Below are positions 1 through 64,000 of a stretch of DNA of 64,000 nucleotides, one piece after another. Origin of the DNA: an uncultured Candidatus Peribacteria bacterium. Its GTDB lineage: Bacteria > Patescibacteriota > Gracilibacteria > Peribacterales > Peribacteraceae. The stretch is from positions 25,287 through 89,286 of the forward strand of contig CAZWES010000001.1 in assembly GCA_964632395.1 (NCBI GenBank). Reading direction: 5' to 3'. The notes beneath the pieces were generated by a model. That model had not been told where the DNA came from. It searched no databases and saw only the letters and a list, made by a program, of their open reading frames with translations. Numbering within the stretch: the first letter of the stretch is position 1; each line of letters opens with the position of its first letter. The translations under genes were made by a program, and so were the position numbers.

Positions 1-1253
1 ACAAACCTTGATTCGACCTTCAGTTTTGTCTTGGCGCGCTCTAACGTTCTTTTTGAAATATTGGCGTCCTCAGCTGCTTTCGAAATTTCCTTCTGCTTTC
101 GTGTTCCATCAGACAGCTCTTCTCTTAAGAAATGCTCCGCATCATTCAGTGCACTTTTTGCCTCTCCCCCCTGTGCATTCAAAACATCATTGGCACCAAC
201 ATCGGTTTCACCTATCCAAAGGAATTTTCCATTATCAAGCTCAAAAGCGATGGGTACCGGAGTGTTTCCAATATTTGTTTTCACACAATCAATTATTCTC
301 TCCTGATAGTTCACGGGGTGCTCGCCAACAAAAAGCACCGTGCGTGCTACTCCTACGTAACCAATTGAACCCAATATCCTGTAAATTACATTTGCACCCT
401 GCGATTTGTTGAGATGCATTATGCAGATGATTGCCACATTGTGGCGCTCTGCCATTAGTGCAACCGGGGAAAGAACAGAGCGGATTTCTGAATCTTTGTA
501 GGAATCAATGCTTCCCCCAAGGTACGCATTAACGGGATCAAGAATAATTAACTTGTAGTTTCCTTTCCTTAGATGCTCCTCAATTAAATCGAGATCTGTT
601 TCAAGAGAAATGTGCTTATCTTTCCCGTTTTCCTTCTTCCCGGGAACAATATGGACTTTCGATGCGTTTGCTTCGACTATGTCCAGCCGTGGACGGATGG
701 TATCTGCAATACCATCTTCCACTGCAAACATTAGAACATCACCTTGCACAACATCACCCTCGTGACTTGGCAACTTGCCTCCACGAGTTATTGCAGCAGC
801 CAAGGCGCAAGAAGCGTAGGATTTTCCCTGACCCGGGTTTCCAACCATCAATGATAATTTTCCTAGCGCAAGACGTTCATGCCATAGCCACTGTATTTCT
901 TCTGGTTCAACATCAGATGCCTTGACGACAACCAATTGCCTATTATTGATATTGTTGCAATGAGAGTCCTTAACTACAGGAGCGTATCTTGCAATGCTAC
1001 TCGCAATCTTCTCCACCTCGCGATCAGAAAGAGAAGGCTTGCACTTCGATCGATTAACGCCGAGCAGGGTCTCGAGTATTGCACCTTGATCAAGTCCGCG
1101 ACGCCTCAAAGAGCCTCCGATGCTTGCGAGCGTGCTATTGCGTTCCCCTTTGCATATATCACCATCCACGGGCTTGGCAGTGCGTTTGGCACCAAGTTGT
1201 GCTTGGTATTTTTTGCCAAATGCCTGAACTAGTCGCATATCGAATTTACTCAT
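1..1253 (-). CDS. Mobile-element replicative helicase (PriCT-1-like N-terminus plus RecA/DnaB-like AAA_25/RepA-type ATPase); C-terminus runs off the window
   Basis: Not in the ORF track because no stop lies inside the window. Own reverse-strand translation from the ATG at 1253-1251 gives MSKFDMRLVQAFGKKYQ...GERNSTLASIGGSLRRRG...LMVGNPGQGKS (Walker A)...KLIILDPV (Walker B)...IICIMHLNK. Its start overlaps the stop of the upstream primase gene (TAATG). Confidence 0.75.
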   Translation of the reverse strand, partial: MSKFDMRLVQAFGKKYQAQLGAKRTAKPVDGDICKGERNSTLASIGGSLRRRGLDQGAILETLLGVNRSKCKPSLSDREVEKIASSIARYAPVVKDSHCNNINNRQLVVVKASDVEPEEIQWLWHERLALGKLSLMVGNPGQGKSYASCALAAAITRGGKLPSHEGDVVQGDVLMFAVEDGIADTIRPRLDIVEANASKVHIVPGKKENGKDKHISLETDLDLIEEHLRKGNYKLIILDPVNAYLGGSIDSYKDSEIRSVLSPVALMAERHNVAIICIMHLNKSQGANVIYRILGSIGYVGVARTVLFVGEHPVNYQERIIDCVKTNIGNTPVPIAFELDNGKFLWIGETDVGANDVLNAQGGEAKSALNDAEHFLREELSDGTRKQKEISKAAEDANISKRTLERAKTKLKVESRF

Positions 1254-2020
1254 TAGATTTCTGGGTAGAGGATGGTTACAAGTTTCCTTTGACCGTTTTT
1301 GACGTTGTATGTGCCCGGAATCCGGAATAGGCGTGATACGTTCACACATGACATATCAACTTCCTTATGCAGACCAGTGACACTCTTAAACTCCTCGAAG
1401 ATGTACCGTACGCCGTCCGCCCACAAGTCTTTATCCTCGATGGAGACAGGATCACCAACAAAATGAATATGGAATCCGTTACCAGTGAATACCGCCATGT
1501 AAAAATGTTTCAGATGACTGTGACTATTAAGCAGTTGCACTACCTCAATTGCACAATTGCGAATTTCGTTATCACTACATTCCGGGTGTGCATTCCTGTA
1601 GTCCACATCTATGCAATAGTGCGATTTGTAGACAATATCGCAATCACCAACCCGATTTTTGTGTTTCGCATTGTCACTTGCACCCTCTGTGAAGTATAGG
1701 TTTTTGTCCTCATTTTCTTTTAGAAATGCGCGAAATTCCCCAAGGGTATCCGTAAGTGGGCGCATGTGTGTTGCTTCTCCAATATGAACATGAGAACTTA
1801 GCTCACAGAACATTGTGTAAGCCTGTTCCGCAAAATCAGGGACAAAGACTTTTTGAATCTCTTCTGGAGACATCTCTCCAATGCTCTTATATTTGTCTTG
1901 CCAGCCTTGTTTGCTAGAATATTCCATAGGTTTGGGAGGTGGCCTCAGCTTTTGTGCGGGGTTGCCTTTCACTGTGCACAAGAAAGAAATGGCATCATGA
2001 AAAGACATCAGAAATATCAA
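1253..2020 (-). CDS. Archaeo-eukaryotic-type primase (AEP / prim-pol) of a mobile element
   Basis: The three AEP motifs occur in order: YCIDVDY (DxD), FTGNGFHIHF (sGxGxH), and VDMS...RLFRIPGTYNVK. Translationally coupled to the helicase gene. Confidence 0.7.
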   Translation of the reverse strand: MIFLMSFHDAISFLCTVKGNPAQKLRPPPKPMEYSSKQGWQDKYKSIGEMSPEEIQKVFVPDFAEQAYTMFCELSSHVHIGEATHMRPLTDTLGEFRAFLKENEDKNLYFTEGASDNAKHKNRVGDCDIVYKSHYCIDVDYRNAHPECSDNEIRNCAIEVVQLLNSHSHLKHFYMAVFTGNGFHIHFVGDPVSIEDKDLWADGVRYIFEEFKSVTGLHKEVDMSCVNVSRLFRIPGTYNVKNGQRKLVTILYPEI

Positions 2021-2204
2021 CCTGCAACGCTTGAGCGAGCCTTTTCATAGTGGGAAATGTTGGGATTCGCTTCCCTGTTTCGATGTAGCTGATTGCGGGG
2101 TGTTGCATGTCCGCCTTACGCGCGAGCTCGCGTTGACTCAAGCCTTGTAACACTCGTACTTCACGCAGATGGTTTTGGAGAACGGTAGAAGACATGATAT
2201 TCAC
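1995..2204 (-). CDS. XRE-family (Cro/cI-like) HTH regulator
   Basis: 69 aa; LSQRELARKADMQHPAISYIETGKRIPTFPTMKRLAQAL is a typical HTH_3 pattern. First gene of the primase-helicase transcription unit. Confidence 0.8.
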   Translation of the reverse strand: MNIMSSTVLQNHLREVRVLQGLSQRELARKADMQHPAISYIETGKRIPTFPTMKRLAQALQVDISDVFS

Positions 2205-2242
2205 TGTACCTCTTGTTTTTGGCTTTCTATAGCCCTGAAAGA

Positions 2243-2309
2243 AACTTAACCAAAAATAGGTGCAAACTGTGGTAACGTTTGCAGTACCACTTTCCGAACT
2301 TAACCAAAA
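2243..2309. promoter_or_regulatory. Candidate operator sites in the divergent HTH/HTH intergenic region
   Basis: The 13-mer AACTTAACCAAAA occurs twice (2243-2255 and 2297-2309), the second copy abutting the ATG at 2309. A palindrome TGCAAAC-N9-GTTTGCA lies at 2261-2283. Confidence 0.35.
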
Positions 2310-3022
2310 TGAATAATCAGGACATCGAAAGGGAAGTCCATCTACTCATTTTGAACCAGCTCCTAGCGAAAGCAGAGCAGAAAGGCCTCACTCAAAGAGT
2401 TCTCGCGGAAGCTGCTGGTATATCAGAGATCCAACTTTCACGGATCAAGAGGGGGCATGGCAAACAGCAGAGACCGCTATCACCGGATGTTGCACGGAAG
2501 CTCATGCAAGCATTGAACTACAAAGCTTCCCAAATACGGAGAATCGAGCTTGCCTTACGGCATCTCAAGGAAAAGAAGCACATTCGACGCCGAGCGTTGA
2601 AACTCAAGGGGATTGATCTACTGCATACTGAGTGTGATGCCTGCCTTGAGAAGAAGGGAAGTGAAGTGGTAGTGACGGTTCGGTGTACAAAAAAGGGTAA
2701 GAAGGCAGTCTGTGTTGTTATTGAGTGCAAGAAAAAGGATGTGCATTACTGTGCTCTTCCCACGAAAGAATTTGTCTCGCTGTCTGATACTCTCAAATAT
2801 CTTCTCCCCCACAAGAAGCATCGGTTGATTCACTTCGGGTTCTCTGTGCTTTTAGCTCTCCAGAGTGAATGGCTCAAGAAATGGGCTGGTGACATCGAGA
2901 ATCTCGATTCAGATCGCTCAGTGCGCATGATGGGGGTAAACCAGAGTTTGTATGGATTCAGCAGCGTTGATGAGATGGTGAAGGAGGCGCAGAGCATTTT
3001 TGAACACGCTTTGGGCTTATAG
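2309..3022 (+). CDS. HTH-domain protein with unknown C-terminal domain (cI-like position, divergent from the XRE gene)
   Basis: The ORF-track frame begins at a TTG at 2279; I prefer the ATG at 2309 (MNNQDIE...). LTQRVLAEAAGISEIQLSRIKRG is an HTH. The C-terminal ~150 aa are not recognisable. Confidence 0.55.
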   Translation: MNNQDIEREVHLLILNQLLAKAEQKGLTQRVLAEAAGISEIQLSRIKRGHGKQQRPLSPDVARKLMQALNYKASQIRRIELALRHLKEKKHIRRRALKLKGIDLLHTECDACLEKKGSEVVVTVRCTKKGKKAVCVVIECKKKDVHYCALPTKEFVSLSDTLKYLLPHKKHRLIHFGFSVLLALQSEWLKKWAGDIENLDSDRSVRMMGVNQSLYGFSSVDEMVKEAQSIFEHALGL

Positions 3023-3066
3023 TAGAGAGTCCCGTTTATTACTACGCAAGAACACAGCCCCAGTAT

Positions 3067-3339
3067 CTACTCGAACAACTCAGATATGCCCACGTCAAAA
3101 CCCTTAGCAATCTTCTCTAGTGTGCTCAGTCTCATATCCCGTGGAGTCTTGCTTTCATGCTCTTGGTAATACTTGTACTTGATACCACACTTCTTCGCAG
3201 CTTCCTCCTGCGTGAGTCCACGCTCCTTCCGAAGAGCCTGAATGCGCTTTGCCAGTTTCTTTGATGCGAGGAAGACCATCATGCCCATTGTCGATCTCTG
3301 TGTTTTTGATGGACACCCCGATATTTCGGGGTCTATCAT
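3067..3339 (-). CDS. XRE-family HTH regulator
   Basis: LAKRIQALRKERGLTQEEAAKKCGIKYKYYQEHESK...LSTLEKIAKGFDVGISELF. The true start may be the internal MGMM near 3288. Confidence 0.8.
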   Translation of the reverse strand: MIDPEISGCPSKTQRSTMGMMVFLASKKLAKRIQALRKERGLTQEEAAKKCGIKYKYYQEHESKTPRDMRLSTLEKIAKGFDVGISELFE

Positions 3340-3346
3340 TCAAGGC

Positions 3347-4795
3347 ATGATGCAACGTTATCTTCGTTTATGGATTGCTGCTTCTCTGATTGCTACATTC
3401 ATACCGCACACAACACAGGCGTACTACGACTACTATGCCCCTTATGGCTCATCAAACTGGCAACTACGTCAGGTCAATGAAAATCTGCAAGGCATTCGGC
3501 GCTCTCTGGATGAGGCTGAGACACACAGACTCCAAGATGAATTCAACCGGGTCATGCGAGAAGCGTCTGAGGTCATGAGCAATACTCCCTCCGACTATTG
3601 TCCAGAAGGATATAAGCAAGGAAATACTGAGGACATTGATTCTGAAATCAGACGTTTCAAGGAACAATTTCGTTCTGAGTTTTCCTCGGCAGGCAGAGAT
3701 CGTGTGAAGCAAGCTCAGAGAAGAAAAGAAGTATCAGATGAGATATACCAGCTACAGCAAGAGCGCAAATACAGATGTGTACCTGACACTGCTGATGCTC
3801 AACTTCTACGTGAGCTTACGACACAGTACGAACCTGTATCTGGCAATGAATGGTATGCAGATGCAGTAAAGCACTTCACCACAGCGGGATACCTTGATAA
3901 CACATTGCCATTCCGTGCTGGTGACGTTGCTACCCGTGGTGAATTCATTCGCCTTATCGTTGAACTCAATGGTGGAACACTACGCGAGACTCCGGCAACG
4001 CCGAGCTTCGATGATGCACCGAACTTCGAGTACTTCGAGGAAGCAGCAGCAGAGGGATGGGTGACAGGAAAGGGGAATTGCTATGGAAGCCACCCTTGCT
4101 ATGCTGCTCCCTATGGCTCCGTGAACCGTGCAGAGGCCGCCACGATCATCAATCGTGCTTTCGACCTCACGCGTACCGTAGCAGCACCACAATTCTCTGA
4201 TAACCCATCGGGGCAGTGGTTCACAGAAGCAGTGCAGATCGCTGCGGACAATTGCATTCTGCGTGGGGATGAGCGAACAGGGAAGGTACGTCCAGAGGGG
4301 ACTATGAATCGTGCGGAAATGGTGGTTATGTTGGATCGAGCAGCCATGCTCAAAGGGGGCTTGGCCTTGAACCTTGGTAGCGCATATCAAGAAGCGTTGC
4401 AGTATCCAACTTGTCTTCCTCCTTGCCTGCAAGTGGACTGTGATCAGGAGACGATAGCCCAACCTGTGGAGATTAGGGCTTCCTACCCAGATCCTAGCTA
4501 TTTCGAATTATTGGAGCTCCAAAACAATGTCACAGAGAGAATAGCTTCTGCCAGTGTTGTTATCAGCTTCTATGATGGAGGTATCAGACAAGATCTCGAT
4601 AAAATTCTCAAGGGATGGAGAGAGGCAAATTTTGAACTTGGGACATATATTGGTCTCGCAAAGCAACGAGTATTAACTGAGAACGAATTTCTTGAATTGA
4701 CCAGAGTGAGTCTAAAGCTTTCCGATGCACTAGAGGACTACATAATGGCAATGTGCATTTTGGAACCCAGTGCTGGCTATTGCTCATTTAGATGA
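3347..4795 (+). CDS. Secreted protein with three SLH-like (S-layer homology) repeats
   Basis: Signal peptide MMQRYLRLWIAASLIATFIPHTTQA. Three repeats follow the pattern F.D....W....V......G......P....[TN]R[AG]E (for example FSDNPSGQWFTEAVQIAADNCILRGDERTGKVRPEGTMNRAEMVVMLDRA). Confidence 0.7.
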   Translation: MMQRYLRLWIAASLIATFIPHTTQAYYDYYAPYGSSNWQLRQVNENLQGIRRSLDEAETHRLQDEFNRVMREASEVMSNTPSDYCPEGYKQGNTEDIDSEIRRFKEQFRSEFSSAGRDRVKQAQRRKEVSDEIYQLQQERKYRCVPDTADAQLLRELTTQYEPVSGNEWYADAVKHFTTAGYLDNTLPFRAGDVATRGEFIRLIVELNGGTLRETPATPSFDDAPNFEYFEEAAAEGWVTGKGNCYGSHPCYAAPYGSVNRAEAATIINRAFDLTRTVAAPQFSDNPSGQWFTEAVQIAADNCILRGDERTGKVRPEGTMNRAEMVVMLDRAAMLKGGLALNLGSAYQEALQYPTCLPPCLQVDCDQETIAQPVEIRASYPDPSYFELLELQNNVTERIASASVVISFYDGGIRQDLDKILKGWREANFELGTYIGLAKQRVLTENEFLELTRVSLKLSDALEDYIMAMCILEPSAGYCSFR

Positions 4796-5202
4796 GGATT
4801 GACGTAGATTTTTTTGAAATTTTTTTTGCATCTGGGACTCCAAAAGGTAGAGGGCATACACATCGACATGTAAACATGGAACGATCCACCCACGTCGAAA
4901 GCAGTACGGAATCGCTTTTCTCGTCTTTGTAATGCGAAAATGAGAACTCTAAGCATGCTTGTTTGTTTGGGCAGTGAATTGAAGAAGCACGCTGACTAAG
5001 GGAAGCCAAAAATCAGGCGCTCGAATGGTCTAATCACTTTTTCTGCAATACTCCTGTCAAGTCCGACTGTTCGTATTGCTCATGTACAAGCCAAACAACT
5101 TCATAACTGCGTGTAACCGCAACTTATACGAAGTTTTGAAAAAGGTGCGCACACGCACGATGCAAATGCATAAGCAAAGGATAGGCGTATACGAGAACAT
5201 AT

Positions 5203-5631
5203 TTATTGCCCGTCCTCTTTTTTCTTCTGCTCCTCGTATTCCTTTGTGATTTGAAGAATTTGCACTGTTGTGAGCCCCTGTGGTGCTTCCTCTTTCTTAA
5301 ACATGCCTTTGCTTTTCCCGATAAGCTCCAATGCCCTGAGCTTGTCCTTATGGGTAAGTGCTCCCACCGGCTCTCCAAACGCTGCTTCTCCGAGCTCCTC
5401 CTGGATGCGTTCAATAGTCATATCTCTCGCCCTTGTAGGAATTGTTAGAACCCTCTGTATCTTGGCAGTTCTCAGTAATTTGCTACCGCACGAAGAAGCT
5501 ACCTGTCTGCTCTTCACTTTGTACCCGGCGTCGATGTATGCCTGCGTTATATTGCCAGTAAGACGGTAGTTGTCTACAAATGCCAGTTCGCGGGTGGTGA
5601 GCTTGTTCCAGCTTCCAGTTAGTGGTGGCAT
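5203..5631 (-). CDS. terS: Phage terminase small subunit (Terminase_2-like)
   Basis: KLTTRELAFVDNYRLTGNITQAYIDAGYKVKSRQVASSCGSKLLRTAKIQ matches the LT.ke..F...Y...gN...A...AGY......a......LL pattern of small terminases. Start taken at the M of MPPLTGSW. Confidence 0.7.
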   Translation of the reverse strand: MPPLTGSWNKLTTRELAFVDNYRLTGNITQAYIDAGYKVKSRQVASSCGSKLLRTAKIQRVLTIPTRARDMTIERIQEELGEAAFGEPVGALTHKDKLRALELIGKSKGMFKKEEAPQGLTTVQILQITKEYEEQKKKEDGQ

Positions 5632-5693
5632 GGTGTTTGTCAACCTAGCAAATATCACTCACATCCGCACATGAAAAAAGCCACTCCGATAGC

Positions 5694-5879
5694 CTAACAG
5701 GAGGAGTCATCATTCTCATCAATGGGCGGTATATCTTCCCTGAACTGCTTATCGAGTTCGACGCGCCTCTCGATGTTTGCGAGAATGGTGAAGAACTCAA
5801 CGTAAGCCTCAATCTGTTTCTGAGTGAATTTCATGGCTTCTCTATGGCTGTCCTGTGATGATAGATTCCAGTGCTTCAT
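5694..5879 (-). CDS. Hypothetical small protein
   Basis: ORF only; co-oriented with and overlapping the end of the upstream ORF. Confidence 0.3.
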   Translation of the reverse strand: MKHWNLSSQDSHREAMKFTQKQIEAYVEFFTILANIERRVELDKQFREDIPPIDENDDSSC

Positions 5880-6666
5880 TGCTGAAACGCACCATGGTTT
5901 TTTTCTCCGTCAAAACGTCTACCAGTGAAACGATTAGTGCTCCTAGGCTAAATAGTGCTGTGAGCAGTAGGAGCTGCACTGTCCTCTTCCCGTACACATG
6001 TTCGCCGAACTTAAAGAAATCCTCCTTTAGTCGATTCAACGATTTTCTCGCTAGCACAATAGCTTCAGACCTTACATGTGCGTCCACTGATGCTATTTTC
6101 TTACAGTGTTCCTTCCCTTCTGGCCTTATGTTGTTTCTCACTCGAATGTCCGTAGCTTCTGAAATGTCCATCAAGCGCCCTGCATCCACCGCATCATTAA
6201 ATTCTTTCCTGATAGCTGCGAATCTCTTTCTGAATTTGTAGTACATCTTCTGCTGCTCTCCTACAGATTTGGGAGGTATATCCAAGTAGTCCTCAATTTC
6301 CGTATGAAGCTCCAGGGCTTTTTCCTTTATGTATTCCATCAAGTAGCCATACAGCATAAGCCAGCGATTGAACGTATCCACATGCGGCGTGTAGAGAAAT
6401 CCTTTCATGTATTTCTCGTCGTCACCCCCTGTCGGCCTGCGCGGAACGAAGTCGTCGATTTTCTTGTCGTATTTCCGAACCTTCTCCGCGAGGCGTTGTA
6501 TGGAACTCAAACCATGACGATCTTCAGAGTATGCTTCGATATAAAGATCAAGAACCTCCTCTACCAGAGGAGAAGCACGACTCAACAGATCATTACCGCT
6601 AGATAGCTTGCGTAATTTGCTGAGAACGGCCTCTCGGTGTTTTTTAAGTTGATCTGGTGGTTCCAT
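5842..6666 (-). CDS. Hypothetical protein with a C-terminal transmembrane helix
   Basis: 274-aa ORF. Hydrophobic stretch VQLLLLTALFSLGALIVSLV near the C-terminus. No recognisable domain. Confidence 0.45.
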   Translation of the reverse strand: MEPPDQLKKHREAVLSKLRKLSSGNDLLSRASPLVEEVLDLYIEAYSEDRHGLSSIQRLAEKVRKYDKKIDDFVPRRPTGGDDEKYMKGFLYTPHVDTFNRWLMLYGYLMEYIKEKALELHTEIEDYLDIPPKSVGEQQKMYYKFRKRFAAIRKEFNDAVDAGRLMDISEATDIRVRNNIRPEGKEHCKKIASVDAHVRSEAIVLARKSLNRLKEDFFKFGEHVYGKRTVQLLLLTALFSLGALIVSLVDVLTEKKTMVRFSNEALESIITGQP

Positions 6667-6753
6667 GAGCCCTATTGTACCGTGACGGATCGTCTACCAG
6701 AAATACGAATGATACCAAGTATCAAAACACCCTCGTGTTGCTACCATAGCATC

Positions 6754-7209
6754 ATGAAACGATCACTACTTCTCCTTTGTATTTTTTCTGTACTACTCCA
6801 TTCTTGTGGCAACCAACCAACTCAATATGATTTGCTTGTCGGAACATGGCGAAGTACAACGGGACAAGAAGAGTATCTGGTATTTGCAAAAGATGGAGTG
6901 TTTGACATGATGGATTCAAGCCGCGAATCGCTGCAAAGCAAAATGCAGAGTGAATACGATGGAGAACTACAGTGGAAATATGAGATAGTCACAGAGGTAG
7001 AACCACATCAGCTCTACAACGTACTTACTGTAGATGATAGAAGTGAGAAGATGCCGATGGGTATTTTTAAAGTCGAGGGTAACAAGCTCATCATCAGGCA
7101 ATCGACAGAAATACACCGAACACTGGGGGGCTTCGATATGGGTGTTTTACGATATGAGATACCAGAGGATTTTTCGGGGGTTCTTAATGTGTATGAGAAA
7201 GTCAGATGA
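6754..7209 (+). CDS. Lipoprotein, unknown function
   Basis: MKRSLLLLCIFSVLLHSCGNQ is a lipobox-type signal peptide. The ORF track extends upstream to 6637, but that part overlaps the divergent gene. Confidence 0.6.
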   Translation: MKRSLLLLCIFSVLLHSCGNQPTQYDLLVGTWRSTTGQEEYLVFAKDGVFDMMDSSRESLQSKMQSEYDGELQWKYEIVTEVEPHQLYNVLTVDDRSEKMPMGIFKVEGNKLIIRQSTEIHRTLGGFDMGVLRYEIPEDFSGVLNVYEKVR

Positions 7210-7218
7210 TGTAATCTG

Positions 7219-8328
7219 TTGCTTATGGGTAAGATATTTCTTGGTTTCGCAGGGAAAGGGATTGAGCAAGCAGAAAAAAGGCTCAGGATTAAAGACTCAT
7301 TCGAGTGTTGGAATCTCAAAAAAATGGGGTTCATAGAATTTGTAGTCGAAATTAAAAAAGAAATTAAACCTGTGAACAAAAACGTTACAGATGACAGCTA
7401 TGTAAAGGGATTTCTGAGAAATAAAAATACAAAAGCAGAAATACCAATGATATACGACCGATGTTCTTGGGGGCTTTTGTTGCCCCACAAGGAGAATAGG
7501 GATTATGTACAGGAAGAACGATTGGAGTTTTTGCTTAATCTTTATTCGCCGGAGTTTCTCTACCCTCTTTTTGTTGTAAGTGATCTTGGCATTGAAGATA
7601 AAACATTTCACTTGCCACGTTTTTGGCTCGATCAAGATCACACACAAAATCAATCAAAAATTTTCTCCACAGAACAATTTGTTGATTTTTATAAAAAACT
7701 ACTTCCGCAATCAAGATTATTTGCAAGCGATACAAAAGATATAGACAGATGGAGTAGTGAAATGGCTCTCATCGGAATGGCTTGTCATCTTTTCAATGAT
7801 CTTAAAAAATACCACACAAAAACACCAGTCACTTATCACAGTGAATACCTCGACATTTGTGTAATTTTGGAAACCATGTTGCTCATGGAGTATGAGGAGA
7901 AAAAGAAAAATATTGCTTGGCGTTCGCTTATGCTTCTGAGTAGTACTTTTCCTGATGCGCGTGGCTTATTCTCTAAAATTTACGATGAGCGTAGTAAATT
8001 TGTGCACGGCAAGACCTTTAAGGCTATGAAAAAATACTCTCTGGAGCGACAGCATTCAGGCGCAACCATCGCCTACAACAAAATGCACTTTGATCTTTCT
8101 GAGAAAGCAACAAAATATTTGCGATATCTATTGGCAGCTTACGTATACCTTCATAAAGTAAAAAAGGGAGACAGTATATTGCGTGGCGAAACAAACATCT
8201 CACTCATTTTAAAGGCAACGGGGAATCAGTATCTTCCTAATTCACAAAATACACCCTCCGATAACAGATTGAAAAAGAGGATCAAGAAGCATTGTAAAGA
8301 TATTCTTGAACTCATGCCGGAATGCTAA
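7219..8328 (+). CDS. AT-rich orphan protein with a possible HEPN-type Rx4H motif
   Basis: 369-aa ORF, visibly more AT-rich than the flanks. IYDERSKFVHGKTF contains R-x4-H followed by G, as in HEPN/Abi-type RNases. Nothing else is recognisable. Confidence 0.45.
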   Translation: MLMGKIFLGFAGKGIEQAEKRLRIKDSFECWNLKKMGFIEFVVEIKKEIKPVNKNVTDDSYVKGFLRNKNTKAEIPMIYDRCSWGLLLPHKENRDYVQEERLEFLLNLYSPEFLYPLFVVSDLGIEDKTFHLPRFWLDQDHTQNQSKIFSTEQFVDFYKKLLPQSRLFASDTKDIDRWSSEMALIGMACHLFNDLKKYHTKTPVTYHSEYLDICVILETMLLMEYEEKKKNIAWRSLMLLSSTFPDARGLFSKIYDERSKFVHGKTFKAMKKYSLERQHSGATIAYNKMHFDLSEKATKYLRYLLAAYVYLHKVKKGDSILRGETNISLILKATGNQYLPNSQNTPSDNRLKKRIKKHCKDILELMPEC

Positions 8329-8362
8329 AAACGTTGCATTGCGAAGAACTCATAGAATATGT

Positions 8363-8887
8363 TTAGTAATTAAAATTGAATCTAACTTGTTTGGATTTGT
8401 ATTGCCTACCAAGCGCATCATTGCAAAGAGCAGATAGCTTTCTTTGTCCGTGTTCCTCTAACGATTTTTTAATGATCTCATAGTCGTAGATTAACTGATG
8501 ACTTTTGCCCGGCTTCAATTTCAAAGGGAATTTTTCATATCCGAAAACATCACTTGGAGAAAAATAGATGAGATCATCTCCTGATCCAATATTCACGCTG
8601 GTAATAGTAACCGCCACATCTCGTGGATTCGCGAGATCAACAATAATATATTTTTGCGGTTTTTTCGAGGATGTGGCAAATCCATGTCTTACCCTTACCT
8701 TTATCTTTTTTCTTTTGCCAATCTTACGATCCAAAAAAATGAGAATGGATGTGATTGTTCCTACCCCCGCAATAATCAGAGTGACAAGCTCCATGTGCAC
8801 ATAGAATACCTCAAAATTATCTCCAGTTTTTGTGTGGCCATGGGACTCCTGCAAATTACTTGATATGATGAACATATGATTAAACAC
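8363..8887 (-). CDS. Hypothetical membrane-anchored protein
   Basis: ORF with a TM helix, LVTLIIAGVGTITSILIFL. The probable start is the internal M of MELVTL. Confidence 0.4.
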   Translation of the reverse strand: MFNHMFIISSNLQESHGHTKTGDNFEVFYVHMELVTLIIAGVGTITSILIFLDRKIGKRKKIKVRVRHGFATSSKKPQKYIIVDLANPRDVAVTITSVNIGSGDDLIYFSPSDVFGYEKFPLKLKPGKSHQLIYDYEIIKKSLEEHGQRKLSALCNDALGRQYKSKQVRFNFNY

Positions 8888-9200
8888 TTGCTTAACACAG
8901 AATGTGTGAGAATAGCAGGCTTTACTCTAATGACCGCCGGATTCATTGTTTCTCATTCCGATGTTGTACCGTTTTATAGAAATATCATGGCACCCGGACA
9001 CCCCCACCCCCCCTTACGCCATTCATAAAATCAAACTGTCTTACAAAATGGCTTTAACTGTTCACTCCAAGCAATCACAAGCTCTTTAAGGGTGTTCCAA
9101 TTATTTCTGATCATCTCCACCACACTCCGTCCCACCAAATAAGATCTCCCAAAGAAACACACAAGCTCTCGCATTGTGCGTTTCTTATATTTCAAAGTAA

Positions 9201-9395
9201 TTAAACCTTAGAAACCTTTTCGGCCTTGGGGCCTTTAGGACCGCTCCCAGCTGTAAACTGTACAGCATCGCCTTCGCTTAGTTCCTCAAAAGAAACACCA
9301 TCAAGGTCTGATGCATGGAAGAAGAGATCGTCACTGCCCTCGCGGGAAATGAATCCGTAGCCATTGGCTAGTCTTTTAATAGTGCCAGTATCCAT
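9201..9395 (-). CDS. cspA: Cold-shock domain protein
   Basis: 64 aa; GTIKRLANGYGFISREGSDDLFFHASDL carries the RNP1/RNP2-like motifs of CSD proteins. Confidence 0.9.
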   Translation of the reverse strand: MDTGTIKRLANGYGFISREGSDDLFFHASDLDGVSFEELSEGDAVQFTAGSGPKGPKAEKVSKV

Positions 9396-9453
9396 AAAAA
9401 TAGGATGAAAGAAATAATTACAAAACCAAGCTTACGATCCAATCATAGCAGAG

Positions 9454-9705
9454 TTATTGCTCTACAGACAGAAGATTCAATACTTTTCTTCCCTCTTCCC
9501 TATGCTGCAAATAAACAGCCTGATCTCTCATATCCTCAATTTTTCTGAGTAAGAAGAACGAAGTTAGTCGCTGTGTCTGTGCCTCCGGCTGCACAGAACC
9601 CGGTGAAAGGTTCGTCATGGAATCTGGCAATTGAACAGAAAAGAAGGTAGCGCCTCCTATCAAGATGATTGCAAGAATGCCGGCAGTGATGAAAAGGTTT
9701 TTCAT
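9454..9705 (-). CDS. Small membrane protein
   Basis: N-terminal TM helix NLFITAGILAIILIGGATFF. The stop of the upstream gene overlaps its start. Confidence 0.4.
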   Translation of the reverse strand: MKNLFITAGILAIILIGGATFFSVQLPDSMTNLSPGSVQPEAQTQRLTSFFLLRKIEDMRDQAVYLQHREEGRKVLNLLSVEQ

Positions 9706-10676
9706 TGTGAGGCTACGGGTTCGGAAATTTTGGTGAGCAATTCTTCTGTGCTGCTCACGAGCTCCTCGAACTCCTCGTCATCAAAAACATTTTCTTCTGC
9801 CAAAGAAAGCAGTTCCTCAGATTCTGTGAGCAGATCTTCTCCGTTTACTCCTTCCTCTTTAAGCGAAGAGAGGTAGGTGACCAGATTAGAAAGCAGAGCA
9901 CGGATATCTTTGATAACCGTCACACGCTCCGTGGGTACGGCGTATGTAAGGAACTTTCCGGCAAATGAGTCGAACAATGCGAGCCATGCGGTGAGCTGTT
10001 GGCTTCCATCTACGAAATTAAGTCGGGATTGCAAATCCACAAGTTCATGTGTGAGTTTTTCAACCTTTTTTTCTTTCACCAGTATTCCGATCGCATCAGC
10101 GGTATCCGAGAGCAGAAGAGCTACGCTGTTTCTAAAGTCAGAAAGATCGGCACCCTCACCCTCCGGAAATATTTTTTCGTAAACAGATTCAAATTCTGTG
10201 AAAAATTTCGTCCTGTCCTTCTCAAGTGCCACATGCCTTGAGAACCTCATGAGATTGTCAGTCAAAGCTTCAATTTCTGAGGCTGTAAGAGGACTTTCTT
10301 TTGCTATTCGATCTGAGTTTGCTTTTAGAGAGGAGAGGTAAAGACGGGTTCGCACCATCAGCGCCTCATCGGGATCCTGCAAAGATGCTGCATCACTGCT
10401 CAACCGCTCCTGCCAACCCAGGCCAAAATATTTTTCTGCAAGTGCATAAAAGGTATCTGCATCATCTTCAAGTTCAGTGAGTTCTAGGAGCTCCGGCGGA
10501 ACCGGCGCATTTTGCGATTCAAGCGAGGAGATAATTGCTTCTATTGCAGGCACGGCGGAGGATTCTATAAATTCATGCCGCAGATCTTCGGGCGGAATTT
10601 CCTGTAGTTCCTGAGCCGACAGATTTGTGCCAAATATCAGTAGCCCAAAGCCAATGACCAAAATTGTGCGATGCAT
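9702..10676 (-). CDS. Secreted acidic helical protein, unknown function
   Basis: Signal peptide MHRTILVIGFGLLIFGTNLSAQE; 324-aa ORF. Confidence 0.55.
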   Translation of the reverse strand: MHRTILVIGFGLLIFGTNLSAQELQEIPPEDLRHEFIESSAVPAIEAIISSLESQNAPVPPELLELTELEDDADTFYALAEKYFGLGWQERLSSDAASLQDPDEALMVRTRLYLSSLKANSDRIAKESPLTASEIEALTDNLMRFSRHVALEKDRTKFFTEFESVYEKIFPEGEGADLSDFRNSVALLLSDTADAIGILVKEKKVEKLTHELVDLQSRLNFVDGSQQLTAWLALFDSFAGKFLTYAVPTERVTVIKDIRALLSNLVTYLSSLKEEGVNGEDLLTESEELLSLAEENVFDDEEFEELVSSTEELLTKISEPVASQ

Positions 10677-11197
10677 GCCGAAGGAGCATAGCGATCAGGA
10701 TGTAATCTGTGTAGCAGAATATTAAGCCCAATATTACTTTTTGGTTTTATGAGGAGGTGTTGTTATGTTTTTTCCAGTGAATTGGAAGCATATCATCAGG
10801 GCATCTCATGATGGTCTGCCAAAACGCACGTCTAACACGATGAGGATCCGAACCTGTACGGCTCCACTGAAAAGCTTCCACCATAAAGGCGCCAACATCA
10901 CGGCTGCTTCTAGCCACATCCTTCAGGATTGCACTGGTGACTTCTCCAGGTTTCATGCCCAACAATGTATGCTTTTCCCGACACTTGGCAATCAAGTTCT
11001 CGGATATTGTTCTTTTGGCTATTTAAGGCCAATATTGCGGTTTATCAATAGATTTGACCGAAATTGTGGCTAGGCGTATCATGGAGGTACACCAGAGTAT
11101 GTCCCATGGTTCTACTGCGTAAGCGGTATGGTAATACTTCCGGACGGAACCAAATGGTCCATGAGCTCTGACCCACGGACGTTAGTGGGGGGGAGTT

Positions 11198-11566
11198 TCA
11201 CTTGAGCCGGAAACATGAAATAAAGAAAAGTTTTCTATCTTTTTTGTGTGTTTCTTCGCGCAAGTGTACTACTACTGTTTTCCCGCGAGCATCTTTTCCA
11301 TAAATCTCATAACAAGGCTCACCTCCAACGGTCTTTATGCGGAAATATGTATTATTTTTTAGAATGTCCAGTGCTACATCAAAGCATTGCAATCTTCTTT
11401 TTGCATCGTGGCGTTCCGTAATTGCCGCTGGAAGCCTGGATAGAAAAACGGAGCGTTTCAAGGTTTTGCAGTAAATCTTTCTCTTCTTCTTGATGATTGA
11501 ATTCAGGTTTGATTTGAGCTGCTGAAGACTGCCCGTAGACGAAATTCGCTTTTTGGATCGGAACAT
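11198..11566 (-). CDS. Hypothetical basic protein
   Basis: ORF. The start was moved to the internal M (MFRSKK) because the longest ORF would overlap the alaS start. Confidence 0.4.
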   Translation of the reverse strand: MFRSKKRISSTGSLQQLKSNLNSIIKKKRKIYCKTLKRSVFLSRLPAAITERHDAKRRLQCFDVALDILKNNTYFRIKTVGGEPCYEIYGKDARGKTVVVHLREETHKKDRKLFFISCFRLK

Positions 11567-11628
11567 ACGGGCATGATAACAAGTATTTAATGCGCCATCG
11601 CCAAATTTCGTGATAATCTTTCCTTGTA

Positions 11629-13485
11629 ATGCCCCCACGCTCTACGTCAGAAATCCGGCAGGCCTACCTCGATTTCTTCCGCGAGAAGCATGATCATGCA
11701 GTAATTCAGGGTGCGTCATTAATCCCGGAGAACGATCCGACAGTGCTTTTCACCACTGCGGGGATGCACCCCCTGGTGCCGTATTTGCTTGGTGAACCGC
11801 ACCCCTCCGGCAAACGCCTGGTTGATGTTCAGCGCTGCGTGCGAACGCAGGATATTGATGAAGTAGGGGATTCCTCACACCTCACATTTTTCGAAATGCT
11901 TGGCAACTGGAGTCTGGGCGACCCGTCCGCACCGGACGGGATCGGCCGGGCGGGTTACTTCAAAGAAGGTGCCATCAAAATGAGTTATGAATTTTTGACT
12001 GAGGTTTTGGAACTTCCTCACGAAAAATTGGCTGTCTCATGTTTTGAGGGGGATCAGGATGCACCGAAGGATGAGGAATCTGCAAAGATCTGGAAGTCAC
12101 TGGGTTTTTCTTCCGACCGAATTGTATTCCTGCCAAAATCTGAGAACTGGTGGGGGCCAGCGGGGAAGACGGGTCCGTGCGGGCCGGATACGGAGATGTT
12201 TTATTGGATAGGGGGGGGTAATGCTCCCGCAAAGTTTGATCCTGAGGATGACCGGTGGTTTGAGATCTGGAATGACGTTTTTATGCAGTACAACAAGAAA
12301 GATGACGGATCGTTCGAACCCTTGAGTCAGAAAAATGTTGATACGGGGATGGGGTTAGAGAGGACTGCGGCTGTAATGCAGGGGGTGGATAATGTTTATG
12401 AGGTTGATGTGATGAGGCCTGTTTATGATGAGGTTTTAGAAGTAGCAGAAGGGACAGAAGGGACAGAAGGGAAAGAGGTGTTGAAACGTCATTCCCGCAT
12501 CATTACAGATCACCTGCGAGCCGCTGTGTTCATCATGGCAGATGGAATAAGTCCCTCAAATGTTGACCAGGGATATGTCTTGAGGAAATTGATTCGCCGT
12601 GCGATCCGCTCGGGAAAACAAATCGGAATCGAAGAAGAGTTTTGTGCAGGAATCGCACAGGAAGTTATCAAGCAATACTCTGATGCCTACTCCAGTCTTC
12701 GTGAAAATGAGGGTCGCATCACCGAGGAGCTTAAGAAGGAAGAGGCGCAGTTTGGAAAAACTCTGCGCGAAGGTCTCAAACATTTTGAAAAGTCTGTTGA
12801 AAAATTGAAGGGATCAGAAATAGACGGAGTCACAGCTTTTCATTTGTACGACACATACGGTTTTCCACTGGAACTCACGAAGGAAATGGCTTCTGAAAAG
12901 GGTTTGAGTGTTGATGAAGATGGGTTTAAAAAAGCATTCGAAGAACATCAGGAGAAATCACGCGCAGGAGCATCACAACGCTTTTCCGGCGGCCTCGCAG
13001 ATCAAAGCTCGGAGACTACAAAGTTGCACACTGCTACCCATCTTTTACTTGCAGCGCTTCGGAAGGTTCTCGGGGATCACGTGTTTCAGAAAGGTAGCAA
13101 CATCACAGCAGAACGTCTCCGGTTTGATTTCAGTCACGGCGAGAAGGTCACGAAGGAGCAACTTCTTGAGGTTGAAAAGCTCGTTAGTGAAGTGGTCAAA
13201 TCCGATCTCCCGATCACATATCAAGTGATGAGTGTTGATGAGGCAAAAGCCTGCGGCGCTGTTGGTGTTTTTGATGAGAGATACGGTGACGAGGTCAAAG
13301 TTTACCAAGTTGGTGATGGGAGCTTTAGCAAAGAGATCTGCGGCGGACCGCATGTTGCGCGAACGGGGATGATTGGGGAATTTAAGATCAAAAAAGAGGA
13401 GAGCTCATCCGCAGGGGTTCGGAGAATAAAGGCGGTTGTTTTGGGTGGGGCTGAAAAGATTGAAGTTGCGGTTGAGTCGAAGTAA
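11629..13485 (+). CDS. alaS: Alanine--tRNA ligase, short form without the C-Ala domain
   Basis: IRQAYLDFFREKHDH...LFTTAGMHPLVPYLLG...RCVRTQDIDEVGD..HLTFFEMLGNWS is class II AlaRS. Editing-domain motifs HTATHLL and CGGPHV are present. The ORF ends right after the editing domain (618 aa). Confidence 0.9.
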   Translation: MPPRSTSEIRQAYLDFFREKHDHAVIQGASLIPENDPTVLFTTAGMHPLVPYLLGEPHPSGKRLVDVQRCVRTQDIDEVGDSSHLTFFEMLGNWSLGDPSAPDGIGRAGYFKEGAIKMSYEFLTEVLELPHEKLAVSCFEGDQDAPKDEESAKIWKSLGFSSDRIVFLPKSENWWGPAGKTGPCGPDTEMFYWIGGGNAPAKFDPEDDRWFEIWNDVFMQYNKKDDGSFEPLSQKNVDTGMGLERTAAVMQGVDNVYEVDVMRPVYDEVLEVAEGTEGTEGKEVLKRHSRIITDHLRAAVFIMADGISPSNVDQGYVLRKLIRRAIRSGKQIGIEEEFCAGIAQEVIKQYSDAYSSLRENEGRITEELKKEEAQFGKTLREGLKHFEKSVEKLKGSEIDGVTAFHLYDTYGFPLELTKEMASEKGLSVDEDGFKKAFEEHQEKSRAGASQRFSGGLADQSSETTKLHTATHLLLAALRKVLGDHVFQKGSNITAERLRFDFSHGEKVTKEQLLEVEKLVSEVVKSDLPITYQVMSVDEAKACGAVGVFDERYGDEVKVYQVGDGSFSKEICGGPHVARTGMIGEFKIKKEESSSAGVRRIKAVVLGGAEKIEVAVESK

Positions 13486-13779
13486 TTAAGCTCCAACCCC
13501 TGCAGCTTCCAGTCGATGCTCGATTTTTGTAATCCTGACTTCGTGATTGTCAGTTTTGTCTTGGAATTGGCTTGATTGGTCATCCATCGAAGACACAAAA
13601 TCTCGTTGTAGTTTACCGTTGTAAAACTTCATCTCATCTACTGTTTCTCGATGTTTCTTATCAATGTAGCTTGTAAGCTTTCTCTCCAATGCGTCAAACC
13701 TATCAAGTATTTCCCCTCTTTCCTTCATAAGAATCTCAATATCCTGCTTAGTTGCTGGTGCTGATTTGTCATCTGCCAT
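13486..13779 (-). CDS. Hypothetical coiled-coil protein
   Basis: ORF convergent with alaS. Start taken at MADDKSAP. Confidence 0.4.
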   Translation of the reverse strand: MADDKSAPATKQDIEILMKERGEILDRFDALERKLTSYIDKKHRETVDEMKFYNGKLQRDFVSSMDDQSSQFQDKTDNHEVRITKIEHRLEAAGVGA

Positions 13780-13838
13780 GGGAGGGAAACAGTACTCTTT
13801 GCGAGCATCAGAAGTCAAGTTTTGCTACTCTTAGCGTT

Positions 13839-15035
13839 GTGAAGCTCATCCTGGCAATCACCGCATTAACATTCCTTGCAACCCCGCTCCCTGCGCAGGC
13901 CGATTCTGGGCGCCTCTACGAAAAATGGGAATTCCGAACGGAAGAGGACATTAATGCGTGGAACTATGCGGGGCTTGATGAGGGAGGCCTTTCTGCTGAT
14001 GGGTTGAAGTTTGATGTTGATGAGAAAGCTGTGCTTTACAGGTCTCTGCCTGAAGGATTCCACAGTGAAGTCGATGCAATGCGGGTTCGCTATGACGCGC
14101 AGGATCTGGAGGAAGTCTCTCTGCTCTTTATCACATTAAATGACGATGGAAGTATAGGAAGGCACTACAGGATTGGCCATATAGTTGAGGATGAAGGAAC
14201 GGTCTCCAAATACGTTCCGCTTGCTCTGCATAGGTGGAATATACGCGGAATGGAAATGCTGGCTGTTAGTTTTAAGGGAGAGTCAAAAGATGTGTCACTC
14301 GATAGCGTAAGATTCCTGCATTACACATTTCCCGAGAAGATGATGGGCTTGTGGAGGAGCTTCTGGACTATGGAGACATTCGAGCCGTTTACAGTAAATA
14401 TCATGCATGGCCCCACAGTTGTAACGGATATTGGACCGTACAGAGAGGAGAACGCGCACTGGCAGATTCTTGCACGCTCGCTTAATGCGTATCTTCTGGT
14501 TGGGCTTTCCATATTTGGAGTGTGTTTGCTTTTCTGGGGCGCTCACATGAGGACTCATCGCGGATGGTCATGGCAAACCACAAGGAAGCGCATGATATTT
14601 TTATTTACCGGAGTTATCGCATCAGTCTGGGTTCTATACGACATGCGGATGGGAGCTGAATTTATCAGAAACGTTGCCCGCGACCACATACAGTACATTT
14701 CCGCTGAAAAACCAGATAGAACGTTTCGGGATCTTGGGAACTTCTATGATTTTGTGAACTTTGCAAAACCTTTACTTTCCGATTACGCTCAATACGAGTT
14801 ATTTTTGGATACCAAGTGGCCTTACGAGAGCATCTTGCGCTACGAAACTTACCCCTCACGTCCTAACCAGAAAGAAGAAATAGTGTCTGATGTTTGGGTG
14901 ATCTACGACCGTTCGGATGTAACAATTGGTGAAGATGGCAGTCTAATTCTAAATCAAGAACCTTTCACGGCGCCGGGCGAGCTTATCGGACGCTTTGATG
15001 AGAAATCATTTATTTATCGTGCTATCCATCTTTAA
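13839..15035 (+). CDS. Membrane protein with N-terminal secreted domain
   Basis: A GTG at 13839 gives the signal peptide KLILAITALTFLATPLPAQA. Several TM helices lie in the middle. Precedes the glycosyltransferase-like gene by 6 nt. Confidence 0.5.
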   Translation: MKLILAITALTFLATPLPAQADSGRLYEKWEFRTEEDINAWNYAGLDEGGLSADGLKFDVDEKAVLYRSLPEGFHSEVDAMRVRYDAQDLEEVSLLFITLNDDGSIGRHYRIGHIVEDEGTVSKYVPLALHRWNIRGMEMLAVSFKGESKDVSLDSVRFLHYTFPEKMMGLWRSFWTMETFEPFTVNIMHGPTVVTDIGPYREENAHWQILARSLNAYLLVGLSIFGVCLLFWGAHMRTHRGWSWQTTRKRMIFLFTGVIASVWVLYDMRMGAEFIRNVARDHIQYISAEKPDRTFRDLGNFYDFVNFAKPLLSDYAQYELFLDTKWPYESILRYETYPSRPNQKEEIVSDVWVIYDRSDVTIGEDGSLILNQEPFTAPGELIGRFDEKSFIYRAIHL

Positions 15036-15041
15036 GATCAT

Positions 15042-16481
15042 ATGGCTCTAATACCTTCCATCATCGCGCTCGCGTTTCCCTGCATACAGGGTGTGCTGCT
15101 TCTGAAAATTCTGGAAGGAAAACATCCAGTTCTCTTCAGGCTTGAAAGAATTTGTTGGGGATTTCTCGCAGGAGGAGCTGTATCCTCATATGTTCTATTT
15201 TGGATGTTTATGCTTGGAGTACCGATATCTTTCGTCGGATGTTTTGCGGTTCAGGTGATTCTTCTTCTCATCCTCATCCTGATTTATGGAATACAGCGCA
15301 GGAAAGGTTTGATTGCATCATCACCGCGGACCACTCCTGAAACGTTTAGAGGCTTGATAAATTCTCTCCCACGTTGGGGCAAATTTGTTATTGCATGGAT
15401 TCTTGTCTGGACTGTCGTGAAGGTTGCACTTGGAGGATATGATCTTCTTGCCACTCCAACTTATTACAACGATACGTACGCAAACTGGAACATGCGTACG
15501 AAAGTGTTTTACGAGAACCAGAGCTTAATGCTTGATCGTGAAGTAACAGATGAGTTTTATTTTGGAGGGCGCGTTCCGAGTTATCCGCTCACTGTCTACT
15601 TCACAAAATTATGGATGGTTCTTTCCGCCGGAGAGTGGTCAGAAATTTCTGTTAACAGCGTTCACTTTGTATGGTTTCTTGTGCTTATTGGAGCGCTTTT
15701 CTATGCAATCCGTCGGGAACAAAATCTTTTGATGGGAATTGTGGGAGTATTCATTCTTGTCAGCTTCCCACTTGTTTTAATCCATGGAATTAATGCATAT
15801 GCTGATGTTTTAATGGCAGCACATCTTTTATGTGTAATGTATGCCTTTTATCGTTGGGTGATTGAGAAGGGCGCGGGGCGCAGATCATGGCTTTTACTTT
15901 TTGGAGCAATGACCGCATCGATTATTTTTGTGAAGAACGAGGCATTGCTCATTTTTCTGCCTCCGCTTGCATTCATATTCTTTGCACTTTGCGAACGTTG
16001 GCGGATGCGAAAAGAATTCGCCACGTGGGCTGGTATGGTTGCTGCAGTTGCTGTTCCGTGGATGCTCTTTAAGCTGACGCATAGCCTGACGTTTGGCAAC
16101 GCATCAAAAGTGAGCGGGTTTGAACTTTCGCCGCACGACGGGGTTGCACATGCCATCGGGAATGATCTTATGTACACGGGGAGTTACCTCCTTTTCTTTC
16201 CGTTGTTTGTGCTTCTGCTTGCGATGACCTTCAGATTCTGGAGGCGGAATGCACTTGGTCTCCTGATCTTATATCTATTTATAGTCTTCATCGGTGAGTT
16301 TTGCATCTACTGGCTTACACCGCTTGCAACGGAAGCGATCCGGCATACGGGGTTTGGTCGGGGAATGGTGCACCTGCTGCCGGCTGCTGTATTTGTTTCA
16401 GTGATGCTTATGTGCAGGCTTTTTGTCGATGTGAAGCCGGCAGCAGGAAGCTCCAAGCTCCAAGCTCCAAAGAAAATTTAA
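15042..16481 (+). CDS. Polytopic membrane protein, GT-C/PMT-ArnT-like glycosyltransferase (tentative)
   Basis: 479 aa with more than 10 predicted TM helices and loop architecture reminiscent of GT39/GT83 enzymes. No motif was verified. Confidence 0.45.
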   Translation: MALIPSIIALAFPCIQGVLLLKILEGKHPVLFRLERICWGFLAGGAVSSYVLFWMFMLGVPISFVGCFAVQVILLLILILIYGIQRRKGLIASSPRTTPETFRGLINSLPRWGKFVIAWILVWTVVKVALGGYDLLATPTYYNDTYANWNMRTKVFYENQSLMLDREVTDEFYFGGRVPSYPLTVYFTKLWMVLSAGEWSEISVNSVHFVWFLVLIGALFYAIRREQNLLMGIVGVFILVSFPLVLIHGINAYADVLMAAHLLCVMYAFYRWVIEKGAGRRSWLLLFGAMTASIIFVKNEALLIFLPPLAFIFFALCERWRMRKEFATWAGMVAAVAVPWMLFKLTHSLTFGNASKVSGFELSPHDGVAHAIGNDLMYTGSYLLFFPLFVLLLAMTFRFWRRNALGLLILYLFIVFIGEFCIYWLTPLATEAIRHTGFGRGMVHLLPAAVFVSVMLMCRLFVDVKPAAGSSKLQAPKKI

Positions 16482-16561
16482 ATCCCAAATCCCAAGTGGA
16501 TCGTCTTTGATATTTGGAGTTTGGGATTCTTTTGGAATTTGGAGCTTGGAGCTTGGAGCTT
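16448..16561. repeat. Long imperfect palindrome H1 (arms built from CCAAGCT/CCAAAT-like units)
   Basis: Left arm AAGCTCCAAGCTCCAAGCTCCAAAGAAAATTTAAATCCCAAATCCCAA, right arm TTGGAGTTTGGGATTCTTTTGGAATTTGGAGCTTGGAGCTTGGAGCTT. The outer 23 nt are perfectly complementary. The left arm encodes the last codons of the upstream CDS. Confidence 0.85.
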
Positions 16562-16674
16562 TTGCCCCAACATACTCCCACACTCCGGCAACCCTTATTA
16601 CTTTTACAAACAAGCCGGATGCAATATCTTGTGCCAGTTCAACCTTTTTAGGTACAAGATATTGTGCATAACTC

Positions 16675-19600
16675 ATGAATCCGCAATCTGCCCCGATCGG
16701 CCAGAAAACAGAAAAAGCTCAGGATATTCCGATGGTTGAGGGAGTTTTAGGTGAGGGAGCTTCTCGAGTTGAATCCGCTCGTCTCTCGACTCCTCCGCAT
16801 CAGGCGCTACGCGCCCATGCGTCGTCGCTCGAGAAGAGCGGTGATCTCCCCGCAAGAAAAAAAGGTCTCAGAATCGAGCGCAGGTTTACAACTCCGGGAA
16901 CTGATCCGCTTAAATCTGTGCAGTACGAAAAGCGCACAAGCCGCATTACAAACACAGATGGGTCCGTTGTATTCGAGATGGAAGGTGCGGAGATTCCTTC
17001 AGGATGGTCACAGGTCGCAACGGATATTGTGGTTAGCAAATACTTCCGCAAGGCTGGTGTTCCTCAAACAGACGATCAGGGCAACATTAAAAAAGATCAG
17101 GAGGGGAAAGTTGTAACAGGACCGGAGAAATCAGTGAAACAAGTAATAAGGCGGCTTGTTTCCTGCTGGAGGCACTGGGGCGAGAAACATCATTATTTTG
17201 ATACCGTGCAGGATGCTCAGGCGTTTGAGGATGAGCTCGCACACATGCTCATACATCAGAAAGCAGCGCCGAACAGTCCTCAGTGGTTCAATACGGGTCT
17301 ATATCACTCATACGGAATCACAGGACCGGCGCAGGGGCATTACTATTCTGATCCTCTCACGGGAGTAGTCAGAGAAAGTACAGATGCATATACGCATCCT
17401 CAGCCTCACGCATGCTTCATCCAGTCCGTAAAAGATGACATGGTAAACCCCGGAGGAATAATGGATTTGTGGATGCGCGAGGCGAGGCTATTCAAATACG
17501 GATCCGGAACGGGAACCAACTTCAGCGAAGTGCGAGGATCTGGAGAGGCGCTTTCCGGCGGCGGGAAAAGCTCCGGACTCATGAGTTTCCTAAAAATCGG
17601 TGACCGTGCCGCGGGTGCAATCAAATCCGGAGGAACCACACGCCGTGCTGCAAAGATGGTGTGTCTGGATCTCGATCATCCGGATATCGAGGTATTCATC
17701 AACTGGAAGGTAAAGGAGGAAAAGAAAGTCGCAGCCATGCGCGATGCCGGCTACACAACCGACTTTAACGGAGAAGCCTACCAAACCGTTTCCGGACAAA
17801 ACTCAAACAATTCTGTCCGTATCCCACACACATTCTTCCAGGCACTTGAGAGTGACGCTGATTGGCATCTTTTGCATAGAACAGAGAGACGAAAGGCGGC
17901 ACAGGAAAATCGTCCCCCGAATCCATGCAAAACCATCAAAGCAAAGGATATCTGGAGCCAGATTGCAGATGCCGCATGGGCGTGTGCGGATCCCGGCATT
18001 CAGTTCGAAACCACAATAAACGACTGGCACACATGTAAGGCGGCGGGTCCAATTCGTGCAAGCAATCCGTGTAGTGAGTATATGTTTTTGGATGACACCG
18101 CCTGCAATCTGGCATCGCTCAATCTCCTTAAATTCTTCGATGGAGAAAAAGGCGCATTCCACATAGAAGATTTTCGCCACGCAGTCAGACTGTGGACGAT
18201 TGTTCTTGAAATCTCTGTGTTGATGGCGCAGTTTCCCAGTCGTGAAATTGCAAAACTCTCATATGAGTTTCGGACATTAGGTCTTGGATATGCAAACCTC
18301 GGCGCCATGCTCATGCGAATGGGGATTCCGTACGATTCACCAAAAGCGCGAGCAATATGCGGAGCACTCAATGCAATTTTGACCGGAGATGCGTATGCCG
18401 AATCTGCACGCATTGCGGAAATTATGGGAGCGTTCCAGAAGTATCCGGAAAACCGCGATCACATGCTTCGCGTAATTCGCAATCACCGGCGCGCTGCATA
18501 TAATTCACCTCCGCATGAGTTTGAAGATTTGCACGTCATTCCAGTTGGGATTGATCAGGATCTGTGTCCTTCAGATTTACTCAGGGCGGTGCACAATTCG
18601 TGGGATGAAGCGCTAAAACTCGGAGTGGAGCATGGATTCCGAAACGCACAGGTCACGGCCGTTGCGCCAACCGGAACAATTGGGCTTTTGATGGATTGCG
18701 ATACGACCGGAGTGGAACCGGACTTCGCTTTGGTCAAGTTCAAAAAGCTCGCAGGAGGCGGATACATGAAGATCGCAAACCAGTCCGTGCGCCCAGCTTT
18801 GATATCACTTGGATACACAGAAGAGCAGGTTGAAGAAATTATGCAGTACGTCCTCGGGAAACTTTCGTTTGAAGATTCTCCGCACGTAAATCGTGAGTCA
18901 TTGAAAGAAGCAGGATTCACAAGTGATGAAATTGCAAAGGTGGAAGCGGAGTTACCCAAAGTATTTGAACTTTCTTCCGCTTTCAATAAATGGGTGCTCG
19001 GGGAAGAAACCTTAAAACGCCTCGGTTTCTCATCTGAACAGTATGATGACTCTGCATTCAATATGCTCGCTTCGCTTGGATTCACACAAAAGCAGATTGA
19101 TGAAGCGAATGAAACGATCTGCGGCAAGATGACGATCGAGGGTGCGCCGTACGTTCGTGATGAGCACTTGCCAGTCTTTGATTGCGCGAACAGATGCGGA
19201 AAGAGCGGCGAACGCTTCATAGAGCCAGAGGGCCACATTCGCATGATGGCAGCTGCACAGCCCTTCATTACTGGTGCAATCAGCAAAACCATCAACCTTC
19301 CGCACGAAGCAACATCCGAAGACATCAAGAGTTGTTATCTTTTGAGCTGGAAGCTGGGTCTCAAAGCAAATGCCTTGTATCGTGATGGATGTAAGTTGAG
19401 CCAACCGCTTTCCACAAAGAGTGATACGGAAGAAGGGACGGGGACAGGGACGGAGGTTCAAAAGGTTGTGGAAAAGGTCATAGTCAAAGAGGTGCCGCGT
19501 CGTAGGAAATTGCCGGATGAGAGAACGAGTATTACGCATAAGTTTTCCGTTGTCGGGCACGAGGGGTACGTCACTGCTGGGTTGTATGAAGACGGGAAGC

Positions 19601-20193
19601 CCGGTGAGATATTCATAAAGATGGCAAAAGAGGGGAGCACGCTTTCGGGTGTGATGGACACATTGGCGCTATCACTCAGCATGAACCTCCAATACGGCGT
19701 TCCACTTGAGGTTCTCGTGCAAAAACTCGTTCACACACGCTTTGAACCTGCAGGCCGCACGGGCAACAAAGAAATCCCATTTGTAAAAAGCATGATGGAT
19801 TATCTGGGCCGCTGGCTTGCGCTCAAGTTTCTTACAAAAGAGAAGGCCATGTTGGTGCATACTGCTGAACTTGTTGAGCTGGCATATCGTGAAGGAACAA
19901 AGAGTAAAGATGCGTTTGTGGCGACGTTGCCGATCGTGGATGAGGGGAAGCCGATGGAGGTTCCCGAGGATGAAGAGGGTAGTGTCATGCTGAGCGGAGG
20001 CGAAACAAAGCGTAGCGAAGTTTCGCCGGAGTCGAAGTATGGCACGATCCAGAACGAAAAAGCGTCAGGCGCACCGTTGGCTTTCCAGGGCGCAGAAGAT
20101 GCACCAATGTGCTCGCAGTGCGGATCCACAATGGTCAGGAATGGTGCGTGCTATAAATGTCTCGATTGTGGGGAGACGGATGGGTGCTCATAA
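16675..20193 (+). CDS. nrdJ: Class II (adenosylcobalamin-dependent) ribonucleotide reductase
   Basis: [15 protein letters not shown]...; [44 protein letters not shown]; C-terminal CxxC...CxxC zinc ribbon. The first ~60 codons are non-conserved and contain a repeat element, so the true start is uncertain. Confidence 0.9.
   Translation: [1172 protein letters not shown]
16781..16838. repeat. X-hairpin-Y repeat element, solo copy
   Basis: GTCTCTCGACTC (X) - internal hairpin (CGCAT..GGCGC TAC GCGCC..ATGCG) - CGCTCGAGAAGAG (Y). The same end motifs occur at 24.0, 30.9 and 31.3 kb. Confidence 0.8.
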
Positions 20194-20207
20194 ACACGGA
20201 ATGGTCC

Positions 20208-20546
20208 TCAGACTTCAGAATCGTCTTCATTAGTCTCACCTATAGGATTTATTCCATCGAGTTCTGCGTTGTCGTAACCATATGTACTACCTACGCATGT
20301 TTGTGTAACACACAAGTGATAACACCCCTCCAAAGCTTCGCCTTGTAGATCATCAATCTTTCTGTGTGCAAGATCGGTTTCAACTGCTACCATATCCAAA
20401 TTAGTTTCATCAACTGCTGCATGCAATTCGGCACGCATTTCAGTCTCGCTTTCAGCGCTCATGACTGTAGTATCCTTTGTAGCTTCGGGATCTGGAGTAT
20501 ATTGCTTTTCTCCCGGCTCCATTTCCGTTTTGAATCGTGGACTCAT
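20208..20546 (-). CDS. Hypothetical acidic protein
   Basis: ORF only. Confidence 0.35.
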   Translation of the reverse strand: MSPRFKTEMEPGEKQYTPDPEATKDTTVMSAESETEMRAELHAAVDETNLDMVAVETDLAHRKIDDLQGEALEGCYHLCVTQTCVGSTYGYDNAELDGINPIGETNEDDSEV

Positions 20547-20692
20547 GATTAATGATGGGGAATTTATCCCATTATTCTCCTCTCACCCCCACAGTCAACA
20601 ACTTTCACGATGTTATTTTGCACCGGTACAGGATGCTGTTTTTGAGGTATCTGGCGGGTTCTCTGTGGGGTCGTATATGCTCATTTGGGTAA

Positions 20693-20810
20693 GAAAGCAC
20701 CAAATTCCAAGCACCAAAAGAATTCCAAATCTCAAATTCCAAAGCCATTTACTAGCATCTTTGAATTTTGGAATTTGAGATTCTTTTGGAATTTGGTGCT
20801 TGGAATTTTC
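20693..20810. repeat. Long imperfect palindrome H2, related to H1
   Basis: The arms are GAAAGCACCAAATTCCAAGCACCAAAAGAATTCCAAATCTCAAATTCCAAAG and CTTTGAATTTTGGAATTTGAGATTCTTTTGGAATTTGGTGCTTGGAATTTTC. It shares ATTCTTTTGGAATTTGG[A/T]GCTTGGA with H1. Confidence 0.85.
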
Positions 20811-20835
20811 TTATCGTGGTACAATCAATCCCAAG

Positions 20836-22149
20836 ATGACATTCCTACCTCTGAGTCCTCTCGATGGCCGCTACAAAAGGAAAGTGGCAGTTTTGGGGGA
20901 ATTTTTCAGCGAGGAGGCGCTTATGCAAGCCAGAGTGGAGGTGGAGATCCTGTACTTCATCGCACTTGGCGATGAGAAAAAGGTTAAAGAAGTCAGGCGC
21001 GTTACGAATGCAGATCGGGCGAAGTTGATGAGGATTGTTGAGAAATTTGGACCAAAAGATGTGACTATGATTCGGCAATTTGAGCGAAGGACAAATCATG
21101 ATGTTAAGGCAGTTGAGTATTATCTTAAGAAGAAATTCCAGTCGATCCCGTCACTCAGGAAATCTTTGAGCTTTATTCACTTTGGTTTGACTAGTGAAGA
21201 TGTGAACAATCTTGCGTACGGAATTTTGATAATGCGCGCGCTCAAAGATGTTCTGCGACCGGAGCTAAGGACTATTCTCAGCGATCTTGGCAGTATGGGT
21301 AGACGCTGGAGAAAAACTGAGATTTTGAGCCTGACTCATGGACAGCCCGCAACTCCAACAACGCTAGGCAAGGAATTCATGGTTTTCCATGAGCGCATGA
21401 ATCGCCAACTCAGCGACTTATATGACTTTAAAATGTGTGGGAAGCTTGGAGGTGCTGTTGGCAACTTCTCAGCACATCGTGCGGCATATCCAAAAGTCAA
21501 CTGGGAAGCATTTTCCCGTAAGTTCGTGCGATCGCTCGGCTTGAATCCACTCAGATACACCACGCAAATAAATCCGCATGATGATCTTGCAGAACTCTCT
21601 CACTTATTTGTCCGCCTGAACACTATCCTTTTGGGTCTCTCGCGGGATGTTTGGACGTACATTTCACGCGGAGTATTCAAACAAAAACGCGTGATGGGAG
21701 AAGTTGGCTCCTCCACAATGCCACATAAAGTGAATCCGATTGATTTTGAGAACGCTGAGGGGAATCTGGGAATCTCGTCCGCCTTGTTCAATCACTTTGC
21801 AGAAAAGTTGCCTGTCTCTCGCCTGCAACGCGATCTTTCTGATTCCACAGTTCAGAGAAACTTCGGAGTTTCATTCGGGCATCATTTGTTGGCTTTGAAG
21901 TCACTGAAAAAGGGCTTTGGTAAGTTGCAGCTTGATCAGAAGAAGATAAAGGACGAGCTAGATGCTCATCCGGAAGTTTTGGCTGAGGCGATTCAGACTG
22001 TGATGCGAAAGAATGGTGTTTCTGATGCTTATGAGAAGATGAAGAAGTTGACTCGGGGGGAAGCTGTGACGAGGGAGGTTTTGCGGGAGTTTGTGGAGGG
22101 GGTGGAGATGAGGAGGGAGGATAAGGGAAGATTGTTGGGGATGCTTTAG
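20836..22149 (+). CDS. purB: Adenylosuccinate lyase
   Basis: LSPLDGRYKRKV...; SSTMPHKVNPIDFENAEGN is the fumarate-lyase signature. Start taken at MTFLPLSPLDGRY. Confidence 0.9.
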   Translation: MTFLPLSPLDGRYKRKVAVLGEFFSEEALMQARVEVEILYFIALGDEKKVKEVRRVTNADRAKLMRIVEKFGPKDVTMIRQFERRTNHDVKAVEYYLKKKFQSIPSLRKSLSFIHFGLTSEDVNNLAYGILIMRALKDVLRPELRTILSDLGSMGRRWRKTEILSLTHGQPATPTTLGKEFMVFHERMNRQLSDLYDFKMCGKLGGAVGNFSAHRAAYPKVNWEAFSRKFVRSLGLNPLRYTTQINPHDDLAELSHLFVRLNTILLGLSRDVWTYISRGVFKQKRVMGEVGSSTMPHKVNPIDFENAEGNLGISSALFNHFAEKLPVSRLQRDLSDSTVQRNFGVSFGHHLLALKSLKKGFGKLQLDQKKIKDELDAHPEVLAEAIQTVMRKNGVSDAYEKMKKLTRGEAVTREVLREFVEGVEMRREDKGRLLGML

Positions 22150-22352
22150 GTGGCGCGGGCGCATCCGATTGTTTATGAGTAGCTGTCGATCGGGTCAGGA
22201 TAGAAAATAGTTGTCGAGAGAGTAGGATCGCTCGCGCGGGGTTAGAATTGCTTCCACTAATGTTTTTCTCAGCATGTTCTTGCCCCGCGCGAGCGGTTCG
22301 GCATTCCGGCTTCGCTAGGCTCAGCCTACATGCCGAACGCGCACGCGCCACC
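22149..22352. repeat. Nested inverted-repeat (REP/BIME-like) element, copy 1, immediately upstream of the RayT gene
   Basis: Outer IR GGTGGCGCGGGCGC / GCGCACGCGCCACC. Inner IR CGCTCGCGCGGGG..AGAA / TTCTTGCCCCGCGCGAGCG. A further stem GTTCGGCAT/ATGCCGAAC is present. Confidence 0.8.
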
Positions 22353-22389
22353 TTTGTGCAATCGCTTGTGATAAAAAGCCTCTCCTATC

Positions 22390-23022
22390 ATGTATGACCC
22401 CGATATACGCATTCGGCACGGAAACTTTCTTCCACACTGGACAAAAGATGGAGGCATATACCACGTTCGTATTCGTCTTGCCGACTCACTACCACAGCAA
22501 AAATTGGATGAGTGGAAGCATGAGCGCGAAGATCTCGTTCGGCGAGCGTCAAAAGATAAAAGAAAGCTGACACGAGCGGAGCAGGAAAGATTAGATTTTC
22601 TATTTTCGGATAAGGTCGAGAAGTTTTTAGATTCTGGATATGGTGCCTGCTGGCTAAAGATAGATGAAATTGCGGAAATAGTCGCAGATACACTCTGGAA
22701 ATTTAATGAAGACAGTTACAAGCTATTTGCATGGTGCATCATGCCGAACCATGTGCACATAATTTTGCAGCAGCTTACAAAAGAGCTTCAGAAAATCATG
22801 CATTCTTTGAAGTGGTATACCGGCTTGCACTCAAATAAGATTCTTGGAAGAAGTGGAGAGTTCTGGCAGCGGGAATACTTTGATCACTTGATCAGGAATC
22901 AAGAAAGCCTGGAGCGAGCTGTTGAGTATGTGTGGAGCAATCCTGATAAGGCTGGTCTGAAAGATTGGAAGTGGCGATGGAGAGCTGATAAGCACGTGCA
23001 AGAAACGTTGATTAAATGCTAA
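22390..23022 (+). CDS. rayT: REP-associated tyrosine transposase (RayT / IS200-like Y1 transposase family)
   Basis: LFAWCIMPNHVHIILQ is the HUH motif. REYFDHLIRNQESLERAVEYVWSNPDKAGL is the C-terminal catalytic Tyr region typical of TnpA-REP. Confidence 0.8.
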   Translation: MYDPDIRIRHGNFLPHWTKDGGIYHVRIRLADSLPQQKLDEWKHEREDLVRRASKDKRKLTRAEQERLDFLFSDKVEKFLDSGYGACWLKIDEIAEIVADTLWKFNEDSYKLFAWCIMPNHVHIILQQLTKELQKIMHSLKWYTGLHSNKILGRSGEFWQREYFDHLIRNQESLERAVEYVWSNPDKAGLKDWKWRWRADKHVQETLIKC

Positions 23023-23239
23023 CAAAGCGAGTTTCGCGCATTTTTTGCATCAATTGCTCGTTGGCCCTATCGAATTTGCCAGATTGTCTTGCTGCTTTTT
23101 TAAGGTCATCTCTTATTTGCGTCCTTAGTCTAAGCAAATTGCGAATTGCACCTGGAGTTGAAGCATCTTCGACTTTTTGAGAGAAAGAATCTATGCGGTT
23201 TTTTAGTAAGTCCATGATTGGTAGTATGAAGTTATACAA
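23012..23239 (-). CDS. Hypothetical small protein
   Basis: ORF only. Confidence 0.3.
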   Translation of the reverse strand: MYNFILPIMDLLKNRIDSFSQKVEDASTPGAIRNLLRLRTQIRDDLKKAARQSGKFDRANEQLMQKMRETRFVSI

Positions 23240-23412
23240 AAAACCTCCCTTTGCTTTTCGCGTGGGGGAGGGAATTTTATTCAGTTCAGCTCATCCGCCT
23301 CACGCGAAGCGCGAGATAATAATGATGCTGCGGATGATGATGGACTGGTTCTGCACTGTCGGGGGCAGTGTAGGTGGGAGAATGGGTGGAGGTCAAGCGA
23401 ATGGTCTAAATT

Positions 23413-23805
23413 CTACATTTGAGCAGAAATTGCCTCTCTTATCTCGTCTTCCACTACATCTAGCTTTGCAATAGCACCTATATCCTCTGTATCAAGAGAC
23501 GGGTTTGTGAGCCCAAATGTTCTTGCATCTTTTGCGAATTGAATAAGATCCAATATGGCTCGTTTGTCTTCACCATCAAGGAAGCGTACTGCTGCAGTTC
23601 TAGTATCAAAAATATCACCCAATATTGCCTCTACATCAGCTTCTTTTACACCGCATGCAGTGGCTACTATTTGCTTACCATTGGACGTATCACGACTAAG
23701 GTCATATGTACGCTCAATTTTTTGACCGTCTCTTTCTGAAATTGCACGAGCCTTGAATGCAATCCCTGCTGGGATGCTATCGAAGGGGGTGAGTTGGGTT
23801 TTCAT
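23413..23805 (-). CDS. Hypothetical protein
   Basis: 130-aa ORF preceded by a terminator-like hairpin belonging to the upstream operon. Confidence 0.45.
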   Translation of the reverse strand: MKTQLTPFDSIPAGIAFKARAISERDGQKIERTYDLSRDTSNGKQIVATACGVKEADVEAILGDIFDTRTAAVRFLDGEDKRAILDLIQFAKDARTFGLTNPSLDTEDIGAIAKLDVVEDEIREAISAQM

Positions 23806-23841
23806 GATTGGTGTGGGGAAAGAAAAAGGGAAACATTATAC

Positions 23842-23868
23842 AAAAAACCCGCCATCTCTTTGGCGGGG
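23842..23868 (-). terminator. Rho-independent terminator downstream of rpsB-tsf
   Basis: Minus strand reads CCCGCC AAAGAGAT GGCGGG TTTTTTG. Confidence 0.55.
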
Positions 23869-24025
23869 CAGTTAAATGAATACAGGCGTTTTTTACGCCC
23901 AAGAGCCCCGCCTCCTGCAGGAGGACATCTGTGGGGAGCAATTGAGGACGTAGGCAGTATTCATTGGCTGCATGATACGCGCCGGGTCTCTGCCGTCAAG
24001 ACAAGTAAAGGTGTCATGGAACTAC

Positions 24026-24123
24026 GTCTCTCGACTCGGCCGTGCTCTTCTCGAGCGAGAGAGCCCGTAGCGTAGCGGAGGGCGAACGAGTCGAGAGACG
24101 AGCACGGCCTCGCTCGAGAAGAG
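24026..24123. repeat. Composite X/Y repeat locus
   Basis: X 24026-24037, Y' (reverse complement of Y) 24045-24057, X' 24088-24099, Y 24111-24123. GCCGTGCTC / GAGCACGGC lie between them. Confidence 0.8.
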
Positions 24124-24128
24124 TGTGT

Positions 24129-24899
24129 CTAAACAGCCATCCTCACATACTCCACAACCTTTGCCCCTTCAAGGTACTTCTCGATCGTCATGGTCGGATC
24201 CTTTGCAAAAGGCTGCTTCATCAACGCCGATTCCTCGCGGAATTTCTTTTCTTTGCCCATCATGATCTTTTCCTGAATTTCGGCGGGCTTACCTTCTTTT
24301 GTTAGCTGCTCTTTCCAGATTTCCTTTTCATTCTCCACAACCTCTGCGGAAACATCCTCGGGGTTCACAAATTCCGGAGCCATTGCAGCTGCGTGCATTG
24401 CAACATCTCGTGCTTTGGTTTCATCGCCACCATCTAGTGTGATGACGACGCCGATTTTGCTGTTCGTGTGTACGTAAGTGCCAAGAGGAGAACCTTCAAC
24501 AACTTTAGCCTCGGCTAGTGAGATATTTTCCCCAAGCTTGTTTACAAGATCAGGCATCACGGATTCTGCATGAGTTTTTGCAGCATCAGTTCCTTCTGCA
24601 AGTGCTTTTGATGCGAATTCCTTTCCAGCATTCTGGAAATCATCGCCCTTTGCGACAAAATCCGTCTCACATGCTACTCGTACAAGTGCGGCTTTTCCTC
24701 CATCCTGTGCCATGAAGATGCACCCCTCGGATTGATCGCGAGCAGCCTTTTTGACGGCTTGAGCCTCGCCGCGCTTCCTCAAAATTTCGATTGCCTTCTC
24801 TTCATCACCACCTGCTTCATCAAGAGCTTTTTTAACTGCAAGCATTCCTACTCCGGTTCTTTGTCTAAGTGATGATACTTGTGCTGCTGTAACTGGCAT
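24129..24899 (-). CDS. tsf: Elongation factor Ts
   Basis: VSSLRQRTGVGMLAVKKALDEAGGDEEKAIEILRKRG is the EF-Ts N-terminal UBA-like signature. Confidence 0.9.
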   Translation of the reverse strand: MPVTAAQVSSLRQRTGVGMLAVKKALDEAGGDEEKAIEILRKRGEAQAVKKAARDQSEGCIFMAQDGGKAALVRVACETDFVAKGDDFQNAGKEFASKALAEGTDAAKTHAESVMPDLVNKLGENISLAEAKVVEGSPLGTYVHTNSKIGVVITLDGGDETKARDVAMHAAAMAPEFVNPEDVSAEVVENEKEIWKEQLTKEGKPAEIQEKIMMGKEKKFREESALMKQPFAKDPTMTIEKYLEGAKVVEYVRMAV

Positions 24900-24923
24900 G
24901 ATAAGTGTGGGGAAAATAGAAAT

Positions 24924-25685
24924 TTATGCGGCTTGAGCGGCTGGTTCGACTTCTTCTGACGGTTCTTTATTTTCTTTCTCAATTTTTTCTTCAGGCTCGG
25001 GAGGTGCGCTGGCTGCTTCCTGCAGAACATCCTGAACCGTTTTCAATATCAATTTGACTGAAGCTGAAGCATCGTCATTCGCAGGAACTGCCACAGTGAA
25101 GCTATCCGGATCTGACATTGAATCGCAAATACCAAAAACGGGAATACCTGCAACGTTTGCCTCTTTGACTGCAATTTTATCACGCAGTGCATCCACTACG
25201 AATATTGCGTCAGGCAACTTAGTCATCCCTGCAACTCCTGCAAGAGCGCGATCAAGCTGTGTGAGTTTCTTACGGAGATCCAATTGCTCTTTCTTCGTGT
25301 ACTTCTCCACTTCTCCGGTCTGGAACTGCTTTTGCAGATCAAGATAGTATTTAATTCTACGTGAGATTGTTTTCCAGTTTGTAATCAGCCCCGGGATCCA
25401 CTTTTTAGTTACTATCGGATGCCCCGTCTCTTTTCCAAGCTCTTCCAGAAGTGCCGTACTGAAAAGTTTTGTGGAAACAAAAAGGATTGCCTTGCCTTTC
25501 TTCTGCAAATCAGCGAGTTTATTGCAGCATTCCTCGAGCTGATTCTTGGTTTTGTTCAAATCAAAGATGTGCGTACCATTTTGAATGCCGTAAAGATACG
25601 GCTTCATTTTAGGGTTCCACTTGGCAGCGGGGTGCCCAATGTGGCACGCAGCCTCAAGTAATACTTCTTCTTTTGGAATATTCAT
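24924..25685 (-). CDS. rpsB: 30S ribosomal protein S2
   Basis: LLEAACHIGHPAAKWNPKMKPYLYGIQNGTHIFDLNKT. Start moved to MNIPKEE, because the longer ORF runs into the repeat element. Acidic C-terminal tail. Confidence 0.9.
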   Translation of the reverse strand: MNIPKEEVLLEAACHIGHPAAKWNPKMKPYLYGIQNGTHIFDLNKTKNQLEECCNKLADLQKKGKAILFVSTKLFSTALLEELGKETGHPIVTKKWIPGLITNWKTISRRIKYYLDLQKQFQTGEVEKYTKKEQLDLRKKLTQLDRALAGVAGMTKLPDAIFVVDALRDKIAVKEANVAGIPVFGICDSMSDPDSFTVAVPANDDASASVKLILKTVQDVLQEAASAPPEPEEKIEKENKEPSEEVEPAAQAA

Positions 25686-25829
25686 GAGATGTGGGGGGAG
25701 ATCCTTAAGGAACTTCTTAACGTCATCTCTTGCGCAGGACCCGTTAGGTCGGGCAGGAACGCGTGATCGGCGAAGAAGCAGGGACATCATAGGAGGTTGT
25801 TTGGTGTGTTGGCAAGCGAAATGGCAAGA

Positions 25830-26019
25830 ATAGTGGCGCGGGTATGTCACGAAATCGCGCAGCGATTGAGTGACTACCCGCGCGGGGCAAGAATGACAAG
25901 CCGAAATCCTGCGACAGGCGTTTGTAGCCCCGCGCGGGTAGTCCTTCCGTTTTACTAAAAAAATTTCAATTGAATTTGATGCTACTTTCGGTACATGACG
26001 GACATACCCGCGCCACTAT
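25830..26019. repeat. Nested inverted-repeat (REP/BIME-like) element, copy 2
   Basis: Perfect 19-bp outer IR ATAGTGGCGCGGGTATGTC / GACATACCCGCGCCACTAT. Perfect 17-bp inner IR GACTACCCGCGCGGGGC / GCCCCGCGCGGGTAGTC. It shares CGCGCGGGGCAAGAA with copy 1. Confidence 0.85.
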
Positions 26020-27344
26020 CTGAGTGCCACCACTTCCACAGGACTCGCATGTACAAGGTATCTCTGTTTGATACTATCCGGCGGCCAGCAGGTATACAAA
26101 ATAAGCTCCTCGCCGGTTCCATCATCATTAAACGGCGAGACATCTTTGGCATCAATCACCTGTTTCCTCGTCACCTCATAAACATGAAGCTTGCCCTCGT
26201 GGGTTATATAAACGCGTTCGCCAACCACCATCTTATTAATCTGACGGAAGATGCGCGTGTAATCGGAAATATCCCACGGGTAACTTGAGCTGTGCCCATA
26301 GATCATCGCTTTACCGGTGTTCCCGGGGTACGCAAACAGGTGACCGAGTCCTTTCTTCAATGGCGCAAGTATTCCTTCCTTACTGAACGGATCATCCGGA
26401 TGAACGATAGTCACATCCATCAAATTCAAACTTGGAATTGTAATTGCAAATTGTTTGCGTGATGCATACTCGTGCATTATCACAGGTTTTGCCGGAGGGC
26501 CGAAGGTTGTTGTTGGAGGGGGGAGGTTTAGGACGAAAGGATCTTGTGGGTTGAATGGGAGGGGGGTGATGTTTAGTGGAATTTGTTCGGAATCCGGGAT
26601 CCGGAATCCGGGATCCGGAATTTGGGAGTACCCGGATTCCGAATTCCGGTTTCCGGATTCCGTATTCGCAGCAATAAAAGTAGGATCATCCTTATATGCA
26701 TATTCTCCTTCCGATTCAATTGAGTGAAGTCTGTGGAGGATAGAGAAGAACTTGCCGCGGGTTATCGGATGTCCGAGTGTCAGCTTGTCATTCGGTGAAA
26801 TCAAATTCCGATCAATTGCCCAACTGACTGAGTCCGTGAACCATGTGCTTGGGATGTTTTGCAAATTTGCTGAAGTTTTGAATGCAATTGAGTTATCACC
26901 TGATGATTTTTTGAATGAGCGCTTAAGCATTACAAGTGCCTGTTCCGTAGTCAGTGGATCTGATGGATGAAGTGTTCCGTCACCGGCTCCGGAAATTACT
27001 CCCTCCAAAAATCCAACCTCAACATACGGCGCATACCACGCTGCTTGATCGGCGTCTTCAAACAATGCCATATCCGGAAGATTGGCTGTAAACCAAACAA
27101 CCTGCGGCGCGTATCGTTCCTGCATTCTAAGGACCGAGACAAGCCCCTCAACGCGCGAGAGATGTGCATTCGGTCGTGCTGTTCCATCTGAAAATCCTTT
27201 AACAACATTCTTGCTCTGAAGATACGCAAGTGTCTTCGCATAGTGCGAGTTTGAGGGTACATCCGTGAAGCCGACAGCCTGCACCGTTGCCACATTCAAT
27301 GCGACAACAAGAGCCAAAAGCCTCCAAATGGAGCGGTTTACCAT
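26016..27344 (-). CDS. SLH-repeat protein fused to a sortase-family transpeptidase domain
   Basis: Signal peptide MVNRSIWRLLALVVALNVATVQA followed by three SLH-like repeats. The C-terminus has GHSSSYPW...LILYTCWPP...RYLV, the sortase His / TxxTC-like Cys / Arg pattern. Confidence 0.75.
   Translation of the reverse strand: MVNRSIWRLLALVVALNVATVQAVGFTDVPSNSHYAKTLAYLQSKNVVKGFSDGTARPNAHLSRVEGLVSVLRMQERYAPQVVWFTANLPDMALFEDADQAAWYAPYVEVGFLEGVISGAGDGTLHPSDPLTTEQALVMLKRSFKKSSGDNSIAFKTSANLQNIPSTWFTDSVSWAIDRNLISPNDKLTLGHPITRGKFFSILHRLHSIESEGEYAYKDDPTFIAANTESGNRNSESGYSQIPDPGFRIPDSEQIPLNITPLPFNPQDPFVLNLPPPTTTFGPPAKPVIMHEYASRKQFAITIPSLNLMDVTIVHPDDPFSKEGILAPLKKGLGHLFAYPGNTGKAMIYGHSSSYPWDISDYTRIFRQINKMVVGERVYITHEGKLHVYEVTRKQVIDAKDVSPFNDDGTGEELILYTCWPPDSIKQRYLVHASPVEVVALR
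26588..26662. repeat. Imperfect palindrome H3 inside the SLH-sortase CDS (CCGGAAT/CCGGGAT units)
   Basis: CGGAATCCGGGATCCGGAATCCGGGATCCGGAATTTGGG AGTA CCCGGATTCCGAATTCCGGTTTCCGGATTCCG. On the minus strand it is translated in frame as ...ESGNRNSESGYSQIPDPGFRIPDSE... within the interdomain linker. Confidence 0.85.
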
Positions 27345-27402
27345 AGGGGGAGTATTTTCTGTGATTTGAGGAAAAATGTCAAGGTGTATGATACCTGCCC
27401 GT

Positions 27403-28491
27403 ATGGCCTTACAAATCGGAATCGTCGGCCTCCCGAATGTAGGAAAGTCTACATTGTTCAATGCCTTGATAAGGTCAAGATCCGCGGAAGCACAAAACTA
27501 TCCCTTCTGCACAATTGACCCAAATGTCGGTGTGGTGGAAGTTCCGGATGAGCGCCTGCACCGCATTGCAGAGATTGTGAAGCCAGAGAAGGTAGTTCCG
27601 GCCACAGTTGAGTTTGTTGATATTGCAGGACTTGTTGCAGGAGCGCATAAAGGTGAAGGACTTGGGAATAAATTCCTGAGTCACATCCGTGAGTGTGATG
27701 CCATTTGTGAAGTCGTAAGATATTTTGAAGACTCAAACGTCAGTCACGTCGTTGGATCAGTTGATCCAAAACGCGATGCGGAGACGATTGAGGCGGAGTT
27801 GATACTTGCTGATCTCCAAAGTCTTGAAAAGAGGAAGGTGAAATATGGAAACGCGGCGAAGACGGGTGATAGGGAAGCGAAGGATCGGATGTCTGTGATC
27901 GAGCCATTGATCAGCGTATTGAATGAGGGAAAGAGGGCATCATCAGTAGAAATTCCGGAAGAGGGTCAGGTGCTTTTAAAAGAGATGCAACTTTTGACGA
28001 TGAAGCCGCTTTTGTATGCAGTGAATGTTTCGGAGGATCAATTGAAATCGGTTTCTGCGGATGAGATTAAAAAATCATTTGGAGTTGATCACGGAGTTTT
28101 GGTTGTTTGTGCAAAAGTTGAGGAGGATTTAATGGATCTTTCTACAGAAGAAGCTCGTGAGTATCTGGAAGGACTCGGTGTCACATCGTCAGGTCTCGAT
28201 AAATTGGCACATGCTGCATACGACTTGCTTGGTTTGCAGACATTTTTCACAGCCGGCCCCAAAGAAGCGCATGCGTGGACCATCCGAAAAGGTGTAACTG
28301 CTCCGGAGGCTGCAGGCGCCGTCCACACCGATTTCCAAAAGGGCTTCATCCGTGCGGAGACCATAAGCTACTCAGATTTCATCGAGTACGGCGGAGAGCA
28401 GGGGGCGAGGGATGCGGGGAAAATGCGAAGTGAAGGCAAAGAATATGTGGTGCATGATGGGGATGTGATGTTGTTCCGTTTCAACGTATGA
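27403..28491 (+). CDS. ychF: Ribosome-binding ATPase YchF
   Basis: [22 protein letters not shown] is the P-loop. The C-terminal TGS-like end ...[14 protein letters not shown] is present. Confidence 0.9.
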
Positions 28492-28766
28492 CCTTCACTC
28501 CCCGCCAGGAACCCTTCACGTGCGAGAACTGCAACCATCAAGTGGAGCCACTTGAGCACGGCACCTGCCGCAGCCATTGTCCAAAGTGCTTGTGGAGCAA
28601 GCATGTTGATAATGATCCGGGTGATCGGGCATCAACTTGCTATGGGATGATGGAGCCTGTAGGGATTGATAAGGATGGGAAAAAAGGATTTATGATCGTC
28701 CATCTCTGCGAAAAATGTGGCATTAAGAAGCGTAATAAAGCAGCTCCAGATGATAATCTTGTGTGA
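28488..28766 (+). CDS. RNHCP-domain zinc-ribbon protein
   Basis: [50 protein letters not shown] matches the RNHCP family pattern. Confidence 0.7.
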
Positions 28767-28809
28767 CGGTGGTCAGAGAAAATTTTCTGCGATTAACTTT
28801 GTGCAACCA

Positions 28810-29262
28810 TCATCCGTGATCAGTAGCTTTCATGATCAACGCTTCCTGCAACGACTGATTAAGCTGCACTTTTTCTGTCACATTCCCTTCGGGCATCTCA
28901 ACATTCATAGAAATTGTCGGATGACCTTCCTCTGCTTGCTCCACTTGCAGGTCGAAGCGCCCCTCGCCGAAGGCTTGTTGTAGTTGCCCCCATTGCTTTG
29001 AGTCGTAACTTCCAAAGTCCTGCACCACGTCTTTTAAATCCTCTTCCTGAAACTTCTCCTTAAGTTCTTCTTCTTCCATCTCGATGTAAAAAAGCACTTC
29101 GGCTGCAACGTCACTCAACTTTGAGCGTTCTTTTGCGTCTTTAACTCCTTCCTTAACTTTCTCACGCGATTCGGCGTACTCCTCCGCGGAGCGCTCGCGG
29201 TCTTCTTTTGCCTTTTCCCGCACCATGGAGGGCAGGAGATCGAGGTTTTGCCAGAAGGGCAT
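28810..29262 (-). CDS. Hypothetical acidic protein
   Basis: ORF co-oriented with purE, with a 2-nt gap. Confidence 0.45.
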   Translation of the reverse strand: MPFWQNLDLLPSMVREKAKEDRERSAEEYAESREKVKEGVKDAKERSKLSDVAAEVLFYIEMEEEELKEKFQEEDLKDVVQDFGSYDSKQWGQLQQAFGEGRFDLQVEQAEEGHPTISMNVEMPEGNVTEKVQLNQSLQEALIMKATDHG

Positions 29263-29264
29263 GA

Positions 29265-29714
29265 TTAGTACTTATCCTTAACCCCCTTTATCCGCTCTGC
29301 GACTTTTTTCTGCAACCCCTCATCACCCTCTGCCAAAATCTTAATTGCTGCAAGTGCTGCGTTCTTTGGATTCACCACTGTCATCACTGGAACTTCGCTT
29401 GGCATTTGGAGGGTTGAGTGGATGTTTATCAAATAGTCGCCTTCATCATGAAATACAGGACAAGCAATTACGGGGTGCACAGATGACGCGGCAACAACTC
29501 CGGAGAGTCCGTTGGAAAGTCCTACACAGGTGATGATAACCGTCGGTTCATCCGATTTGTTCAGCTCCTCAATTTTCTCAACAACCTTCTCTGGCACTTT
29601 GTGCGCGGAGGCAACAGTAACATCGGCCTCCAGGTCAAATTCCTTAAGCACGCCCTGGATTTTCTCGGCGTAGGGCTGATCGGAGTCGGAGGCGAGGAAA
29701 AGTGATATCTTCAT
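29265..29714 (-). CDS. purE: PurE-family AIR carboxylase / N5-CAIR mutase
   Basis: ASDSDQPYAEKIQGVLKEFDLEADVTVASAHKVPEKV follows the SDSD...SAH+.P pattern. Confidence 0.8.
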   Translation of the reverse strand: MKISLFLASDSDQPYAEKIQGVLKEFDLEADVTVASAHKVPEKVVEKIEELNKSDEPTVIITCVGLSNGLSGVVAASSVHPVIACPVFHDEGDYLINIHSTLQMPSEVPVMTVVNPKNAALAAIKILAEGDEGLQKKVAERIKGVKDKY

Positions 29715-29740
29715 GGTGGGTAGATCATAGCATTTGTCGG

Positions 29741-29901
29741 CAAATTGCTAAATGGTTAAATTGCTAAATTGTTCGCAAGAGCGATCCTTGGCTGCTTTGC
29801 GGGCATTGGGGTTGGTAGGCTGATAGAGCGATCATTAACTCGCTCTGCCCGCCCGATGGTCGGACGGGCGAACAATTTAACAGTTTAGCAATTTAACCAA
29901 T
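29741..29901. repeat. Long imperfect palindrome H4 in the purE/purC divergent intergenic region
   Basis: Outer arms CAAATTGCTAAATGGTTAAATTGCTAAATTGTTCGC and GCGAACAATTTAACAGTTTAGCAATTTAACCAAT. The interior contains AGAGCGATC twice and the stem GCCCGCCCGA TGG TCGGACGGGC. Confidence 0.85.
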
Positions 29902-29917
29902 CTGATATAGTAGACAC

Positions 29918-30910
29918 ATGATCCCAACTACCTCCATCCAACCCTTCCTCAATAACACTGTCGATGCGACCGACTTCAAAGATCTTGGCGAGCGCTACCA
30001 GGGCAAAGTGCGCGATGTATACAAAAAGGATGATCGCGTAATCCTAATCTCCACGGATCGCCAGTCGGCATTTGATTATGATTGGTGCAGTATTCCGCTC
30101 AAAGGCCAGGCGCTTAATCAATTGAGTGCGTGGTGGTTTGAGAAAGTAAAGGACGTTATGCCCACGCATGTGATTGCCGTGCCGGATCCAAACATCACAG
30201 TTGCAAAGAGGTTAGAGATGGTGAAAGTAGAAGTGGTTGTGCGTGCATATCTAACGGGATCTACTTCCACGTCCGCATGGGTCAATTACAAGGACGGTGT
30301 GAGAAACTTCTGCGGAAACGAATTGCCGGATGGTATGGTCAAGAACCAATCCTTCGCCTCCGTCCTGGATGATGACATCATCTTCACTCCATCTACTAAG
30401 CCCGAGACCGGCCACGATGTTTCAGCAAGTTCTGAGGAGCTAATCGAAATGGGAGTAACAACGCCTGAAGAGATAGAAAAGCTCAAGGAATATGCGTTTG
30501 CACTCTTCCGTCGTGGGCAGCAAGTGGCAGCGGAGCATGGCCTAATCCTCGTCGATACCAAGTACGAGATGGGTTATGACAGTGACGGAGTTTTGACTGT
30601 TGGCGACGAAGTACACACTCCGGATTCATCCAGGTATTGGGTTGCAGAGTCCTACCAGGAGCGATTTGAGCGCGGAGAGGAACCTGAATATTTGGATAAA
30701 GAATTCTTCCGCTTGTGGCTACGTGAACAGGGCTTCGAGTACGACAAGCCAAAGCCAGAAGTCACAGATGATGCAAGGGTCATGTTAGCCCAGCGTTATG
30801 TGGATTTGTATGAGAGGATGACGGGGGAGGGGTTTAAGATAGAGGAGGGGAATGTGATTGAGAGGATGGAGAGGAATTTGGAGGGGTATAGAGTGGGAGT
30901 AAGCGTATAA
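29918..30910 (+). CDS. purC: SAICAR synthase
   Basis: YQGKVRDVYKKDDRVILISTDRQSAFD...LILVDTKYEMG is typical of PurC. Confidence 0.85.
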   Translation: MIPTTSIQPFLNNTVDATDFKDLGERYQGKVRDVYKKDDRVILISTDRQSAFDYDWCSIPLKGQALNQLSAWWFEKVKDVMPTHVIAVPDPNITVAKRLEMVKVEVVVRAYLTGSTSTSAWVNYKDGVRNFCGNELPDGMVKNQSFASVLDDDIIFTPSTKPETGHDVSASSEELIEMGVTTPEEIEKLKEYAFALFRRGQQVAAEHGLILVDTKYEMGYDSDGVLTVGDEVHTPDSSRYWVAESYQERFERGEEPEYLDKEFFRLWLREQGFEYDKPKPEVTDDARVMLAQRYVDLYERMTGEGFKIEEGNVIERMERNLEGYRVGVSV

Positions 30911-30916
30911 AAGTTA

Positions 30917-31344
30917 CTCTTCTCGAGCGGTCCACTTCTCATCTGATAGAGCGGTTGATAGAAAAATGAGCTGCAAAGCGGGTAGTCGAGAGACTTATCA
31001 GTGCTATCATTTTCACCCTATGTCTACAGGTCCATTTTATCTATACATCATAGAGTGTAGTAATGGTAAGTATTACACGGGCACAACTTCCAACATTGAA
31101 AAACGTTGGAAAGAACACTGTGAAGGAGGAGGGTGCAAATATACCCGTCGATATCCTCCAAAGAAGCTAGTTTTTGTTAAAGAATTTCAAAGTATTATGC
31201 AAGCACGAGAGAAAGAGCATCAGGTAAAGGATTGGAGCCAGAAAAAGAAAAGGAAGCTGATTTCTGGTGAGTGGGAGTAAGTCTCTCGACTCCCCCCCGA
31301 CTCGCCATGCTTCGCATGGCTCGCTCGGGGTCGCTCGAGAAGAG
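30917..31344. mobile_element. GIY-YIG gene bracketed by inverted copies of the X-Y repeat
   Basis: Left flank: Y' CTCTTCTCGAGCG 30917-30929 and X' AGTCGAGAGAC 30984-30994. Right flank: X GTCTCTCGACTC 31281-31292, hairpin GCCATGC TTC GCATGGC, and Y CGCTCGAGAAGAG 31332-31344. Confidence 0.55.
31020..31280 (+). CDS. GIY-YIG nuclease family protein (UPF0213/YhbQ-like)
   Basis: FYLYIIECSNGKYYTGTTSNIEKRWKEHCEGGGCKYTRRYPPKKLVFVKEF...REKEHQVKDWSQKKK. Confidence 0.8.
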   Translation: MSTGPFYLYIIECSNGKYYTGTTSNIEKRWKEHCEGGGCKYTRRYPPKKLVFVKEFQSIMQAREKEHQVKDWSQKKKRKLISGEWE

Positions 31345-31377
31345 TAGCGTTTTGTGCTATAATGCAGGGAATTCCTA

Positions 31378-32364
31378 ATGCCCACAAACTCTCACTTTAA
31401 GGCGGAATATGATGCGGATGGGAATATTGTCCTGACGAGTGTTGGGGGCGGTGGGGGTGTGGAGGAGTGTGTCATGCTGAACGGAGGGCTGGCCGCTCGT
31501 GCTTCGTCTCCGCCCTCCGCTTCGCTCCGGGCTCCGCTCAGCATGACACGGCCAGTCCGTAGCCGAAGCATGCTTAGCCGCTTTGCGAACCCCCTCCGCT
31601 TCGCCGGCACCTTCGCAGGAGTATTCCTCTTGCTCTTCATAACTCTAAACTTTTCAAGTTACTTTCAGGTTTTCAAGGCAAAGCTGTTGCCGGATGCAGG
31701 GCAGGAAGATCGCCAGGCGCTCCACCTCATAACAAATCCAATTGAAAGGAATAAGTTGCTTGCAGTGCCGCATCTCCCACGTGCAGGAGTGGAGGATGCG
31801 TTGCCTATTGCGCCTTCCGTTGCCCCTCCGGATGATCGCCTGATAATCCCAAAGCTTGGCAAAAATATTCCGGTTGTAGCAGCTTCCGATGCTGCGCTTA
31901 ATCGCGGAGACTGGAAAATGTTCGAATCAGACATTCAAAACGCGTTGCTCTTCGGCGTTGTGCATTACCCTGGAACCGCGGAGCCCGGTCAGGTTGGAAA
32001 CGTCTTCATAACAGGCCACAGCAGTAACTATCCGTGGATAAGGAGCAGATACAATGCCGTGTTTGCTTTGCTTCCTCAATTACAGGTCGGGGATGAGTAC
32101 TCTTTGTTTTTTGAAGGAGAATTGCACAGGTATCGCATCACGGGTCGGAAGGAAGTCTCCCCGCGGGATGTAACAGTTTTGGATCAGCCACATAACAGAT
32201 ACATGAGTACGCTGATGACCTGTACTCCGGTTGGGACGACTTTGAAGAGGTTGATTTTGGAGGCGGATGAAGTGGATCCGGAAACGGGGGAATTGCTTGC
32301 GGTGGGCGGGATCGATGAGGTTGTGACGGGAATTGAGGATTGGGGGGAGGAGTTGCCGATGTAG
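31378..32364 (+). CDS. Sortase-family transpeptidase, membrane anchored
   Basis: TM helix FAGTFAGVFLLLFITLNF; VFITGHSSNYPW...STLMTCTPVGTTLKRLIL. The start is uncertain (alternative ATG at 31570) because the 5' region is GC-rich repeat sequence. Confidence 0.7.
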   Translation: MPTNSHFKAEYDADGNIVLTSVGGGGGVEECVMLNGGLAARASSPPSASLRAPLSMTRPVRSRSMLSRFANPLRFAGTFAGVFLLLFITLNFSSYFQVFKAKLLPDAGQEDRQALHLITNPIERNKLLAVPHLPRAGVEDALPIAPSVAPPDDRLIIPKLGKNIPVVAASDAALNRGDWKMFESDIQNALLFGVVHYPGTAEPGQVGNVFITGHSSNYPWIRSRYNAVFALLPQLQVGDEYSLFFEGELHRYRITGRKEVSPRDVTVLDQPHNRYMSTLMTCTPVGTTLKRLILEADEVDPETGELLAVGGIDEVVTGIEDWGEELPM

Positions 32365-32496
32365 GCTATTGCATTATATCTCTTAGTATGAGAGAATGGT
32401 GGTACAAATGACCTCAGGCGATGCTCGACGGAGCGTTGGTTACCCCGGGGTCCCCGAGGCACGAGGAAAGCCGGATGGGTGTCGTCCACGAGGCGG

Positions 32497-32682
32497 CTAC
32501 CTAATTTCCTCCTGCCGGAAGAACAGCCTTTGGCTCTTGCGGATCAGTTTCTTGAAGGTTGCAGAGTCCACCTCGCCAATTTTTCGCTTAAGCCGTTTGC
32601 TATCAACCAACCGAACCTGCGACAGAATTGCAGTTATTTCTCTATCATCAAATGTGAAGTTGAGGCAACTAAACCTGAGCAA
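32497..32682 (-). pseudogene. C-terminal remnant of a MazF/PemK/EndoA-type toxin
   Basis: REITAILSQVRLVDSKRLKRKIGEVDSATFKKLIRK parallels the [IL]L.Q[IV]R..D..RL..KI pattern of the EndoA/MazF C-terminal half. A TAA stop lies immediately upstream and the N-terminal half is absent. Confidence 0.5.
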
Positions 32683-34258
32683 TTATCCTCTGAAACACTT
32701 CTGATCCCTTCTGATGTCCGAGAACGTCAACTAACTCAGAAAGCAGGTATCTAATTACATCACTTCTATCGCCTTTGCTTGGTGCAAGAGCTTCGGCATC
32801 CCATACCTTCCTGAGAAGTTCGACATACTCCTTGTACTCTTGTGGACCTTCTTGAGCTAAGCCATATGCTTCTATCTGTCTTCGTACATCCTGCTTCACG
32901 AAGTTGTACATCATGTCTCGTCTTTCGTTGAGATACTGTTCCTCGGAAGCTGTCACAACTTGTTCATTTGGTTTCGGTTTTAGTGGGGGGTTCGGTTTCA
33001 TCAATTGGTTTCCAGCGATAAGTGCTGCAATTCCTGCAGCAGTACCTGCGATAAAATCCAATGCGCGCCTCCACTTTTTTGGTTCCTTTCTCGCAAGTTG
33101 CACAATTTCTTCTTCCACAAGTTGAGCAATTTCTTCTTTTTCAAACCCCAAAACCTTTGAAACCCCTTCTGCTATAAGTTCTTTGCTAATGCCCTTGAAT
33201 TCACTGTTAAACGGACTATCGAAATCTGCTTCAGCAAAGGTCTTCCCCTCAGCATCTCTATCTTTCATTGGGCATATTTCCGAAACACCCATGCCGTCGA
33301 AGTCGCAGTACTTCTCAATAAAGTTGAAAAGATCATGCATGTGGTATTTAGATAGTCCACGACCTATTTCTACTCCACTCTCATCAAATTTCTTTTCATT
33401 ACCCATTACTGAAGCTGGCATATCTTGTGTGTCAACAGCGTCCGCATCCAGCTCGCACCACATTCTCCCTCCTACCTCTTTCACTCTATCATGCACTTCT
33501 TTTATAGCTTCTTTTGCTTTTGGTGGAATCACACTTCTGCTGTTTGCATTTATCTCTTGTGATGTGAAACACCTTACACCTTTTTCTTTTAGTTTTTGGA
33601 AGCAATGCGCTTCAGTTCCTTCATCGTAATGCACTTTACCATCTTCATCGACCGTCTTTGTTTCATGTCCATCCATCTGATCCTCTCTTGGTCCGATATA
33701 TATGATGTTGTTGGGATCAACAAAAGGACATTCTTCCAATAATGCCAGAAGATCTTTTGCTCCCCGTCCCTGCAATACCGCTGACACCATTCCATGGATG
33801 TTTCCTGTTTCAGTTGTGTCAGGTGTATTAAAATCCAAATGCTGATCAATCCAAATCAACCCAAAAGGAATCCCTAGTTCATGGCATGCTTTCATTGCAC
33901 CGATGACATCTAAAGCTCGAACATGATTACCACCAAGCGAAAGAACTTTGTGTCCTGCCTTAAAGGCTTTATAAACACGATTAATTCCTTCAGGTGAATG
34001 TTTTACGATTCTATTGAGGTACTTAGCCTTCGGATTTTGTGGTGCTTTTGTAGTGTCCATTTTGATTACATCTAGTTCCTCAATCTCAAATCTAGTTTGG
34101 TCTATCCTGTCACGAATCGCTGGCATAACATATTCGCCACCTTCGTGAGATTCATAAATTCCCCCTTTATCGTCTAGGGCAAAATTTGAGACTACCAGCT
34201 TTCGCTTCGGCTTTTCTGTATTGCCGCCAGAAGGCACATCATTTTGTGATGTTGACAT
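32669..34258 (-). CDS. Arginase/agmatinase-fold (ureohydrolase) protein with C-terminal TM helix and extra helical domain
   Basis: LGGNHV, WIDQHLD and CELDADAVD correspond to the GGDHS / DAHxD / SxDxDxxD motifs, and all six Mn ligands (H; D,H,D; D,D) are retained. TM helix ALDFIAGTAAGIAALIAGNQL. 529 aa. Confidence 0.7.
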   Translation of the reverse strand: MSTSQNDVPSGGNTEKPKRKLVVSNFALDDKGGIYESHEGGEYVMPAIRDRIDQTRFEIEELDVIKMDTTKAPQNPKAKYLNRIVKHSPEGINRVYKAFKAGHKVLSLGGNHVRALDVIGAMKACHELGIPFGLIWIDQHLDFNTPDTTETGNIHGMVSAVLQGRGAKDLLALLEECPFVDPNNIIYIGPREDQMDGHETKTVDEDGKVHYDEGTEAHCFQKLKEKGVRCFTSQEINANSRSVIPPKAKEAIKEVHDRVKEVGGRMWCELDADAVDTQDMPASVMGNEKKFDESGVEIGRGLSKYHMHDLFNFIEKYCDFDGMGVSEICPMKDRDAEGKTFAEADFDSPFNSEFKGISKELIAEGVSKVLGFEKEEIAQLVEEEIVQLARKEPKKWRRALDFIAGTAAGIAALIAGNQLMKPNPPLKPKPNEQVVTASEEQYLNERRDMMYNFVKQDVRRQIEAYGLAQEGPQEYKEYVELLRKVWDAEALAPSKGDRSDVIRYLLSELVDVLGHQKGSEVFQRIIAQV

Positions 34259-34309
34259 ATCAGCATATTATAGCTTTTTTCTAAACTTGTGTCTATTTTC
34301 TGAGGCAAT

Positions 34310-36493
34310 TTATTTACTATCCAATTCCTCCTCCGAAGGATGTTTCGCATCTGGATCATCAGATTTTTCATCATCCGGAGGCGCTTCGAAGAGGCCATCG
34401 GTTTGGGGTTCTTGTTTTGGTTTTGTGGGTTTGTCTTTGGCGCTGGACGGGGTTGTGGTTGCCGATTCCTCCGGCGGAGACGCCCTCCCCTCTGCTTTTG
34501 GTTCTACGTCGCTCTGTTCAGTTGGTGTTGTGTCGGATAGGTCGGGCGTCTCTACGCCGTCGGGCGTATCAACGGCATCCGAAATTGCCTCTTCTCGCTT
34601 CTCGGCTTCACGCTTTGCCAATTCCTCTGGGTTCGTTGTAATAATTTCATGCTCCTTTGGCGAGGCGACGATTTGGATTGCGACGTGTTTGCGGCCGGCG
34701 AAGAATACTCCTTGTCCGACTGATGCATTCAGAAGCAGATACCTCTCACCTTCTGTCAGATTAAATGCCTTCTGCAACGAGTCGACTGCGGAGGGGGCCT
34801 GCTTCAGCAAAATCTGCATCGCGGCATTGGTCACAATTGGTTTTCCAAATGGCGAGCGCATGAAGTCCTCCACGTCCTGCGTGATTGTTGTGATTCCAAG
34901 GTAATACTTTCTTGCACGCTTGATTAGGCCGTAGAGGAATCTTGCGGAATCTTCATATTGCATGATGTTCCATGCCTCATCAATTACAACCAGCCTCTTT
35001 TTGAGCGAGCTACGGACTTCATTCCAAAGGAAATTAAGGACGATATAAATCGCCATCGGGCGAAGTGATTCCTCAAGGTCACGAGTCTGGAAAACCATTA
35101 GCTGGCTACCCACATCAACATTTGTTTGCTGGTTAAAGAGGCCGGCAAAGCTTCCTTCGGTGTACTTTTTAAGAATCTTTGCCATCTCCTCTCCGCCTTC
35201 AGTCGTCATCAAAACATCAACAAGATCATGTAGGGTCGGAGGTTCCATTTTCCCCGGGTCAGGGGTTTCCATAGTGATTCCCTTTAGCGCATATGTATCC
35301 AGAATTGCTTTATCCAAAGTTGCTTCCCTTTCCGAGCCAACATCCCCGATCATTAGCTTAAATAAGCCATGGAGGTTGATTACGGCACTCCTCAAAAGCT
35401 GCCCGGGCTTCGAGTCTTCATCATCACCACTTGAGGAAATTGCCTTGGGGAGATCGAATGGATTGATTCTTGCATTTCCCTGAACAGAAAGCGGAACAAC
35501 CGCACCGCCCATCACATTTGCAAGTTCGGTGTATTCGTTTTCCGGATCAATTATGTAAACGTCCGTATCCATCATCAAATATCTGATGACTTCGAGTTTT
35601 ACTGCATAAGATTTACCGGCGCCGGATGTTGCAAACACAGTTTCGTTCGCGTTCGGAAGTTTGAACCTGTCAAAAATTACGAGGGACTCGTTGTGGCGGT
35701 TTATGCCGTAAAGCACTCCTTGGTCGCTCGTAAGATCCGAACTTGAGAACGGAAAAGCAGTCGAGAGTGGGGCGGTATTCATATTCCGATTGATTTCCAG
35801 TTCATCAAGGCAAAAAGGAAGAGTGGAATTCCACGCATGCTCCATCTGGAAATCTGCAGGCTTCATCAACACAAGCTTTCCTCCAAGAATGGATTCAATG
35901 TCTGCCTGAATCTTCTTAAGTTTCTCATCACTCTCCGCATAAATTGTGATGTAGAAGCCAAGTTGGAAGAGTTTCTCGAATCCGCGTGCGAGCATATCCC
36001 TGAGTTGTTCCGCATCTTCCAGTGCAGCTTCAAGTTGCGGGTCACGGGAGAGGCCCTTCTCACGTCTCAAGTTTATGGACGAACGCATCTCCGTAACTTT
36101 GCGTTTTAACATCTTCATCACCGCAGCACTTGAGCTTGGATAAATGAACTGGGAGATATCCATTGCAGCTTCGTAGTTCACAATTTGTGCCATCCAGTTT
36201 GGATGGATCTGGCTTGGCCAGTTAAATGCAAAGAAAGTGCGTGCAATAGTTCCATCCCCAATCGTGATGGATTTAACTCCAACATCGAGCGCGGAAGGCG
36301 AAACAACATCCAGAACTTTCTGCAGACCCTCCTCGTAAAGTTGCTCTGCCGTCCTCTCTTCCTCCTGGCTTATGCCGTCATCTCCCTCGGCTTTTTTGGG
36401 TTCCTTCTCTTTTTTTGGCGCGGGAGCACCAAGCAGCAGATCGAGCAGAGAGCCTCCACTCTTTTTTGCCGTTGTTTGTTTATTTTCTGCCAT
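34310..36493 (-). CDS. virB4: VirB4/TraC-like type IV secretion ATPase
   Basis: VFATSGAGKSYAV is Walker A and RLVVIDEAWNIM is the Walker B DEAW motif. ARKYYLGITTITQDVEDF is also present. Acidic low-complexity C-terminus. Confidence 0.8.
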   Translation of the reverse strand: MAENKQTTAKKSGGSLLDLLLGAPAPKKEKEPKKAEGDDGISQEEERTAEQLYEEGLQKVLDVVSPSALDVGVKSITIGDGTIARTFFAFNWPSQIHPNWMAQIVNYEAAMDISQFIYPSSSAAVMKMLKRKVTEMRSSINLRREKGLSRDPQLEAALEDAEQLRDMLARGFEKLFQLGFYITIYAESDEKLKKIQADIESILGGKLVLMKPADFQMEHAWNSTLPFCLDELEINRNMNTAPLSTAFPFSSSDLTSDQGVLYGINRHNESLVIFDRFKLPNANETVFATSGAGKSYAVKLEVIRYLMMDTDVYIIDPENEYTELANVMGGAVVPLSVQGNARINPFDLPKAISSSGDDEDSKPGQLLRSAVINLHGLFKLMIGDVGSEREATLDKAILDTYALKGITMETPDPGKMEPPTLHDLVDVLMTTEGGEEMAKILKKYTEGSFAGLFNQQTNVDVGSQLMVFQTRDLEESLRPMAIYIVLNFLWNEVRSSLKKRLVVIDEAWNIMQYEDSARFLYGLIKRARKYYLGITTITQDVEDFMRSPFGKPIVTNAAMQILLKQAPSAVDSLQKAFNLTEGERYLLLNASVGQGVFFAGRKHVAIQIVASPKEHEIITTNPEELAKREAEKREEAISDAVDTPDGVETPDLSDTTPTEQSDVEPKAEGRASPPEESATTTPSSAKDKPTKPKQEPQTDGLFEAPPDDEKSDDPDAKHPSEEELDSK

Positions 36494-36715
36494 TAATTTG
36501 GGTTCAGAGTAATCGCTTGATTATAGCAGAAAATGGGGGGTGGGGGTAGGGGGGAGAATGGGATTCGTATGTGGCAAAAACACCATCACGTGGTCAATTT
36601 TGGGGTAATTCCTCTTGCCAATAAGGAATACGTGGAGTACCGTGGTGACAGCAAGTAATTCCTTCCGCGTGGGGCTCCGTATAGGTTCCTCGTAAATAGC
36701 GCGGCGGGTTTTGCT

Positions 36716-37366
36716 CTATGGAAACAAAAACCGTTCCTCTGCTATCCGCGTTTTGATAATGTCAGCATAAAAAGGATCGTTGTGTTCATGCTTACGGAAT
36801 AGAGACCACGAAATGCAGTCTGCAACCTGCAGACATTTTTCTTCAGATGTCGTTTTGATGCTGACATCCAGAGAAACCAGATGGTTGCCCTTTGCCTGCC
36901 TTTGAAGGTACTGCTGGAAGTTGAGATTTAAGAATACGTTAGTTTCACGTTTGGAAGCAACAAGTTTAATTAGTCTATCCAGTGGAATTAGCCTTCGCGT
37001 GAAAATACGATCGAGGAGAATGTTCGTCACGTAATTGTATAGCACCTGTTTCTCATTCTGCATATTTGTGTACACCTTCTTTTTGTTCAGGATGATCGAG
37101 AGAATGGAAACATCGTGCTTTTTGAGTTCTTCTAATAGCCGTTTTCTCGTTACGGGTTTTTCCTTGAATGCGTGCAACACTCCGGGGTGATGCTTTAGTT
37201 CATGCTTAGTAAATCCACGGAATATCTTTTTCACAATTTTTCTGATTGCACGCATCGTTCGTTCATCTGGAACAAATAGGAACGTCACTACAAAGTGTTT
37301 TGAGGTTTTCTGTTTTGTGAAATCAAATCCCAAGTCGCCACTTTCGTCCATGAAGATATAGGCCAT
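36716..37366 (-). CDS. DUF3800-family protein
   Basis: The N-terminal MAYIFMDESGDLGFDF is the hallmark DESG motif. Confidence 0.7.
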   Translation of the reverse strand: MAYIFMDESGDLGFDFTKQKTSKHFVVTFLFVPDERTMRAIRKIVKKIFRGFTKHELKHHPGVLHAFKEKPVTRKRLLEELKKHDVSILSIILNKKKVYTNMQNEKQVLYNYVTNILLDRIFTRRLIPLDRLIKLVASKRETNVFLNLNFQQYLQRQAKGNHLVSLDVSIKTTSEEKCLQVADCISWSLFRKHEHNDPFYADIIKTRIAEERFLFP

Positions 37367-37408
37367 ATCATATATCTTACATGTAACAGATATTTCGAAT
37401 TAGGCTCC

Positions 37409-39973
37409 TCAAACTGGTGCCCCCCCAATCGGAGGCATTCCTGCAGCCCCTCCCGGTGGCGTTGATGGAATGTACGCACCGATCCTCCTTTCAATCTCAC
37501 GACTCACAAACGCCTTATCTCGTCCGTACGTCAAACGGCTTAATTGTTTGAAGGCCTCGGCTGCCTGGTCATCGCCTTTGATTGCGTATGGGTTTTCCGG
37601 GATGATTGAGAAAGGAGCAGAGGGTTGCGTATCCACGCTCAACTTCATCACCGCTTTGTATTTATCCAGATTGATCAGGTCACTTTCAGAAAAGGCAGGT
37701 GCCATTTCTTTTGCGCAGTACTCGGCATCCTGTGCACCGATTTTGTAGAACATCATTGTTCCGATGTTTCCAAAGACTGCGCCCTTCAAATTCACGTTCG
37801 CGGAAAGTTTGCTCTCCTTCTCCAGCTGATCGAGATACTGGTGTGCCATGCAGAGGCCGAGCTTGTATTTCCTGGCTTCAGAAAGTATCGACTCAATTGA
37901 TTCTGTTACATAGTTCTGGAACTCATCAATATAGAGGAAAAACGGCACGCGCTCCTCATCACTTTGCTTTTGGCGACGCATGGCGGCGACCTGAACCTTG
38001 TTCACGATTATCATTCCCATGAGCTGCGAGTTGATGTCACCTACAAGTCCTTTACTCAGATTCATGATCAGAAGCTTCTTCTGGCTCATCACATCATGAA
38101 AGTCGAATGCGCTCTTTACTTGTCCGACTATGTTTCTTATCAGTGTGTTTGTTGTGAATTGCCCGAATTTGGCTGCAAAGTAGGGGATCATTTCCTGCTT
38201 TTCGCGCTGCCCGGTTTGTGCCATCTGTTTCTCCCAGAAAGAACGCACGATGGGATTTGCGACTTTTGTAACTTTGTACTTCTGCCATTCATCATCAGTG
38301 AAAAGTCTGACAAGATCCGTGATGGCGCCACCTTCATCCTCATCCGCCATCAGCGTCAAACAACCGTTCCTGAAGTAATCCTGAATCCTCGGCCCGAAAA
38401 TCTCTTCACCAAACATCTTTACCATCATGTTCATTGCATCAAGAGCGATCAGATCTTTTTCTTCCTCCGATTTTCCTTCCAGCATATTCAGGCCGATCGG
38501 ACGCTCGGTATCTGCCGGGTTAAAGTAGATGACATCATTCGCCCTCTCGCGCGGGATGCGCGGAAGAAGCGCTTCCGCAAGCGATCCGTGCGGGTCCACA
38601 ACGCAGCATCCATTTCCATTGAGGAAGTCCTGCACCGCAAGATTAATCATCATTGTGGATTTTCCTGTTCCCGTTTGCCCGACGATGTAAAAATGACGGA
38701 AGCGGTCATTAAATTTCATGTAAACATCCTTCTTTGCTCCGCGATAAACATTTGTCCCAAGCTTCACAGAATTTTCTCCTGCCTCCTCAGAATCTGATGG
38801 AACATTCTTTGGTGAGGGGACTATCTTGTAGTTCTGCCACTTAATGGTCGTCACCTTGTTATAAACGATGCTTGGAAAGTGGAAAAGCCCGGCAAGTTCA
38901 AGCGAACAAAGCAGTAGTCTTGGATGCCTAATGCGCCTGATGATGGGTATCTTTGGAGCGCGTCTTATAAAATCCGCAACAAGCCGGCGGTGATTGTGAT
39001 AGCGAGTTCTAAAGAGAATATTGCCTGCGATCTCGGAAAACTGGTTGAAACCTCCAATCACATTTTCAAGCTGCTCATCTGATTTCTTCTTTGAACTCGC
39101 AGAGGTCACAATTCTAATTGCAGCATGATATCCCGGTGAGCCTGCTTTCATATCCATTGTTTTACTCAGCTCTTCTGTCATCTGTGAAACCCTTTCACCC
39201 GTTTGGCGCTCCTCTCCACTTTCCAGTTTAAAGAGCGCGGTTCCATACGTCATCGTCGTAAACATTGCAGAGAACCACGTAATCGGGTTCCAGATTACGA
39301 TTCCTTTCTTTTTGGGATTGAGTAACTTCTGTGCTTCCTTTCGTGCTTTTTTGTGCCATCCGGATTTGGCAGGCCTGAGCATTATCTGCACTGCAGCACC
39401 TTCATCTTTTGCGAGCTTGCTGAACGCATTCGTGATTGCATTAAGCGGATCGCTCTTCATAGTCTCGTAAGTCTTAAGCGGCTTGAAGTATCTCTGTGAA
39501 GTAAGCAAATATGTTGAGGATGTGTGTGATTCTTTTGTGAAGATGTTGTAATCCTGAACTTCATCAATCACGGCATCGGGGTAAAAGGATGTTATCTGTT
39601 TTTCAACGAAGGAAACGAGGGATCGCGGAACTACTACGTAGAAAAGAATCTCACCTTCCAGTGCGGCATATTCAACCGAGAAAAATGGCTGTCTCCTAAA
39701 AAACCTGCGGATCTTGTGCGAGTCGTAAATTCCGTAGAGCGACTGGAAAAGGTGGTCCATCACTCCGGTTACCTCCTTAAAGGATTTACCGGTCGAGAAT
39801 TCCTCCGAAACTTTCTCCTTATCCTCTTTGCTTTCCTTTTTGGGCATTAGGATTTGCAGGAAAACAAGGCTGCGCGAGCGCAGGCGGTCGGTGAGGATTC
39901 TTGATGCCCAGACAATTGCTGTGAGGAGGGCAGCGGTGAGTAGGGCGATCAGGATGATCAGGGTTGGGGTCAT
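37409..39973 (-). CDS. virD4: VirD4/TraG/TraD-like type IV coupling protein
   Basis: N-terminal TM helix. HFYIVGQTGTGKSTMMINL is Walker A and FFLYIDEFQNY is Walker B. 854 aa. Confidence 0.75.
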   Translation of the reverse strand: MTPTLIILIALLTAALLTAIVWASRILTDRLRSRSLVFLQILMPKKESKEDKEKVSEEFSTGKSFKEVTGVMDHLFQSLYGIYDSHKIRRFFRRQPFFSVEYAALEGEILFYVVVPRSLVSFVEKQITSFYPDAVIDEVQDYNIFTKESHTSSTYLLTSQRYFKPLKTYETMKSDPLNAITNAFSKLAKDEGAAVQIMLRPAKSGWHKKARKEAQKLLNPKKKGIVIWNPITWFSAMFTTMTYGTALFKLESGEERQTGERVSQMTEELSKTMDMKAGSPGYHAAIRIVTSASSKKKSDEQLENVIGGFNQFSEIAGNILFRTRYHNHRRLVADFIRRAPKIPIIRRIRHPRLLLCSLELAGLFHFPSIVYNKVTTIKWQNYKIVPSPKNVPSDSEEAGENSVKLGTNVYRGAKKDVYMKFNDRFRHFYIVGQTGTGKSTMMINLAVQDFLNGNGCCVVDPHGSLAEALLPRIPRERANDVIYFNPADTERPIGLNMLEGKSEEEKDLIALDAMNMMVKMFGEEIFGPRIQDYFRNGCLTLMADEDEGGAITDLVRLFTDDEWQKYKVTKVANPIVRSFWEKQMAQTGQREKQEMIPYFAAKFGQFTTNTLIRNIVGQVKSAFDFHDVMSQKKLLIMNLSKGLVGDINSQLMGMIIVNKVQVAAMRRQKQSDEERVPFFLYIDEFQNYVTESIESILSEARKYKLGLCMAHQYLDQLEKESKLSANVNLKGAVFGNIGTMMFYKIGAQDAEYCAKEMAPAFSESDLINLDKYKAVMKLSVDTQPSAPFSIIPENPYAIKGDDQAAEAFKQLSRLTYGRDKAFVSREIERRIGAYIPSTPPGGAAGMPPIGGAPV

Positions 39974-40040
39974 TGGGGAGAATAGTAGCGGATTTTAGTC
40001 AATTGTGCTTGCCTTTGTAGTTCTATGGATCTGGCCGTAT

Positions 40041-40183
40041 CGGAGAAAATTTTCAATTTTCAGGTACCAATTTTCAAACAATTATCAATTTTCAAGGTTC
40101 AAACTGTAGATGTTTGGTCAATTGAAAATTGAACCTTGAAAATTTTTTGAAAATTGAAAATTGATACTTGTAAATTTTCTCCG
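40041..40183. repeat. Long imperfect palindrome H5 (CAATTTTCA-type units) between the pilin and coupling-protein genes
   Basis: The outer ends CGGAGAAAATTT.../...AAATTTTCTCCG are complementary. The inner TTTTCAAGGTTCAA / TTGAACCTTGAAAA also pair. The arms consist of repeated (C)AATTTTCA(A) units. Confidence 0.85.
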
Positions 40184-40280
40184 ACAAAGTACGAGCTTGC
40201 AAAGTCAGCACAAAACTTCGTGTTGCCAACAAAAGACCCCGCTCCCGCGAGGTCTTCATTTTCAAGTTGATGAACCGATC

Positions 40281-40661
40281 TCAAGTGAACTGACCTGCAA
40301 TCTCCCCTGTGAAGAATCCGACGATTACGCGGGCAAAGAAAATAACAACCAGACCGATTATTGCGTAGATTATGGTCTTCCTTCCCTTTGTTACGTTTTC
40401 TTCGTTTCCACCTGCCATCATGATGCGGAAACCTCCAACGATCACGAAGATGACTGCGATAAGAGCGAGGAAGCCAAGTACAAAGTTAATAACTTTTACG
40501 ACAGATTCCCGTGTCTGATCCGCACCGCCATCCGGCGTTCCTTCTATTTCCGGCATCTCGCCTCCGAATTCGGCAAGTGCCTGCTTTACTGCAAAGAACT
40601 GAAGGTAAATTGCGGTGATGCCATACGATAGGGCTGTGCTGAGAGATGTAATGTGCTTCAT
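40281..40661 (-). CDS. VirB2/TrbC-like T4SS pilin (tentative)
   Basis: 126 aa with a signal-like N-terminus and two C-terminal hydrophobic helices (VINFVLGFLALIAVIFVIVGGF; IIYAIIGLVVIFFARVIVGFF). This architecture is typical of small T4SS pilins. Confidence 0.55.
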   Translation of the reverse strand: MKHITSLSTALSYGITAIYLQFFAVKQALAEFGGEMPEIEGTPDGGADQTRESVVKVINFVLGFLALIAVIFVIVGGFRIMMAGGNEENVTKGRKTIIYAIIGLVVIFFARVIVGFFTGEIAGQFT

Positions 40662-40863
40662 TGTGATTGGGAGGGGAAAGATAACTTCAGAGGCAATACT
40701 ACGGAGAAATGTGAAGCGCGTCTATTGCCCCCTAAGCCTCAAAAACCCAAAAAGAATTGACAAGAAGCCAATAGATTGGCATTATATTCACGTGGCAACA
40801 CATAAGAACAACGCAGAGCAAAAAAAAGATCGGAAGGAAAGTGCAGCTTCATCTTCGGATGTC

Positions 40864-41304
40864 ATGAGTCTTGCTGTAAAACAGCCGCCAAAATTAGAAG
40901 GATTGATGACGCTTTTGGATACACTTTCCGGTTTAGAAAGAGTTGCAGAGGTTGTTCGCGAGGATTCGTCGCAGGATATGGGCGGTGCAGGAGCAACTGC
41001 CGGTGCCGCAGCTCAGGCTTCATCCGGAGCTTCTATTCGTGCACAGGCAATCAAGTCACTTCCATCAACTGCCGTTATGCGAAAGCGTTTGACGAGTCAT
41101 CTTCAGCGTGAGATGCGGCAATTAGAAAGAAAGGCGAGAAGCATGGCACGATCTGCAAAAAAAGGTAGCGCATATCTGCTCAACGAACTCTACGCAAAAA
41201 TCCGCCGCATTCAGTCACTAATCGCGGAACTAATTGATGCAGCAGCAGAGGTGGTTCGTCAGTTATACATAAGGCTGTTTATTGATCATCAGCAGTTGGT
41301 GTAG
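40864..41304 (+). CDS. Hypothetical protein
   Basis: ORF with start placed at MSLAVKQ. The longer ORF overlaps the pilin gene. Confidence 0.35.
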   Translation: MSLAVKQPPKLEGLMTLLDTLSGLERVAEVVREDSSQDMGGAGATAGAAAQASSGASIRAQAIKSLPSTAVMRKRLTSHLQREMRQLERKARSMARSAKKGSAYLLNELYAKIRRIQSLIAELIDAAAEVVRQLYIRLFIDHQQLV

Positions 41305-41312
41305 AAGGCGCG

Positions 41313-42221
41313 TCACTCGATGCCAAGAACCTCCATCAACTCTTCCATATCAATATCCTCCAGCGCTGCCTGCATATCCGGATCATTCAGCATTTCCTTA
41401 GTTTTTGGATGATTCATAATTCCGATGATGTTTCCCTCAGTTGCCATTGCTTTTATTTCCTCGTCTTCCATAAGCCCTTGGGTTATCTGACCGCGCAGCA
41501 CCTCCGCGACCGGTTCATATTCCACAAGCTTCTGCATCTTTTCCGGATCTTTAAGAATTTCTCCTGCAACATCCAATCCCTTATCCACCGATTCCGGCAC
41601 GGGACTTGTTTCCTCTGCAACCTCTCCAAGTGTGGATTCCTCAAGTCCTTTCCTGTGTGCATCCACCATTCTTGCAGGCAGCGTGATCAAACTTTCTTCC
41701 TGAACTTGTTCCACTCCTTCCTGAGCCGGCGGGTTAAATGCAGGTATCTGCGCTGTGAGTTTGCCCATCAAAAGAACGAACCAACTCACAATCATCACGA
41801 TGAGCAGCCCGAACGCCCCGCCGAGAATTGCGCCGCCGAATCTGATCAGACCTTTTTTCCATCCGGTTTGTTTCTTTTTCAATTTGAAAAGGATGCTGAT
41901 CAGGAAGAACTCAAAACGCGCAGTCACATATGCAAGAACTCCTCCGCATGCCATCGCAATTGGTTCGATAACCATTTCCGGTAAGCCATAGGTTGGGATG
42001 AATGGTGCAAGAAAAAATCCGAAGGGCTTGGCAAGCAGATACGCAGCCGCAAGGCTCAAAATCCCAAAGAGTTCTTTAAAGAAACCGCGGAACATTCCAC
42101 GTAATGCAAAGAGGGCGACTATGCTGGCTCCTATCAGCGTGTAGGCGTAGGGGGGGAGGGGGGTGGTGAGGATGGAGAGCATGATTTTCTGCGTGTGGAT
42201 GGTGGGTTGTCGTGCAAACAC
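41313..42221 (-). CDS. cvpA: CvpA-family membrane protein with C-terminal soluble extension
   Basis: Four N-terminal TM helices with the spacing seen in colicin V production (CvpA) proteins. Confidence 0.5.
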   Translation of the reverse strand: MFARQPTIHTQKIMLSILTTPLPPYAYTLIGASIVALFALRGMFRGFFKELFGILSLAAAYLLAKPFGFFLAPFIPTYGLPEMVIEPIAMACGGVLAYVTARFEFFLISILFKLKKKQTGWKKGLIRFGGAILGGAFGLLIVMIVSWFVLLMGKLTAQIPAFNPPAQEGVEQVQEESLITLPARMVDAHRKGLEESTLGEVAEETSPVPESVDKGLDVAGEILKDPEKMQKLVEYEPVAEVLRGQITQGLMEDEEIKAMATEGNIIGIMNHPKTKEMLNDPDMQAALEDIDMEELMEVLGIE

Positions 42222-42229
42222 TAAAAAGC

Positions 42230-42886
42230 TTACTCCTTCAAAAGTACTTCTAAATATTTCTCAAAACAATGTGACAGTGGCTCCTGAAATTCAGGAAAGG
42301 TATCCAGAATAGGTATGATGTCGGACTCAGTGTGATAAGGGAAAATGCCCATAATTTTTTCATTTTTGTTAGAAACAACAACTATCGAAGCTATACCCTG
42401 CTTGACAAGGTCATGATCTAATCCAACCTCATAAGATCCTTCATGCTGATCGCTCCCGGCCAGCCATCCATTCATACATTTAACGACCTTTCCTTCCAAA
42501 GGAGCACAGCTCTCATTGTTACACATCCCAAACCCCATTCTATGATAATAGACGTAAAACTGAACATCGCTCGGTATTTTGTTGGGATGTAAAACTATGC
42601 CAATGGGGGCTTTACCACCAATGCGTAGCGGACCAAAGTTATCTACGGATTTTAGGAATTCATTTTCAGGGTATTTTTTTAGCGCTCTTAATAATTCTTC
42701 GTGGATTTTCTCACCTGCCCAAAAAACTTCCTTTTCTCCTGTTCTAGGATTTACTTCAATGGTTTTACTGTATACCCAGTTCATGTCTATTTCCCAGAGT
42801 AATTCATATGTGGCCATTACAAATAACCAAAAGCAGATTGTTCCGATAAAGATAGTTCCCAAAATAATATTTCTTTTTATTCTCAT
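42230..42886 (-). CDS. Membrane-anchored extracytoplasmic protein, candidate immunity partner (copy 1)
   Basis: N-terminal TM helix NIILGTIFIGTICFWLFVMA. The domain has FGPLRIGGK...FYVYYHRMGFGMCNNESC...IVVVSNKNEKIMGIFP. Its ATG is 4 nt after the stop of the upstream gene. Paralogous to 51465-52376. Confidence 0.6.
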   Translation of the reverse strand: MRIKRNIILGTIFIGTICFWLFVMATYELLWEIDMNWVYSKTIEVNPRTGEKEVFWAGEKIHEELLRALKKYPENEFLKSVDNFGPLRIGGKAPIGIVLHPNKIPSDVQFYVYYHRMGFGMCNNESCAPLEGKVVKCMNGWLAGSDQHEGSYEVGLDHDLVKQGIASIVVVSNKNEKIMGIFPYHTESDIIPILDTFPEFQEPLSHCFEKYLEVLLKE

Positions 42887-42890
42887 ATAG

Positions 42891-43868
42891 TTAGTCGGTA
42901 ATTTCTAAAATGCCAATGCTCTTGGAGTCACCCAGCCTGGCTCTAATGAAAACTTTATAAACTTCATTCCACCTTTTCAGCTCCGTAAGGGTGATGCAAC
43001 CTAAAGTAGCCTGACCGGTGTGAATGTACTTTTCTTTATCTTTACCCGGTCGGTGCTCATGCCCGATATGAAACCAGACCTTCGCCTTGGGAGCCTTTTT
43101 GGCATGAGGAATGCCGCCTTCATGCGGATGATCTGCTATTTCAATGTCATAAAAGCCTTTTTTCCATCTTTCTCCCTGATATTCAATAACCTTGTAGGAT
43201 TTCCTTTTGATTTTGAGTCGTTTTGCTGATCTAGAGTAAGTTACTTTTACTGGGCCTGTGTAAGGATTTCCCGATATTAAATAGGATTTTCCATTCTTTT
43301 TGGTCTTAACAGAACCTGTTTCACCCTGCCTCCATCCCTCCATAATCGTAAAGTAATCTCTCCTGCCTTCGCGTTTATCGAGTCTAACCCTCAAAAAAGC
43401 GGGTATTGCCTGAACTTTTTTGTATCCATCTATTTTTACCCATAAAAAGCCATCCTTCTGCTCCTCAATGTAGTGCATTACCTCCATTACCTGGATATCA
43501 AAGTCAACTTTAAATTCAGCTTCTGGCCTGACAAATGGCCACCTTATTTCTTTTACTTTAACCAAAACTGACTTCTTTTGAATACGCGATTCATTGAGAT
43601 TCACTTTAAACTTTATCTCTGAAACCCCAACGTCATTTAATACCTTATCTCTCTCAATTATTCTGGTTAAAATTGGCAGGCTGAAAGAGCTTTGATCTAT
43701 TTTGAAAACCCCAATCTCCTCTCCAATTTTTCTAGTGGATCCACAACGTAATTTCAAATTTTTCTGAAAGCTTTCTCCAATTGCTTCAATCTCAATTCGG
43801 ATGTCATCCCCTATGGATTTCCCTGAGTATTTTATGCTTGATAGTGTCAGAAAGATATTCTTTATCAT
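42891..43868 (-). CDS. Candidate cell-wall-targeting effector with YkuD/Tlde1-like His...Gly-Cys motif (copy 1)
   Basis: 325 aa with no signal peptide. The C-terminus has GFYDIEIADHPH...KVWFHIGHEH...KYIHTGQATLGCITLTELKRW. The N-terminal two thirds are unrecognised. Paralog at 50410-51459. Confidence 0.55.
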   Translation of the reverse strand: MIKNIFLTLSSIKYSGKSIGDDIRIEIEAIGESFQKNLKLRCGSTRKIGEEIGVFKIDQSSFSLPILTRIIERDKVLNDVGVSEIKFKVNLNESRIQKKSVLVKVKEIRWPFVRPEAEFKVDFDIQVMEVMHYIEEQKDGFLWVKIDGYKKVQAIPAFLRVRLDKREGRRDYFTIMEGWRQGETGSVKTKKNGKSYLISGNPYTGPVKVTYSRSAKRLKIKRKSYKVIEYQGERWKKGFYDIEIADHPHEGGIPHAKKAPKAKVWFHIGHEHRPGKDKEKYIHTGQATLGCITLTELKRWNEVYKVFIRARLGDSKSIGILEITD

Positions 43869-43913
43869 GAGTAAACGGGGTTATGATTAACTGTGATCAT
43901 AGCAGATTGTGAT

Positions 43914-43990
43914 TGGTGGAGCTGGAGGGATTCGAACCCTCGACCTTCTGATTGCGAACCAGACGCTCTGACCGACTGAGCTACAGCCCC
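43914..43990 (-). tRNA. tRNA-Ala (anticodon CGC)
   Basis: Reverse complement: GGGGCTGTAGCTCAGTCGGTCAGAGCGTCTGGTTCGCAATCAGAAGGTCGAGGGTTCGAATCCCTCCAGCTCCACCA. It folds as a cloverleaf with a G3:U70 pair, the T-loop GGTTCGAATCC and an encoded CCA. Confidence 0.9.
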
Positions 43991-44115
43991 ACGAAGTTGA
44001 AGTCTACTCATAAAGAGATATGTAGCAAATGACATGATCTGAATAAATTTTGTATTCACCATTTCACCCCACCCCATCTCGCCGGTATACTCTCCGCGTA
44101 CCATCCATTTTTGTT

Positions 44116-45261
44116 ATGCATAGAATTCTTGTAGGACTCTCGGTTTTTCTTGTGCCACTCATCTTGTTTGCGTGCGTACAGCTAGGTCAGGAAACTGAGG
44201 AAACTCCCGCAGTCATCGAGGAGCAACAGGAAGAAGCGGTTGAGCCGCCTCCACCTCCGCTTGAGGAGGAAGACCTCGTCACGCGCAACGTAACTTACAC
44301 TGGGATTTTGGAGGAGGGTGGCGTGACGATTTATCAGGAGGGCAGCCACAGGCTGATGCTTTCGGATGGGAAGATGGTTCTGCTTGAGCCTGCGGAGGGC
44401 GAAGTAATACCACTCAGTTTATATGTCTCCAAGCTTGTCCGTGTGCAGGGCGATGTATCTCCAACCGTGGAGGCGGGCGGAACGATCATGGAGGTTAAAG
44501 AGATTCACTGGATCCGCCGTGAGGTTGATGAGGAAGGTGATGAGGAAGAAGTTCTGCGAGTTTTGTGCGGTGGTGATGAGGGTGCTGTGTGTCCGGAGGG
44601 GTTTGTTTGTGAGCTTGGTGAGGAGGAAGGGGTGTGTGTACGTAGCGCGGACGCTTCGACAGGCTCAGCAGAGTCCGTATCCGATTTTGAAGATGAAGTA
44701 ACCGATGAGTCTGAGGAAGAAGAGGTTGTAGAGGACGAAGGATCGTCCGCGGAAGAGGAAGAACAAACATCCGAAGCATCAAGTGAAACAGATGAAGCCG
44801 CGGATGGTACTGATCAGGAGTCTGAAGATGAAGAGGAACAAAAGGAAGAACTCGCCCCCACAAACGGCCGCCACGCAAAATCACTCGAACTCATGATGGA
44901 TGAGGACTATGCGGCTGAGCGCTGGACACAGGAATACTGCAGTGAGCATGTTGGCTTTTGTATTCCTGTTCACAAAAACTGGTACTACAAATCTTTTGGT
45001 GCGATGACATCCATCCTCTGGCATGTAGAAATGGGTGCTCAGCCTGTGGAGGTTATGGGCGATGGCCCGCTCCTCGTTGAACTCAAATCCGGCGATCTTG
45101 CGTCAATCGGCGTTACGGATGGAGAAGTAAAAACTGTTGGAAGCAAAGTGATCGGTTATCGTGCGTGGAGCGAGGGCAGGCACTTTGAGGTTACTGCACC
45201 TTCCGGAGTGGAGGAGGCGGTGCGGTTTGTGACTAGTGGGTTGAGGAGTTCGGAGGAATAA
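44116..45261 (+). CDS. Acidic lipoprotein, unknown function
   Basis: MHRILVGLSVFLVPLILFACVQ has a lipobox. Long Glu/Asp-rich linkers are present. Confidence 0.55.
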   Translation: MHRILVGLSVFLVPLILFACVQLGQETEETPAVIEEQQEEAVEPPPPPLEEEDLVTRNVTYTGILEEGGVTIYQEGSHRLMLSDGKMVLLEPAEGEVIPLSLYVSKLVRVQGDVSPTVEAGGTIMEVKEIHWIRREVDEEGDEEEVLRVLCGGDEGAVCPEGFVCELGEEEGVCVRSADASTGSAESVSDFEDEVTDESEEEEVVEDEGSSAEEEEQTSEASSETDEAADGTDQESEDEEEQKEELAPTNGRHAKSLELMMDEDYAAERWTQEYCSEHVGFCIPVHKNWYYKSFGAMTSILWHVEMGAQPVEVMGDGPLLVELKSGDLASIGVTDGEVKTVGSKVIGYRAWSEGRHFEVTAPSGVEEAVRFVTSGLRSSEE

Positions 45262-45315
45262 GAGCAACTTTAGAGAGGGTTTTGCTGATTATTAATTCAG
45301 TGATACAATTTTTGT

Positions 45316-45597
45316 GTGATCAGCACGAAGCCAGAACCGGAGTTTATAGAAAAATATATGTCATTGGCAGGTTTGCCGGGAATCGATGTAAATCGTGATA
45401 AGTGGAGGGTGGCATTGGTACAGTTGTGGTCCAATAGCAGTATGGGGCAATGGCCTGATTTAAGGGATGGCGAGGATTTGAACCCTGATGAGCGATTACG
45501 AGTACAACAAGCAGCGGTTCAACAGTTGTTGAGGGTGATGAAAGCGACGACAGATGGTATATCACATATGAGAGAAATTTCAGCGTCTGCTGCATAA
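45316..45597 (+). CDS. Hypothetical protein
   Basis: ORF only. Confidence 0.35.
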   Translation: MISTKPEPEFIEKYMSLAGLPGIDVNRDKWRVALVQLWSNSSMGQWPDLRDGEDLNPDERLRVQQAAVQQLLRVMKATTDGISHMREISASAA

Positions 45598-45611
45598 TAA
45601 TGCCTGTGAGA

Positions 45612-46865
45612 TCACATCCAGCACCTACTAACATCAACCTCCCCAACCATCACAACAGATCCATCTGATGCTCCGTTTTTTTCCAACGCATCCTTCAATC
45701 CTATCCTCTTAATAATGTCACGAAACCGATGAATTGCACTCGCATTACTCCAATCCGTCATCTTTGCAATCTGTTCAATTCTTTTTCCGCGTATTGTAAA
45801 AGTGCCGTCCGGATCCTCCTTGATCGTAAAGTCATCTGTTCGGACAGATTCAAGATGCGGTCGGAGAACCGGAATAACTTCTTCGCGTTCTTCTTCTCTT
45901 TTTTTGCGTTCTTCCAAAACAACCGGGAGGAGTTTTTTGATGAATTCATCAACTCCTTTTCTTGTTGCAGCGGAGATTTCGGCAAAGATCTCAACTGAAA
46001 CTTCAGGGACATTTTCCACAAGATCAATTTTGTTCAAAGCTACGAGCTCACGTTTTTTGGAAAGGGTTGGGGAGAAGGCCTCCAGTTCTTTTCGAATTGT
46101 CTGGTAATCCTCATCCAAGTTTTCACGGCTCACATCAAGCATGTGTACGAGCACGCCACAGCGCTCAATATGTCTGAGGAATTGATCACCGAGACCTTTT
46201 CCTTCGCTCGCCCCCTCGATGAGTCCCGGAACATCACATACAACAAAGCCTCGGTCATGGACTTTAACTACTCCGAGGTTTGGTATCAAAGTCGTGAAGG
46301 GATAATCCGCAATCTTTGGTTTTGCAGCAGAGATCACAGAAATCAAAGTTGACTTTCCAACGCTTGGCAAGCCGATGATTCCGACATCTGCAACAAGCTT
46401 CAACTCAAGCTTCAACTGTTTTTCTTCTCCGGGTTCTCCCATTTCTGCAAAATCCGGTGCTTGCCGTACCGATGATGCAAAGTGTGCGTTGCCGTATCCG
46501 CCACGTCCTCCTTTTGCAACGATCACCTCATCACCATCTTTGATGAGGTCGGCGACAACTTCATCAGTTCCCGCTTTTGTTATCACGGTACCGGGTGGTA
46601 CTGTGAGAATCGTGTCTTCCCCACCTCTTCCGCGCTTATTAGATTTACCTCCTTTTATGCCATCCTCCGCTGCAAAGTTTTTGCGTTCCGCAAAGTGAGA
46701 AAGAGTATCCACATCCTTCGCAGCGCGGAAGATGATATTTCCACCATTCCCGCCATCACCACCCCACGGGCCACCGCGCGGTACGTATTTCTCCTTTCGC
46801 CAGGAAACGAGTCCGTCTCCGCCTTTTCCTCCCTGCACGGTGATGGTGGCTTCATCAAGAAACAT
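45612..46865 (-). CDS. obg: GTPase Obg/CgtA
   Basis: MFLDEATITVQGGKGGDGLVSWRKEKYVPRGGPWGGDGGNGGNIIF is the Obg fold. GLPSVGKSTL is G1, and a C-terminal OCT-like domain is present. Confidence 0.9.
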   Translation of the reverse strand: MFLDEATITVQGGKGGDGLVSWRKEKYVPRGGPWGGDGGNGGNIIFRAAKDVDTLSHFAERKNFAAEDGIKGGKSNKRGRGGEDTILTVPPGTVITKAGTDEVVADLIKDGDEVIVAKGGRGGYGNAHFASSVRQAPDFAEMGEPGEEKQLKLELKLVADVGIIGLPSVGKSTLISVISAAKPKIADYPFTTLIPNLGVVKVHDRGFVVCDVPGLIEGASEGKGLGDQFLRHIERCGVLVHMLDVSRENLDEDYQTIRKELEAFSPTLSKKRELVALNKIDLVENVPEVSVEIFAEISAATRKGVDEFIKKLLPVVLEERKKREEEREEVIPVLRPHLESVRTDDFTIKEDPDGTFTIRGKRIEQIAKMTDWSNASAIHRFRDIIKRIGLKDALEKNGASDGSVVMVGEVDVSRCWM

Positions 46866-46886
46866 GCGTAAATGGTAGCAGGTTGT

Positions 46887-47144
46887 TTATTTTTTGACCC
46901 ACAATCTTTTTATAAAAGGCAGGGATTGCATTGATAATACATATCCAATCGTCGGGACGAATGCGTTCAGGAAGGGGTGAGGGAGCTGAGTGGATATCAA
47001 AAAAATTGAAGCAATTACATATGTCATCAATGCGATTATGAATACACGCATTTTGCTGATTTCCCAGGCTTTATCTGACTCTACTCGGCTGTTGCGTTGC
47101 TCGATGATATCGAGGCGCTTGGAGAAGTCATTGTTGTTACTCAT
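46887..47144 (-). CDS. Small membrane protein
   Basis: Start at MSNNNDFSK. The longer ORF-track N-terminus is read through tRNA-Leu and the palindrome, so it is rejected. Confidence 0.45.
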   Translation of the reverse strand: MSNNNDFSKRLDIIEQRNSRVESDKAWEISKMRVFIIALMTYVIASIFLISTQLPHPFLNAFVPTIGYVLSMQSLPFIKRLWVKK

Positions 47145-47176
47145 GGAACGATAATAAAAGAAAACTGGCTTGCCAG

Positions 47177-47288
47177 CCATCCTTCGCGCTTGATGGCCTG
47201 CCATCCGTAGCGCAGCGATTTTGTGGAAGAAAAAACTTCCACAACGCTCAAGCGCTACGGACGGCATCCTCCGCTGCGCGAAGGATGG
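47177..47288. repeat. Long imperfect palindrome H6 abutting the 3' end of tRNA-Leu
   Basis: CCATCCTTCGCGC...CCATCCGTAGCGC...GTGGAAG AAAAAA CTTCCAC...GCGCTACGGACGG...GCGCGAAGGATGG. The last 3 nt overlap the tRNA CCA end. Confidence 0.85.
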
Positions 47289-47372
47289 TGCCGAGGGAGG
47301 GAATCGAACCCTCACTCCCTTGCGGGAACACGATTTTGAGTCGTGCGCGTCTGCCAATTCCGCCACCTCGGC
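47286..47372 (-). tRNA. tRNA-Leu (anticodon CAA)
   Basis: Reverse complement: GCCGAGGTGGCGGAATTGGCAGACGCGCACGACTCAAAATCGTGTTCCCGCAAGGGAGTGAGGGTTCGATTCCCTCCCTCGGCACCA. It has a long variable arm and an encoded CCA. Confidence 0.9.
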
Positions 47373-47398
47373 AACGCATTACATTCTATCACTTTCTT

Positions 47399-47641
47399 CT
47401 ATTGGTGATCACTGATTTTAAACACAGTCAGAACGTCTCCGTTCTTGCGCGCGAATGCCCTGTATTTTTTAGTTATGCGAAATTGCCAAACCTGATCGGA
47501 GTGGGGATTGCGCTTTTTAAGGTCTACACCTCTGTTGTCGCCTTTTTTGAGTTTATGAAGTGCTTTCAGAAAGTGTTTAACAAGCCGATGCCGTTTCAAG
47601 TATGAATCGGCACGGCGAGAGACGAGGATATGTCGTATCAT
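47399..47641 (-). CDS. relE: RelE/ParE-superfamily toxin
   Basis: 80 aa. VWQFRITKKYRAFARKNGDVLTVFKISDH follows the RelE-like W.fR....yRa......l.v..i..H pattern. A 4-nt overlap links it to the upstream antitoxin gene. Confidence 0.7.
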   Translation of the reverse strand: MIRHILVSRRADSYLKRHRLVKHFLKALHKLKKGDNRGVDLKKRNPHSDQVWQFRITKKYRAFARKNGDVLTVFKISDHQ

Positions 47642-47943
47642 TTGTATTCGATGAGTAGGCCCTTTCGTTCATCATCCAGCATTGCGTCATAATCATCACC
47701 CATTTCTTTGGCAAAATTAGAATCTTCTCCCTCTGAAAGAAGGATCTTTTCCAGTTTTTTCCCAGTGAGATTGTCGGGTGTATCTTTGCTGTGATCCAGT
47801 GCAAATTCGATGCGCCCTGTGCGTACGAAATGCATGAGGTATGCTCGCAATATACTACTCAGGGAGAATCCTAGCTGTCGCGCCAGTCTGTCTGCCAGCA
47901 TTTTAAATTTGTCATCCAGTTTAATGTTTACCTGTGTAGTCAT
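47638..47943 (-). CDS. RelB/DinJ-family antitoxin
   Basis: VNIKLDDKFKMLADRLARQLGFSLSSILRAYLMHFVRTGRIEFAL is the ribbon-helix-helix DinJ pattern. Confidence 0.7.
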   Translation of the reverse strand: MTTQVNIKLDDKFKMLADRLARQLGFSLSSILRAYLMHFVRTGRIEFALDHSKDTPDNLTGKKLEKILLSEGEDSNFAKEMGDDYDAMLDDERKGLLIEYK

Positions 47944-48008
47944 GATAGTTGGGGTAGCGAATTCTATACATAGTATAGCTTTTTCTATACACGTTGCAAG
48001 TACTATTT

Positions 48009-49754
48009 CTATGCAGTTTTTCGTGCAGAAAGCACCTTTTTGAGCTCCATCGCATTCACCGCATCCGATTTATCCAACCACCCCCTCTTTGCCACACTTA
48101 CTCCAAGATCAAGGAAAGAAAACTCTTTCACCGCATGTGCATCAGAAGCTATGAGGAATTTGCATCCTGCATCTTTAGCTTTGCGTACCATACTTGCAGG
48201 CAAATCCATTCTCGTCGGCTGTCCATTTATCTCGAGCCACGTTCCGCTTTCCGCAGCTTTTTTGTAGAGGAGTTCCTCATTCAGATCGTATGACTTGCGT
48301 GAGCCTATCATTCTGCCCGTTGGATGTGCGATTGCATGAACGAGTGGATGCTCGATTGCAGCTATCAGTCGTTCAGTGTTATCCGAGCTGAAGCCCGAGT
48401 GGATCGCGGCAATCACAATGTCAAAAAGTTTTAGGATGTCATCGGAGTAATCAAGGCTGCCATCAGCTTTAATATCAACTTCCGTCCCACAAAGAATCTT
48501 CACTTTCACTTTCTTCTGAACCTCTTCGATTTCCTTTTTCTTTTTTAAGACATCCGCTTTTGTTTTTGGGCCACCTGCCACAGAAAGTCCCGGAGAATGA
48601 TCGCTGATGCAGATGTATTCGAGACCGAGTTTATCCGCAGCTTTAGCCATTTCTTCAATCGTTGCGTGGCCGTCTGACCATGTGGAGTGGACATGCAAAT
48701 CTCCGCGGATATCATCAAGCTTTATTAAATCCGGAAGCTTGTGATTTAGCGCTGCATCAATTTCTCCGCTTGATTGTCTGAGTTCCGGTGGAATCAGGTC
48801 CATTCCGAGGGATTTGTAGACTTCAGCTTCGGTTTTTCCGGCGATTTGTTTTTTATCGTGAACCGCGCGGGTAACCGAACCCGCGCTACGCGTTTCAAAA
48901 ACACCATACTCACTTACTTTCAATCCCTTCTCCTTCGCATACGACCTCATTTCAATATTATGCTGTTTGCTGCCTGTAAAGTACTGCAAAGATGCGCCCC
49001 AGTGATCTTCCTCAATCATGCGGAAATCAACCTGCAAACCCGATTCAAGTCGGACTGAAATTTTCGTGTCACCTTTTCCAATAACTTCAGAAACTTCCGG
49101 CAACTCCGTCACAAAGTCTGCAAACTTTGATCTGTTTTTTGCGATGACCAGAATATCCACATCACCAATTGAATCCTCGCGCCTGCGGAAGGATCCTGCC
49201 ACCTCCATCTTTTTAATCTCCTTGCATTTTTTGAGCTCTTTCAAAAGATCTTCAACAATCGGTATTGATAACCCAAGTAGTGTCCGCCCCTGGATTTTTT
49301 CCATGATCTTTAAGCCCTCTTCAAACTTTTCCACAGTCTTCTTCCCAAACCCTGGCAACTTCTCAATCTTTCCGCTTTTGATGGCCTTCTTCAAACTTGG
49401 GATATCTTTTACCTTCAATTCTTTGAAGAGAACTGCTGCCTTTTTGGGTCCGAGAAATGGGACTTTAAGAACATCAAGAATTGATTCCGGGATTTTCTTT
49501 GTGAGTTTTACGTAATCCTCAACCTTTCCGTTTTCAACGAGTTCCCGGGCACGATCCTCAATCCCTTTTCCAATTCCATGCAGTGTGTGGAGCTTCCCCT
49601 CATGTATCAGGGTAAGAATATCTCCCTCGTGATCGCGCAGCGTTTCCGCAGCCCTGCGGTATGCGATTATCGGGAACGAGTCTTCCTCATTTCCCTGGAT
49701 CTCCAGGAGGTTTGCAAAATTCTCGAAGAATTGGGCGAGGTCGGAGGAGTGCAT
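48009..49754 (-). CDS. polX: Family X DNA polymerase with C-terminal PHP domain
   Basis: HhH motifs are present. GSFRRREDSIGDVDILV is the PolX catalytic Asp region, and GDLHVHSTWSDGHATIEEMA is PHP. Confidence 0.9.
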   Translation of the reverse strand: MHSSDLAQFFENFANLLEIQGNEEDSFPIIAYRRAAETLRDHEGDILTLIHEGKLHTLHGIGKGIEDRARELVENGKVEDYVKLTKKIPESILDVLKVPFLGPKKAAVLFKELKVKDIPSLKKAIKSGKIEKLPGFGKKTVEKFEEGLKIMEKIQGRTLLGLSIPIVEDLLKELKKCKEIKKMEVAGSFRRREDSIGDVDILVIAKNRSKFADFVTELPEVSEVIGKGDTKISVRLESGLQVDFRMIEEDHWGASLQYFTGSKQHNIEMRSYAKEKGLKVSEYGVFETRSAGSVTRAVHDKKQIAGKTEAEVYKSLGMDLIPPELRQSSGEIDAALNHKLPDLIKLDDIRGDLHVHSTWSDGHATIEEMAKAADKLGLEYICISDHSPGLSVAGGPKTKADVLKKKKEIEEVQKKVKVKILCGTEVDIKADGSLDYSDDILKLFDIVIAAIHSGFSSDNTERLIAAIEHPLVHAIAHPTGRMIGSRKSYDLNEELLYKKAAESGTWLEINGQPTRMDLPASMVRKAKDAGCKFLIASDAHAVKEFSFLDLGVSVAKRGWLDKSDAVNAMELKKVLSARKTA

Positions 49755-49848
49755 GGTGTAATTATATCGTGGTGAGAGGATTCTGATACAGCAAATAACA
49801 TTTAAACACTTGCATATATGTTTATATGTCTGCTAAACTGTTTCAGGA

Positions 49849-50124
49849 ATGCCCTCAGAAAAGATTTACAGGCAGGCCTCGGAACTGAAGGCGCTTGGGA
49901 GCGTAAGGCGGCTGGAAATTCTCTCATTCCTAAAAAAGAAAAAATCTGCCGTGGTGGGGGATATTGCAGAGGCAATTAGAATTTCGCAGGAATCCGCATC
50001 ACAGCACCTCAGAATTTTGCGGCTTGTGGGGATCGTAACCTCAGTTCGGAGAGGAAAGAATGTTTCTTATCGCATCAGGATGGGGATTGCGGAGCCGGCG
50101 AGGGGGGTTGTAAGGGATTTGTGA
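49849..50124 (+). CDS. arsR: ArsR/SmtB-family transcriptional regulator
   Basis: LKALGSVRRLEILSFLKKKKSAVVGDIAEAIRISQESASQHLRILRLVGIVTSVRRGKNVSYRI. Confidence 0.8.
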   Translation: MPSEKIYRQASELKALGSVRRLEILSFLKKKKSAVVGDIAEAIRISQESASQHLRILRLVGIVTSVRRGKNVSYRIRMGIAEPARGVVRDL

Positions 50125-50170
50125 TTTGAGTTGAGCTGCAGTTTGTTTTTGTGCGCACGGAGGTTTTCAT

Positions 50171-50188
50171 GTTTTAATACGTTGAAAC
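50171..50188. repeat. 18-nt palindrome, degenerate solo copy (3' half of an E-type element)
   Basis: GTTTTAATACGTTGAAAC preceded by GGTTTTCAT and followed by CAAGCAG, as at the right end of E1. Confidence 0.7.
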
Positions 50189-50264
50189 CAAGCAGCAGTT
50201 CTACATTTGATGACTTGTGAGTAGCGTCGGTCGATTGTGTTCGTACACACACGTTTGTATTGTT

Positions 50265-50355
50265 GTTTTAAAACGTTAAAACAAACACGCCTGCGTACAA
50301 AATGCAAAAAAGCCCCGATTCCGTGGTCTGCTATTCGAGGTGGAAAGCAGAAAAG
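50265..50355. repeat. F-element, left copy (18-nt palindrome plus about 70-nt conserved tail)
   Basis: GTTTTAAAACGTTAAAACAAACACGCCTGCGTACAAAATGCAAAAAAGCCCCGATTCCGTGGTCTGCTATTCGAGGTGGAAAGCAG... A near-identical direct repeat lies at 52429-52517. Confidence 0.85.
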
Positions 50356-50409
50356 CGAGACCAATCATGCCAAATTTGTTCTACTATTGGTTTGTTTCGA
50401 TGTTTTTAC

Positions 50410-51459
50410 ATGGCAGGCTTGCATTGGACAAAGTTGAAATCGTGCATCAAACTATTAGCCGAATTAACCTTAACCAGCTCGAAAGTGCCAAAAGAGATCT
50501 TTCTTAAATTGGGCAGTGTCAAATATTCAGGAAAGTCCATAGGCGATGATATACGGGTTGAAATCGAAACAATGGGAGAACGCGTTGTAGTTGATAAGCA
50601 AATTAAAAGAGGAACGACAAAACGGATTAATAAAGACATTGTAAGATTTACCGTTGATCAAAATTCACTCACTCTGCCAATTACAGTCAGAATAATTGAG
50701 AAAGATATTGTGTTCAATGATGTCGGAGCCAAAAAAGTGAAGATAAAGGTGGATTTGTCGAATCAAGGGTCACAAAAAAGCACTCATCGAGTGGAAGTAT
50801 TTGAAAAACGCTGGAAGTATAAAAAACCAAAAGCTTTGTTTGATGTCACTTTTGAAGTGTTGGCTTCAGATATATTTCGATACATCGAAGAAATGGATGA
50901 AGGATTTTTGTTGGTAAAAAACGAAGCTGATAAGAAGAAGTCTTTGCCAGCGTTTCTTAAAGTCAAATACAATCGACGTGAAAATGAGCGTGAATATTTT
51001 ACCCTTCTCGAAGGGGTTTTGCAGGGGAAGACATTTTCCGTAAAAGCGAAGAGTGGTGGAAGCTCTCGTCTTATTGAGGGAAATCCTTACACCGGGCCGG
51101 TTCATATGACTTATTCAAAGTCTGCAAAGAAATTAACTGTTAAGGGCAGAAAATATAAAATCATTGAGGATCCGGCAAATTCTTGGAGAAAAGGTGTCTA
51201 TGATGTTGAAATCCCTGATCATCCACACATGATGCCAGAGGATTATTTGAACAAATCTTCGAAAGCAAAAGTTTGGTTTCATATAGGTCATGATCATAGG
51301 GATGAAGTGGCGAAGGAGAGGTACTTGCATACTGGTACGATGACTGCAGGATGTATGACGATGATTGAGTTGGAAAAATGGGATGAGATTTATAAAATTC
51401 TTATCAAAGCGCGGAAGGGCGATTCGATGAGTGTTGGTACTGTTGAGATCATAGATTGA
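50410..51459 (+). CDS. Candidate cell-wall-targeting effector with YkuD/Tlde1-like motif (copy 2)
   Basis: ...GVYDVEIPDHPH...KVWFHIGHDH...RYLHTGTMTAGCMTMIELEKW. Collinear with 42891-43868, with roughly half the aligned residues identical by eye. The start is uncertain: ATG at 50410, or GTG at 50484, which would mirror the copy-1 N-terminus. The ORF-track start at 50302 lies inside the F repeat. Confidence 0.55.
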   Translation: MAGLHWTKLKSCIKLLAELTLTSSKVPKEIFLKLGSVKYSGKSIGDDIRVEIETMGERVVVDKQIKRGTTKRINKDIVRFTVDQNSLTLPITVRIIEKDIVFNDVGAKKVKIKVDLSNQGSQKSTHRVEVFEKRWKYKKPKALFDVTFEVLASDIFRYIEEMDEGFLLVKNEADKKKSLPAFLKVKYNRRENEREYFTLLEGVLQGKTFSVKAKSGGSSRLIEGNPYTGPVHMTYSKSAKKLTVKGRKYKIIEDPANSWRKGVYDVEIPDHPHMMPEDYLNKSSKAKVWFHIGHDHRDEVAKERYLHTGTMTAGCMTMIELEKWDEIYKILIKARKGDSMSVGTVEIID

Positions 51460-51464
51460 TAATC

Positions 51465-52376
51465 ATGAAACGTACTTTGTTTGTCATATCCGGCATTATC
51501 CTTATTGGAGTAATGGTTTGTATCGCATTAATCTTTTTTGCCAATGGAGGAACATCAGGAAAAGATGGAAGACTCCGCGCTATAGGCGAGTTTGGCAACC
51601 TCAAAATCGGAGACAAATATTTCTATAAGGCTGGTGGTGATGTTGGTAATGCTTACGAAAAAATTCCTCCATCGAGATTTTATATTTATGTTCTACGGAA
51701 TGACTATAATTATAATGATATCTGTACTTATGAGTCATGTGGAATTATTGGTGGTACGGTCTCTCTTTTAAGGGGGTGGCTAATGGGCTACAAGCTTTCT
51801 CCTTATGAAGAGGAATTTGGTCTTGAATTAAACGACGCCGGAGAATTTCCGACTGGAGAATCGTCTCTGATTGTTGTCGCAGACGGCGATTCTAAAATTA
51901 GAGGAATACATCCAAACGCAAAAATGGATAATTTAATTAACATTTTAAAACTATATCCCGACCTGGTAGATTTTGATCTTCTGAGAGGGATGACGGAATT
52001 TGGACCGCTTGAAGTCGGCGCAGATTTTCCGGCCCATCTTATTCAGGAATTTGACGACCATATTTTTGCAGGGGAACCACAAAAGAAATTCACAGTGTAT
52101 TACATATGGAATAAACCGCGGGGACCCGGATGTAATTACTTTGAGTGCGGGTATCATCTCGATCTCATTTATTCATACGGAGGAGATTATTTAGATATCT
52201 GCCCCGATCGCGATGACGTGCTTCTGGAGCTTGGCATTAGCCCTTCACAGGTATCGCGCGGTGAGGCGACTCTTATGGTGATAACCGATTCCAAAAACAA
52301 AATAACAGGTATTCACCCCAATGTTTTGCTTAGAGATGTGGCTGGGATTTTGTTGCAATACGCTTTGGTGCGGTGA
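51465..52376 (+). CDS. Membrane-anchored protein with two tandem copies of the candidate immunity domain (copy 2)
   Basis: MKRTLFVISGIILIGVMVCIALIFF is a TM helix. Two repeats follow: FGNLKIGDK...CTYESC...LIVVADGDSKIRGIHP and FGPLEVGAD...CNYFEC...LMVITDSKNKITGIHP. The ATG is 5 nt after the upstream stop. Confidence 0.6.
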   Translation: MKRTLFVISGIILIGVMVCIALIFFANGGTSGKDGRLRAIGEFGNLKIGDKYFYKAGGDVGNAYEKIPPSRFYIYVLRNDYNYNDICTYESCGIIGGTVSLLRGWLMGYKLSPYEEEFGLELNDAGEFPTGESSLIVVADGDSKIRGIHPNAKMDNLINILKLYPDLVDFDLLRGMTEFGPLEVGADFPAHLIQEFDDHIFAGEPQKKFTVYYIWNKPRGPGCNYFECGYHLDLIYSYGGDYLDICPDRDDVLLELGISPSQVSRGEATLMVITDSKNKITGIHPNVLLRDVAGILLQYALVR

Positions 52377-52428
52377 AGCACTGGAAGAATTTTGTTTGGT
52401 CATCTTTAGCGTTAGTATTTGTTTCCAT

Positions 52429-52530
52429 GTATTAATACGTTAAAACAAGCGCGCCTGCGTACAAAATACAAAAAGCCCCGATTCCGTGGTCTGCTATCCG
52501 AGGTGGAAAGCAGAGAGGTGGAATCGGGGC
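52429..52530. repeat. F-element, right copy, extended into a terminator hairpin
   Basis: GTATTAATACGTTAAAACAAGCGCGCCTGCGTACAAAATACAAAAAGCCCCGATTCCGTGGTCTGCTATCCGAGGTGGAAAGCAGAGAGGTGGAATCGGGGC. Confidence 0.85.
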
Positions 52531-52533
52531 GGG
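52470..52533 (-). terminator. Rho-independent terminator of the his operon (inside the right F-element)
   Basis: Minus strand: GCCCCGATTCC - 34-nt structured loop - GGAATCGGGGC followed by TTTTTGTATTTTG. It lies 15 nt after the hisIE stop. Confidence 0.6.
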
Positions 52534-52547
52534 TGTGATGAGCATAC

Positions 52548-53153
52548 TCAGCGTTTTCTGCTCTTCAATTCTTCTGCTACTTCAAAAAGATCAATTTGGG
52601 AACTCTGTAGAAAAACCAGTGCGTGATACAGTAAATCAGCAGCTTCTTCCCTAGTTCTCAGGTTCCCCTCGCTTTTAGTGGCACAAATAAGTTCTTTTGC
52701 CTCCTCAATTACCTTTGCTCCGCACACTTCGATCCCGCCATCAAGCAGTCGTTTTGTGTACGAACTCTTTTGATCTGCATTTCTGCGCTGCCGGATTGTT
52801 TCAATTAGTTCCCCGATTGTTTCGAGTGGGAGTTCAGGAGCGTCAAAGCATGAAATATTGTTTTTGTGACAAGTTGGACCCTTTGGGATTGCCCGAATAA
52901 GGAGAGTATCGCCATCGCAGTCTAAGTAAATGGAATCGAACCTTAGAGTGTTTCCCGATTTCTCCCCCTTCTCCCACAGTCTTTTCTTCGATCTGCTGTA
53001 AAAGGTCACATTACTCGAATCAATGGTCTTTTTCAGTGCTTCCTCGTTCATATAGCCGAGCATAAGGATGTGACCTGTTCTAGCATCCTGAATGATTGCA
53101 GGAACGAGCCCATCAGGGTTTTTTTGCCAGTTAATGGCATCAAGATCAATCAT
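52548..53153 (-). CDS. hisI: Bifunctional phosphoribosyl-AMP cyclohydrolase / phosphoribosyl-ATP pyrophosphatase
   Basis: GLVPAIIQDARTGHILMLGYMNEEAL...YLDCDGDTLLIRA is the HisI part. The C-terminal EEAKELI...EEAADLLYHALVFL is HisE. Confidence 0.85.
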   Translation of the reverse strand: MIDLDAINWQKNPDGLVPAIIQDARTGHILMLGYMNEEALKKTIDSSNVTFYSRSKKRLWEKGEKSGNTLRFDSIYLDCDGDTLLIRAIPKGPTCHKNNISCFDAPELPLETIGELIETIRQRRNADQKSSYTKRLLDGGIEVCGAKVIEEAKELICATKSEGNLRTREEAADLLYHALVFLQSSQIDLFEVAEELKSRKR

Positions 53154-54631
53154 AATCTGACGGGGAAAGAGGCTTTTTGTAGCGCTTCCTTCACGTCCCG
53201 GATGCGAAATGTTTCAAAGTGAAACACGCTCGCAGCAAGTACAGCATCAGCTTTCCCCTCCTGAACTGCATTGACAAATGTTTGTAGAGACCCTGCTCCA
53301 CCGGAGGCAATGATTGGAACACGAACGTGCTTTTTAATCTCTCGCAGAAGCTCCGTGTCGAATCCTTCACCGGTTCCATCACGATCATAAGATGTTACAA
53401 GCAATTCTCCTGCTCCTCGTTCAACAGCTTCCTGTGCCCATTCAATTGCATCAAGCCCCGTATCTTCACGACCTCCTCGAACAAGCACAGTCCAGTTTTT
53501 TCCTTTGCGTTTCGCATCAATTGCGCAAACCGTATTTGCACTTCCAAGCTGTTCCGCCATTTTCGAAAGAAGTTCTGGTCTTTTCACGGCGGCAGAGTTT
53601 ACAGAAACTTTATCTGCCCCTGCTTCGAGTAGTCGTCTGGCGTCGTCAACGGAGCGAATGCCTCCACCAATTGTAAGTGGTATATTCACGCTGTCTGCAA
53701 CACTGGATGCAAGATCATATACGGCTTCCCGATTATCAAGTGTTGCGGTGATATCGAGAAATACCAGTTCGTCTGCACCTTCATCGCAGTATCGTTTGGC
53801 AAGCTCCACGGGATCACCGGCATCGCGTAGATTCTGAAACGATGCGCCTTTCACAACACGGCCATTCGTCACATCCAAACAAGGAATAATGCGAATAGCA
53901 GGATCAGAGCTTGCGGAGATGAAAAGTTCTGAGAGTGATGTTGCATCATTCAGTAGCGACTTACCGACGACAGCCGCAGCGCAGCCTTGTGATCGAAGTG
54001 TACGGATATCACTTCCACCTCGTATTCCGCCACTCGCAATAACTCTGACTGATGGAAACTTTGACTGCACATTCTTGTACAAGCGGAGACTTGGACCTGA
54101 TTCCATTCCGTCATACTCGATATCTGTGATGAGCACAGTGTCAATGTCCATTTGTACGATACGCCGCAAGGCATCATTGAGACTCACATTTGTTCCATCA
54201 CGCCAACCCCGAATTTTCACTTCATCTCCCCATACATCGAGTGCAGCAATGAAGCGATTTCTACCAAAAAGCGTAACGGCATTTCGCAACACATCAGGGC
54301 TCGTGAAGATGAGCGTTCCGATAACAATTTGTTCTGCGCCCGCATCGAGAAGCATCTGAATATCTTTGAGAGAGCGAATGCCACCACCCGTCTGAACCGA
54401 TAATCCTGTCTCTGCGACAATGTTTTGTATAAGCTGCAAAAAGGCAGAACCAACCTTCCCTTTTTTCGCTCCTGAAAGATTCACAAGGTGAATTCGTTCT
54501 GCACCTTCCTCTTTGTATCGCTTGGCAATCGTGAGTGGATCATCTTTCCACGTTGTTTTGCGCGTGAAGTCACCCTGTGCAAGTCGCACAGTTTTTCCAG
54601 CCAGCACGTCAATGGCGGGGATTACTTGCAT
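53150..54631 (-). CDS. hisAF: Fused HisA-HisF protein (ProFAR isomerase plus IGP synthase cyclase subunit)
   Basis: N-terminal half: MQVIPAIDVLAGKTVRLAQGDF...VQTGGGIRS...ASGGIRG (HisA). C-terminal half: RIIPCLDVTNGRVVKG...IGGGIRS...IASGGAG (HisF). It is one uninterrupted 493-aa ORF. Confidence 0.85.
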   Translation of the reverse strand: MQVIPAIDVLAGKTVRLAQGDFTRKTTWKDDPLTIAKRYKEEGAERIHLVNLSGAKKGKVGSAFLQLIQNIVAETGLSVQTGGGIRSLKDIQMLLDAGAEQIVIGTLIFTSPDVLRNAVTLFGRNRFIAALDVWGDEVKIRGWRDGTNVSLNDALRRIVQMDIDTVLITDIEYDGMESGPSLRLYKNVQSKFPSVRVIASGGIRGGSDIRTLRSQGCAAAVVGKSLLNDATSLSELFISASSDPAIRIIPCLDVTNGRVVKGASFQNLRDAGDPVELAKRYCDEGADELVFLDITATLDNREAVYDLASSVADSVNIPLTIGGGIRSVDDARRLLEAGADKVSVNSAAVKRPELLSKMAEQLGSANTVCAIDAKRKGKNWTVLVRGGREDTGLDAIEWAQEAVERGAGELLVTSYDRDGTGEGFDTELLREIKKHVRVPIIASGGAGSLQTFVNAVQEGKADAVLAASVFHFETFRIRDVKEALQKASFPVRL

Positions 54632-55179
54632 AATTTAGCGAAAGAAAGAAGATAACGGTCTCCAATCTCTCCCGATTTCTCCGGGTGCCACTGCACACCG
54701 AAGAAGTTTTCTTGTCGAACACCAGCGCATAACGATTCACCGTACTGCACAGTCATTGTGATGATATTCGGATCATCCGGTACACAGGTATAACCGTGTA
54801 CAAAATACGCATAGTCGCCCGTTGAGAGCTTGTTCCATCCCATGTGTGGCTTGGTTATGGTGTTTGGAAGTTCCTGTACTTCTCCTTTGATAATTCCCAG
54901 ACATTCGGTGGGACCCTCCTCCGATTTTTCAAAAAGAAGTTGCATACCGAGGCAGAGGCCAAGAAATGGTTTTTTGAACTTGCGGAGCGGCTCGACCAAT
55001 CCTCGATCTTGTAAACGATTCATTGCTGCTTTTGCTGCACCTGCTCCAGGCACGATCAGCCCTGAAAGCTCTTTAAGCTCTCCTGCCTTTTCAACAATTC
55101 GTGAAGAGATATCAAGGCGGGTGAGCGCACGTTGTACGCTTCCTACGTTGCCTGCGCTGTAACGGAGAATGCCTATCAT
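54622..55179 (-). CDS. hisH: IGP synthase glutamine amidotransferase subunit
   Basis: MIGILRYSAGNVGSV...PFLGLCLGMQLL...GVQWHPEKS is the triad pattern. The start is adjacent to the hisB stop. Confidence 0.85.
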   Translation of the reverse strand: MIGILRYSAGNVGSVQRALTRLDISSRIVEKAGELKELSGLIVPGAGAAKAAMNRLQDRGLVEPLRKFKKPFLGLCLGMQLLFEKSEEGPTECLGIIKGEVQELPNTITKPHMGWNKLSTGDYAYFVHGYTCVPDDPNIITMTVQYGESLCAGVRQENFFGVQWHPEKSGEIGDRYLLSFAKLCK

Positions 55180-56216
55180 AGTGAGCCTTTGGTAGAAGGA
55201 ATGCCCTGCTCGTGCGGGCATGAGCGAAAAGCAGATCGCAGAGCGCGACCTAACCCCTTAAAAAGAGCTTCAATTTTGTGGTGCTCGTTCTCACCTCTGC
55301 GCAGTGTCATGTGCAAATTACATTTAAGCGTCTGTGCAAGTGACTCGAAGAAGTGTGCTACGAGTTCTGTTGGAAGTTCCCCCACGTATTCACGCTTGAA
55401 TTTGCCATCGAAAATGAAGTAGGGACGGCCAGAGAGATCAACAACAATTTCTGCGAGTACTTCATCCATAGGCACCCAAAAGCCATATCGTTCAATCCTG
55501 CGTTTGTCACCCAGAGCTTTTGAAAGCACCAAGCCAAGCACAATACCAATATCTTCCACAGTGTGGTGTTCATCCACTTGCAGGTCTCCGTCTGCTTTTA
55601 GTGTGAGATCAATGAGAGAGTGCTTTGTAAAGAGTTCGATCATGTGATCGAGAAACCCAATGCCTGTGCTTACATCGGATTTTCCTGACCCATCGAGGTT
55701 CACAAATGATTCGATCTTCGTTTCTTTCGTTTCACGCTTCACAGAAGCGAACCGAGGAAACTGCGTATTTGTTTGCATCTTCACAAAGCACACACCTATG
55801 TTTTCTGCAAACTCACGATCAGTCTTACGATCTCCAATCGTCAGTGATTGTCCGAGATCAATATCATTCTCATCGAGGAATTGTTTCACCAAACCAATCT
55901 TTGGCTTCCGACATTCACAATTATTACTCTGCGTGTGCGGACAGATGAAAATTTGATCAAAAACGATTCCTTCCTCCAATAATTCTGAAAGGAGCCCGCC
56001 TTGTGGAGGCTCAAAGTCTTCCCGTGGGAAGCTCTCGGCACCTAAACCATCTTGATTACTGACCATCACAAGAGAAAACCCTTGTTCTTTGAGTGCCTGT
56101 AATCCTTCAATGACGTTGGGAAGAACACGAAATTTCTCCATAGAATCAACCTGTTTTGTCTCTGGCGGCTCCCAGATCAGAACGCCGTCACGGTCAATGA
56201 ATGCTACTTTTTTCAT
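55176..56216 (-). CDS. hisB: Bifunctional histidinol-phosphatase / imidazoleglycerol-phosphate dehydratase
   Basis: N-terminal HAD motif VAFIDRDGVLI and C-terminal IGPD motifs (IGFLDHM, HHTVEDIGI, ENEHHKIEA). Confidence 0.85.
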   Translation of the reverse strand: MKKVAFIDRDGVLIWEPPETKQVDSMEKFRVLPNVIEGLQALKEQGFSLVMVSNQDGLGAESFPREDFEPPQGGLLSELLEEGIVFDQIFICPHTQSNNCECRKPKIGLVKQFLDENDIDLGQSLTIGDRKTDREFAENIGVCFVKMQTNTQFPRFASVKRETKETKIESFVNLDGSGKSDVSTGIGFLDHMIELFTKHSLIDLTLKADGDLQVDEHHTVEDIGIVLGLVLSKALGDKRRIERYGFWVPMDEVLAEIVVDLSGRPYFIFDGKFKREYVGELPTELVAHFFESLAQTLKCNLHMTLRRGENEHHKIEALFKGLGRALRSAFRSCPHEQGIPSTKGSL

Positions 56217-57286
56217 GAAAGTAATGAGGAAAGAGAAGCAATAAGAAGATCGTTTTCTTTCTGTGTTCCGGTAGAAATGCGGAGGCAGTTTTCAAGTTGT
56301 GGCTTTGACCCGAAATTTCGCACAATGATTTTCTTCTCATTGCGCAATCTCTCGTACATATCATTGCTGCTTATTTTTTCGGGGAGGCGCATAAGAAAGA
56401 AATTTGCATCGCTCGGATATACAGTACATCCGAGCCCCATACAGGCTTCTTCCACACGTTTTCTTTTTTTGAGGAGTAGCCGTACATTTTTTTCCATTTG
56501 CTCTCTTTTTCCCCACAATACCACCCCCATTCTCTGAGTGAGCAGATTTACGTTGTACGGTGGCTTAGTTTTGAATAGCTGCTCTGTGACACGTGAGTCT
56601 GCAATGCCATAGCCAAGACGTATTCCCGCAGCGCCAAAAGCCTTGCTGAATGTACGCATAACGAGTAGGTTTTTCGCCCCATTCTTCACAAGCTCGATGG
56701 CAGATGGAATACCATTGGCATCTGCAAATTCTCCGTACGCTTCGTCTATTACGATGAGACCTTTAAATTCATTTACAATCTTATCGAGCATCTCTATGGG
56801 GATACTGTTGCCTGTAGGATTGTTGGGGCTACAGAGGAAGAGAATATCTGCCTCAGAAAATCTGGCGGAGAGTTGTTCTTCATTAATCCCGAATGAAGAT
56901 GTGAGCGGAATGCTCACGTATGGTGATCCACATATATCTGCGCAGACTCTATACATTCCATAGGTTGGAGCAACACTAAGAACGCTATTCTTTGGTCGTA
57001 CGAATGTGCGTATAGCAAGGTCAATCAATTCATCTGTTCCATTGGTCATAATGATTTGCTCTCTTCGAATGCCATAGAATGCTGCGATCTCATCACGAAG
57101 AACATCAGTCGTTGGATCAGAGTAGCGATTGATGCCTTTTATTGAAGGGGGAGGGATATCAATTGTGAATGGAGACTCATTTGCATCAAGGTATATCCAT
57201 CCTTCATCCTTGCAGATGTGGCGTGCACAAACGTAAGGTCGAATCGCCTGAGTGGAAGCCGGTATTGGTGGAGATTGAAATGTCAT
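56213..57286 (-). CDS. hisC: Histidinol-phosphate aminotransferase
   Basis: YLDANESPF...LRTFSKAFGAAGIRLGY carries the PLP lysine. Confidence 0.85.
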   Translation of the reverse strand: MTFQSPPIPASTQAIRPYVCARHICKDEGWIYLDANESPFTIDIPPPSIKGINRYSDPTTDVLRDEIAAFYGIRREQIIMTNGTDELIDLAIRTFVRPKNSVLSVAPTYGMYRVCADICGSPYVSIPLTSSFGINEEQLSARFSEADILFLCSPNNPTGNSIPIEMLDKIVNEFKGLIVIDEAYGEFADANGIPSAIELVKNGAKNLLVMRTFSKAFGAAGIRLGYGIADSRVTEQLFKTKPPYNVNLLTQRMGVVLWGKREQMEKNVRLLLKKRKRVEEACMGLGCTVYPSDANFFLMRLPEKISSNDMYERLRNEKKIIVRNFGSKPQLENCLRISTGTQKENDLLIASLSSLLS

Positions 57287-58575
57287 GGCTTGGCAAAGCG
57301 AATTTCCACTGCTCTTGCGTGGGCTTCGAGGCCCTCGGCGCGGGCAAGGATGGTAGCTGCGATTTTGAGATTGTTCAGTCCGATTTCATTGAGTTTCTGA
57401 ATGGAGAGCTGTTTCTGAAATATGCGCACAGAAACACCGCTCTGTGTCCGCGCTGTTCCAGATGTAGGCAGTACGTGGTTTGTTCCAGAACAGTAATCAC
57501 CTACAGTTTCAGGAGTGTATGGACCAACGAATACCGATCCGGCATTCTGGATGCTTTCTAAAACAGTGTCGGTGTTATTCGTCTGTAGACTCAGGTGTTC
57601 TGGCGCGTAGGAGTTACTCAGGTCAATTGCCTGCTCAAGCGTTTCCGTAATGATTATGCAACTTCGCTCAAGTGACTCAGAGGCAATGTCTTTTCGCGGC
57701 AGTGTGAGAAGCTGCTCTCGTAGTTCTTGCAGAACCGACTTTGCAATTGCTTCGGATGTTGTAAGCAGAACTACCTGTGCACCCATACCGTGTTCTGCTT
57801 GAGAGAGCATATCAGCAGCGATACAGCGAGGGTTTGCAGATGTATCTGCAATGATGAGTAGTTCCGAAGGACCAGCGAGCATCTCAATATCCGCGCCGCC
57901 CGGATCAATACTTACTAATGCTTTTGCGGCTGTCACATAGGCGTTTCCGGGTCCGGCAATCTTATCCACCTTCGGTATCGTTTCCGTACCGTACGCGAGT
58001 GCAGCTATTGCCTGCGCTCCACCAACTGAATAGATTTCATCCAGCCCCAGAAGGTTGGCAGCGGCGTAAATGACATTTGCATCCTTCTGTTCCTTCTGTG
58101 GTGGTGTGCAGAGGGCAATGCTCTTCACTCCTGCAAGCTGCGCCGGTACTGCCAACATGAGGAGCGTTGAGAAAAGCGGTGCCGTTCCCCCCGGTATGTA
58201 TAAGCCTACCCGTTCAATGGGACGAATGAGATATTTACAGGAAACACCGGCAGTCGTTTCAACCTCTTTCATTTCTGATTGGGACTGCCCATGAAACGTG
58301 CGTATATTTTCGATGGAAAATCGCATACTTTCTATTAGCTCCTCAGACACACGACTTGCCGATGCACGGATCACTTCCTCGGGCACACGAAGTTTTCCAG
58401 GTTCAAAATCGTCAAATTTCTTCGAGTACGTGCGGATTGCTTCATCTCCTTCTTTTTGCACTGCTTCAATGATTGGACGCACTGTATCAATGTATTGTGA
58501 AAGGTCGCGCGTAGGACGTTTCAGTGATTCCAATACAACTTCTATTCCCGTCGTTGATAGTGAAAGCATTTTCAT
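57283..58575 (-). CDS. hisD: Histidinol dehydrogenase
   Basis: ...AGPSELLIIAD...QAEHG...NHVLPTSGTAR. Start at MKMLSLS, 7 nt after the hisG stop. Confidence 0.9.
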   Translation of the reverse strand: MKMLSLSTTGIEVVLESLKRPTRDLSQYIDTVRPIIEAVQKEGDEAIRTYSKKFDDFEPGKLRVPEEVIRASASRVSEELIESMRFSIENIRTFHGQSQSEMKEVETTAGVSCKYLIRPIERVGLYIPGGTAPLFSTLLMLAVPAQLAGVKSIALCTPPQKEQKDANVIYAAANLLGLDEIYSVGGAQAIAALAYGTETIPKVDKIAGPGNAYVTAAKALVSIDPGGADIEMLAGPSELLIIADTSANPRCIAADMLSQAEHGMGAQVVLLTTSEAIAKSVLQELREQLLTLPRKDIASESLERSCIIITETLEQAIDLSNSYAPEHLSLQTNNTDTVLESIQNAGSVFVGPYTPETVGDYCSGTNHVLPTSGTARTQSGVSVRIFQKQLSIQKLNEIGLNNLKIAATILARAEGLEAHARAVEIRFAKP

Positions 58576-58582
58576 AATCACT

Positions 58583-59449
58583 TTATTGGATAAGTTTTTC
58601 AATTGGAGATACAAGAATGCCCGTTGCACCGCATTTCTTGAGCTTTTCGACTACATCCCAGAAATCCTCTTCAAGAACGACCGAGTGAACAGCGATCATT
58701 TCCGGCTTTGCAAGTTTCATCGTGGTGGGACTGTCAAAACCCGGCACAAGTTTCATAACCTTTTTTAGAGATTTTTCCGGCAGATTGAACATGATGTATT
58801 TATATTTTCGTGCATCCTGTATACCTCTTGCGCGTAAGAGCAATTTATCAATCAATTGTTTCTTCCTTTCCGGTGCACTTTTGCTGCCAATGAGTATAGC
58901 CTTACATTCCATCACATTCTCGATGATGCGCAGCCTGTTTGTACGGAGTGTACTGCCTGTGGAAACGAGATCGCAGATTGCATCTGCCACTTTCAAAGCA
59001 GGTGCGATCTCCACGCACCCCTTGAGAACAATCACATCTGCGTCAATCTTCTTTTGTTTGAGATATTTCCTGAGTAATTGAGGATATGATGTTGCAATCT
59101 TTCCTCCTTTGAGGTCAGATAAGACATCGTAGGATGAGGTCTCTGGTACTGCAATAGATAGCGAACAATAACCGAAATCAAGGGGTATAAGTCGTTCTGT
59201 CTTTGCGCCATTTTCTTCAAGCAGGTTGCTTCCAACGATTCCGAGGTCGGCAACTCCATCCTGCACGTATTCCGGTATGTCGTCATCCCGCAGGAATAAA
59301 ATATCAACATCAATGTTGCGACAACGCGTAAAGAGCCTGTTCTGATATGTTTCAAATTCAAGCCCCATTGATTTTAGGAGCGCAATTGACCCCTCGGACA
59401 GTCGTCCTGATTGTTGTACTGCTATGCGTAGGTTTCCATTTAATTGCAT
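58583..59449 (-). CDS. hisG: ATP phosphoribosyltransferase, long form
   Basis: LRIAVQQSGRLSEGS...DLVSTGSTLRTN..., plus a C-terminal regulatory domain. 288 aa. Confidence 0.85.
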   Translation of the reverse strand: MQLNGNLRIAVQQSGRLSEGSIALLKSMGLEFETYQNRLFTRCRNIDVDILFLRDDDIPEYVQDGVADLGIVGSNLLEENGAKTERLIPLDFGYCSLSIAVPETSSYDVLSDLKGGKIATSYPQLLRKYLKQKKIDADVIVLKGCVEIAPALKVADAICDLVSTGSTLRTNRLRIIENVMECKAILIGSKSAPERKKQLIDKLLLRARGIQDARKYKYIMFNLPEKSLKKVMKLVPGFDSPTTMKLAKPEMIAVHSVVLEEDFWDVVEKLKKCGATGILVSPIEKLIQ

Positions 59450-59468
59450 GGTAATTTGTGGGAAATAT

Positions 59469-59496
59469 AAAAAAACCTCCTCACCGCGAGGAGGGG
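59469..59496 (-). terminator. Terminator-like hairpin between the YerC-like gene and hisG
   Basis: Minus strand: CCTCCTC GCGGT GAGGAGG followed by TTTTTTT. It lies 16 nt after the yerC-like stop and 20 nt before the hisG ATG. Confidence 0.55.
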
Positions 59497-59511
59497 ATGA
59501 TGTGGCAATTG

Positions 59512-59865
59512 TTATTTTTTCGAACCACGCCGTCCTCTCCCCGCGGGAGTACTTGCGTGGTGGCGATGATCCTTACCCAGCGCTTTACGATATCCACCTT
59601 CCCCGTTATTCAAAAACCCAGCTATGCGAGTTATCGTGGCAGTGCTTGCTCCGGTTTTCCGTGCAACCTCGCGATAGGGGAGTCCGCTTAGAAGTAGTCC
59701 TGCAACTTCCAGTCTTTCGCTCAAGGCCTGCATTTCGCTCAATGTTGCAACATCCCGCAGGAAATTTGCTGTTTCCCTTATTGTGCGGCATCTGACAAAA
59801 GCTGCGCACAGCGCACGTAGTTCAGGACTTTTTCGCCAGGTGTTTTCGCGGAAGCTGCGTTTCAT
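59512..59865 (-). CDS. yerC: YerC/YecD-family TrpR-like DNA-binding protein
   Basis: ...LRDVATLSEMQALSERLEVAGLLLSGLPYREVARKTGASTATITRIAGFLNNGEGGY matches the TrpR-related YerC/YecD pattern. Confidence 0.75.
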   Translation of the reverse strand: MKRSFRENTWRKSPELRALCAAFVRCRTIRETANFLRDVATLSEMQALSERLEVAGLLLSGLPYREVARKTGASTATITRIAGFLNNGEGGYRKALGKDHRHHASTPAGRGRRGSKK

Positions 59866-59900
59866 GGGGGCAATATATAGTGGGCGGGGGTGTGTGTCAA
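59866..59900 (-). promoter_or_regulatory. Sigma-70-like promoter positioned for a leaderless yerC-his transcript
   Basis: Minus strand: TTGACA (59900-59895), 17-nt spacer, TATATT (59877-59872), 6 nt, ATG (59865). The -35 lies 1 nt from an 18-nt palindrome. Confidence 0.5.
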
Positions 59901-59901
59901 T

Positions 59902-59986
59902 GTTTTAATACGTTAAAACAAGAGGCAAGGAAAAGCAGCCTTAACGTGGAGTTTAGGCTTGTTTTGGTGTTTTAATACGCTAAAAC
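59902..59986. repeat. E-element copy 1 (two 18-nt palindromes flanking a conserved imperfect hairpin)
   Basis: GTTTTAATACGTTAAAAC AAGAGGCAAGGAAAAGCAGCCTTAACGTGGAGTTTAGGCTTGTTTTGGT GTTTTAATACGCTAAAAC. Confidence 0.9.
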
Positions 59987-60164
59987 CAAGCAGATTTAAT
60001 CAAGATTCACAGAACTTTCTCCATCCATACTGTTTCCAGTCCTCCAAGCTCCCCGCGTTTATATTCGCGATAGCCCCTGATGATTATTGATGACTCTGTA
60101 GCTCAAGGATAATATTTCTTATATTTCTTGCAATGATTTTCTTAGAGGAATGTGGGGTAAGAAT

Positions 60165-60250
60165 GTTTTAATACGTTAAAACTAGGGGCGAGGAAAAGCA
60201 TCTGTAAAGTGGGATTTTGAGCTTGTTTTCGTGTTTTAATACGCTAAAAC
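60165..60250. repeat. E-element copy 2
   Basis: GTTTTAATACGTTAAAAC TAGGGGCGAGGAAAAGCATCTGTAAAGTGGGATTTTGAGCTTGTTTTCGT GTTTTAATACGCTAAAAC. Confidence 0.9.
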
Positions 60251-60285
60251 TACACAGCTGTGCAAAACTTCAGAGTAGAAGCCTC

Positions 60286-61431
60286 CTATTCAATCTTCAG
60301 TATTTTACAGTCCACAAGATATGGCGAATTAAATGCGGTCGTTTCACCTGCCTTTTTGCCGGGCACTGGGAATAAGCGGGCAGACAGTGGTTTGTCCAAT
60401 TTGATTGCCAAAGTCGCTATGTCCAGAAGTGTTGCTTCAATCTTTTCTGTCGGTGTATCTCCTGGGATCGGGACAGTATCCAGTCCGCAACCGCAAACCG
60501 CTGAATATAAGAGCAGGTTAGAGATGTTATAAGTTTCCTCATTTGCCCCTGCTGCAAGCCCTCGATCTTCACAGACTGGAAGCATAAGACCGGAGTAACC
60601 GCATTGTTTTACTGATAGTCTCTTTAGTACACGTGTGATCAAGGCAGAAATTGTAAGCGTCCCCTGGTTTCCGAATTTGCCAAATCCTAGCTTTTCATAG
60701 GCAAAAGCAACACTTTCCTGCTCTTCAAGGCCTGGATTTAGTGAAACATCTATTCCGTTATATTTAATATTGGAGTCCTTTGAGATTTGCTGAGATAGGT
60801 CTGCTATCTTTTTGGTTTCTTCCTCGAATATTTGTTTTAGGTTTTGTTCGGCCTCTGTGAGATTATTGGATTTTGAAAATGCTTTCATGGCCAAATCTCC
60901 ACATTCCAGGCCAATACTGAAAGCGTCTTCACCTTCATGAAATCCTGTGGGAAAGAAGGGGATGCCTGCTTTGCAGTTTGCAGAAGCGCAAAACCTGAAA
61001 TTCCCGTAACCGTTTTCTGTTTCTTCGGCGATTCTTTTAATAACCTGCGCAGCAACTTTGGCATTTTCAAAGTTTATTCCGCTGTCTTTATCACCTATTT
61101 TCGCTGAGCACGAAATTCGGGAAGTTACCTTATTGAATTCTGGTACAAGTTTTATTCTCTCAGGAGTGTCTGCAAATCCAACATTAAAGAAACTCACATC
61201 GAGTTCTTCACATACATGTTCTATTTTTTGAATTGCACTGACGATTTCTGCATCAGGGAGACTGCCAAGATATTCTTCCCAGGAATTTGTAGATATCCTT
61301 GTCGTCTGAACTTCGTAGCTTGATTTTTCGAAAACATTTTTTGCTACCTGGTTAAAATCAGCAGCTTTCCTGATTCTATCTTCTTCATGCGATTTTAGAG
61401 ATATGCCTGTTGTTATGGTTCTGATTTTCAT
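60286..61431 (-). CDS. UPF0210/DUF711-family protein
   Basis: The N-terminal MKIRTITTGISL is characteristic of DUF711. 381 aa. Confidence 0.55.
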   Translation of the reverse strand: MKIRTITTGISLKSHEEDRIRKAADFNQVAKNVFEKSSYEVQTTRISTNSWEEYLGSLPDAEIVSAIQKIEHVCEELDVSFFNVGFADTPERIKLVPEFNKVTSRISCSAKIGDKDSGINFENAKVAAQVIKRIAEETENGYGNFRFCASANCKAGIPFFPTGFHEGEDAFSIGLECGDLAMKAFSKSNNLTEAEQNLKQIFEEETKKIADLSQQISKDSNIKYNGIDVSLNPGLEEQESVAFAYEKLGFGKFGNQGTLTISALITRVLKRLSVKQCGYSGLMLPVCEDRGLAAGANEETYNISNLLLYSAVCGCGLDTVPIPGDTPTEKIEATLLDIATLAIKLDKPLSARLFPVPGKKAGETTAFNSPYLVDCKILKIE

Positions 61432-61524
61432 ATTTTATCCGGGTAGGTTCTAGATCATAGTACCAAATAAGGTGGGACACGTGAAATTTTTGTGCTGTAT
61501 GTAAAAGAGCATGCTTGTTTTCAT

Positions 61525-61610
61525 GTTTTAATACGTTAAAACAAAGGGCAAGGAAAAGCAGCTTTAAAGTGAAGTTTGGAGCTTGTTTTGGTGTTTTAAT
61601 ACGTTAAAAC
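61525..61610. repeat. E-element copy 3
   Basis: GTTTTAATACGTTAAAAC AAAGGGCAAGGAAAAGCAGCTTTAAAGTGAAGTTTGGAGCTTGTTTTGGT GTTTTAATACGTTAAAAC, preceded by GCTTGTTTTCAT. Confidence 0.9.
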
Positions 61611-61679
61611 TAAGCCAAGCTGCATGAAAACAAAAAGATAGCTCCACTCCTATATCCGGTTTGACGCTATAATTCCAAC

Positions 61680-62570
61680 ATGCTTGATACTAGTTTGGTA
61701 CACAGCATTCTCACAGAGTCCTTTCCTTCACTTGAGGTTGCAGAAATTGTCGCGCTGGGGGAAGGGTGGCACATTGATGCGTTTGCTGTGAATGAGGAAT
61801 ACGTCTTTCGGTTTCCGAAGACGGAGGAAGCCGTTGTACATCTTCGAAAGGAAATATGCATGCTTCCAAAACTCCGTTCCGCCCTACCACTCGCCATTCC
61901 TGATTTTACATTCGTCGGCAAACCATCTCAGTCATTCCCGCGACCGTTTGTAGGATACAAAATGATCGATGGGGAGATTCTGACGAAAGAATCATTTGCC
62001 AGTCTCTCCGACGCAGCAAAGAAAAGCATCGCCAAGCAGGTCGCGGATTTTGTGATGGCAATGCACAGCTTTCCTTCCCCTGAGGCAAAGAAGTGCGGCA
62101 TAGAAACATTGGATGCGCGTGACGACTACACGGAATTCCTGCGAGAAATAAGGGAGAAGGCGCTTCCGAAGCTTTCAGGTGCAGAGCAGGAAGAAGTTGT
62201 CTGTCTTTTTGAATGGTTCCTCGAGGAAGAGAAAAATTTTGCATATGAACCAATTCTTCGCCACGCGGATTTGGGGCTCTGCCATCTGCTTAGTGACGGG
62301 CAAAAACTGATAGGTGTAATCGACTTCGGAGATATGACAATCGGCGATCCGGAGTATGAGCTTCATTTCCTTTATGAGGGCTGTGGAAGAGTTTTCATCG
62401 AGCTCATCCTGCAGTATCTGAATCATCCTGACCCCGATCGTCTATTGCAAAAGCTGCAGTTCTATTCCAAGATGAATTTTCTGGATGACGCACTGCATGG
62501 GCCAACTGATGGGTGGAAAGAGTGGGGATGGAAAGAGTTCAGAAGAGCATTGGAATCTCCCACTGAGTAG
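61680..62570 (+). CDS. Aminoglycoside-phosphotransferase-fold (APH/choline-kinase family) kinase
   Basis: ILRHADLGLCHLL is the catalytic-loop HxD and VIDFGDMTIGDP is DFG-like. Confidence 0.75.
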   Translation: MLDTSLVHSILTESFPSLEVAEIVALGEGWHIDAFAVNEEYVFRFPKTEEAVVHLRKEICMLPKLRSALPLAIPDFTFVGKPSQSFPRPFVGYKMIDGEILTKESFASLSDAAKKSIAKQVADFVMAMHSFPSPEAKKCGIETLDARDDYTEFLREIREKALPKLSGAEQEEVVCLFEWFLEEEKNFAYEPILRHADLGLCHLLSDGQKLIGVIDFGDMTIGDPEYELHFLYEGCGRVFIELILQYLNHPDPDRLLQKLQFYSKMNFLDDALHGPTDGWKEWGWKEFRRALESPTE

Positions 62571-62590
62571 TTGTTGGCATAAGTACTGGT

Positions 62591-62677
62591 GTTTTAATAC
62601 GTTAAAACAGTGGGGCAAGGAAAAGCAGCTTTAAAGTGGGGTTTGGAGCTTGTTTTCGTATTTTAATACGTTAAAAC
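62591..62677. repeat. E-element copy 4
   Basis: GTTTTAATACGTTAAAAC AGTGGGGCAAGGAAAAGCAGCTTTAAAGTGGGGTTTGGAGCTTGTTTTCGT ATTTTAATACGTTAAAAC. Confidence 0.9.
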
Positions 62678-62724
62678 AGACCAAAGTCTCTAAAAGCTCA
62701 GAAAAATACAGAGATGGAGCCTCG

Positions 62725-63840
62725 TCACGTAACAACCTCCTCCAATCTTCCATCATCGACCGTCTTTTTTATCTCCCCCGCAATCCTCTCCCCATAACTC
62801 ACTGGCTCCCCATGCAAGTACATCGAGTAGGGAGTGAACTTTGTTCCCGGCGACCCCGGAATCCTCAAACTAACATCAAAAATAACAATATCCTCTTTGC
62901 CCTCTTCTGCAACAACTGCGCCCTGCAAAGCGAATGGGCCGATGATGCCTTTGTCATCATGTTTTTTAGTTGCAGCCACAAACTTTTCACCCAGGTCAAA
63001 TGCTTTTTCCAGAATGGATTCTTTTACGGTGACGGCGATGTGACCAGTCTCAATCATCTTCAGGTCAACGTGCTTGAGTGCCTTAGCTTGTTCGGCTGCA
63101 GTCATTTTCAAAAACCCATCAAGATTAGTTTGTCTTCTTGTATCTGTTCCCATCAACTCAAGTTCGTTTGAAAGAGGGGAGTAGAAGAAGTTGAAGTTAA
63201 CCGGAGCGCCGACTACAAATTCCTCAATCACGGCATCACGCCAACTTGAATCCACTTTTCCATCTGCCTCAAGTTTTGATCCTTCTTCTTCATATTCATC
63301 TTTACTTGAGACAACAAAGAAGGCGCGCTCATAACTTCGTGCTTTCTCACTTGCCTTGACAATTATCGGCCTGTCGATCTCTTCCGGCTTTTCAAAAATC
63401 TTTGGAGCTCTGATGCCAGCGTCATGCAACAAATGATACTGGTTGTAAGGCTGGTCGCGTTCCTCCAGTTTTATGTACGAGCGGTTGCCGAAGATCGGTA
63501 CATTGAAATCATTTTCAACTCGTGAATAATCGCTGAAGTAAACCCAAAAGTAGCGATTGTGGATAAAAATTGTATTCAGAGATCTTAAGTTTTCCTGAAC
63601 TTCATCATCAAGAACGTTTTCGAATGTTTCAACTGGTATCACTTCATCAACACACCCTTTCCCGTCACGAGCCTTGTAATACGTATCGTAAGTTTTGTTT
63701 CTGCCTTTTCGCGCTACGCATACAGTCTTAAAGTCAAACTTCTTTGCGCCATGGCAAACATCAAGTGCGCTGTGTCCGCCAAGGACGCCAATTGAGATCT
63801 TATTTGTGTCGTAGCCTTTGAGGAGTTCTTGGGGGGTCAT
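62725..63840 (-). CDS. purP: FAICAR synthetase PurP (archaeal-type, ATP-grasp)
   Basis: ISIGVLGGHSALDVCHGAKKFDFKTVCVARKGRNKTY parallels the PurP N-terminus (I.t.GSHSAL.i..GAK.eGF.T). 371 aa. Confidence 0.75.
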   Translation of the reverse strand: MTPQELLKGYDTNKISIGVLGGHSALDVCHGAKKFDFKTVCVARKGRNKTYDTYYKARDGKGCVDEVIPVETFENVLDDEVQENLRSLNTIFIHNRYFWVYFSDYSRVENDFNVPIFGNRSYIKLEERDQPYNQYHLLHDAGIRAPKIFEKPEEIDRPIIVKASEKARSYERAFFVVSSKDEYEEEGSKLEADGKVDSSWRDAVIEEFVVGAPVNFNFFYSPLSNELELMGTDTRRQTNLDGFLKMTAAEQAKALKHVDLKMIETGHIAVTVKESILEKAFDLGEKFVAATKKHDDKGIIGPFALQGAVVAEEGKEDIVIFDVSLRIPGSPGTKFTPYSMYLHGEPVSYGERIAGEIKKTVDDGRLEEVVT

Positions 63841-64000
63841 GGTTGATCAGGGATGATAGAGCAGGAATTGAGATGATTAGCTTTTATTCGTGAGTGGAAA
63901 TCGGCAACTTGTCGCAATTGATTTGTACGTACTTTACCTGGTGGGAAGATTACTCCAATCCGCTTTTCCGGGAAATATTGTTTTACAGTATGAATTGCGG
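63837..64000 (-). CDS. Partial CDS (C-terminal 54 codons), unknown function
   Basis: Own translation of the minus strand: ...AIHTVKQYFPEKRIGVIFPPGKVRTNQLRQVADFHSRIKANHLNSCSIIPDQP. Its stop overlaps the purP start (ATGA). Not in the ORF track because the start lies outside the window. Confidence 0.35.
   Translation of the reverse strand, partial: AIHTVKQYFPEKRIGVIFPPGKVRTNQLRQVADFHSRIKANHLNSCSIIPDQP

What the first reader, a model, noticed from the sequence alone, without database searches (positions are those of the whole stretch)
50265..52530. Copy 2 of the effector/immunity module is a discrete cassette bracketed by about 90-nt direct repeats
- 50410-51459(+) and 51465-52376(+) are collinear paralogs of the 42.2-43.9 kb pair.
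- The conserved blocks are KYSGKSIGDDIR[IV]EIE, GNPYTGPV, DHPH, KVWFHIGH[ED]H and [YL]HTG..T.GC[IM]T[LM]. Roughly half the aligned residues are identical by eye.
- The two genes are flanked by direct repeats at 50265-50355 and 52429-52517. Each repeat starts with the 18-nt palindrome GT[TA]TTAA[AT]ACGTTAAAAC and continues ...CGCCTGCGTACAAAAT.CAAAAAGCCCCGATTCCGTGGTCTGCTAT.CGAGGTGGAAAGCAG. I count fewer than ten differences by eye.
- Only the right copy is completed by GGAATCGGGGC, which makes the his-operon terminator hairpin.
- The cassette looks more AT-rich than the adjacent polX and his genes.

Conserved catalytic-looking residues alongside a diverged remainder, a diverged and duplicated partner, and repeat-bounded insertion are what one expects of a mobile, diversifying toxin/immunity locus. 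They are not what one expects of a housekeeping wall enzyme.
Basis: partly seen in the sequence, partly recalled or inferred. Interest (0 to 1): 0.8.

Follow-up and report, generated by a model that had tools for sequence, protein, structure and literature searches.

The report
Repeat-flanked wall-toxin and immunity gene cassette
A 2.2-kb, AT-rich two-gene cassette sits in the terminator region of the histidine operon, flanked by a duplicated stretch of that region; it encodes an unannotated cell-wall enzyme of a kind used elsewhere as a toxin warhead, plus a membrane-anchored partner that is probably its immunity protein.

Summary
Window 50254-50351 and 52418-52514 are direct repeats (84-nt core, 92.9% identical, E 2e-28). 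They bracket two genes that are paralogs of the pair at 42230-43868: A is 51% identical and B about 30%. Both modules are AT-rich.

There is one nuance. The first ~33 nt of each repeat belongs to a palindromic intergenic repeat family with 11 copies in the window. Only the remaining ~66 nt (94% identical) is site-specific. That part is the distal half of the hisIE terminator, and only the right copy is complete.

- **A** has no signal peptide. Its C-terminal ~190 aa models confidently as an L,D-transpeptidase fold. The same domain forms the C-terminus of eCIS_core (DUF4157) proteins, one of them inside a contractile-injection operon.
- **B** is membrane-anchored or a lipoprotein. It also follows the stand-alone toxin domain in another lineage, as a cognate immunity protein would.
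- **Distribution:** the pair is patchy, mostly in Patescibacteria. It is lower in GC than its flanks and sits in different contexts even at 78-84% identity.
- **Flanking repeats elsewhere:** 10 of 40 homologous loci have flanking direct repeats of local sequence, against 2 of 99 control gene pairs.

Toxicity, immunity, export route and insertion mechanism remain inferred. No empty site could be found.

The parts
50163..50188 (+). First-unit copy of the window-wide palindromic repeat (GTTTTCATGTTTTAATACGTTGAAAC). It lies downstream of arsR and outside the duplicated segment.
50254..50351 (+). Left direct repeat. It consists of a second-unit palindrome (50265-50282) plus ~66 nt identical to the distal half of the hisIE terminator (A-run and stem arm GCCCCGATTCC at 50312-50322). 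The second stem arm is missing.
50352..50481 (+). Leader between the left repeat and the probable A2 start. An alternative ATG lies at 50410.
50482..51459 (+). A2, 325 aa, with no hydrophobic segment. Domains: C2-like beta-sandwich (~1-135), a beta domain (~140-195), and an L,D-transpeptidase-fold catalytic domain. Invariant residues are His249, His283, Gly290 and Cys291.
51465..52376 (+). B2, 303 aa. It has an N-terminal transmembrane anchor followed by two tandem copies of the ~130-aa B domain (motifs CxxxxC, GGW, GI[YFH]P). It is the putative immunity protein.
52418..52514 (+). Right direct repeat: palindrome at 52429-52446 plus the ~66-nt specific part.
52460..52530 (-). Complete intrinsic terminator of hisIE. 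The stem pairs 52520-52530 with 52475-52485, encloses an inner hairpin, and is followed by a U-run.
42891..43868 (-). A1, 325 aa, the paralog of A2. It starts 45 nt after tRNA-Ala(cgc) at 43914-43990.
42230..42886 (-). B1, 218 aa, a single-domain partner of A1. A CvpA-like gene follows 8 nt later. No flanking repeats were found here.

Best explanation
**What it is.** The segment between the two repeats (about 2.16 kb: leader, A2, B2) is a horizontally acquired accessory cassette. It is inserted into the convergent arsR/hisIE intergenic region. The insertion left a ~98-nt duplication of the target: one unit of a local palindromic repeat plus the distal half of the hisIE terminator. The intact terminator stays next to hisIE.

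**What the genes do.**
- A2 is a cell-wall-targeting effector. Its N-terminal C2-like beta-sandwich is probably a binding or trafficking module. Its C-terminal ~190 aa is a Cys/His L,D-transpeptidase-fold enzyme.
- By analogy with Tlde1 and L,D-carboxypeptidases, A2 would cut or exchange the terminal D-amino acid of peptidoglycan stem peptides and so weaken a target cell's wall.
- A2 has no signal peptide, so it is harmless in the producer's cytoplasm and must leave by a dedicated route that is still unknown.
- B2 is anchored on the outer face of the membrane, where the substrate is. It would bind and block incoming A-type enzyme, acting as immunity.

**How it spreads.** The module family moves as a two-gene unit, mostly among Patescibacteria. 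Integration often duplicates 20-160 nt of local sequence. Duplicated gene fragments in three other genomes differ mainly at third codon positions. This fits best with recombination between the chromosome and an incoming, possibly circular, cassette copy that carries a piece of orthologous flank.

**Shown:** the repeats, terminator, fold, conserved Cys/His, lack or presence of export signals, domain re-use in eCIS_core proteins, partner linkage, patchy distribution, and repeat enrichment.

**Inferred:** enzymatic activity, toxicity, immunity, export route, and integration mechanism.
For: **Repeats and site**
- Repeats and terminator.
- Low GC in both window modules. Across 47 homologous loci the module is lower in GC than its flanks in 33 (Wilcoxon p 8e-4).

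**A is an L,D-transpeptidase-fold protein**
- AlphaFold models have pLDDT 92.9 and 93.2.
- The top 28 PDB fold matches of residues 140-325 are all L,D-transpeptidases or DpaA (E from 1.5e-4, prob 1.0).
- There are weak but recurrent Pfam hits: Tlde1_dom in 9/44 members and YkuD in 5/44. The YkuD hit falls on the motif region.
- His283 and Gly290-Cys291 are invariant across 44 homologs.

**Export signals**
- A has no hydrophobic segment. B has one N-terminal transmembrane helix, or a lipobox in other lineages.

**The catalytic module is re-used as a toxin domain**
- An exhaustive profile search finds 771 family representatives, including stand-alone ~195-aa forms and fusions.
- Of 10 long fusions, 6 are eCIS_core + A-like C-terminus, 1 is Peptidase_C70 + A-like, and 1 is A-like + Amidase_3.
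- P0365 is 37% identical to A2 residues 156-324 (E 7e-30). It lies inside an eCIS operon.
- eCIS_core/DUF4157 is known to sit N-terminal to toxin domains (PMC8213781).
- L,D-peptidase toxins with linked immunity genes are known (PMC3482391; Tlde1a, PMC9638812).

**Partner linkage**
- About 55 of 61 GTDB loci have a tightly coupled downstream gene. It is B in 38 loci and the unrelated TM-anchored proteins B' or B'' in 16.
- A B homolog (42.5 bits) follows the stand-alone toxin domain in L168.

**Mobility**
- A1 and A2 each have closer relatives in other genomes than each other.
- Modules 77-79% identical in DNA share homology only across A-B and have different flanks.
- Flanking direct repeats occur in 10/40 loci vs 2/99 controls.
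- In L007, L010, L018 and L048 the repeats are fragments of neighbouring genes. In the three where the copies differ (L018's are identical), 23/36 differences fall at third codon positions, and L048 keeps an intact reading frame.
Against: - No secretion system, trafficking domain of known type, integrase or transposase is linked to the cassette. Pfam scans of about 40 window ORFs found none.
- The VirB4/VirD4 genes at 34-40 kb are near copy 1, but VirD4 adjacency is not enriched across loci.
- Pfam hits to YkuD and Tlde1 are below threshold. The His-Cys spacing is not canonical, and which histidine is catalytic is unknown.
- Across the family B does not evolve much faster than A: median identity is 44% vs 49%.
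- The partner is replaced by unrelated proteins even between sister A genes. A structural partner could show the same pattern.
- Only about a quarter of loci have flanking repeats. Copy 1 and the closest relative of A2 (L004) have none.
- No empty site was found.
- The eCIS_core fusions have no B-like neighbour.
Confidence: 0.6

Rival explanations
1. A-B is an accessory wall-remodelling pair that acts on the cell's own peptidoglycan. B is a membrane-anchored receptor, activator or export helper that recruits a non-classically exported L,D-transpeptidase. There is no antagonism between cells.
For: - A has the domain order of LdtMt2-type enzymes: Ig-like domains followed by the catalytic domain.
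- B is not markedly faster-evolving than A across the family.
- The partner can be swapped for other anchored proteins.
- No delivery machine lies next to the modules.
Against: - A has no signal peptide, whereas all characterised housekeeping Ldts are exported (established knowledge).
- The same catalytic module is a C-terminal cargo domain in eCIS_core proteins inside an eCIS operon.
- The module is sparse, patchy, multi-copy and AT-rich.
- In L168 it sits in an array with a signal-less M23 peptidase, each followed by a small ORF.
Confidence: 0.2
2. The flanking repeats are just two members of a ubiquitous intergenic repeat family that happen to lie on either side of the genes. They say nothing about an insertion event.
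For: - The 18-nt palindrome occurs 11 times in the window and in every intergenic gap between 59.9 and 62.7 kb.
- In several other genomes the flanking repeats are hairpin elements, or genome-wide repeats as in TL4.
Against: - The ~66-nt part is 94% identical, has only two copies in 64 kb, and is the functional half of the hisIE terminator.
- The palindrome part is only ~75% identical, like unrelated family members.
- In L007, L010, L018 and L048 the repeats are fragments of neighbouring genes, not repeat elements.
- Repeats are enriched over control gene pairs.
Confidence: 0.1
3. Copy 2 arose by duplication of copy 1 within this genome, followed by divergence. It was not acquired independently.
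For: The two modules are collinear and share the same gene order and a similar low GC.
Against: - A2 groups with the L004 protein (61% identical) and A1 with L007 and L164 (66-84%), while A1 vs A2 is 51%.
- The double-domain B2 type and the B1 type co-occur as separate modules in a Parcubacteria genome (L006 and L007).
Confidence: 0.05
4. The pair is a phage lysis or anti-phage abortive-infection module: a signal-less wall hydrolase plus a membrane protein that releases it.
For: A is a signal-less peptidoglycan-enzyme fold next to a membrane protein. Some loci sit beside HEPN/NTase and AbiE toxin-antitoxin genes.
Against: - There are no homologs in IMG/VR or INPHARED.
- No BFVD fold match reaches E <= 0.001.
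- There are no significant PADLOC or PHROGs hits.
- B has a single anchor and a ~130-aa outside domain with conserved cysteines, which is unlike a holin.
Confidence: 0.05

Closest known systems
Tlde1/Tldi1 type VI effector-immunity pairs (Salmonella; PMC9638812)
   Same: - A signal-less L,D-transpeptidase-fold Cys/His enzyme that targets peptidoglycan stem peptides.
- An (S/T)xGC motif.
- The immunity gene lies immediately downstream and encodes an extracytoplasmic protein.
- There is a weak Pfam Tlde1_dom signal in 9/44 family members.
   Different: - No T6SS genes appeared among the ~40 window ORFs scanned, and the family is mostly in Patescibacteria.
- A carries two extra N-terminal beta domains.
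- Pfam scores are far below threshold (best E 0.028).
- B has no Pfam match and forms a family of its own.
eCIS-associated toxins with an N-terminal eCIS_core/DUF4157 domain (PMC8213781)
   Same: The C-terminal ~190 aa of A is homologous to the C-terminal domain of such proteins (37% identity, E 7e-30). One of them lies inside an eCIS operon.
   Different: - A2 has a C2-like beta-sandwich in place of eCIS_core.
- No eCIS genes were found in the window.
- The eCIS fusions examined lack a B-like neighbour.
Housekeeping L,D-transpeptidases (YkuD family, e.g. LdtMt2; DpaA/LdtF)
   Same: They share the fold and the order of an Ig-like domain followed by the catalytic domain. These are the best PDB matches.
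   Different: - A has no signal peptide or lipobox.
- A is below the Pfam threshold.
- A has a patchy accessory distribution, multiple diverged copies per genome and an obligate partner gene.
L,D-peptidase warheads of classical polymorphic toxins (RHS-linked; PMC3482391)
   Same: The logic is the same: a wall-enzyme fold turned into a toxin, with a linked immunity gene.
   Different: Here the toxin has no RHS or other recognised trafficking module and travels as a small two-gene cassette.
Integrative elements that regenerate their target (att duplications at tRNA or gene ends) and Campbell-type single-crossover integration
   Same: Direct repeats of target sequence flank the insert, and the interrupted functional element (terminator or gene end) is kept intact on one side.
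   Different: - There is no integrase in the cassette.
- Targets and repeat lengths differ from genome to genome (23-164 nt).
- Repeats are present at only about 25% of loci.

Membership tests
L,D-transpeptidase (YkuD) fold superfamily | Catalytic-domain fold of L,D-transpeptidases | tested here: met
   The model of residues 140-325 has pLDDT 93.2. The top 28 Foldseek PDB hits are all Ldts or DpaA, E from 1.5e-4, prob 0.97-1.0. TM-scores are modest (~0.4).
L,D-transpeptidase (YkuD) fold superfamily | Conserved His ... (S/T)-x-G-C catalytic motif | tested here: inconclusive
   His283, Gly290 and Cys291 are invariant and His270 is >=90% conserved. The consensus is RIGHxGERYLHTGxxSLGCIT. The spacing differs from the canonical HXX14-17(S/T)HGC, and the catalytic His is not identified.
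L,D-transpeptidase (YkuD) fold superfamily | Match to Pfam YkuD (PF03734) above the gathering score | tested here: not met
   A2 and A1 have no hit. 5/44 homologs hit with best E 0.027 and 14.4 bits against a cut-off of 23.4.
Tlde1 T6SS effectors (PF10908) | Match to Tlde1_dom above threshold | tested here: not met
   9/44 homologs hit with best E 0.028. A2 and A1 have no hit.
Tlde1 T6SS effectors (PF10908) | Genetic linkage to a type VI secretion system | tested here: not met
   No T6SS domains appear among about 40 window ORFs or among the recurrent neighbours in 61 loci.
Polymorphic toxin / effector-immunity systems (general) | The same toxin domain is found behind different N-terminal trafficking or processing domains | tested here: met
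   Fusions found are eCIS_core + domain (6/10), Peptidase_C70 + domain, and domain + Amidase_3. Stand-alone forms also exist, and there is one eCIS operon context.
Polymorphic toxin / effector-immunity systems (general) | A small partner gene lies immediately downstream, located where the toxin acts | tested here: met
   The gaps are 4-6 nt. About 55/61 loci have a coupled downstream gene. B has a TM anchor or lipobox. A B homolog follows the stand-alone domain.
Polymorphic toxin / effector-immunity systems (general) | Toxicity of the effector and specific neutralisation by the partner | not testable with these tools
   This needs expression and rescue experiments.
Integron gene cassette | An attC recombination site at the cassette end and an IntI integrase with attI nearby | tested here: not met
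   The repeats are local terminator sequence plus a 7-4-7 palindrome without the RYYYAAC/GTTRRRY cores (read directly). No integrase appears among the scanned ORFs. The rest of the genome was not seen.
REP/RAYT-type palindromic repeat elements | A dispersed short palindrome family with a cognate Y1 (IS200-like) transposase flanked by the same palindromes | tested here: inconclusive
   The palindrome family is dispersed (11 copies). A Y1_Tnp gene lies at 22390-23022 (E 1.8e-9), but it is flanked by a different hairpin. In L008, L016, L038, L039 and L051 a Y1_Tnp gene abuts the module. In four of these (not L051) the same hairpin also flanks the Y1_Tnp gene and the module.

The most novel reading that the evidence does not exclude
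The A-B pair may be a self-contained mobile gene cassette of Patescibacteria-like bacteria. It would spread without its own recombinase by a mechanism not yet described, one that duplicates 20-160 nt of the target and regenerates the interrupted gene end or terminator. Its effector would be delivered by an unrecognised route in which the N-terminal C2-like domain acts as the trafficking or target-membrane-binding module. That would make it a first candidate interbacterial wall toxin system for this lineage, which lacks T6SS and T7SS.
Probability: 0.2. Interest if true: 0.8.

Novelty: new variant of a known kind. Interest (0 to 1): 0.58.

Why it matters
L,D-transpeptidase-fold toxins with periplasmic immunity proteins are known from type VI secretion in proteobacteria. 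This work points to a large unannotated relative:

- There are at least 771 representatives at 50% clustering for A and at least 253 homologs for B. None carries an above-threshold Pfam domain or an informative name.
- The compact two-gene form is concentrated in Patescibacteria/CPR genomes, whose means of attacking or manipulating other cells are poorly known.
- The catalytic module is shared with contractile-injection cargo proteins.

If A is a secreted wall toxin and B its immunity protein, this gives a testable handle on interbacterial antagonism, or host manipulation, in ultra-small bacteria. It would also add a new immunity family.

The recurrent long duplications of local sequence around the module are a separate question. 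It can be addressed with long reads and asks how small accessory cassettes move in these genomes.

Tried and rejected
- **Sequence annotation:** Pfam, NCBIfam, PDB sequence, PADLOC and PHROGs searches of A and B gave nothing significant.
- **Whole-protein fold search:** it returned only C2 domains for the N-terminus. A second model of residues 140-325 was needed.
- **Empty-site test:**
  - Contigs encoding identical HisIE or ArsR (9 and 6 contigs) show the cassette wherever they extend far enough to tell.
  - A metagenome scan with HisIE listed nothing above 52% full-length identity (two partial hits reach 56-66% over about 90 residues), so no close relatives were recovered. This organism's own JGI contig was not listed either, so the collection may not hold the lineage.
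  - The window's genome is not among the GTDB species representatives.
- **tRNA targeting:** A1 lies 45 nt after tRNA-Ala and a few other loci look similar, but this is not significant (2/62 vs 4/544, p 0.12).
- **T4SS as delivery route:** VirB4/VirD4 genes lie at 34-40 kb and VirD4 is near the module in L061 and L064. That is about what chance predicts.
- **Phage or plasmid carriage:** there is none in IMG/VR or INPHARED. The only plasmid hits are a distant stand-alone homolog on a Bacillus wiedmannii plasmid (E 5e-14) and a marginal one on a Gemmatirosa plasmid (E 6e-4).
- **Flanking repeats at copy 1, L004 and L160:** none found.
- **dN/dS between the two modules:** not attempted, because synonymous sites are saturated at 51% amino-acid identity. 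Per-domain identity was computed instead: 46% for the N domain, 52% for the middle domain and 56% for the catalytic domain.
- **Organism identity:** could not be established, as no source names the proteins.
Full report
**1. The observation**

The region was read directly. Positions 50254-50351 and 52418-52514 align with a single 1-nt indel and appear as repeat families D3 and D4. The best core is 50268-50351 vs 52432-52514: 84 nt, 92.9% identical, E 1.8e-28.

The two ORFs between the repeats are paralogs of the pair at 42230-43868 on the minus strand.
- B2 (303 aa) contains two tandem copies of the single domain of B1 (218 aa), at 27-31% identity.
- GC is 0.37-0.40 in both modules against 0.44-0.50 around them.

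On the minus strand just after the hisIE stop, the right repeat plus GGAATCGGGGC folds into an 11-bp stem with an inner hairpin and a U-run (-41.2 kcal/mol, z = -4.96). The left copy lacks the second arm (z = -1.36). Every factual statement in the finding therefore holds.

**2. Three corrections**

First, the 18-nt palindrome is not cassette-specific.
- GTTTTAATACGTTAAAAC occurs 11 times in the window, always in + orientation, against 0.01 expected by chance.
- Between 59.9 and 62.7 kb it forms four ~90-nt elements, each with two palindromes and a conserved 48-nt spacer, one in every intergenic gap.
- Both repeat copies begin with a 'second-unit' member of this family. In that part they are only ~75% identical, like unrelated members.
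- The site-specific duplication is the following ~66 nt. It is 94% identical and has only two copies in the window.

Second, about 120 homologs of ~320 aa align only from residue 25-28 of the 50410 ORF. A2 therefore probably starts at GTG 50482.

Third, the two modules are not a recent duplication.
- In a neighbour-joining tree A2 groups with the protein of L004 (61% identity).
- A1 groups with L007 in the tree, and its closest sequence relatives are the proteins of L164 and L160 (84% and 78% identical) and P0009 (66%). A1 vs A2 is 51%.

**3. What A is**

A gave no significant hit in Pfam, NCBIfam, PDB sequences, PADLOC or PHROGs. It has no hydrophobic segment.

An AlphaFold model built from 44 homologs has pLDDT 92.9.
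- The N-terminal ~135 residues match C2-type beta-sandwiches.
- A second model of residues 140-325 has pLDDT 93.2. Its 28 best PDB matches are all L,D-transpeptidases (M. tuberculosis Ldt1, 2, 3 and 5, M. abscessus, Xylanimonas) or DpaA, with E from 1.5e-4.

Scanning each family member separately gives weak but recurrent Pfam hits: Tlde1_dom in 9/44 and YkuD in 5/44. The YkuD hit falls on the motif region of the profile. His283 and Gly290-Cys291 are invariant, within the consensus RIGHxGERYLHTGxxSLGCIT.

This resembles the LD-transpeptidase motif, and Tlde1a's H121/S128/C131 (PMC9638812), but with non-canonical spacing. A is therefore placed in the fold superfamily, not in the Pfam families.

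**4. Evidence that the catalytic module is a toxin domain**

An exhaustive profile search of 1.84 billion representatives found 771 relatives (557 at E <= 1e-10). Many are stand-alone ~195-aa versions of profile positions ~131-319, and some are fusions.

Of ten long fusions scanned:
- six have an N-terminal eCIS_core (PF13699, formerly DUF4157) domain with the A-like domain at the C-terminus;
- one has Peptidase_C70 followed by the A-like domain;
- one has the A-like domain followed by an Amidase_3 wall amidase.

P0365 is 37% identical to A2 residues 156-324 (E 7e-30). It is encoded inside an extracellular contractile injection system operon containing Pvc16_N, AAA, CIS_tube, Phage_GPD, Phage_base_V, DUF4280 and gp25 genes.

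DUF4157 is described as sitting N-terminal to C-terminal toxin domains in eCIS cargo (PMC8213781). L,D-peptidase domains have been listed among polymorphic-toxin warheads with linked immunity genes (PMC3482391).

**5. What B is**

B2 alone had no detectable homolog, but a profile of 16 partners found at least 253. All are unnamed and lack Pfam domains.

B proteins have one N-terminal transmembrane helix, or a lipobox in other lineages. This is followed by one to three copies of a ~130-aa domain with conserved CxxxxC, GGW and GIYP motifs.

In 61 loci from GTDB genomes, about 55 have a gene starting within a few bases of the A stop.
- In 38 loci it is B.
- In 11 it is an unrelated anchored protein, B'.
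- In 5 it is another anchored protein, B'', with a weak PdaC-like signal.

The stand-alone toxin-domain protein P0326 is followed by a lipoprotein that matches the B profile (42.5 bits). After that come a signal-less M23 peptidase and another small ORF. B thus tracks the catalytic domain rather than the C2-like domain, as a cognate inhibitor would.

Two points argue for caution. B is not much faster-evolving than A across the family (median identity 44% vs 49%). The eCIS fusions lack a B neighbour.

**6. Evidence that the module is a discrete, mobile unit**

- **Distribution.** It is sparse and patchy: 61 loci among 185,579 species genomes in a single-pattern scan, so this is a lower bound. 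Most are Patescibacteria of many classes. There are at least six copies in 'Deltaproteobacteria bacterium TL4' and two in several other genomes.
- **Synteny.** Apart from A and B, window proteins matched genes in only five of those loci, none in conserved order.
- **Homology limits.** Modules 77-79% identical in DNA to copy 1 (L160-L164) align only from the A start to near the B end and have different flanks.
- **Composition.** Module GC is below flank GC in 33/47 loci (p 8e-4).
- **Flanking repeats.** A direct repeat (E < 1e-4) between the 800 nt upstream of A and the 800 nt downstream of the partner gene occurs in 10 of 40 testable loci. Among control adjacent-gene pairs in the same loci it occurs in 2 of 99 (Fisher p 6.5e-5).

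The repeats differ from genome to genome and consist of local sequence.
- In L007 and L010 they are the first 44-57 nt of the downstream gene.
- In L018 and L048 they are the last 39-164 nt of the upstream gene.
- In L016, L032, L038 and L048 they are hairpins.

The functional copy is always the one that adjoins its gene, as in the window, where the complete terminator adjoins hisIE.

In L007, L010 and L048, 23 of 36 differences between copies fall at third codon positions. The L048 fragment keeps an open frame with conservative substitutions and an in-frame indel. This suggests that one copy came from an orthologous gene of another lineage. That would mean integration by recombination with an incoming cassette carrying a piece of flank, rather than a staggered-cut target duplication. 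This is an inference from three loci.

A Y1_Tnp (IS200-like) gene abuts the module in five loci. In four of them (L008, L016, L038, L039) the same hairpin also flanks the Y1_Tnp gene and the module.

The window has a Y1_Tnp gene at 22390-23022, but it is flanked by a different hairpin. No integrase was found among about 40 window ORFs scanned.

**7. What could not be done**

- No empty site was found. Contigs encoding identical HisIE or ArsR show the cassette wherever they extend far enough.
- The nearest HisIE in the metagenome collection is 52% identical over its full length. The listing did not include this organism's own JGI contig, so the collection may not hold the lineage.
- tRNA adjacency and VirD4 adjacency are not significantly enriched.
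- The module is absent from the phage collections.

**8. Conclusion**

Copy 2 is best read as an inserted two-gene effector/immunity-type cassette with three features:
- an unannotated L,D-transpeptidase-fold effector;
- a new family of anchored partner proteins;
- a ~98-nt duplication of the target, made of a repeat unit plus half of the hisIE terminator.

It works like Tlde1/Tldi1 but is not a member of that family. Activity, toxicity, immunity, export route and the integration mechanism remain to be shown.

Noticed in passing
window 59900-59989, 60163-60252, 61523-61612, 62590-62679: Four ~90-nt intergenic elements, each made of two copies of GTTTTAATACGTTAAAAC separated by a conserved 48-nt spacer. 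All are in + orientation, one in every intergenic gap between the trpR-like, DUF711, APH-like and purP genes. They could be REP/BIME-like elements or paired operator sites; the function is unknown.
   Followed up: partly
window 22390-23022 (+) and 22226-22354: An IS200-like Y1 transposase gene (Pfam Y1_Tnp, E 1.8e-9) is preceded by a long GC-rich hairpin (GCTCGCGCGGGG...CCCCGCGCGAGC). That ~130-nt upstream element is 78% identical to L160:5366-5486, about 1.1 kb downstream of an A1-like module in another metagenome.
   Followed up: partly
window 16504-16550 and 20758-20804: A 47-nt direct repeat (89% identical) brackets the class II ribonucleotide reductase gene (16675-20193). This is another gene flanked by direct repeats in the same window.
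   Followed up: no
window 34310-36493 (-) and 37409-39973 (-): VirB4/TraC-like and VirD4/TraG-like type IV secretion ATPases lie 2-8 kb from module copy 1. VirD4-like genes also lie within ~2.5 kb of the module in L061 and L064. The frequency is about what chance predicts.
   Followed up: partly
window 26016-27461 (-), 31378-32364 (+), 3242-4795 (+): Two sortase-domain proteins, one also carrying SLH domains, and a further SLH protein. This points to a monoderm-like envelope with an S-layer, which bears on where a wall-targeting effector and its anchored partner would act.
   Followed up: no
window 53150-54631 (-), 55176-56216 (-), 62725-63840 (-): - The his operon encodes a 493-aa protein with two His_biosynth domains, an apparent HisA-HisF fusion.
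- It also encodes a bifunctional HisB.
- purP is of the archaeal type (DUF1246 + DUF1297).

This is an unusual biosynthetic repertoire if the organism is Patescibacteria-like.
   Followed up: no
L009, L014, L015, L020, L025, L052 (Deltaproteobacteria bacterium TL4): At least six A-B modules in one genome are 72-84% identical to each other in DNA. A ~75-nt repeat that is >90% identical (CCAATCGGGTAGGTAGCGGTTTTTCTCCGCC...) lies right after the B stop in three of them and upstream or elsewhere in the locus in others. B is a lipoprotein here.
   Followed up: partly
L168:84-2090: An array of a signal-less L,D-transpeptidase-like protein, a B-family lipoprotein, a signal-less Peptidase_M23 and a 136-aa ORF. 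It looks like a tandem effector/immunity island.
   Followed up: partly
L022:5967-6026 and 8095-8153: A second A gene starts ~400 nt after the partner gene, so the modules are in tandem. The contig ends shortly afterwards.
   Followed up: no
L159 (Bacillus wiedmannii plasmid CP024688.1, record 15339-15932): A 197-aa stand-alone homolog of A residues 141-325 (32% identity, E 5e-14) has no signal peptide. It lies next to a type IA topoisomerase on a plasmid typed MPF_T, and no B-like neighbour was found.
   Followed up: partly

Follow-up and report, generated by a model that had tools for sequence, protein, structure and literature searches.

The four composite repeats of 85-87 nt (E1 to E4) that lie around the his operon of an uncultured Candidatus Peribacteria bacterium are probably DNA-level dual operators of the histidine repressor HisR that were copied locally during gene gain and loss. 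Each element comprises two 18-mers (GTTTTAATACGYTAAAAC, hereafter boxes) around a conserved core, and the assignment of these 18-mers as operators of the HisR protein (YerC/YecD, TrpR family) encoded at 59512-59865 appears essentially right. On this reading, E is a double-stranded DNA regulatory module and not an RNA gene or an autonomous mobile element; its sites are of a known operator type and are unusual only in their arrangement. An apparently orphan repeat is thereby explained as one built on a known regulator-operator pair, HisR regulation is extended to the CPR/Patescibacteria, and the same 18-bp operator is seen at hisR promoters in very distant phyla. What is unusual is that a two-operator module has been multiplied locally at junctions of lineage-specific genes; no novel type of RNA, of mobile element, or of recombination system emerges. 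The features are listed below by their coordinates in the window, meaning the whole stretch of DNA that was analyzed (64,000 nt).

50171-50188, plus strand: solo HisR box GTTTTAATACGTTGAAAC, with an upstream GGTTTTCAT half-site; orthologous boxes in the sister lineages L094 and L105
50265-50282, plus strand: solo HisR box GTTTTAAAACGTTAAAAC, lying in the left-hand copy (50254-50351) of a direct repeat of 98 nt
52429-52446, plus strand: solo HisR box GTATTAATACGTTAAAAC, lying in the right-hand copy (52418-52514) of that repeat
52462-52530, minus strand: his operon terminator of the intrinsic type, consisting of a GC-rich hairpin (-36.2 kcal/mol, z -7.6) and then UUUUUGUAUUUUG
52548-59449, minus strand: his operon (hisG, hisD, hisC, hisB, hisH, a hisA-hisF fusion, hisIE)
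59512-59865, minus strand: hisR (YerC/YecD, TrpR family), 117 aa, predicted to be the protein that binds the boxes
59872-59900, minus strand: hisR promoter, TTGACA, 17 nt, TATATT, 6 nt to the ATG; 11 of 12 matches
59902-59986, plus strand: E1, with box a (59902-59919), core, and box b (59969-59986)
60013-60066, minus strand: GNAT acetyltransferase gene remnant, lying between E1 and E2
60165-60250, plus strand: E2, with box a (60165-60182) and box b (60233-60250)
60286-61431, minus strand: DUF711 gene, flanked by E2 and E3; his-linked in relatives
61513-61610, plus strand: E3, with box a (61525-61542) and box b (61593-61610), with 12 nt of partial core (61513-61524) ahead of box a
61680-62570, plus strand: APH-family phosphotransferase gene, lineage-specific, flanked by E3 and E4
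62591-62677, plus strand: E4, with box a (62591-62608) and box b (62660-62677; first base G>A)

With up to two mismatches allowed, a total of 11 boxes were found in the window against a chance expectation of 0.02 (shuffles), all on the plus strand and all within 50171-62677 (12.5 kb); there were none at positions 1-50170 and none in the 7.6 kb beyond the window. Eight of the 11 are paired in E1-E4, where start-to-start spacings are 67, 68, 68, and 69 nt and the core forms a 49-nt spacer, and the remaining three are solo and lie further to the left. An earlier note on this DNA had described these four elements, their positions and architecture, and a spacing of 67-69 nt, all of which were reproduced here; the solo boxes, the longer conserved unit (below), and the partial core ahead of E3 are additions to that note. 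Its account of the gene context was also right: the yerC-like gene and the his operon have E1 and E2 on their upstream side, E3 sits between the divergent DUF711 (minus strand) and APH (plus strand) genes, and E4 sits between the convergent ends of the APH and PurP genes. More specifically, E2 lies 36 nt downstream of the DUF711 stop codon and upstream of the decayed GNAT gene, the solo box at 50171-50188 is 46 nt downstream of an ArsR-like gene, and the solo box at 52429-52446 adjoins the his operon terminator.

YerC has been identified as HisR, whose operator is a 20-bp palindrome (cacTTTAnnnnnnTAAAgtg) with the core TTTA-N6-TAAA, and binding to it in vitro, as demonstrated for R. gnavus HisR, requires histidine (PMC9413887). 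The window box tGTTTTAatacgtTAAAACa fits this TTTA-N6-TAAA consensus, and all 11 copies do so with at most one mismatch. The hisR product matches the Pfam family Trp_repressor (PF01371, 9.7e-20) and TIGR02531 (6.7e-18), and its best match among solved structures is the E. eligens protein PDB 3G1C (1.4e-13), which is the structure used for HisR in PMC9413887. Its helix-turn-helix sequence, YREVARKTGASTATITR, keeps the A-T-x-x-R contacts listed in that study. The link to HisR came to light through single matches in scans of a GTDB genome collection and a JGI metagenome collection for the exact 18-mer, in which loci were counted outside the organism studied. Such loci numbered 90, and 40 of them carry a HisR homolog; at 36 of the 90 the box lies no more than 30 nt from the 5' end of the HisR homolog's reading frame. 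These 36 loci span several phyla, including Peregrinibacteria, Peribacteria, Paceibacterota, Bdellovibrionota, Steroidobacteraceae, and Puniceispirillum. The same box-flanking sequence is shared by three additional loci (L072, L073, and L081); in L073 it reaches hisG 32 nt downstream. Among the possibilities raised in the earlier note was a paired operator for a dimeric helix-turn-helix protein, either ArsR-like or YerC-like; this essentially holds for the 18-mers with YerC/HisR, but the ArsR-like neighbor is not needed, as E is present in L105 with no ArsR in the locus. Likewise, the statement that the element belongs to no described family does not apply to its palindromes, which are HisR operators of the described kind (PMC9413887), but it stands for the 49-nt core and the composite, neither of which has a match in Rfam or elsewhere in the 819 kb of sequence searched.

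The placement of E1 agrees with autoregulation of hisR. The sole strong sigma-70-type promoter in 59400-62900 (TTGACA-17-TATATT) adjoins E1 box a, which begins 1 nt upstream of the -35 hexamer and 36 nt from the hisR ATG, and in the outgroups L097 and L108 a box is likewise found 1 nt upstream of a TTGACA -35 hexamer. One site upstream of a hisR-his operon is a known arrangement (PMC9413887), and the present locus resembles published hisR-his operons in having hisR as the first gene with a site at its own promoter; the operators share the TTTA-N6-TAAA palindrome, and the published E. eligens HisR (3G1C) is the closest solved structure to the window protein. Published HisR regulons have a single site per regulated promoter and come from Firmicutes, Actinobacteria, Proteobacteria, Synergistetes, and a few other phyla (PMC9413887). 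In contrast, the host here is a CPR organism (Peribacteria/Gracilibacteria-like) with 11 sites in 12.5 kb, eight of them in pairs of fixed spacing around a 49-nt core and some at gene 3' ends. A terminator-like hairpin is present between hisR and hisG, which puts in doubt how far the boxes reach over the biosynthetic genes.

The conserved unit exceeds 18 nt and can be written as (GC)TTGTTTYSRT followed by the box, so that it includes a third GTTTT half-site, located 8 bp upstream, that is present at all four b boxes, at box a of E3, and at two of the three solo boxes. Since the GCTTGTTTTSGT-plus-box portion of the profile also matches unrelated hisR promoters, the extended operator is conserved. 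The E. coli TrpR operators at trp, aroH, and trpR are tandem, with overlapping dimer sites offset by 8 bp. The protein fold is the same here, and in GTTTTSRT-GTTTTAAT-ACGYTAAAAC the half-site recurs 8 bp away, giving a second palindrome that is imperfect and overlaps the first; the half-site itself differs (GTTTTA as opposed to GNACT in TrpR), and tandem occupancy by HisR is putative.

Comparison with relatives indicates which copy came first and which parts of it have been maintained. Complete E elements were found in the window lineage (four) and in the sister lineages L094 and L105 (one each, at the hisR promoter) and nowhere else; the outgroups have one box and no E, and the relatives L098-L104 (DUF711 identity at most 84%) have neither boxes nor E. 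The single copies of L094 and L105 are orthologous to E1 and occupy the same place, such that E1 is the ancestral copy, at the hisR promoter, and E as a multi-copy repeat is a recent, local amplification, although confinement of E and its boxes is judged from approximately 71 kb of the genome. Searches of 185,579 GTDB reference genomes, JGI metagenomes, and IMG/VR revealed no second multi-copy locus and no other E-type composite. Among the six E copies, box a has no variable column (0 of 18), box b has two (2 of 18), and the core has 20 (20 of 50; boxes versus core, 2/36 versus 20/50; Fisher p = 3e-4), and pairwise divergence is 0, 0.05, and 0.16, respectively. The core nonetheless retains the invariant blocks GG..GGAA.A.CA.C and GCTTGTTTT. 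Because gene conversion would have homogenized the core as well, selection on the boxes is the simpler account of this pattern.

The same comparison bears on whether the additional copies matter at all. E2-E4 and the solo boxes might be functionless by-products of duplication, or decoys that titrate HisR, with E1 box a the only working site; E1 alone adjoins a recognizable promoter, whereas E2, E4, and the solo box at 52429 are located at gene 3' ends. Neutral decay would, however, also have struck the boxes, and those of E2-E4 match the E1 boxes in conservation despite 10-25% divergence of the E2-E4 cores, making this explanation highly improbable.

Under the dual-operator reading, a HisR dimer with histidine as co-repressor would bind each TTTA-N6-TAAA palindrome, and the extra GTTTT half-site may form a second, overlapping site in the manner of TrpR tandem binding. 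HisR bound to E1 box a, which abuts the -35 hexamer, would block RNA polymerase. E and shorter box-bearing segments would have been copied as direct repeats into nearby intergenic spaces in this lineage, accompanying gene gain and loss around the his operon and probably proceeding by homologous or duplicative recombination; local copying of direct repeats amid gene turnover would account for the common orientation of all copies and for their positions at gene junctions. We infer that the boxes of E2-E4 still bind HisR, which would tie DUF711, APH, and formerly GNAT to the histidine level, and that paired boxes may bind cooperatively. Several observations fit the dual-operator reading poorly. 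E2 and E4 are at no obvious promoter, E4 lying between convergent gene ends, and classic promoter occlusion cannot explain the conservation of their boxes. Additionally, a spacing of about 68 bp corresponds to about 6.5 helical turns, so that the boxes of a pair face opposite sides of the helix, a phasing at odds with simple looping. Should the additional copies prove functional, the locus would be a compact example of new genes joining an existing amino-acid regulon, and operator-bearing repeats could promote gene turnover in reduced genomes.

The earlier note had also suggested a structured small RNA family. Under this reading, E would encode an sRNA of about 50 nt or a plus-strand cis hairpin ending at the U-rich tract before box b. 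The central hairpin can indeed be drawn, and plus-strand folds are more stable than minus-strand folds (the plus strand being favored by G-U pairs) and fall below shuffled controls; however, the margin is small (z only -1.2 to -3.0) and the minimum-energy structures differ between copies. There is one possible compensatory change, in E1, set against three disrupted pairs in E2 and two in the L094 copy; no clean covariation was detected among the six copies, a small sample in which most pairs are invariant. At gathering score, Rfam yielded two tRNAs and nothing else, and in 59400-62900 there was no relevant match even at E <= 5; no consensus promoter points into the core, and an upstream plus-strand gene exists for only one of the four copies. 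Conservation resides in the boxes and not in the stems, and the real terminators of this organism are GC-rich hairpins. Taken with these points, an RNA function is very unlikely.

Several other readings of the element as a transcription signal or array were considered and rejected. A promoter within E was discarded because the sole good promoter lies outside it, beside E1 box a, and TTGTTT-16-TAAAAC was discarded as a promoter because the last T is missing from its -10 hexamer and a -35 hexamer is missing at most a boxes. A terminator within E was dismissed, as E is unlike the real terminators of this organism. The PurP genes and a TATA-like TTTTAATA raised the possibility of an archaeal promoter, which was set aside given that Obg, T4SS-like genes, and the names of DUF711 homologs indicate a CPR bacterium. 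A CRISPR mini-array was rejected since its 'spacers' are conserved between copies.

The additional E copies bracket lineage-specific DNA, namely the APH gene and the GNAT remnant. The APH gene is absent from L094 and L105, and the only other homolog found is 41% identical, with no closer candidate donor of the E-flanked cassette in the collection; the GNAT remnant aligns over 54 nt, at 81% identity, with the 3' end of a GNAT gene located after DUF711 in L097. Where the window shows the series E1, GNAT remnant, E2, the L094 lineage has just one E, and homology between the window and L105 stops exactly at the outer end of E1 box b. Moreover, the window and L094 carry different two-gene cassettes at the same site beside the his terminator, each flanked by a box-containing direct repeat. 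These junctions, together with the single orientation of all copies, could indicate that E is a cassette-type recombination junction at which site-specific or homologous E x E exchange moves the intervening genes, HisR binding being secondary or co-opted. Nevertheless, searches for an integrase or recombinase were negative for the cluster, for the larger window reading frames scanned, and for the genes called in the 7.6 kb beyond the window, and other breakpoints fall off the box edges (extra DNA of 93 nt and 47 nt lies outside E3 and E4). The duplications that flank the cassettes end at different points within the terminator loop in the window lineage and L094, bracketed genes occur in both orientations, and the E pairs that flank a segment are not especially alike (E1-E2 86%, E3-E4 92% identity). 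Such a junction is unlikely on this evidence. The attC- or REP-like recombination or transposition site of the earlier note likewise finds no backing as a site-specific system, with no integrase or transposase found in the cluster and lineage breakpoints that are not precise at the boxes; a looser role of E as a substrate of homologous recombination is possible. An archaeal ORB or a Xer/dif-type site is unsupported by either gene context or copy layout and was rejected. Integron attC sites resemble E as hairpin-capable direct repeats at variable-gene boundaries, and AAC...GTT triplets occur at the inner box ends; unlike integrons, the locus has no IntI that could be found, genes facing both ways, and his housekeeping genes between copies, and E lacks the R''/L''-L'/R' organization and any match to RYYYAAC/GTTRRRY beyond the triplets.

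The two themes may also be combined, with the 85-nt two-operator unit acting as a portable operator cassette, that is, as the recombination substrate by which genes enter and leave the his locus and by which newcomers are wired to histidine control. We regard this version as unlikely. If true, newly acquired genes (APH, DUF711, GNAT, and an ABC exporter) would have been put under histidine-responsive control, and a transcription-factor operator would double as the junction of an integrase-free cassette array in a CPR bacterium. Correia elements (CREE) and 'mobile promoters' are short repeats that place regulatory sequence beside different genes; they are dispersed through genomes and have terminal inverted repeats and target duplications. 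E is likewise a regulatory repeat, but it is restricted to one locus and has neither terminal inverted repeats nor target duplications.

A non-autonomous mobile element (a MITE, or one of REP/BIME/PATE type) moved in trans, with end hairpins that are, or were co-opted from, HisR boxes, is a further explanation that we consider quite unlikely. Its repeat ends are sharp from box to box with hairpin-forming termini, and all copies are on one strand, a bias also reported for elements that transpose through single-stranded DNA (IS200/IS605 biology). An IS200-like Y1 transposase gene (Y1_Tnp ORF, 22390-23022) in the window could be a source in trans; however, the hairpins on either side of this gene are GC-rich and bear no relation to the box, and the link was rejected on that ground. 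No target-site duplication was found at any of the four copies and no flanking motif is shared, all copies fall within 12.5 kb of the 71 kb available, and there is no multi-copy match in the collections searched. REP/BIME/REPIN elements with RAYT and IS200/IS605-derived PATEs are, like E, short, composite, intergenic palindromes with strand bias, but E copies are local as opposed to dispersed, its boxes are direct and not inverted doublets, the Y1 gene is not box-flanked, and the palindrome is a transcription-factor operator common to unrelated genomes. E also looks quite unlike the genuine 127-nt MITE that sits at the start of hisR in the relatives L094 and L105 and that bears terminal inverted repeats together with a duplicated CAT.

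The composite element, E, is present in the window at the four positions first reported, and its architecture is upheld in every copy: a GTTTTAATACGYTAAAAC box (box a) and a second copy of that 18-mer (box b) enclose a conserved core of about 49 nt.

59902-59986, + strand: element E1
60165-60250, + strand: element E2
61525-61610, + strand: element E3
62591-62677, + strand: element E4

The paired boxes lie 67, 68, 68, and 69 nt apart from start to start (E1 to E4), or ~6.5 helical turns. The 64-kb window holds 11 copies of the 18-mer when up to two mismatches are allowed, always on the + strand and within 50171-62677, against 0.02 occurrences expected by chance (dinucleotide-preserving shuffles). 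Three of the 11 (50171, 50265, and 52429) are solo boxes that the first reading had not listed. The conserved unit exceeds 18 nt, given that (GC)TTGTTTYSRT precedes most boxes and supplies a third GTTTT half-site 8 bp upstream of the box. No further boxes were found in the 7.6 kb beyond the window end (JGI contig), and an nhmmer profile of E or its core, searched against 819 kb of sequence, recovered complete copies solely at the known sites.

The 18-mer box is a predicted operator of HisR, acting at the DNA level. Exact-match scans with the 18-mer, originally aimed at further copies of the element, covered 185,579 reference genomes, the JGI metagenome collection, and IMG/VR; they returned 55 loci in reference genomes, 35 in JGI metagenomes (90 overall), and none in IMG/VR. 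Every one of the 90 loci held a single match, and neither an E-type composite nor a second match was found in any. A homolog of HisR (phmmer, queried with the YerC-like protein of the window) was encoded in 40 of the 90 loci scanned, and in 36 of those 40 the box lay <=30 nt from the 5' end of its reading frame. Three additional loci (L072, L073, and L081) have the box flanked by the same sequence, which in L073 extends into a HisG reading frame lying 32 nt downstream. Hosts of the 36 loci with a box near the HisR frame include Peregrinibacteria, Peribacteria, Paceibacterota, Gracilibacteria, Bdellovibrionota, Steroidobacteraceae, and Puniceispirillum, among others.

YerC is HisR, a histidine repressor of the TrpR family with 20-bp palindromic operators (consensus cacTTTAnnnnnnTAAAgtg); hisR-his operons preceded by one such site are known, and HisR of R. 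gnavus needs histidine for DNA binding in vitro (PMC9413887). The box in the window, tGTTTTA-ATACGT-TAAAACa, matches TTTA-N6-TAAA, and the protein encoded at 59512-59865 (-) has matches to Pfam Trp_repressor, TIGR02531, and 3G1C, the structure of E. eligens HisR. The proposal that E is a paired operator for an HTH protein is thus largely borne out for the 18-mers, as HisR/YerC operators, by the collection loci and the published motif (PMC9413887). The palindromes would accordingly belong to an already known operator family, here reported in a new phylum. As for the host, PurP genes initially hinted at an archaeon, but a bacterium is indicated by an Obg GTPase of bacterial type and VirB4/VirD4-like proteins encoded in the window, and by long ORFs that are intact with the standard bacterial code; the closest named DUF711 homologs are from 'Candidatus Gracilibacteria' and the Patescibacteria group, and the HisR homologs carry the name Peribacteria. 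The contig is present in JGI metagenome 3300009374 and in ENA SUTE22-1 assemblies (SAMN10231903 and SAMN10231904).

The exact GTTTTAATACGYTAAAAC box also occurs at proteobacterial hisR promoters, in Steroidobacteraceae and other Gammaproteobacteria (L006, L012, L015, L025, L036, L054, L066, L069, and L075) and in Puniceispirillum (L001, L016, and L018), unlike the published HisR motif for Proteobacteria, TGTAnTArnnnnyTnTTACA. The published division of motifs by phylum may therefore be incomplete.

At the hisR promoter, the order on the - strand is E1 box a, 1 nt, TTGACA, 17 nt, TATATT, 6 nt, and the hisR ATG; this is the sole promoter scoring >9/12 within 59400-62900. A repressor bound at E1 box a would overlap the -35 contact. 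In the outgroup loci L097 and L108 a single box likewise sits 1 nt upstream of the TTGACA -35 hexamer (partly degenerate in L108), and in L109 only a remnant too degenerate to call was found. The extra half-site shifted by 8 bp is also present in many unrelated hisR promoters, as GTTTYAGYGTTTTAATACG... TrpR binds its DNA in tandem, and the shifted half-site recalls that behavior. The position of the promoter suggests that the hisR mRNA is leaderless; the APH gene has a perfect TATAAT (61667-61672) 7 nt 5' of its ATG, comparable to the 6 nt at hisR, and the placement of the -10 hexamers suggests leaderless mRNAs for both genes.

Relatives collected via DUF711 and HisR homologs allow the history of E to be traced. 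In L094-L096, with a DUF711 90% identical to that of the window, hisR and DUF711 are separated by a single E, solo boxes stand both between decayed his genes and beside ArsR, all copies are on the strand matching that of the window, and the E3-APH-E4 block is missing. In L105/L106 (HisR 89% identical), one E and a box separate hisR from a divergent ABC exporter gene, and two boxes and the terminator directly adjoin PolX, with neither the ArsR gene nor the cassette. No E was found in the outgroups L097, L108, and L109, and more distant DUF711 loci have neither boxes nor E. Since E is at the hisR promoter in three lineages and not in the outgroups, it would have originated there in their common ancestor, with multiplication restricted to the window lineage. 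The additional copies bracket lineage-specific DNA: E3 and E4 flank the APH gene, whose sole other homolog found is 41% identical, and between E1 and E2 lie 54 nt left over from a GNAT gene, the one that follows DUF711 in L097. The shared orientation and similar box flanks (preceded by GCTTGTTTYSRT, followed by AAGCWGC) show that the copies derive from each other through direct duplication, not from independent origins.

The his operon of the L094 and L105 lineages has shrunk to hisR, hisI, and hisG or remnants thereof. Both carry a MITE-like insertion of ~115-127 nt exactly at the hisR start codon; it has a CAT duplication and imperfect terminal inverted repeats (ACGGCTTCGCG.../...CGCGAAGCCG), and the window lacks it.

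L094 (reverse complement), 4818-4944: MITE-like insertion
L105 (reverse complement), ~3392-3505: MITE-like insertion

Conservation was compared across six distinct copies, E1-E4 plus one from each of the L094 and L105 lineages.

Variability of the parts of E in six copies
Box a: 0 of 18 columns variable; pairwise divergence 0
Box b: 2 of 18 columns variable; pairwise divergence 0.05
Core: 20 of 50 columns variable; pairwise divergence 0.16

The boxes are far less variable than the core (Fisher p = 3e-4), which points to the boxes, not the core, as the part under selection; boxes at gene 3' ends are also maintained, and the core does hold invariant blocks. Selection is a simpler account of box identity than gene conversion, which would have homogenized the cores too. 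The conserved bulged hairpin that the earlier note placed in the center is not maintained across copies: three pairs are disrupted in E2 and two in the L094 copy, no clean compensatory series exists among the six copies, and minimum-energy folds vary from copy to copy. Together with an Rfam search that returned nothing for E and the lack of a consensus promoter facing into the core, this leaves a structured small RNA unsupported. Genuine terminators of this host are GC-rich hairpins with U-tracts, and E resembles neither of the following:

52462-52530: his operon terminator (-36 kcal/mol, z -7.6)
59466-59494, - strand: terminator-like hairpin separating the hisR stop from the hisG ATG, CCTCCTCGCGGTGAGGAGG then T7 (-12.4 kcal/mol, z -3.0)

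The hisR-hisG hairpin is kept in L094 and L105, with ~26 nt remaining before hisG, and may be an attenuator or set the ratio of hisR to his expression.

E is best accounted for as a dual HisR operator at the DNA level that was copied locally during gene turnover; copying would have proceeded by homologous or duplicative recombination, and the boxes would have been retained by selection, presumably with HisR still binding them. E may itself be a recombination substrate at a hotspot of gene flux. Some lineage breakpoints coincide with the edge of a box (the window and L105 part where E1 box b ends), but most do not, and neither the cluster nor the larger ORFs scanned yielded a recombinase gene. 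The attC- or REP-like site envisaged earlier is unsupported on the same grounds. A MITE or REP element is also unsupported; the IS200-like ORF at 22390-23022 has its own GC-rich hairpins, unrelated to the boxes. The operator family is known; what is new is the composite together with its local amplification. The earlier remark that no described family was recognized in E therefore fails for the palindromes and holds for the composite, a new variant without an Rfam match.

The opposite end of the his operon carries a direct repeat of 98 nt (50254-50351 and 52418-52514), made up of a HisR box and the 5' half of the his terminator. The insert between the copies (50352-52417) has low GC (0.40), high GC skew, and two ORFs, neither with a Pfam or NCBIfam match. 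At the same site L094 has a different two-gene insert, with a repeat that stops at another point, and L105 has none.

DUF711 (UPF0210; window 60286-61431) adjoins hisR, hisS/hisZ-like, or hisG genes in relatives (L094, L097, L099, and L100), which suggests that in this clade it is functionally tied to histidine metabolism. The his operon of this CPR bacterium is also accompanied by a PRPP synthetase gene and two PurP (FAICAR synthetase) genes of archaeal type (window 62725-63840; 5794-6849 and 7592-8707 in L056, an overlapping JGI contig), a linkage that would make metabolic sense because the histidine pathway releases AICAR, the substrate of PurP. The APH gene (61680-62570, +) encodes an APH(2'')-like phosphotransferase scoring under every NCBIfam cut-off. 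The ORF at 22390-23022 (+; 210 aa, Pfam Y1_Tnp, 1.8e-9) has an IS200-like Y1 transposase domain and GC-rich inverted repeats 37 nt upstream and ~1 kb downstream (22148-22353 and 24025-24123), and may be a RAYT-like gene. Some 10 kb from the box cluster, at 34310-39973 (-), a DUF3800 gene (36716-37366) lies between ATPase genes of TraC/VirB4-like and VirD4/TraG-like type; the group could serve conjugation or DNA uptake. Finally, a G/T-rich 47-nt direct repeat, TTTGGAGTTTGGGATTCTTTTGGAATTTGGAGCTTGGA (16504-16550 and 20758-20804; 89% identical), brackets a class II ribonucleotide reductase gene (16675-20193).
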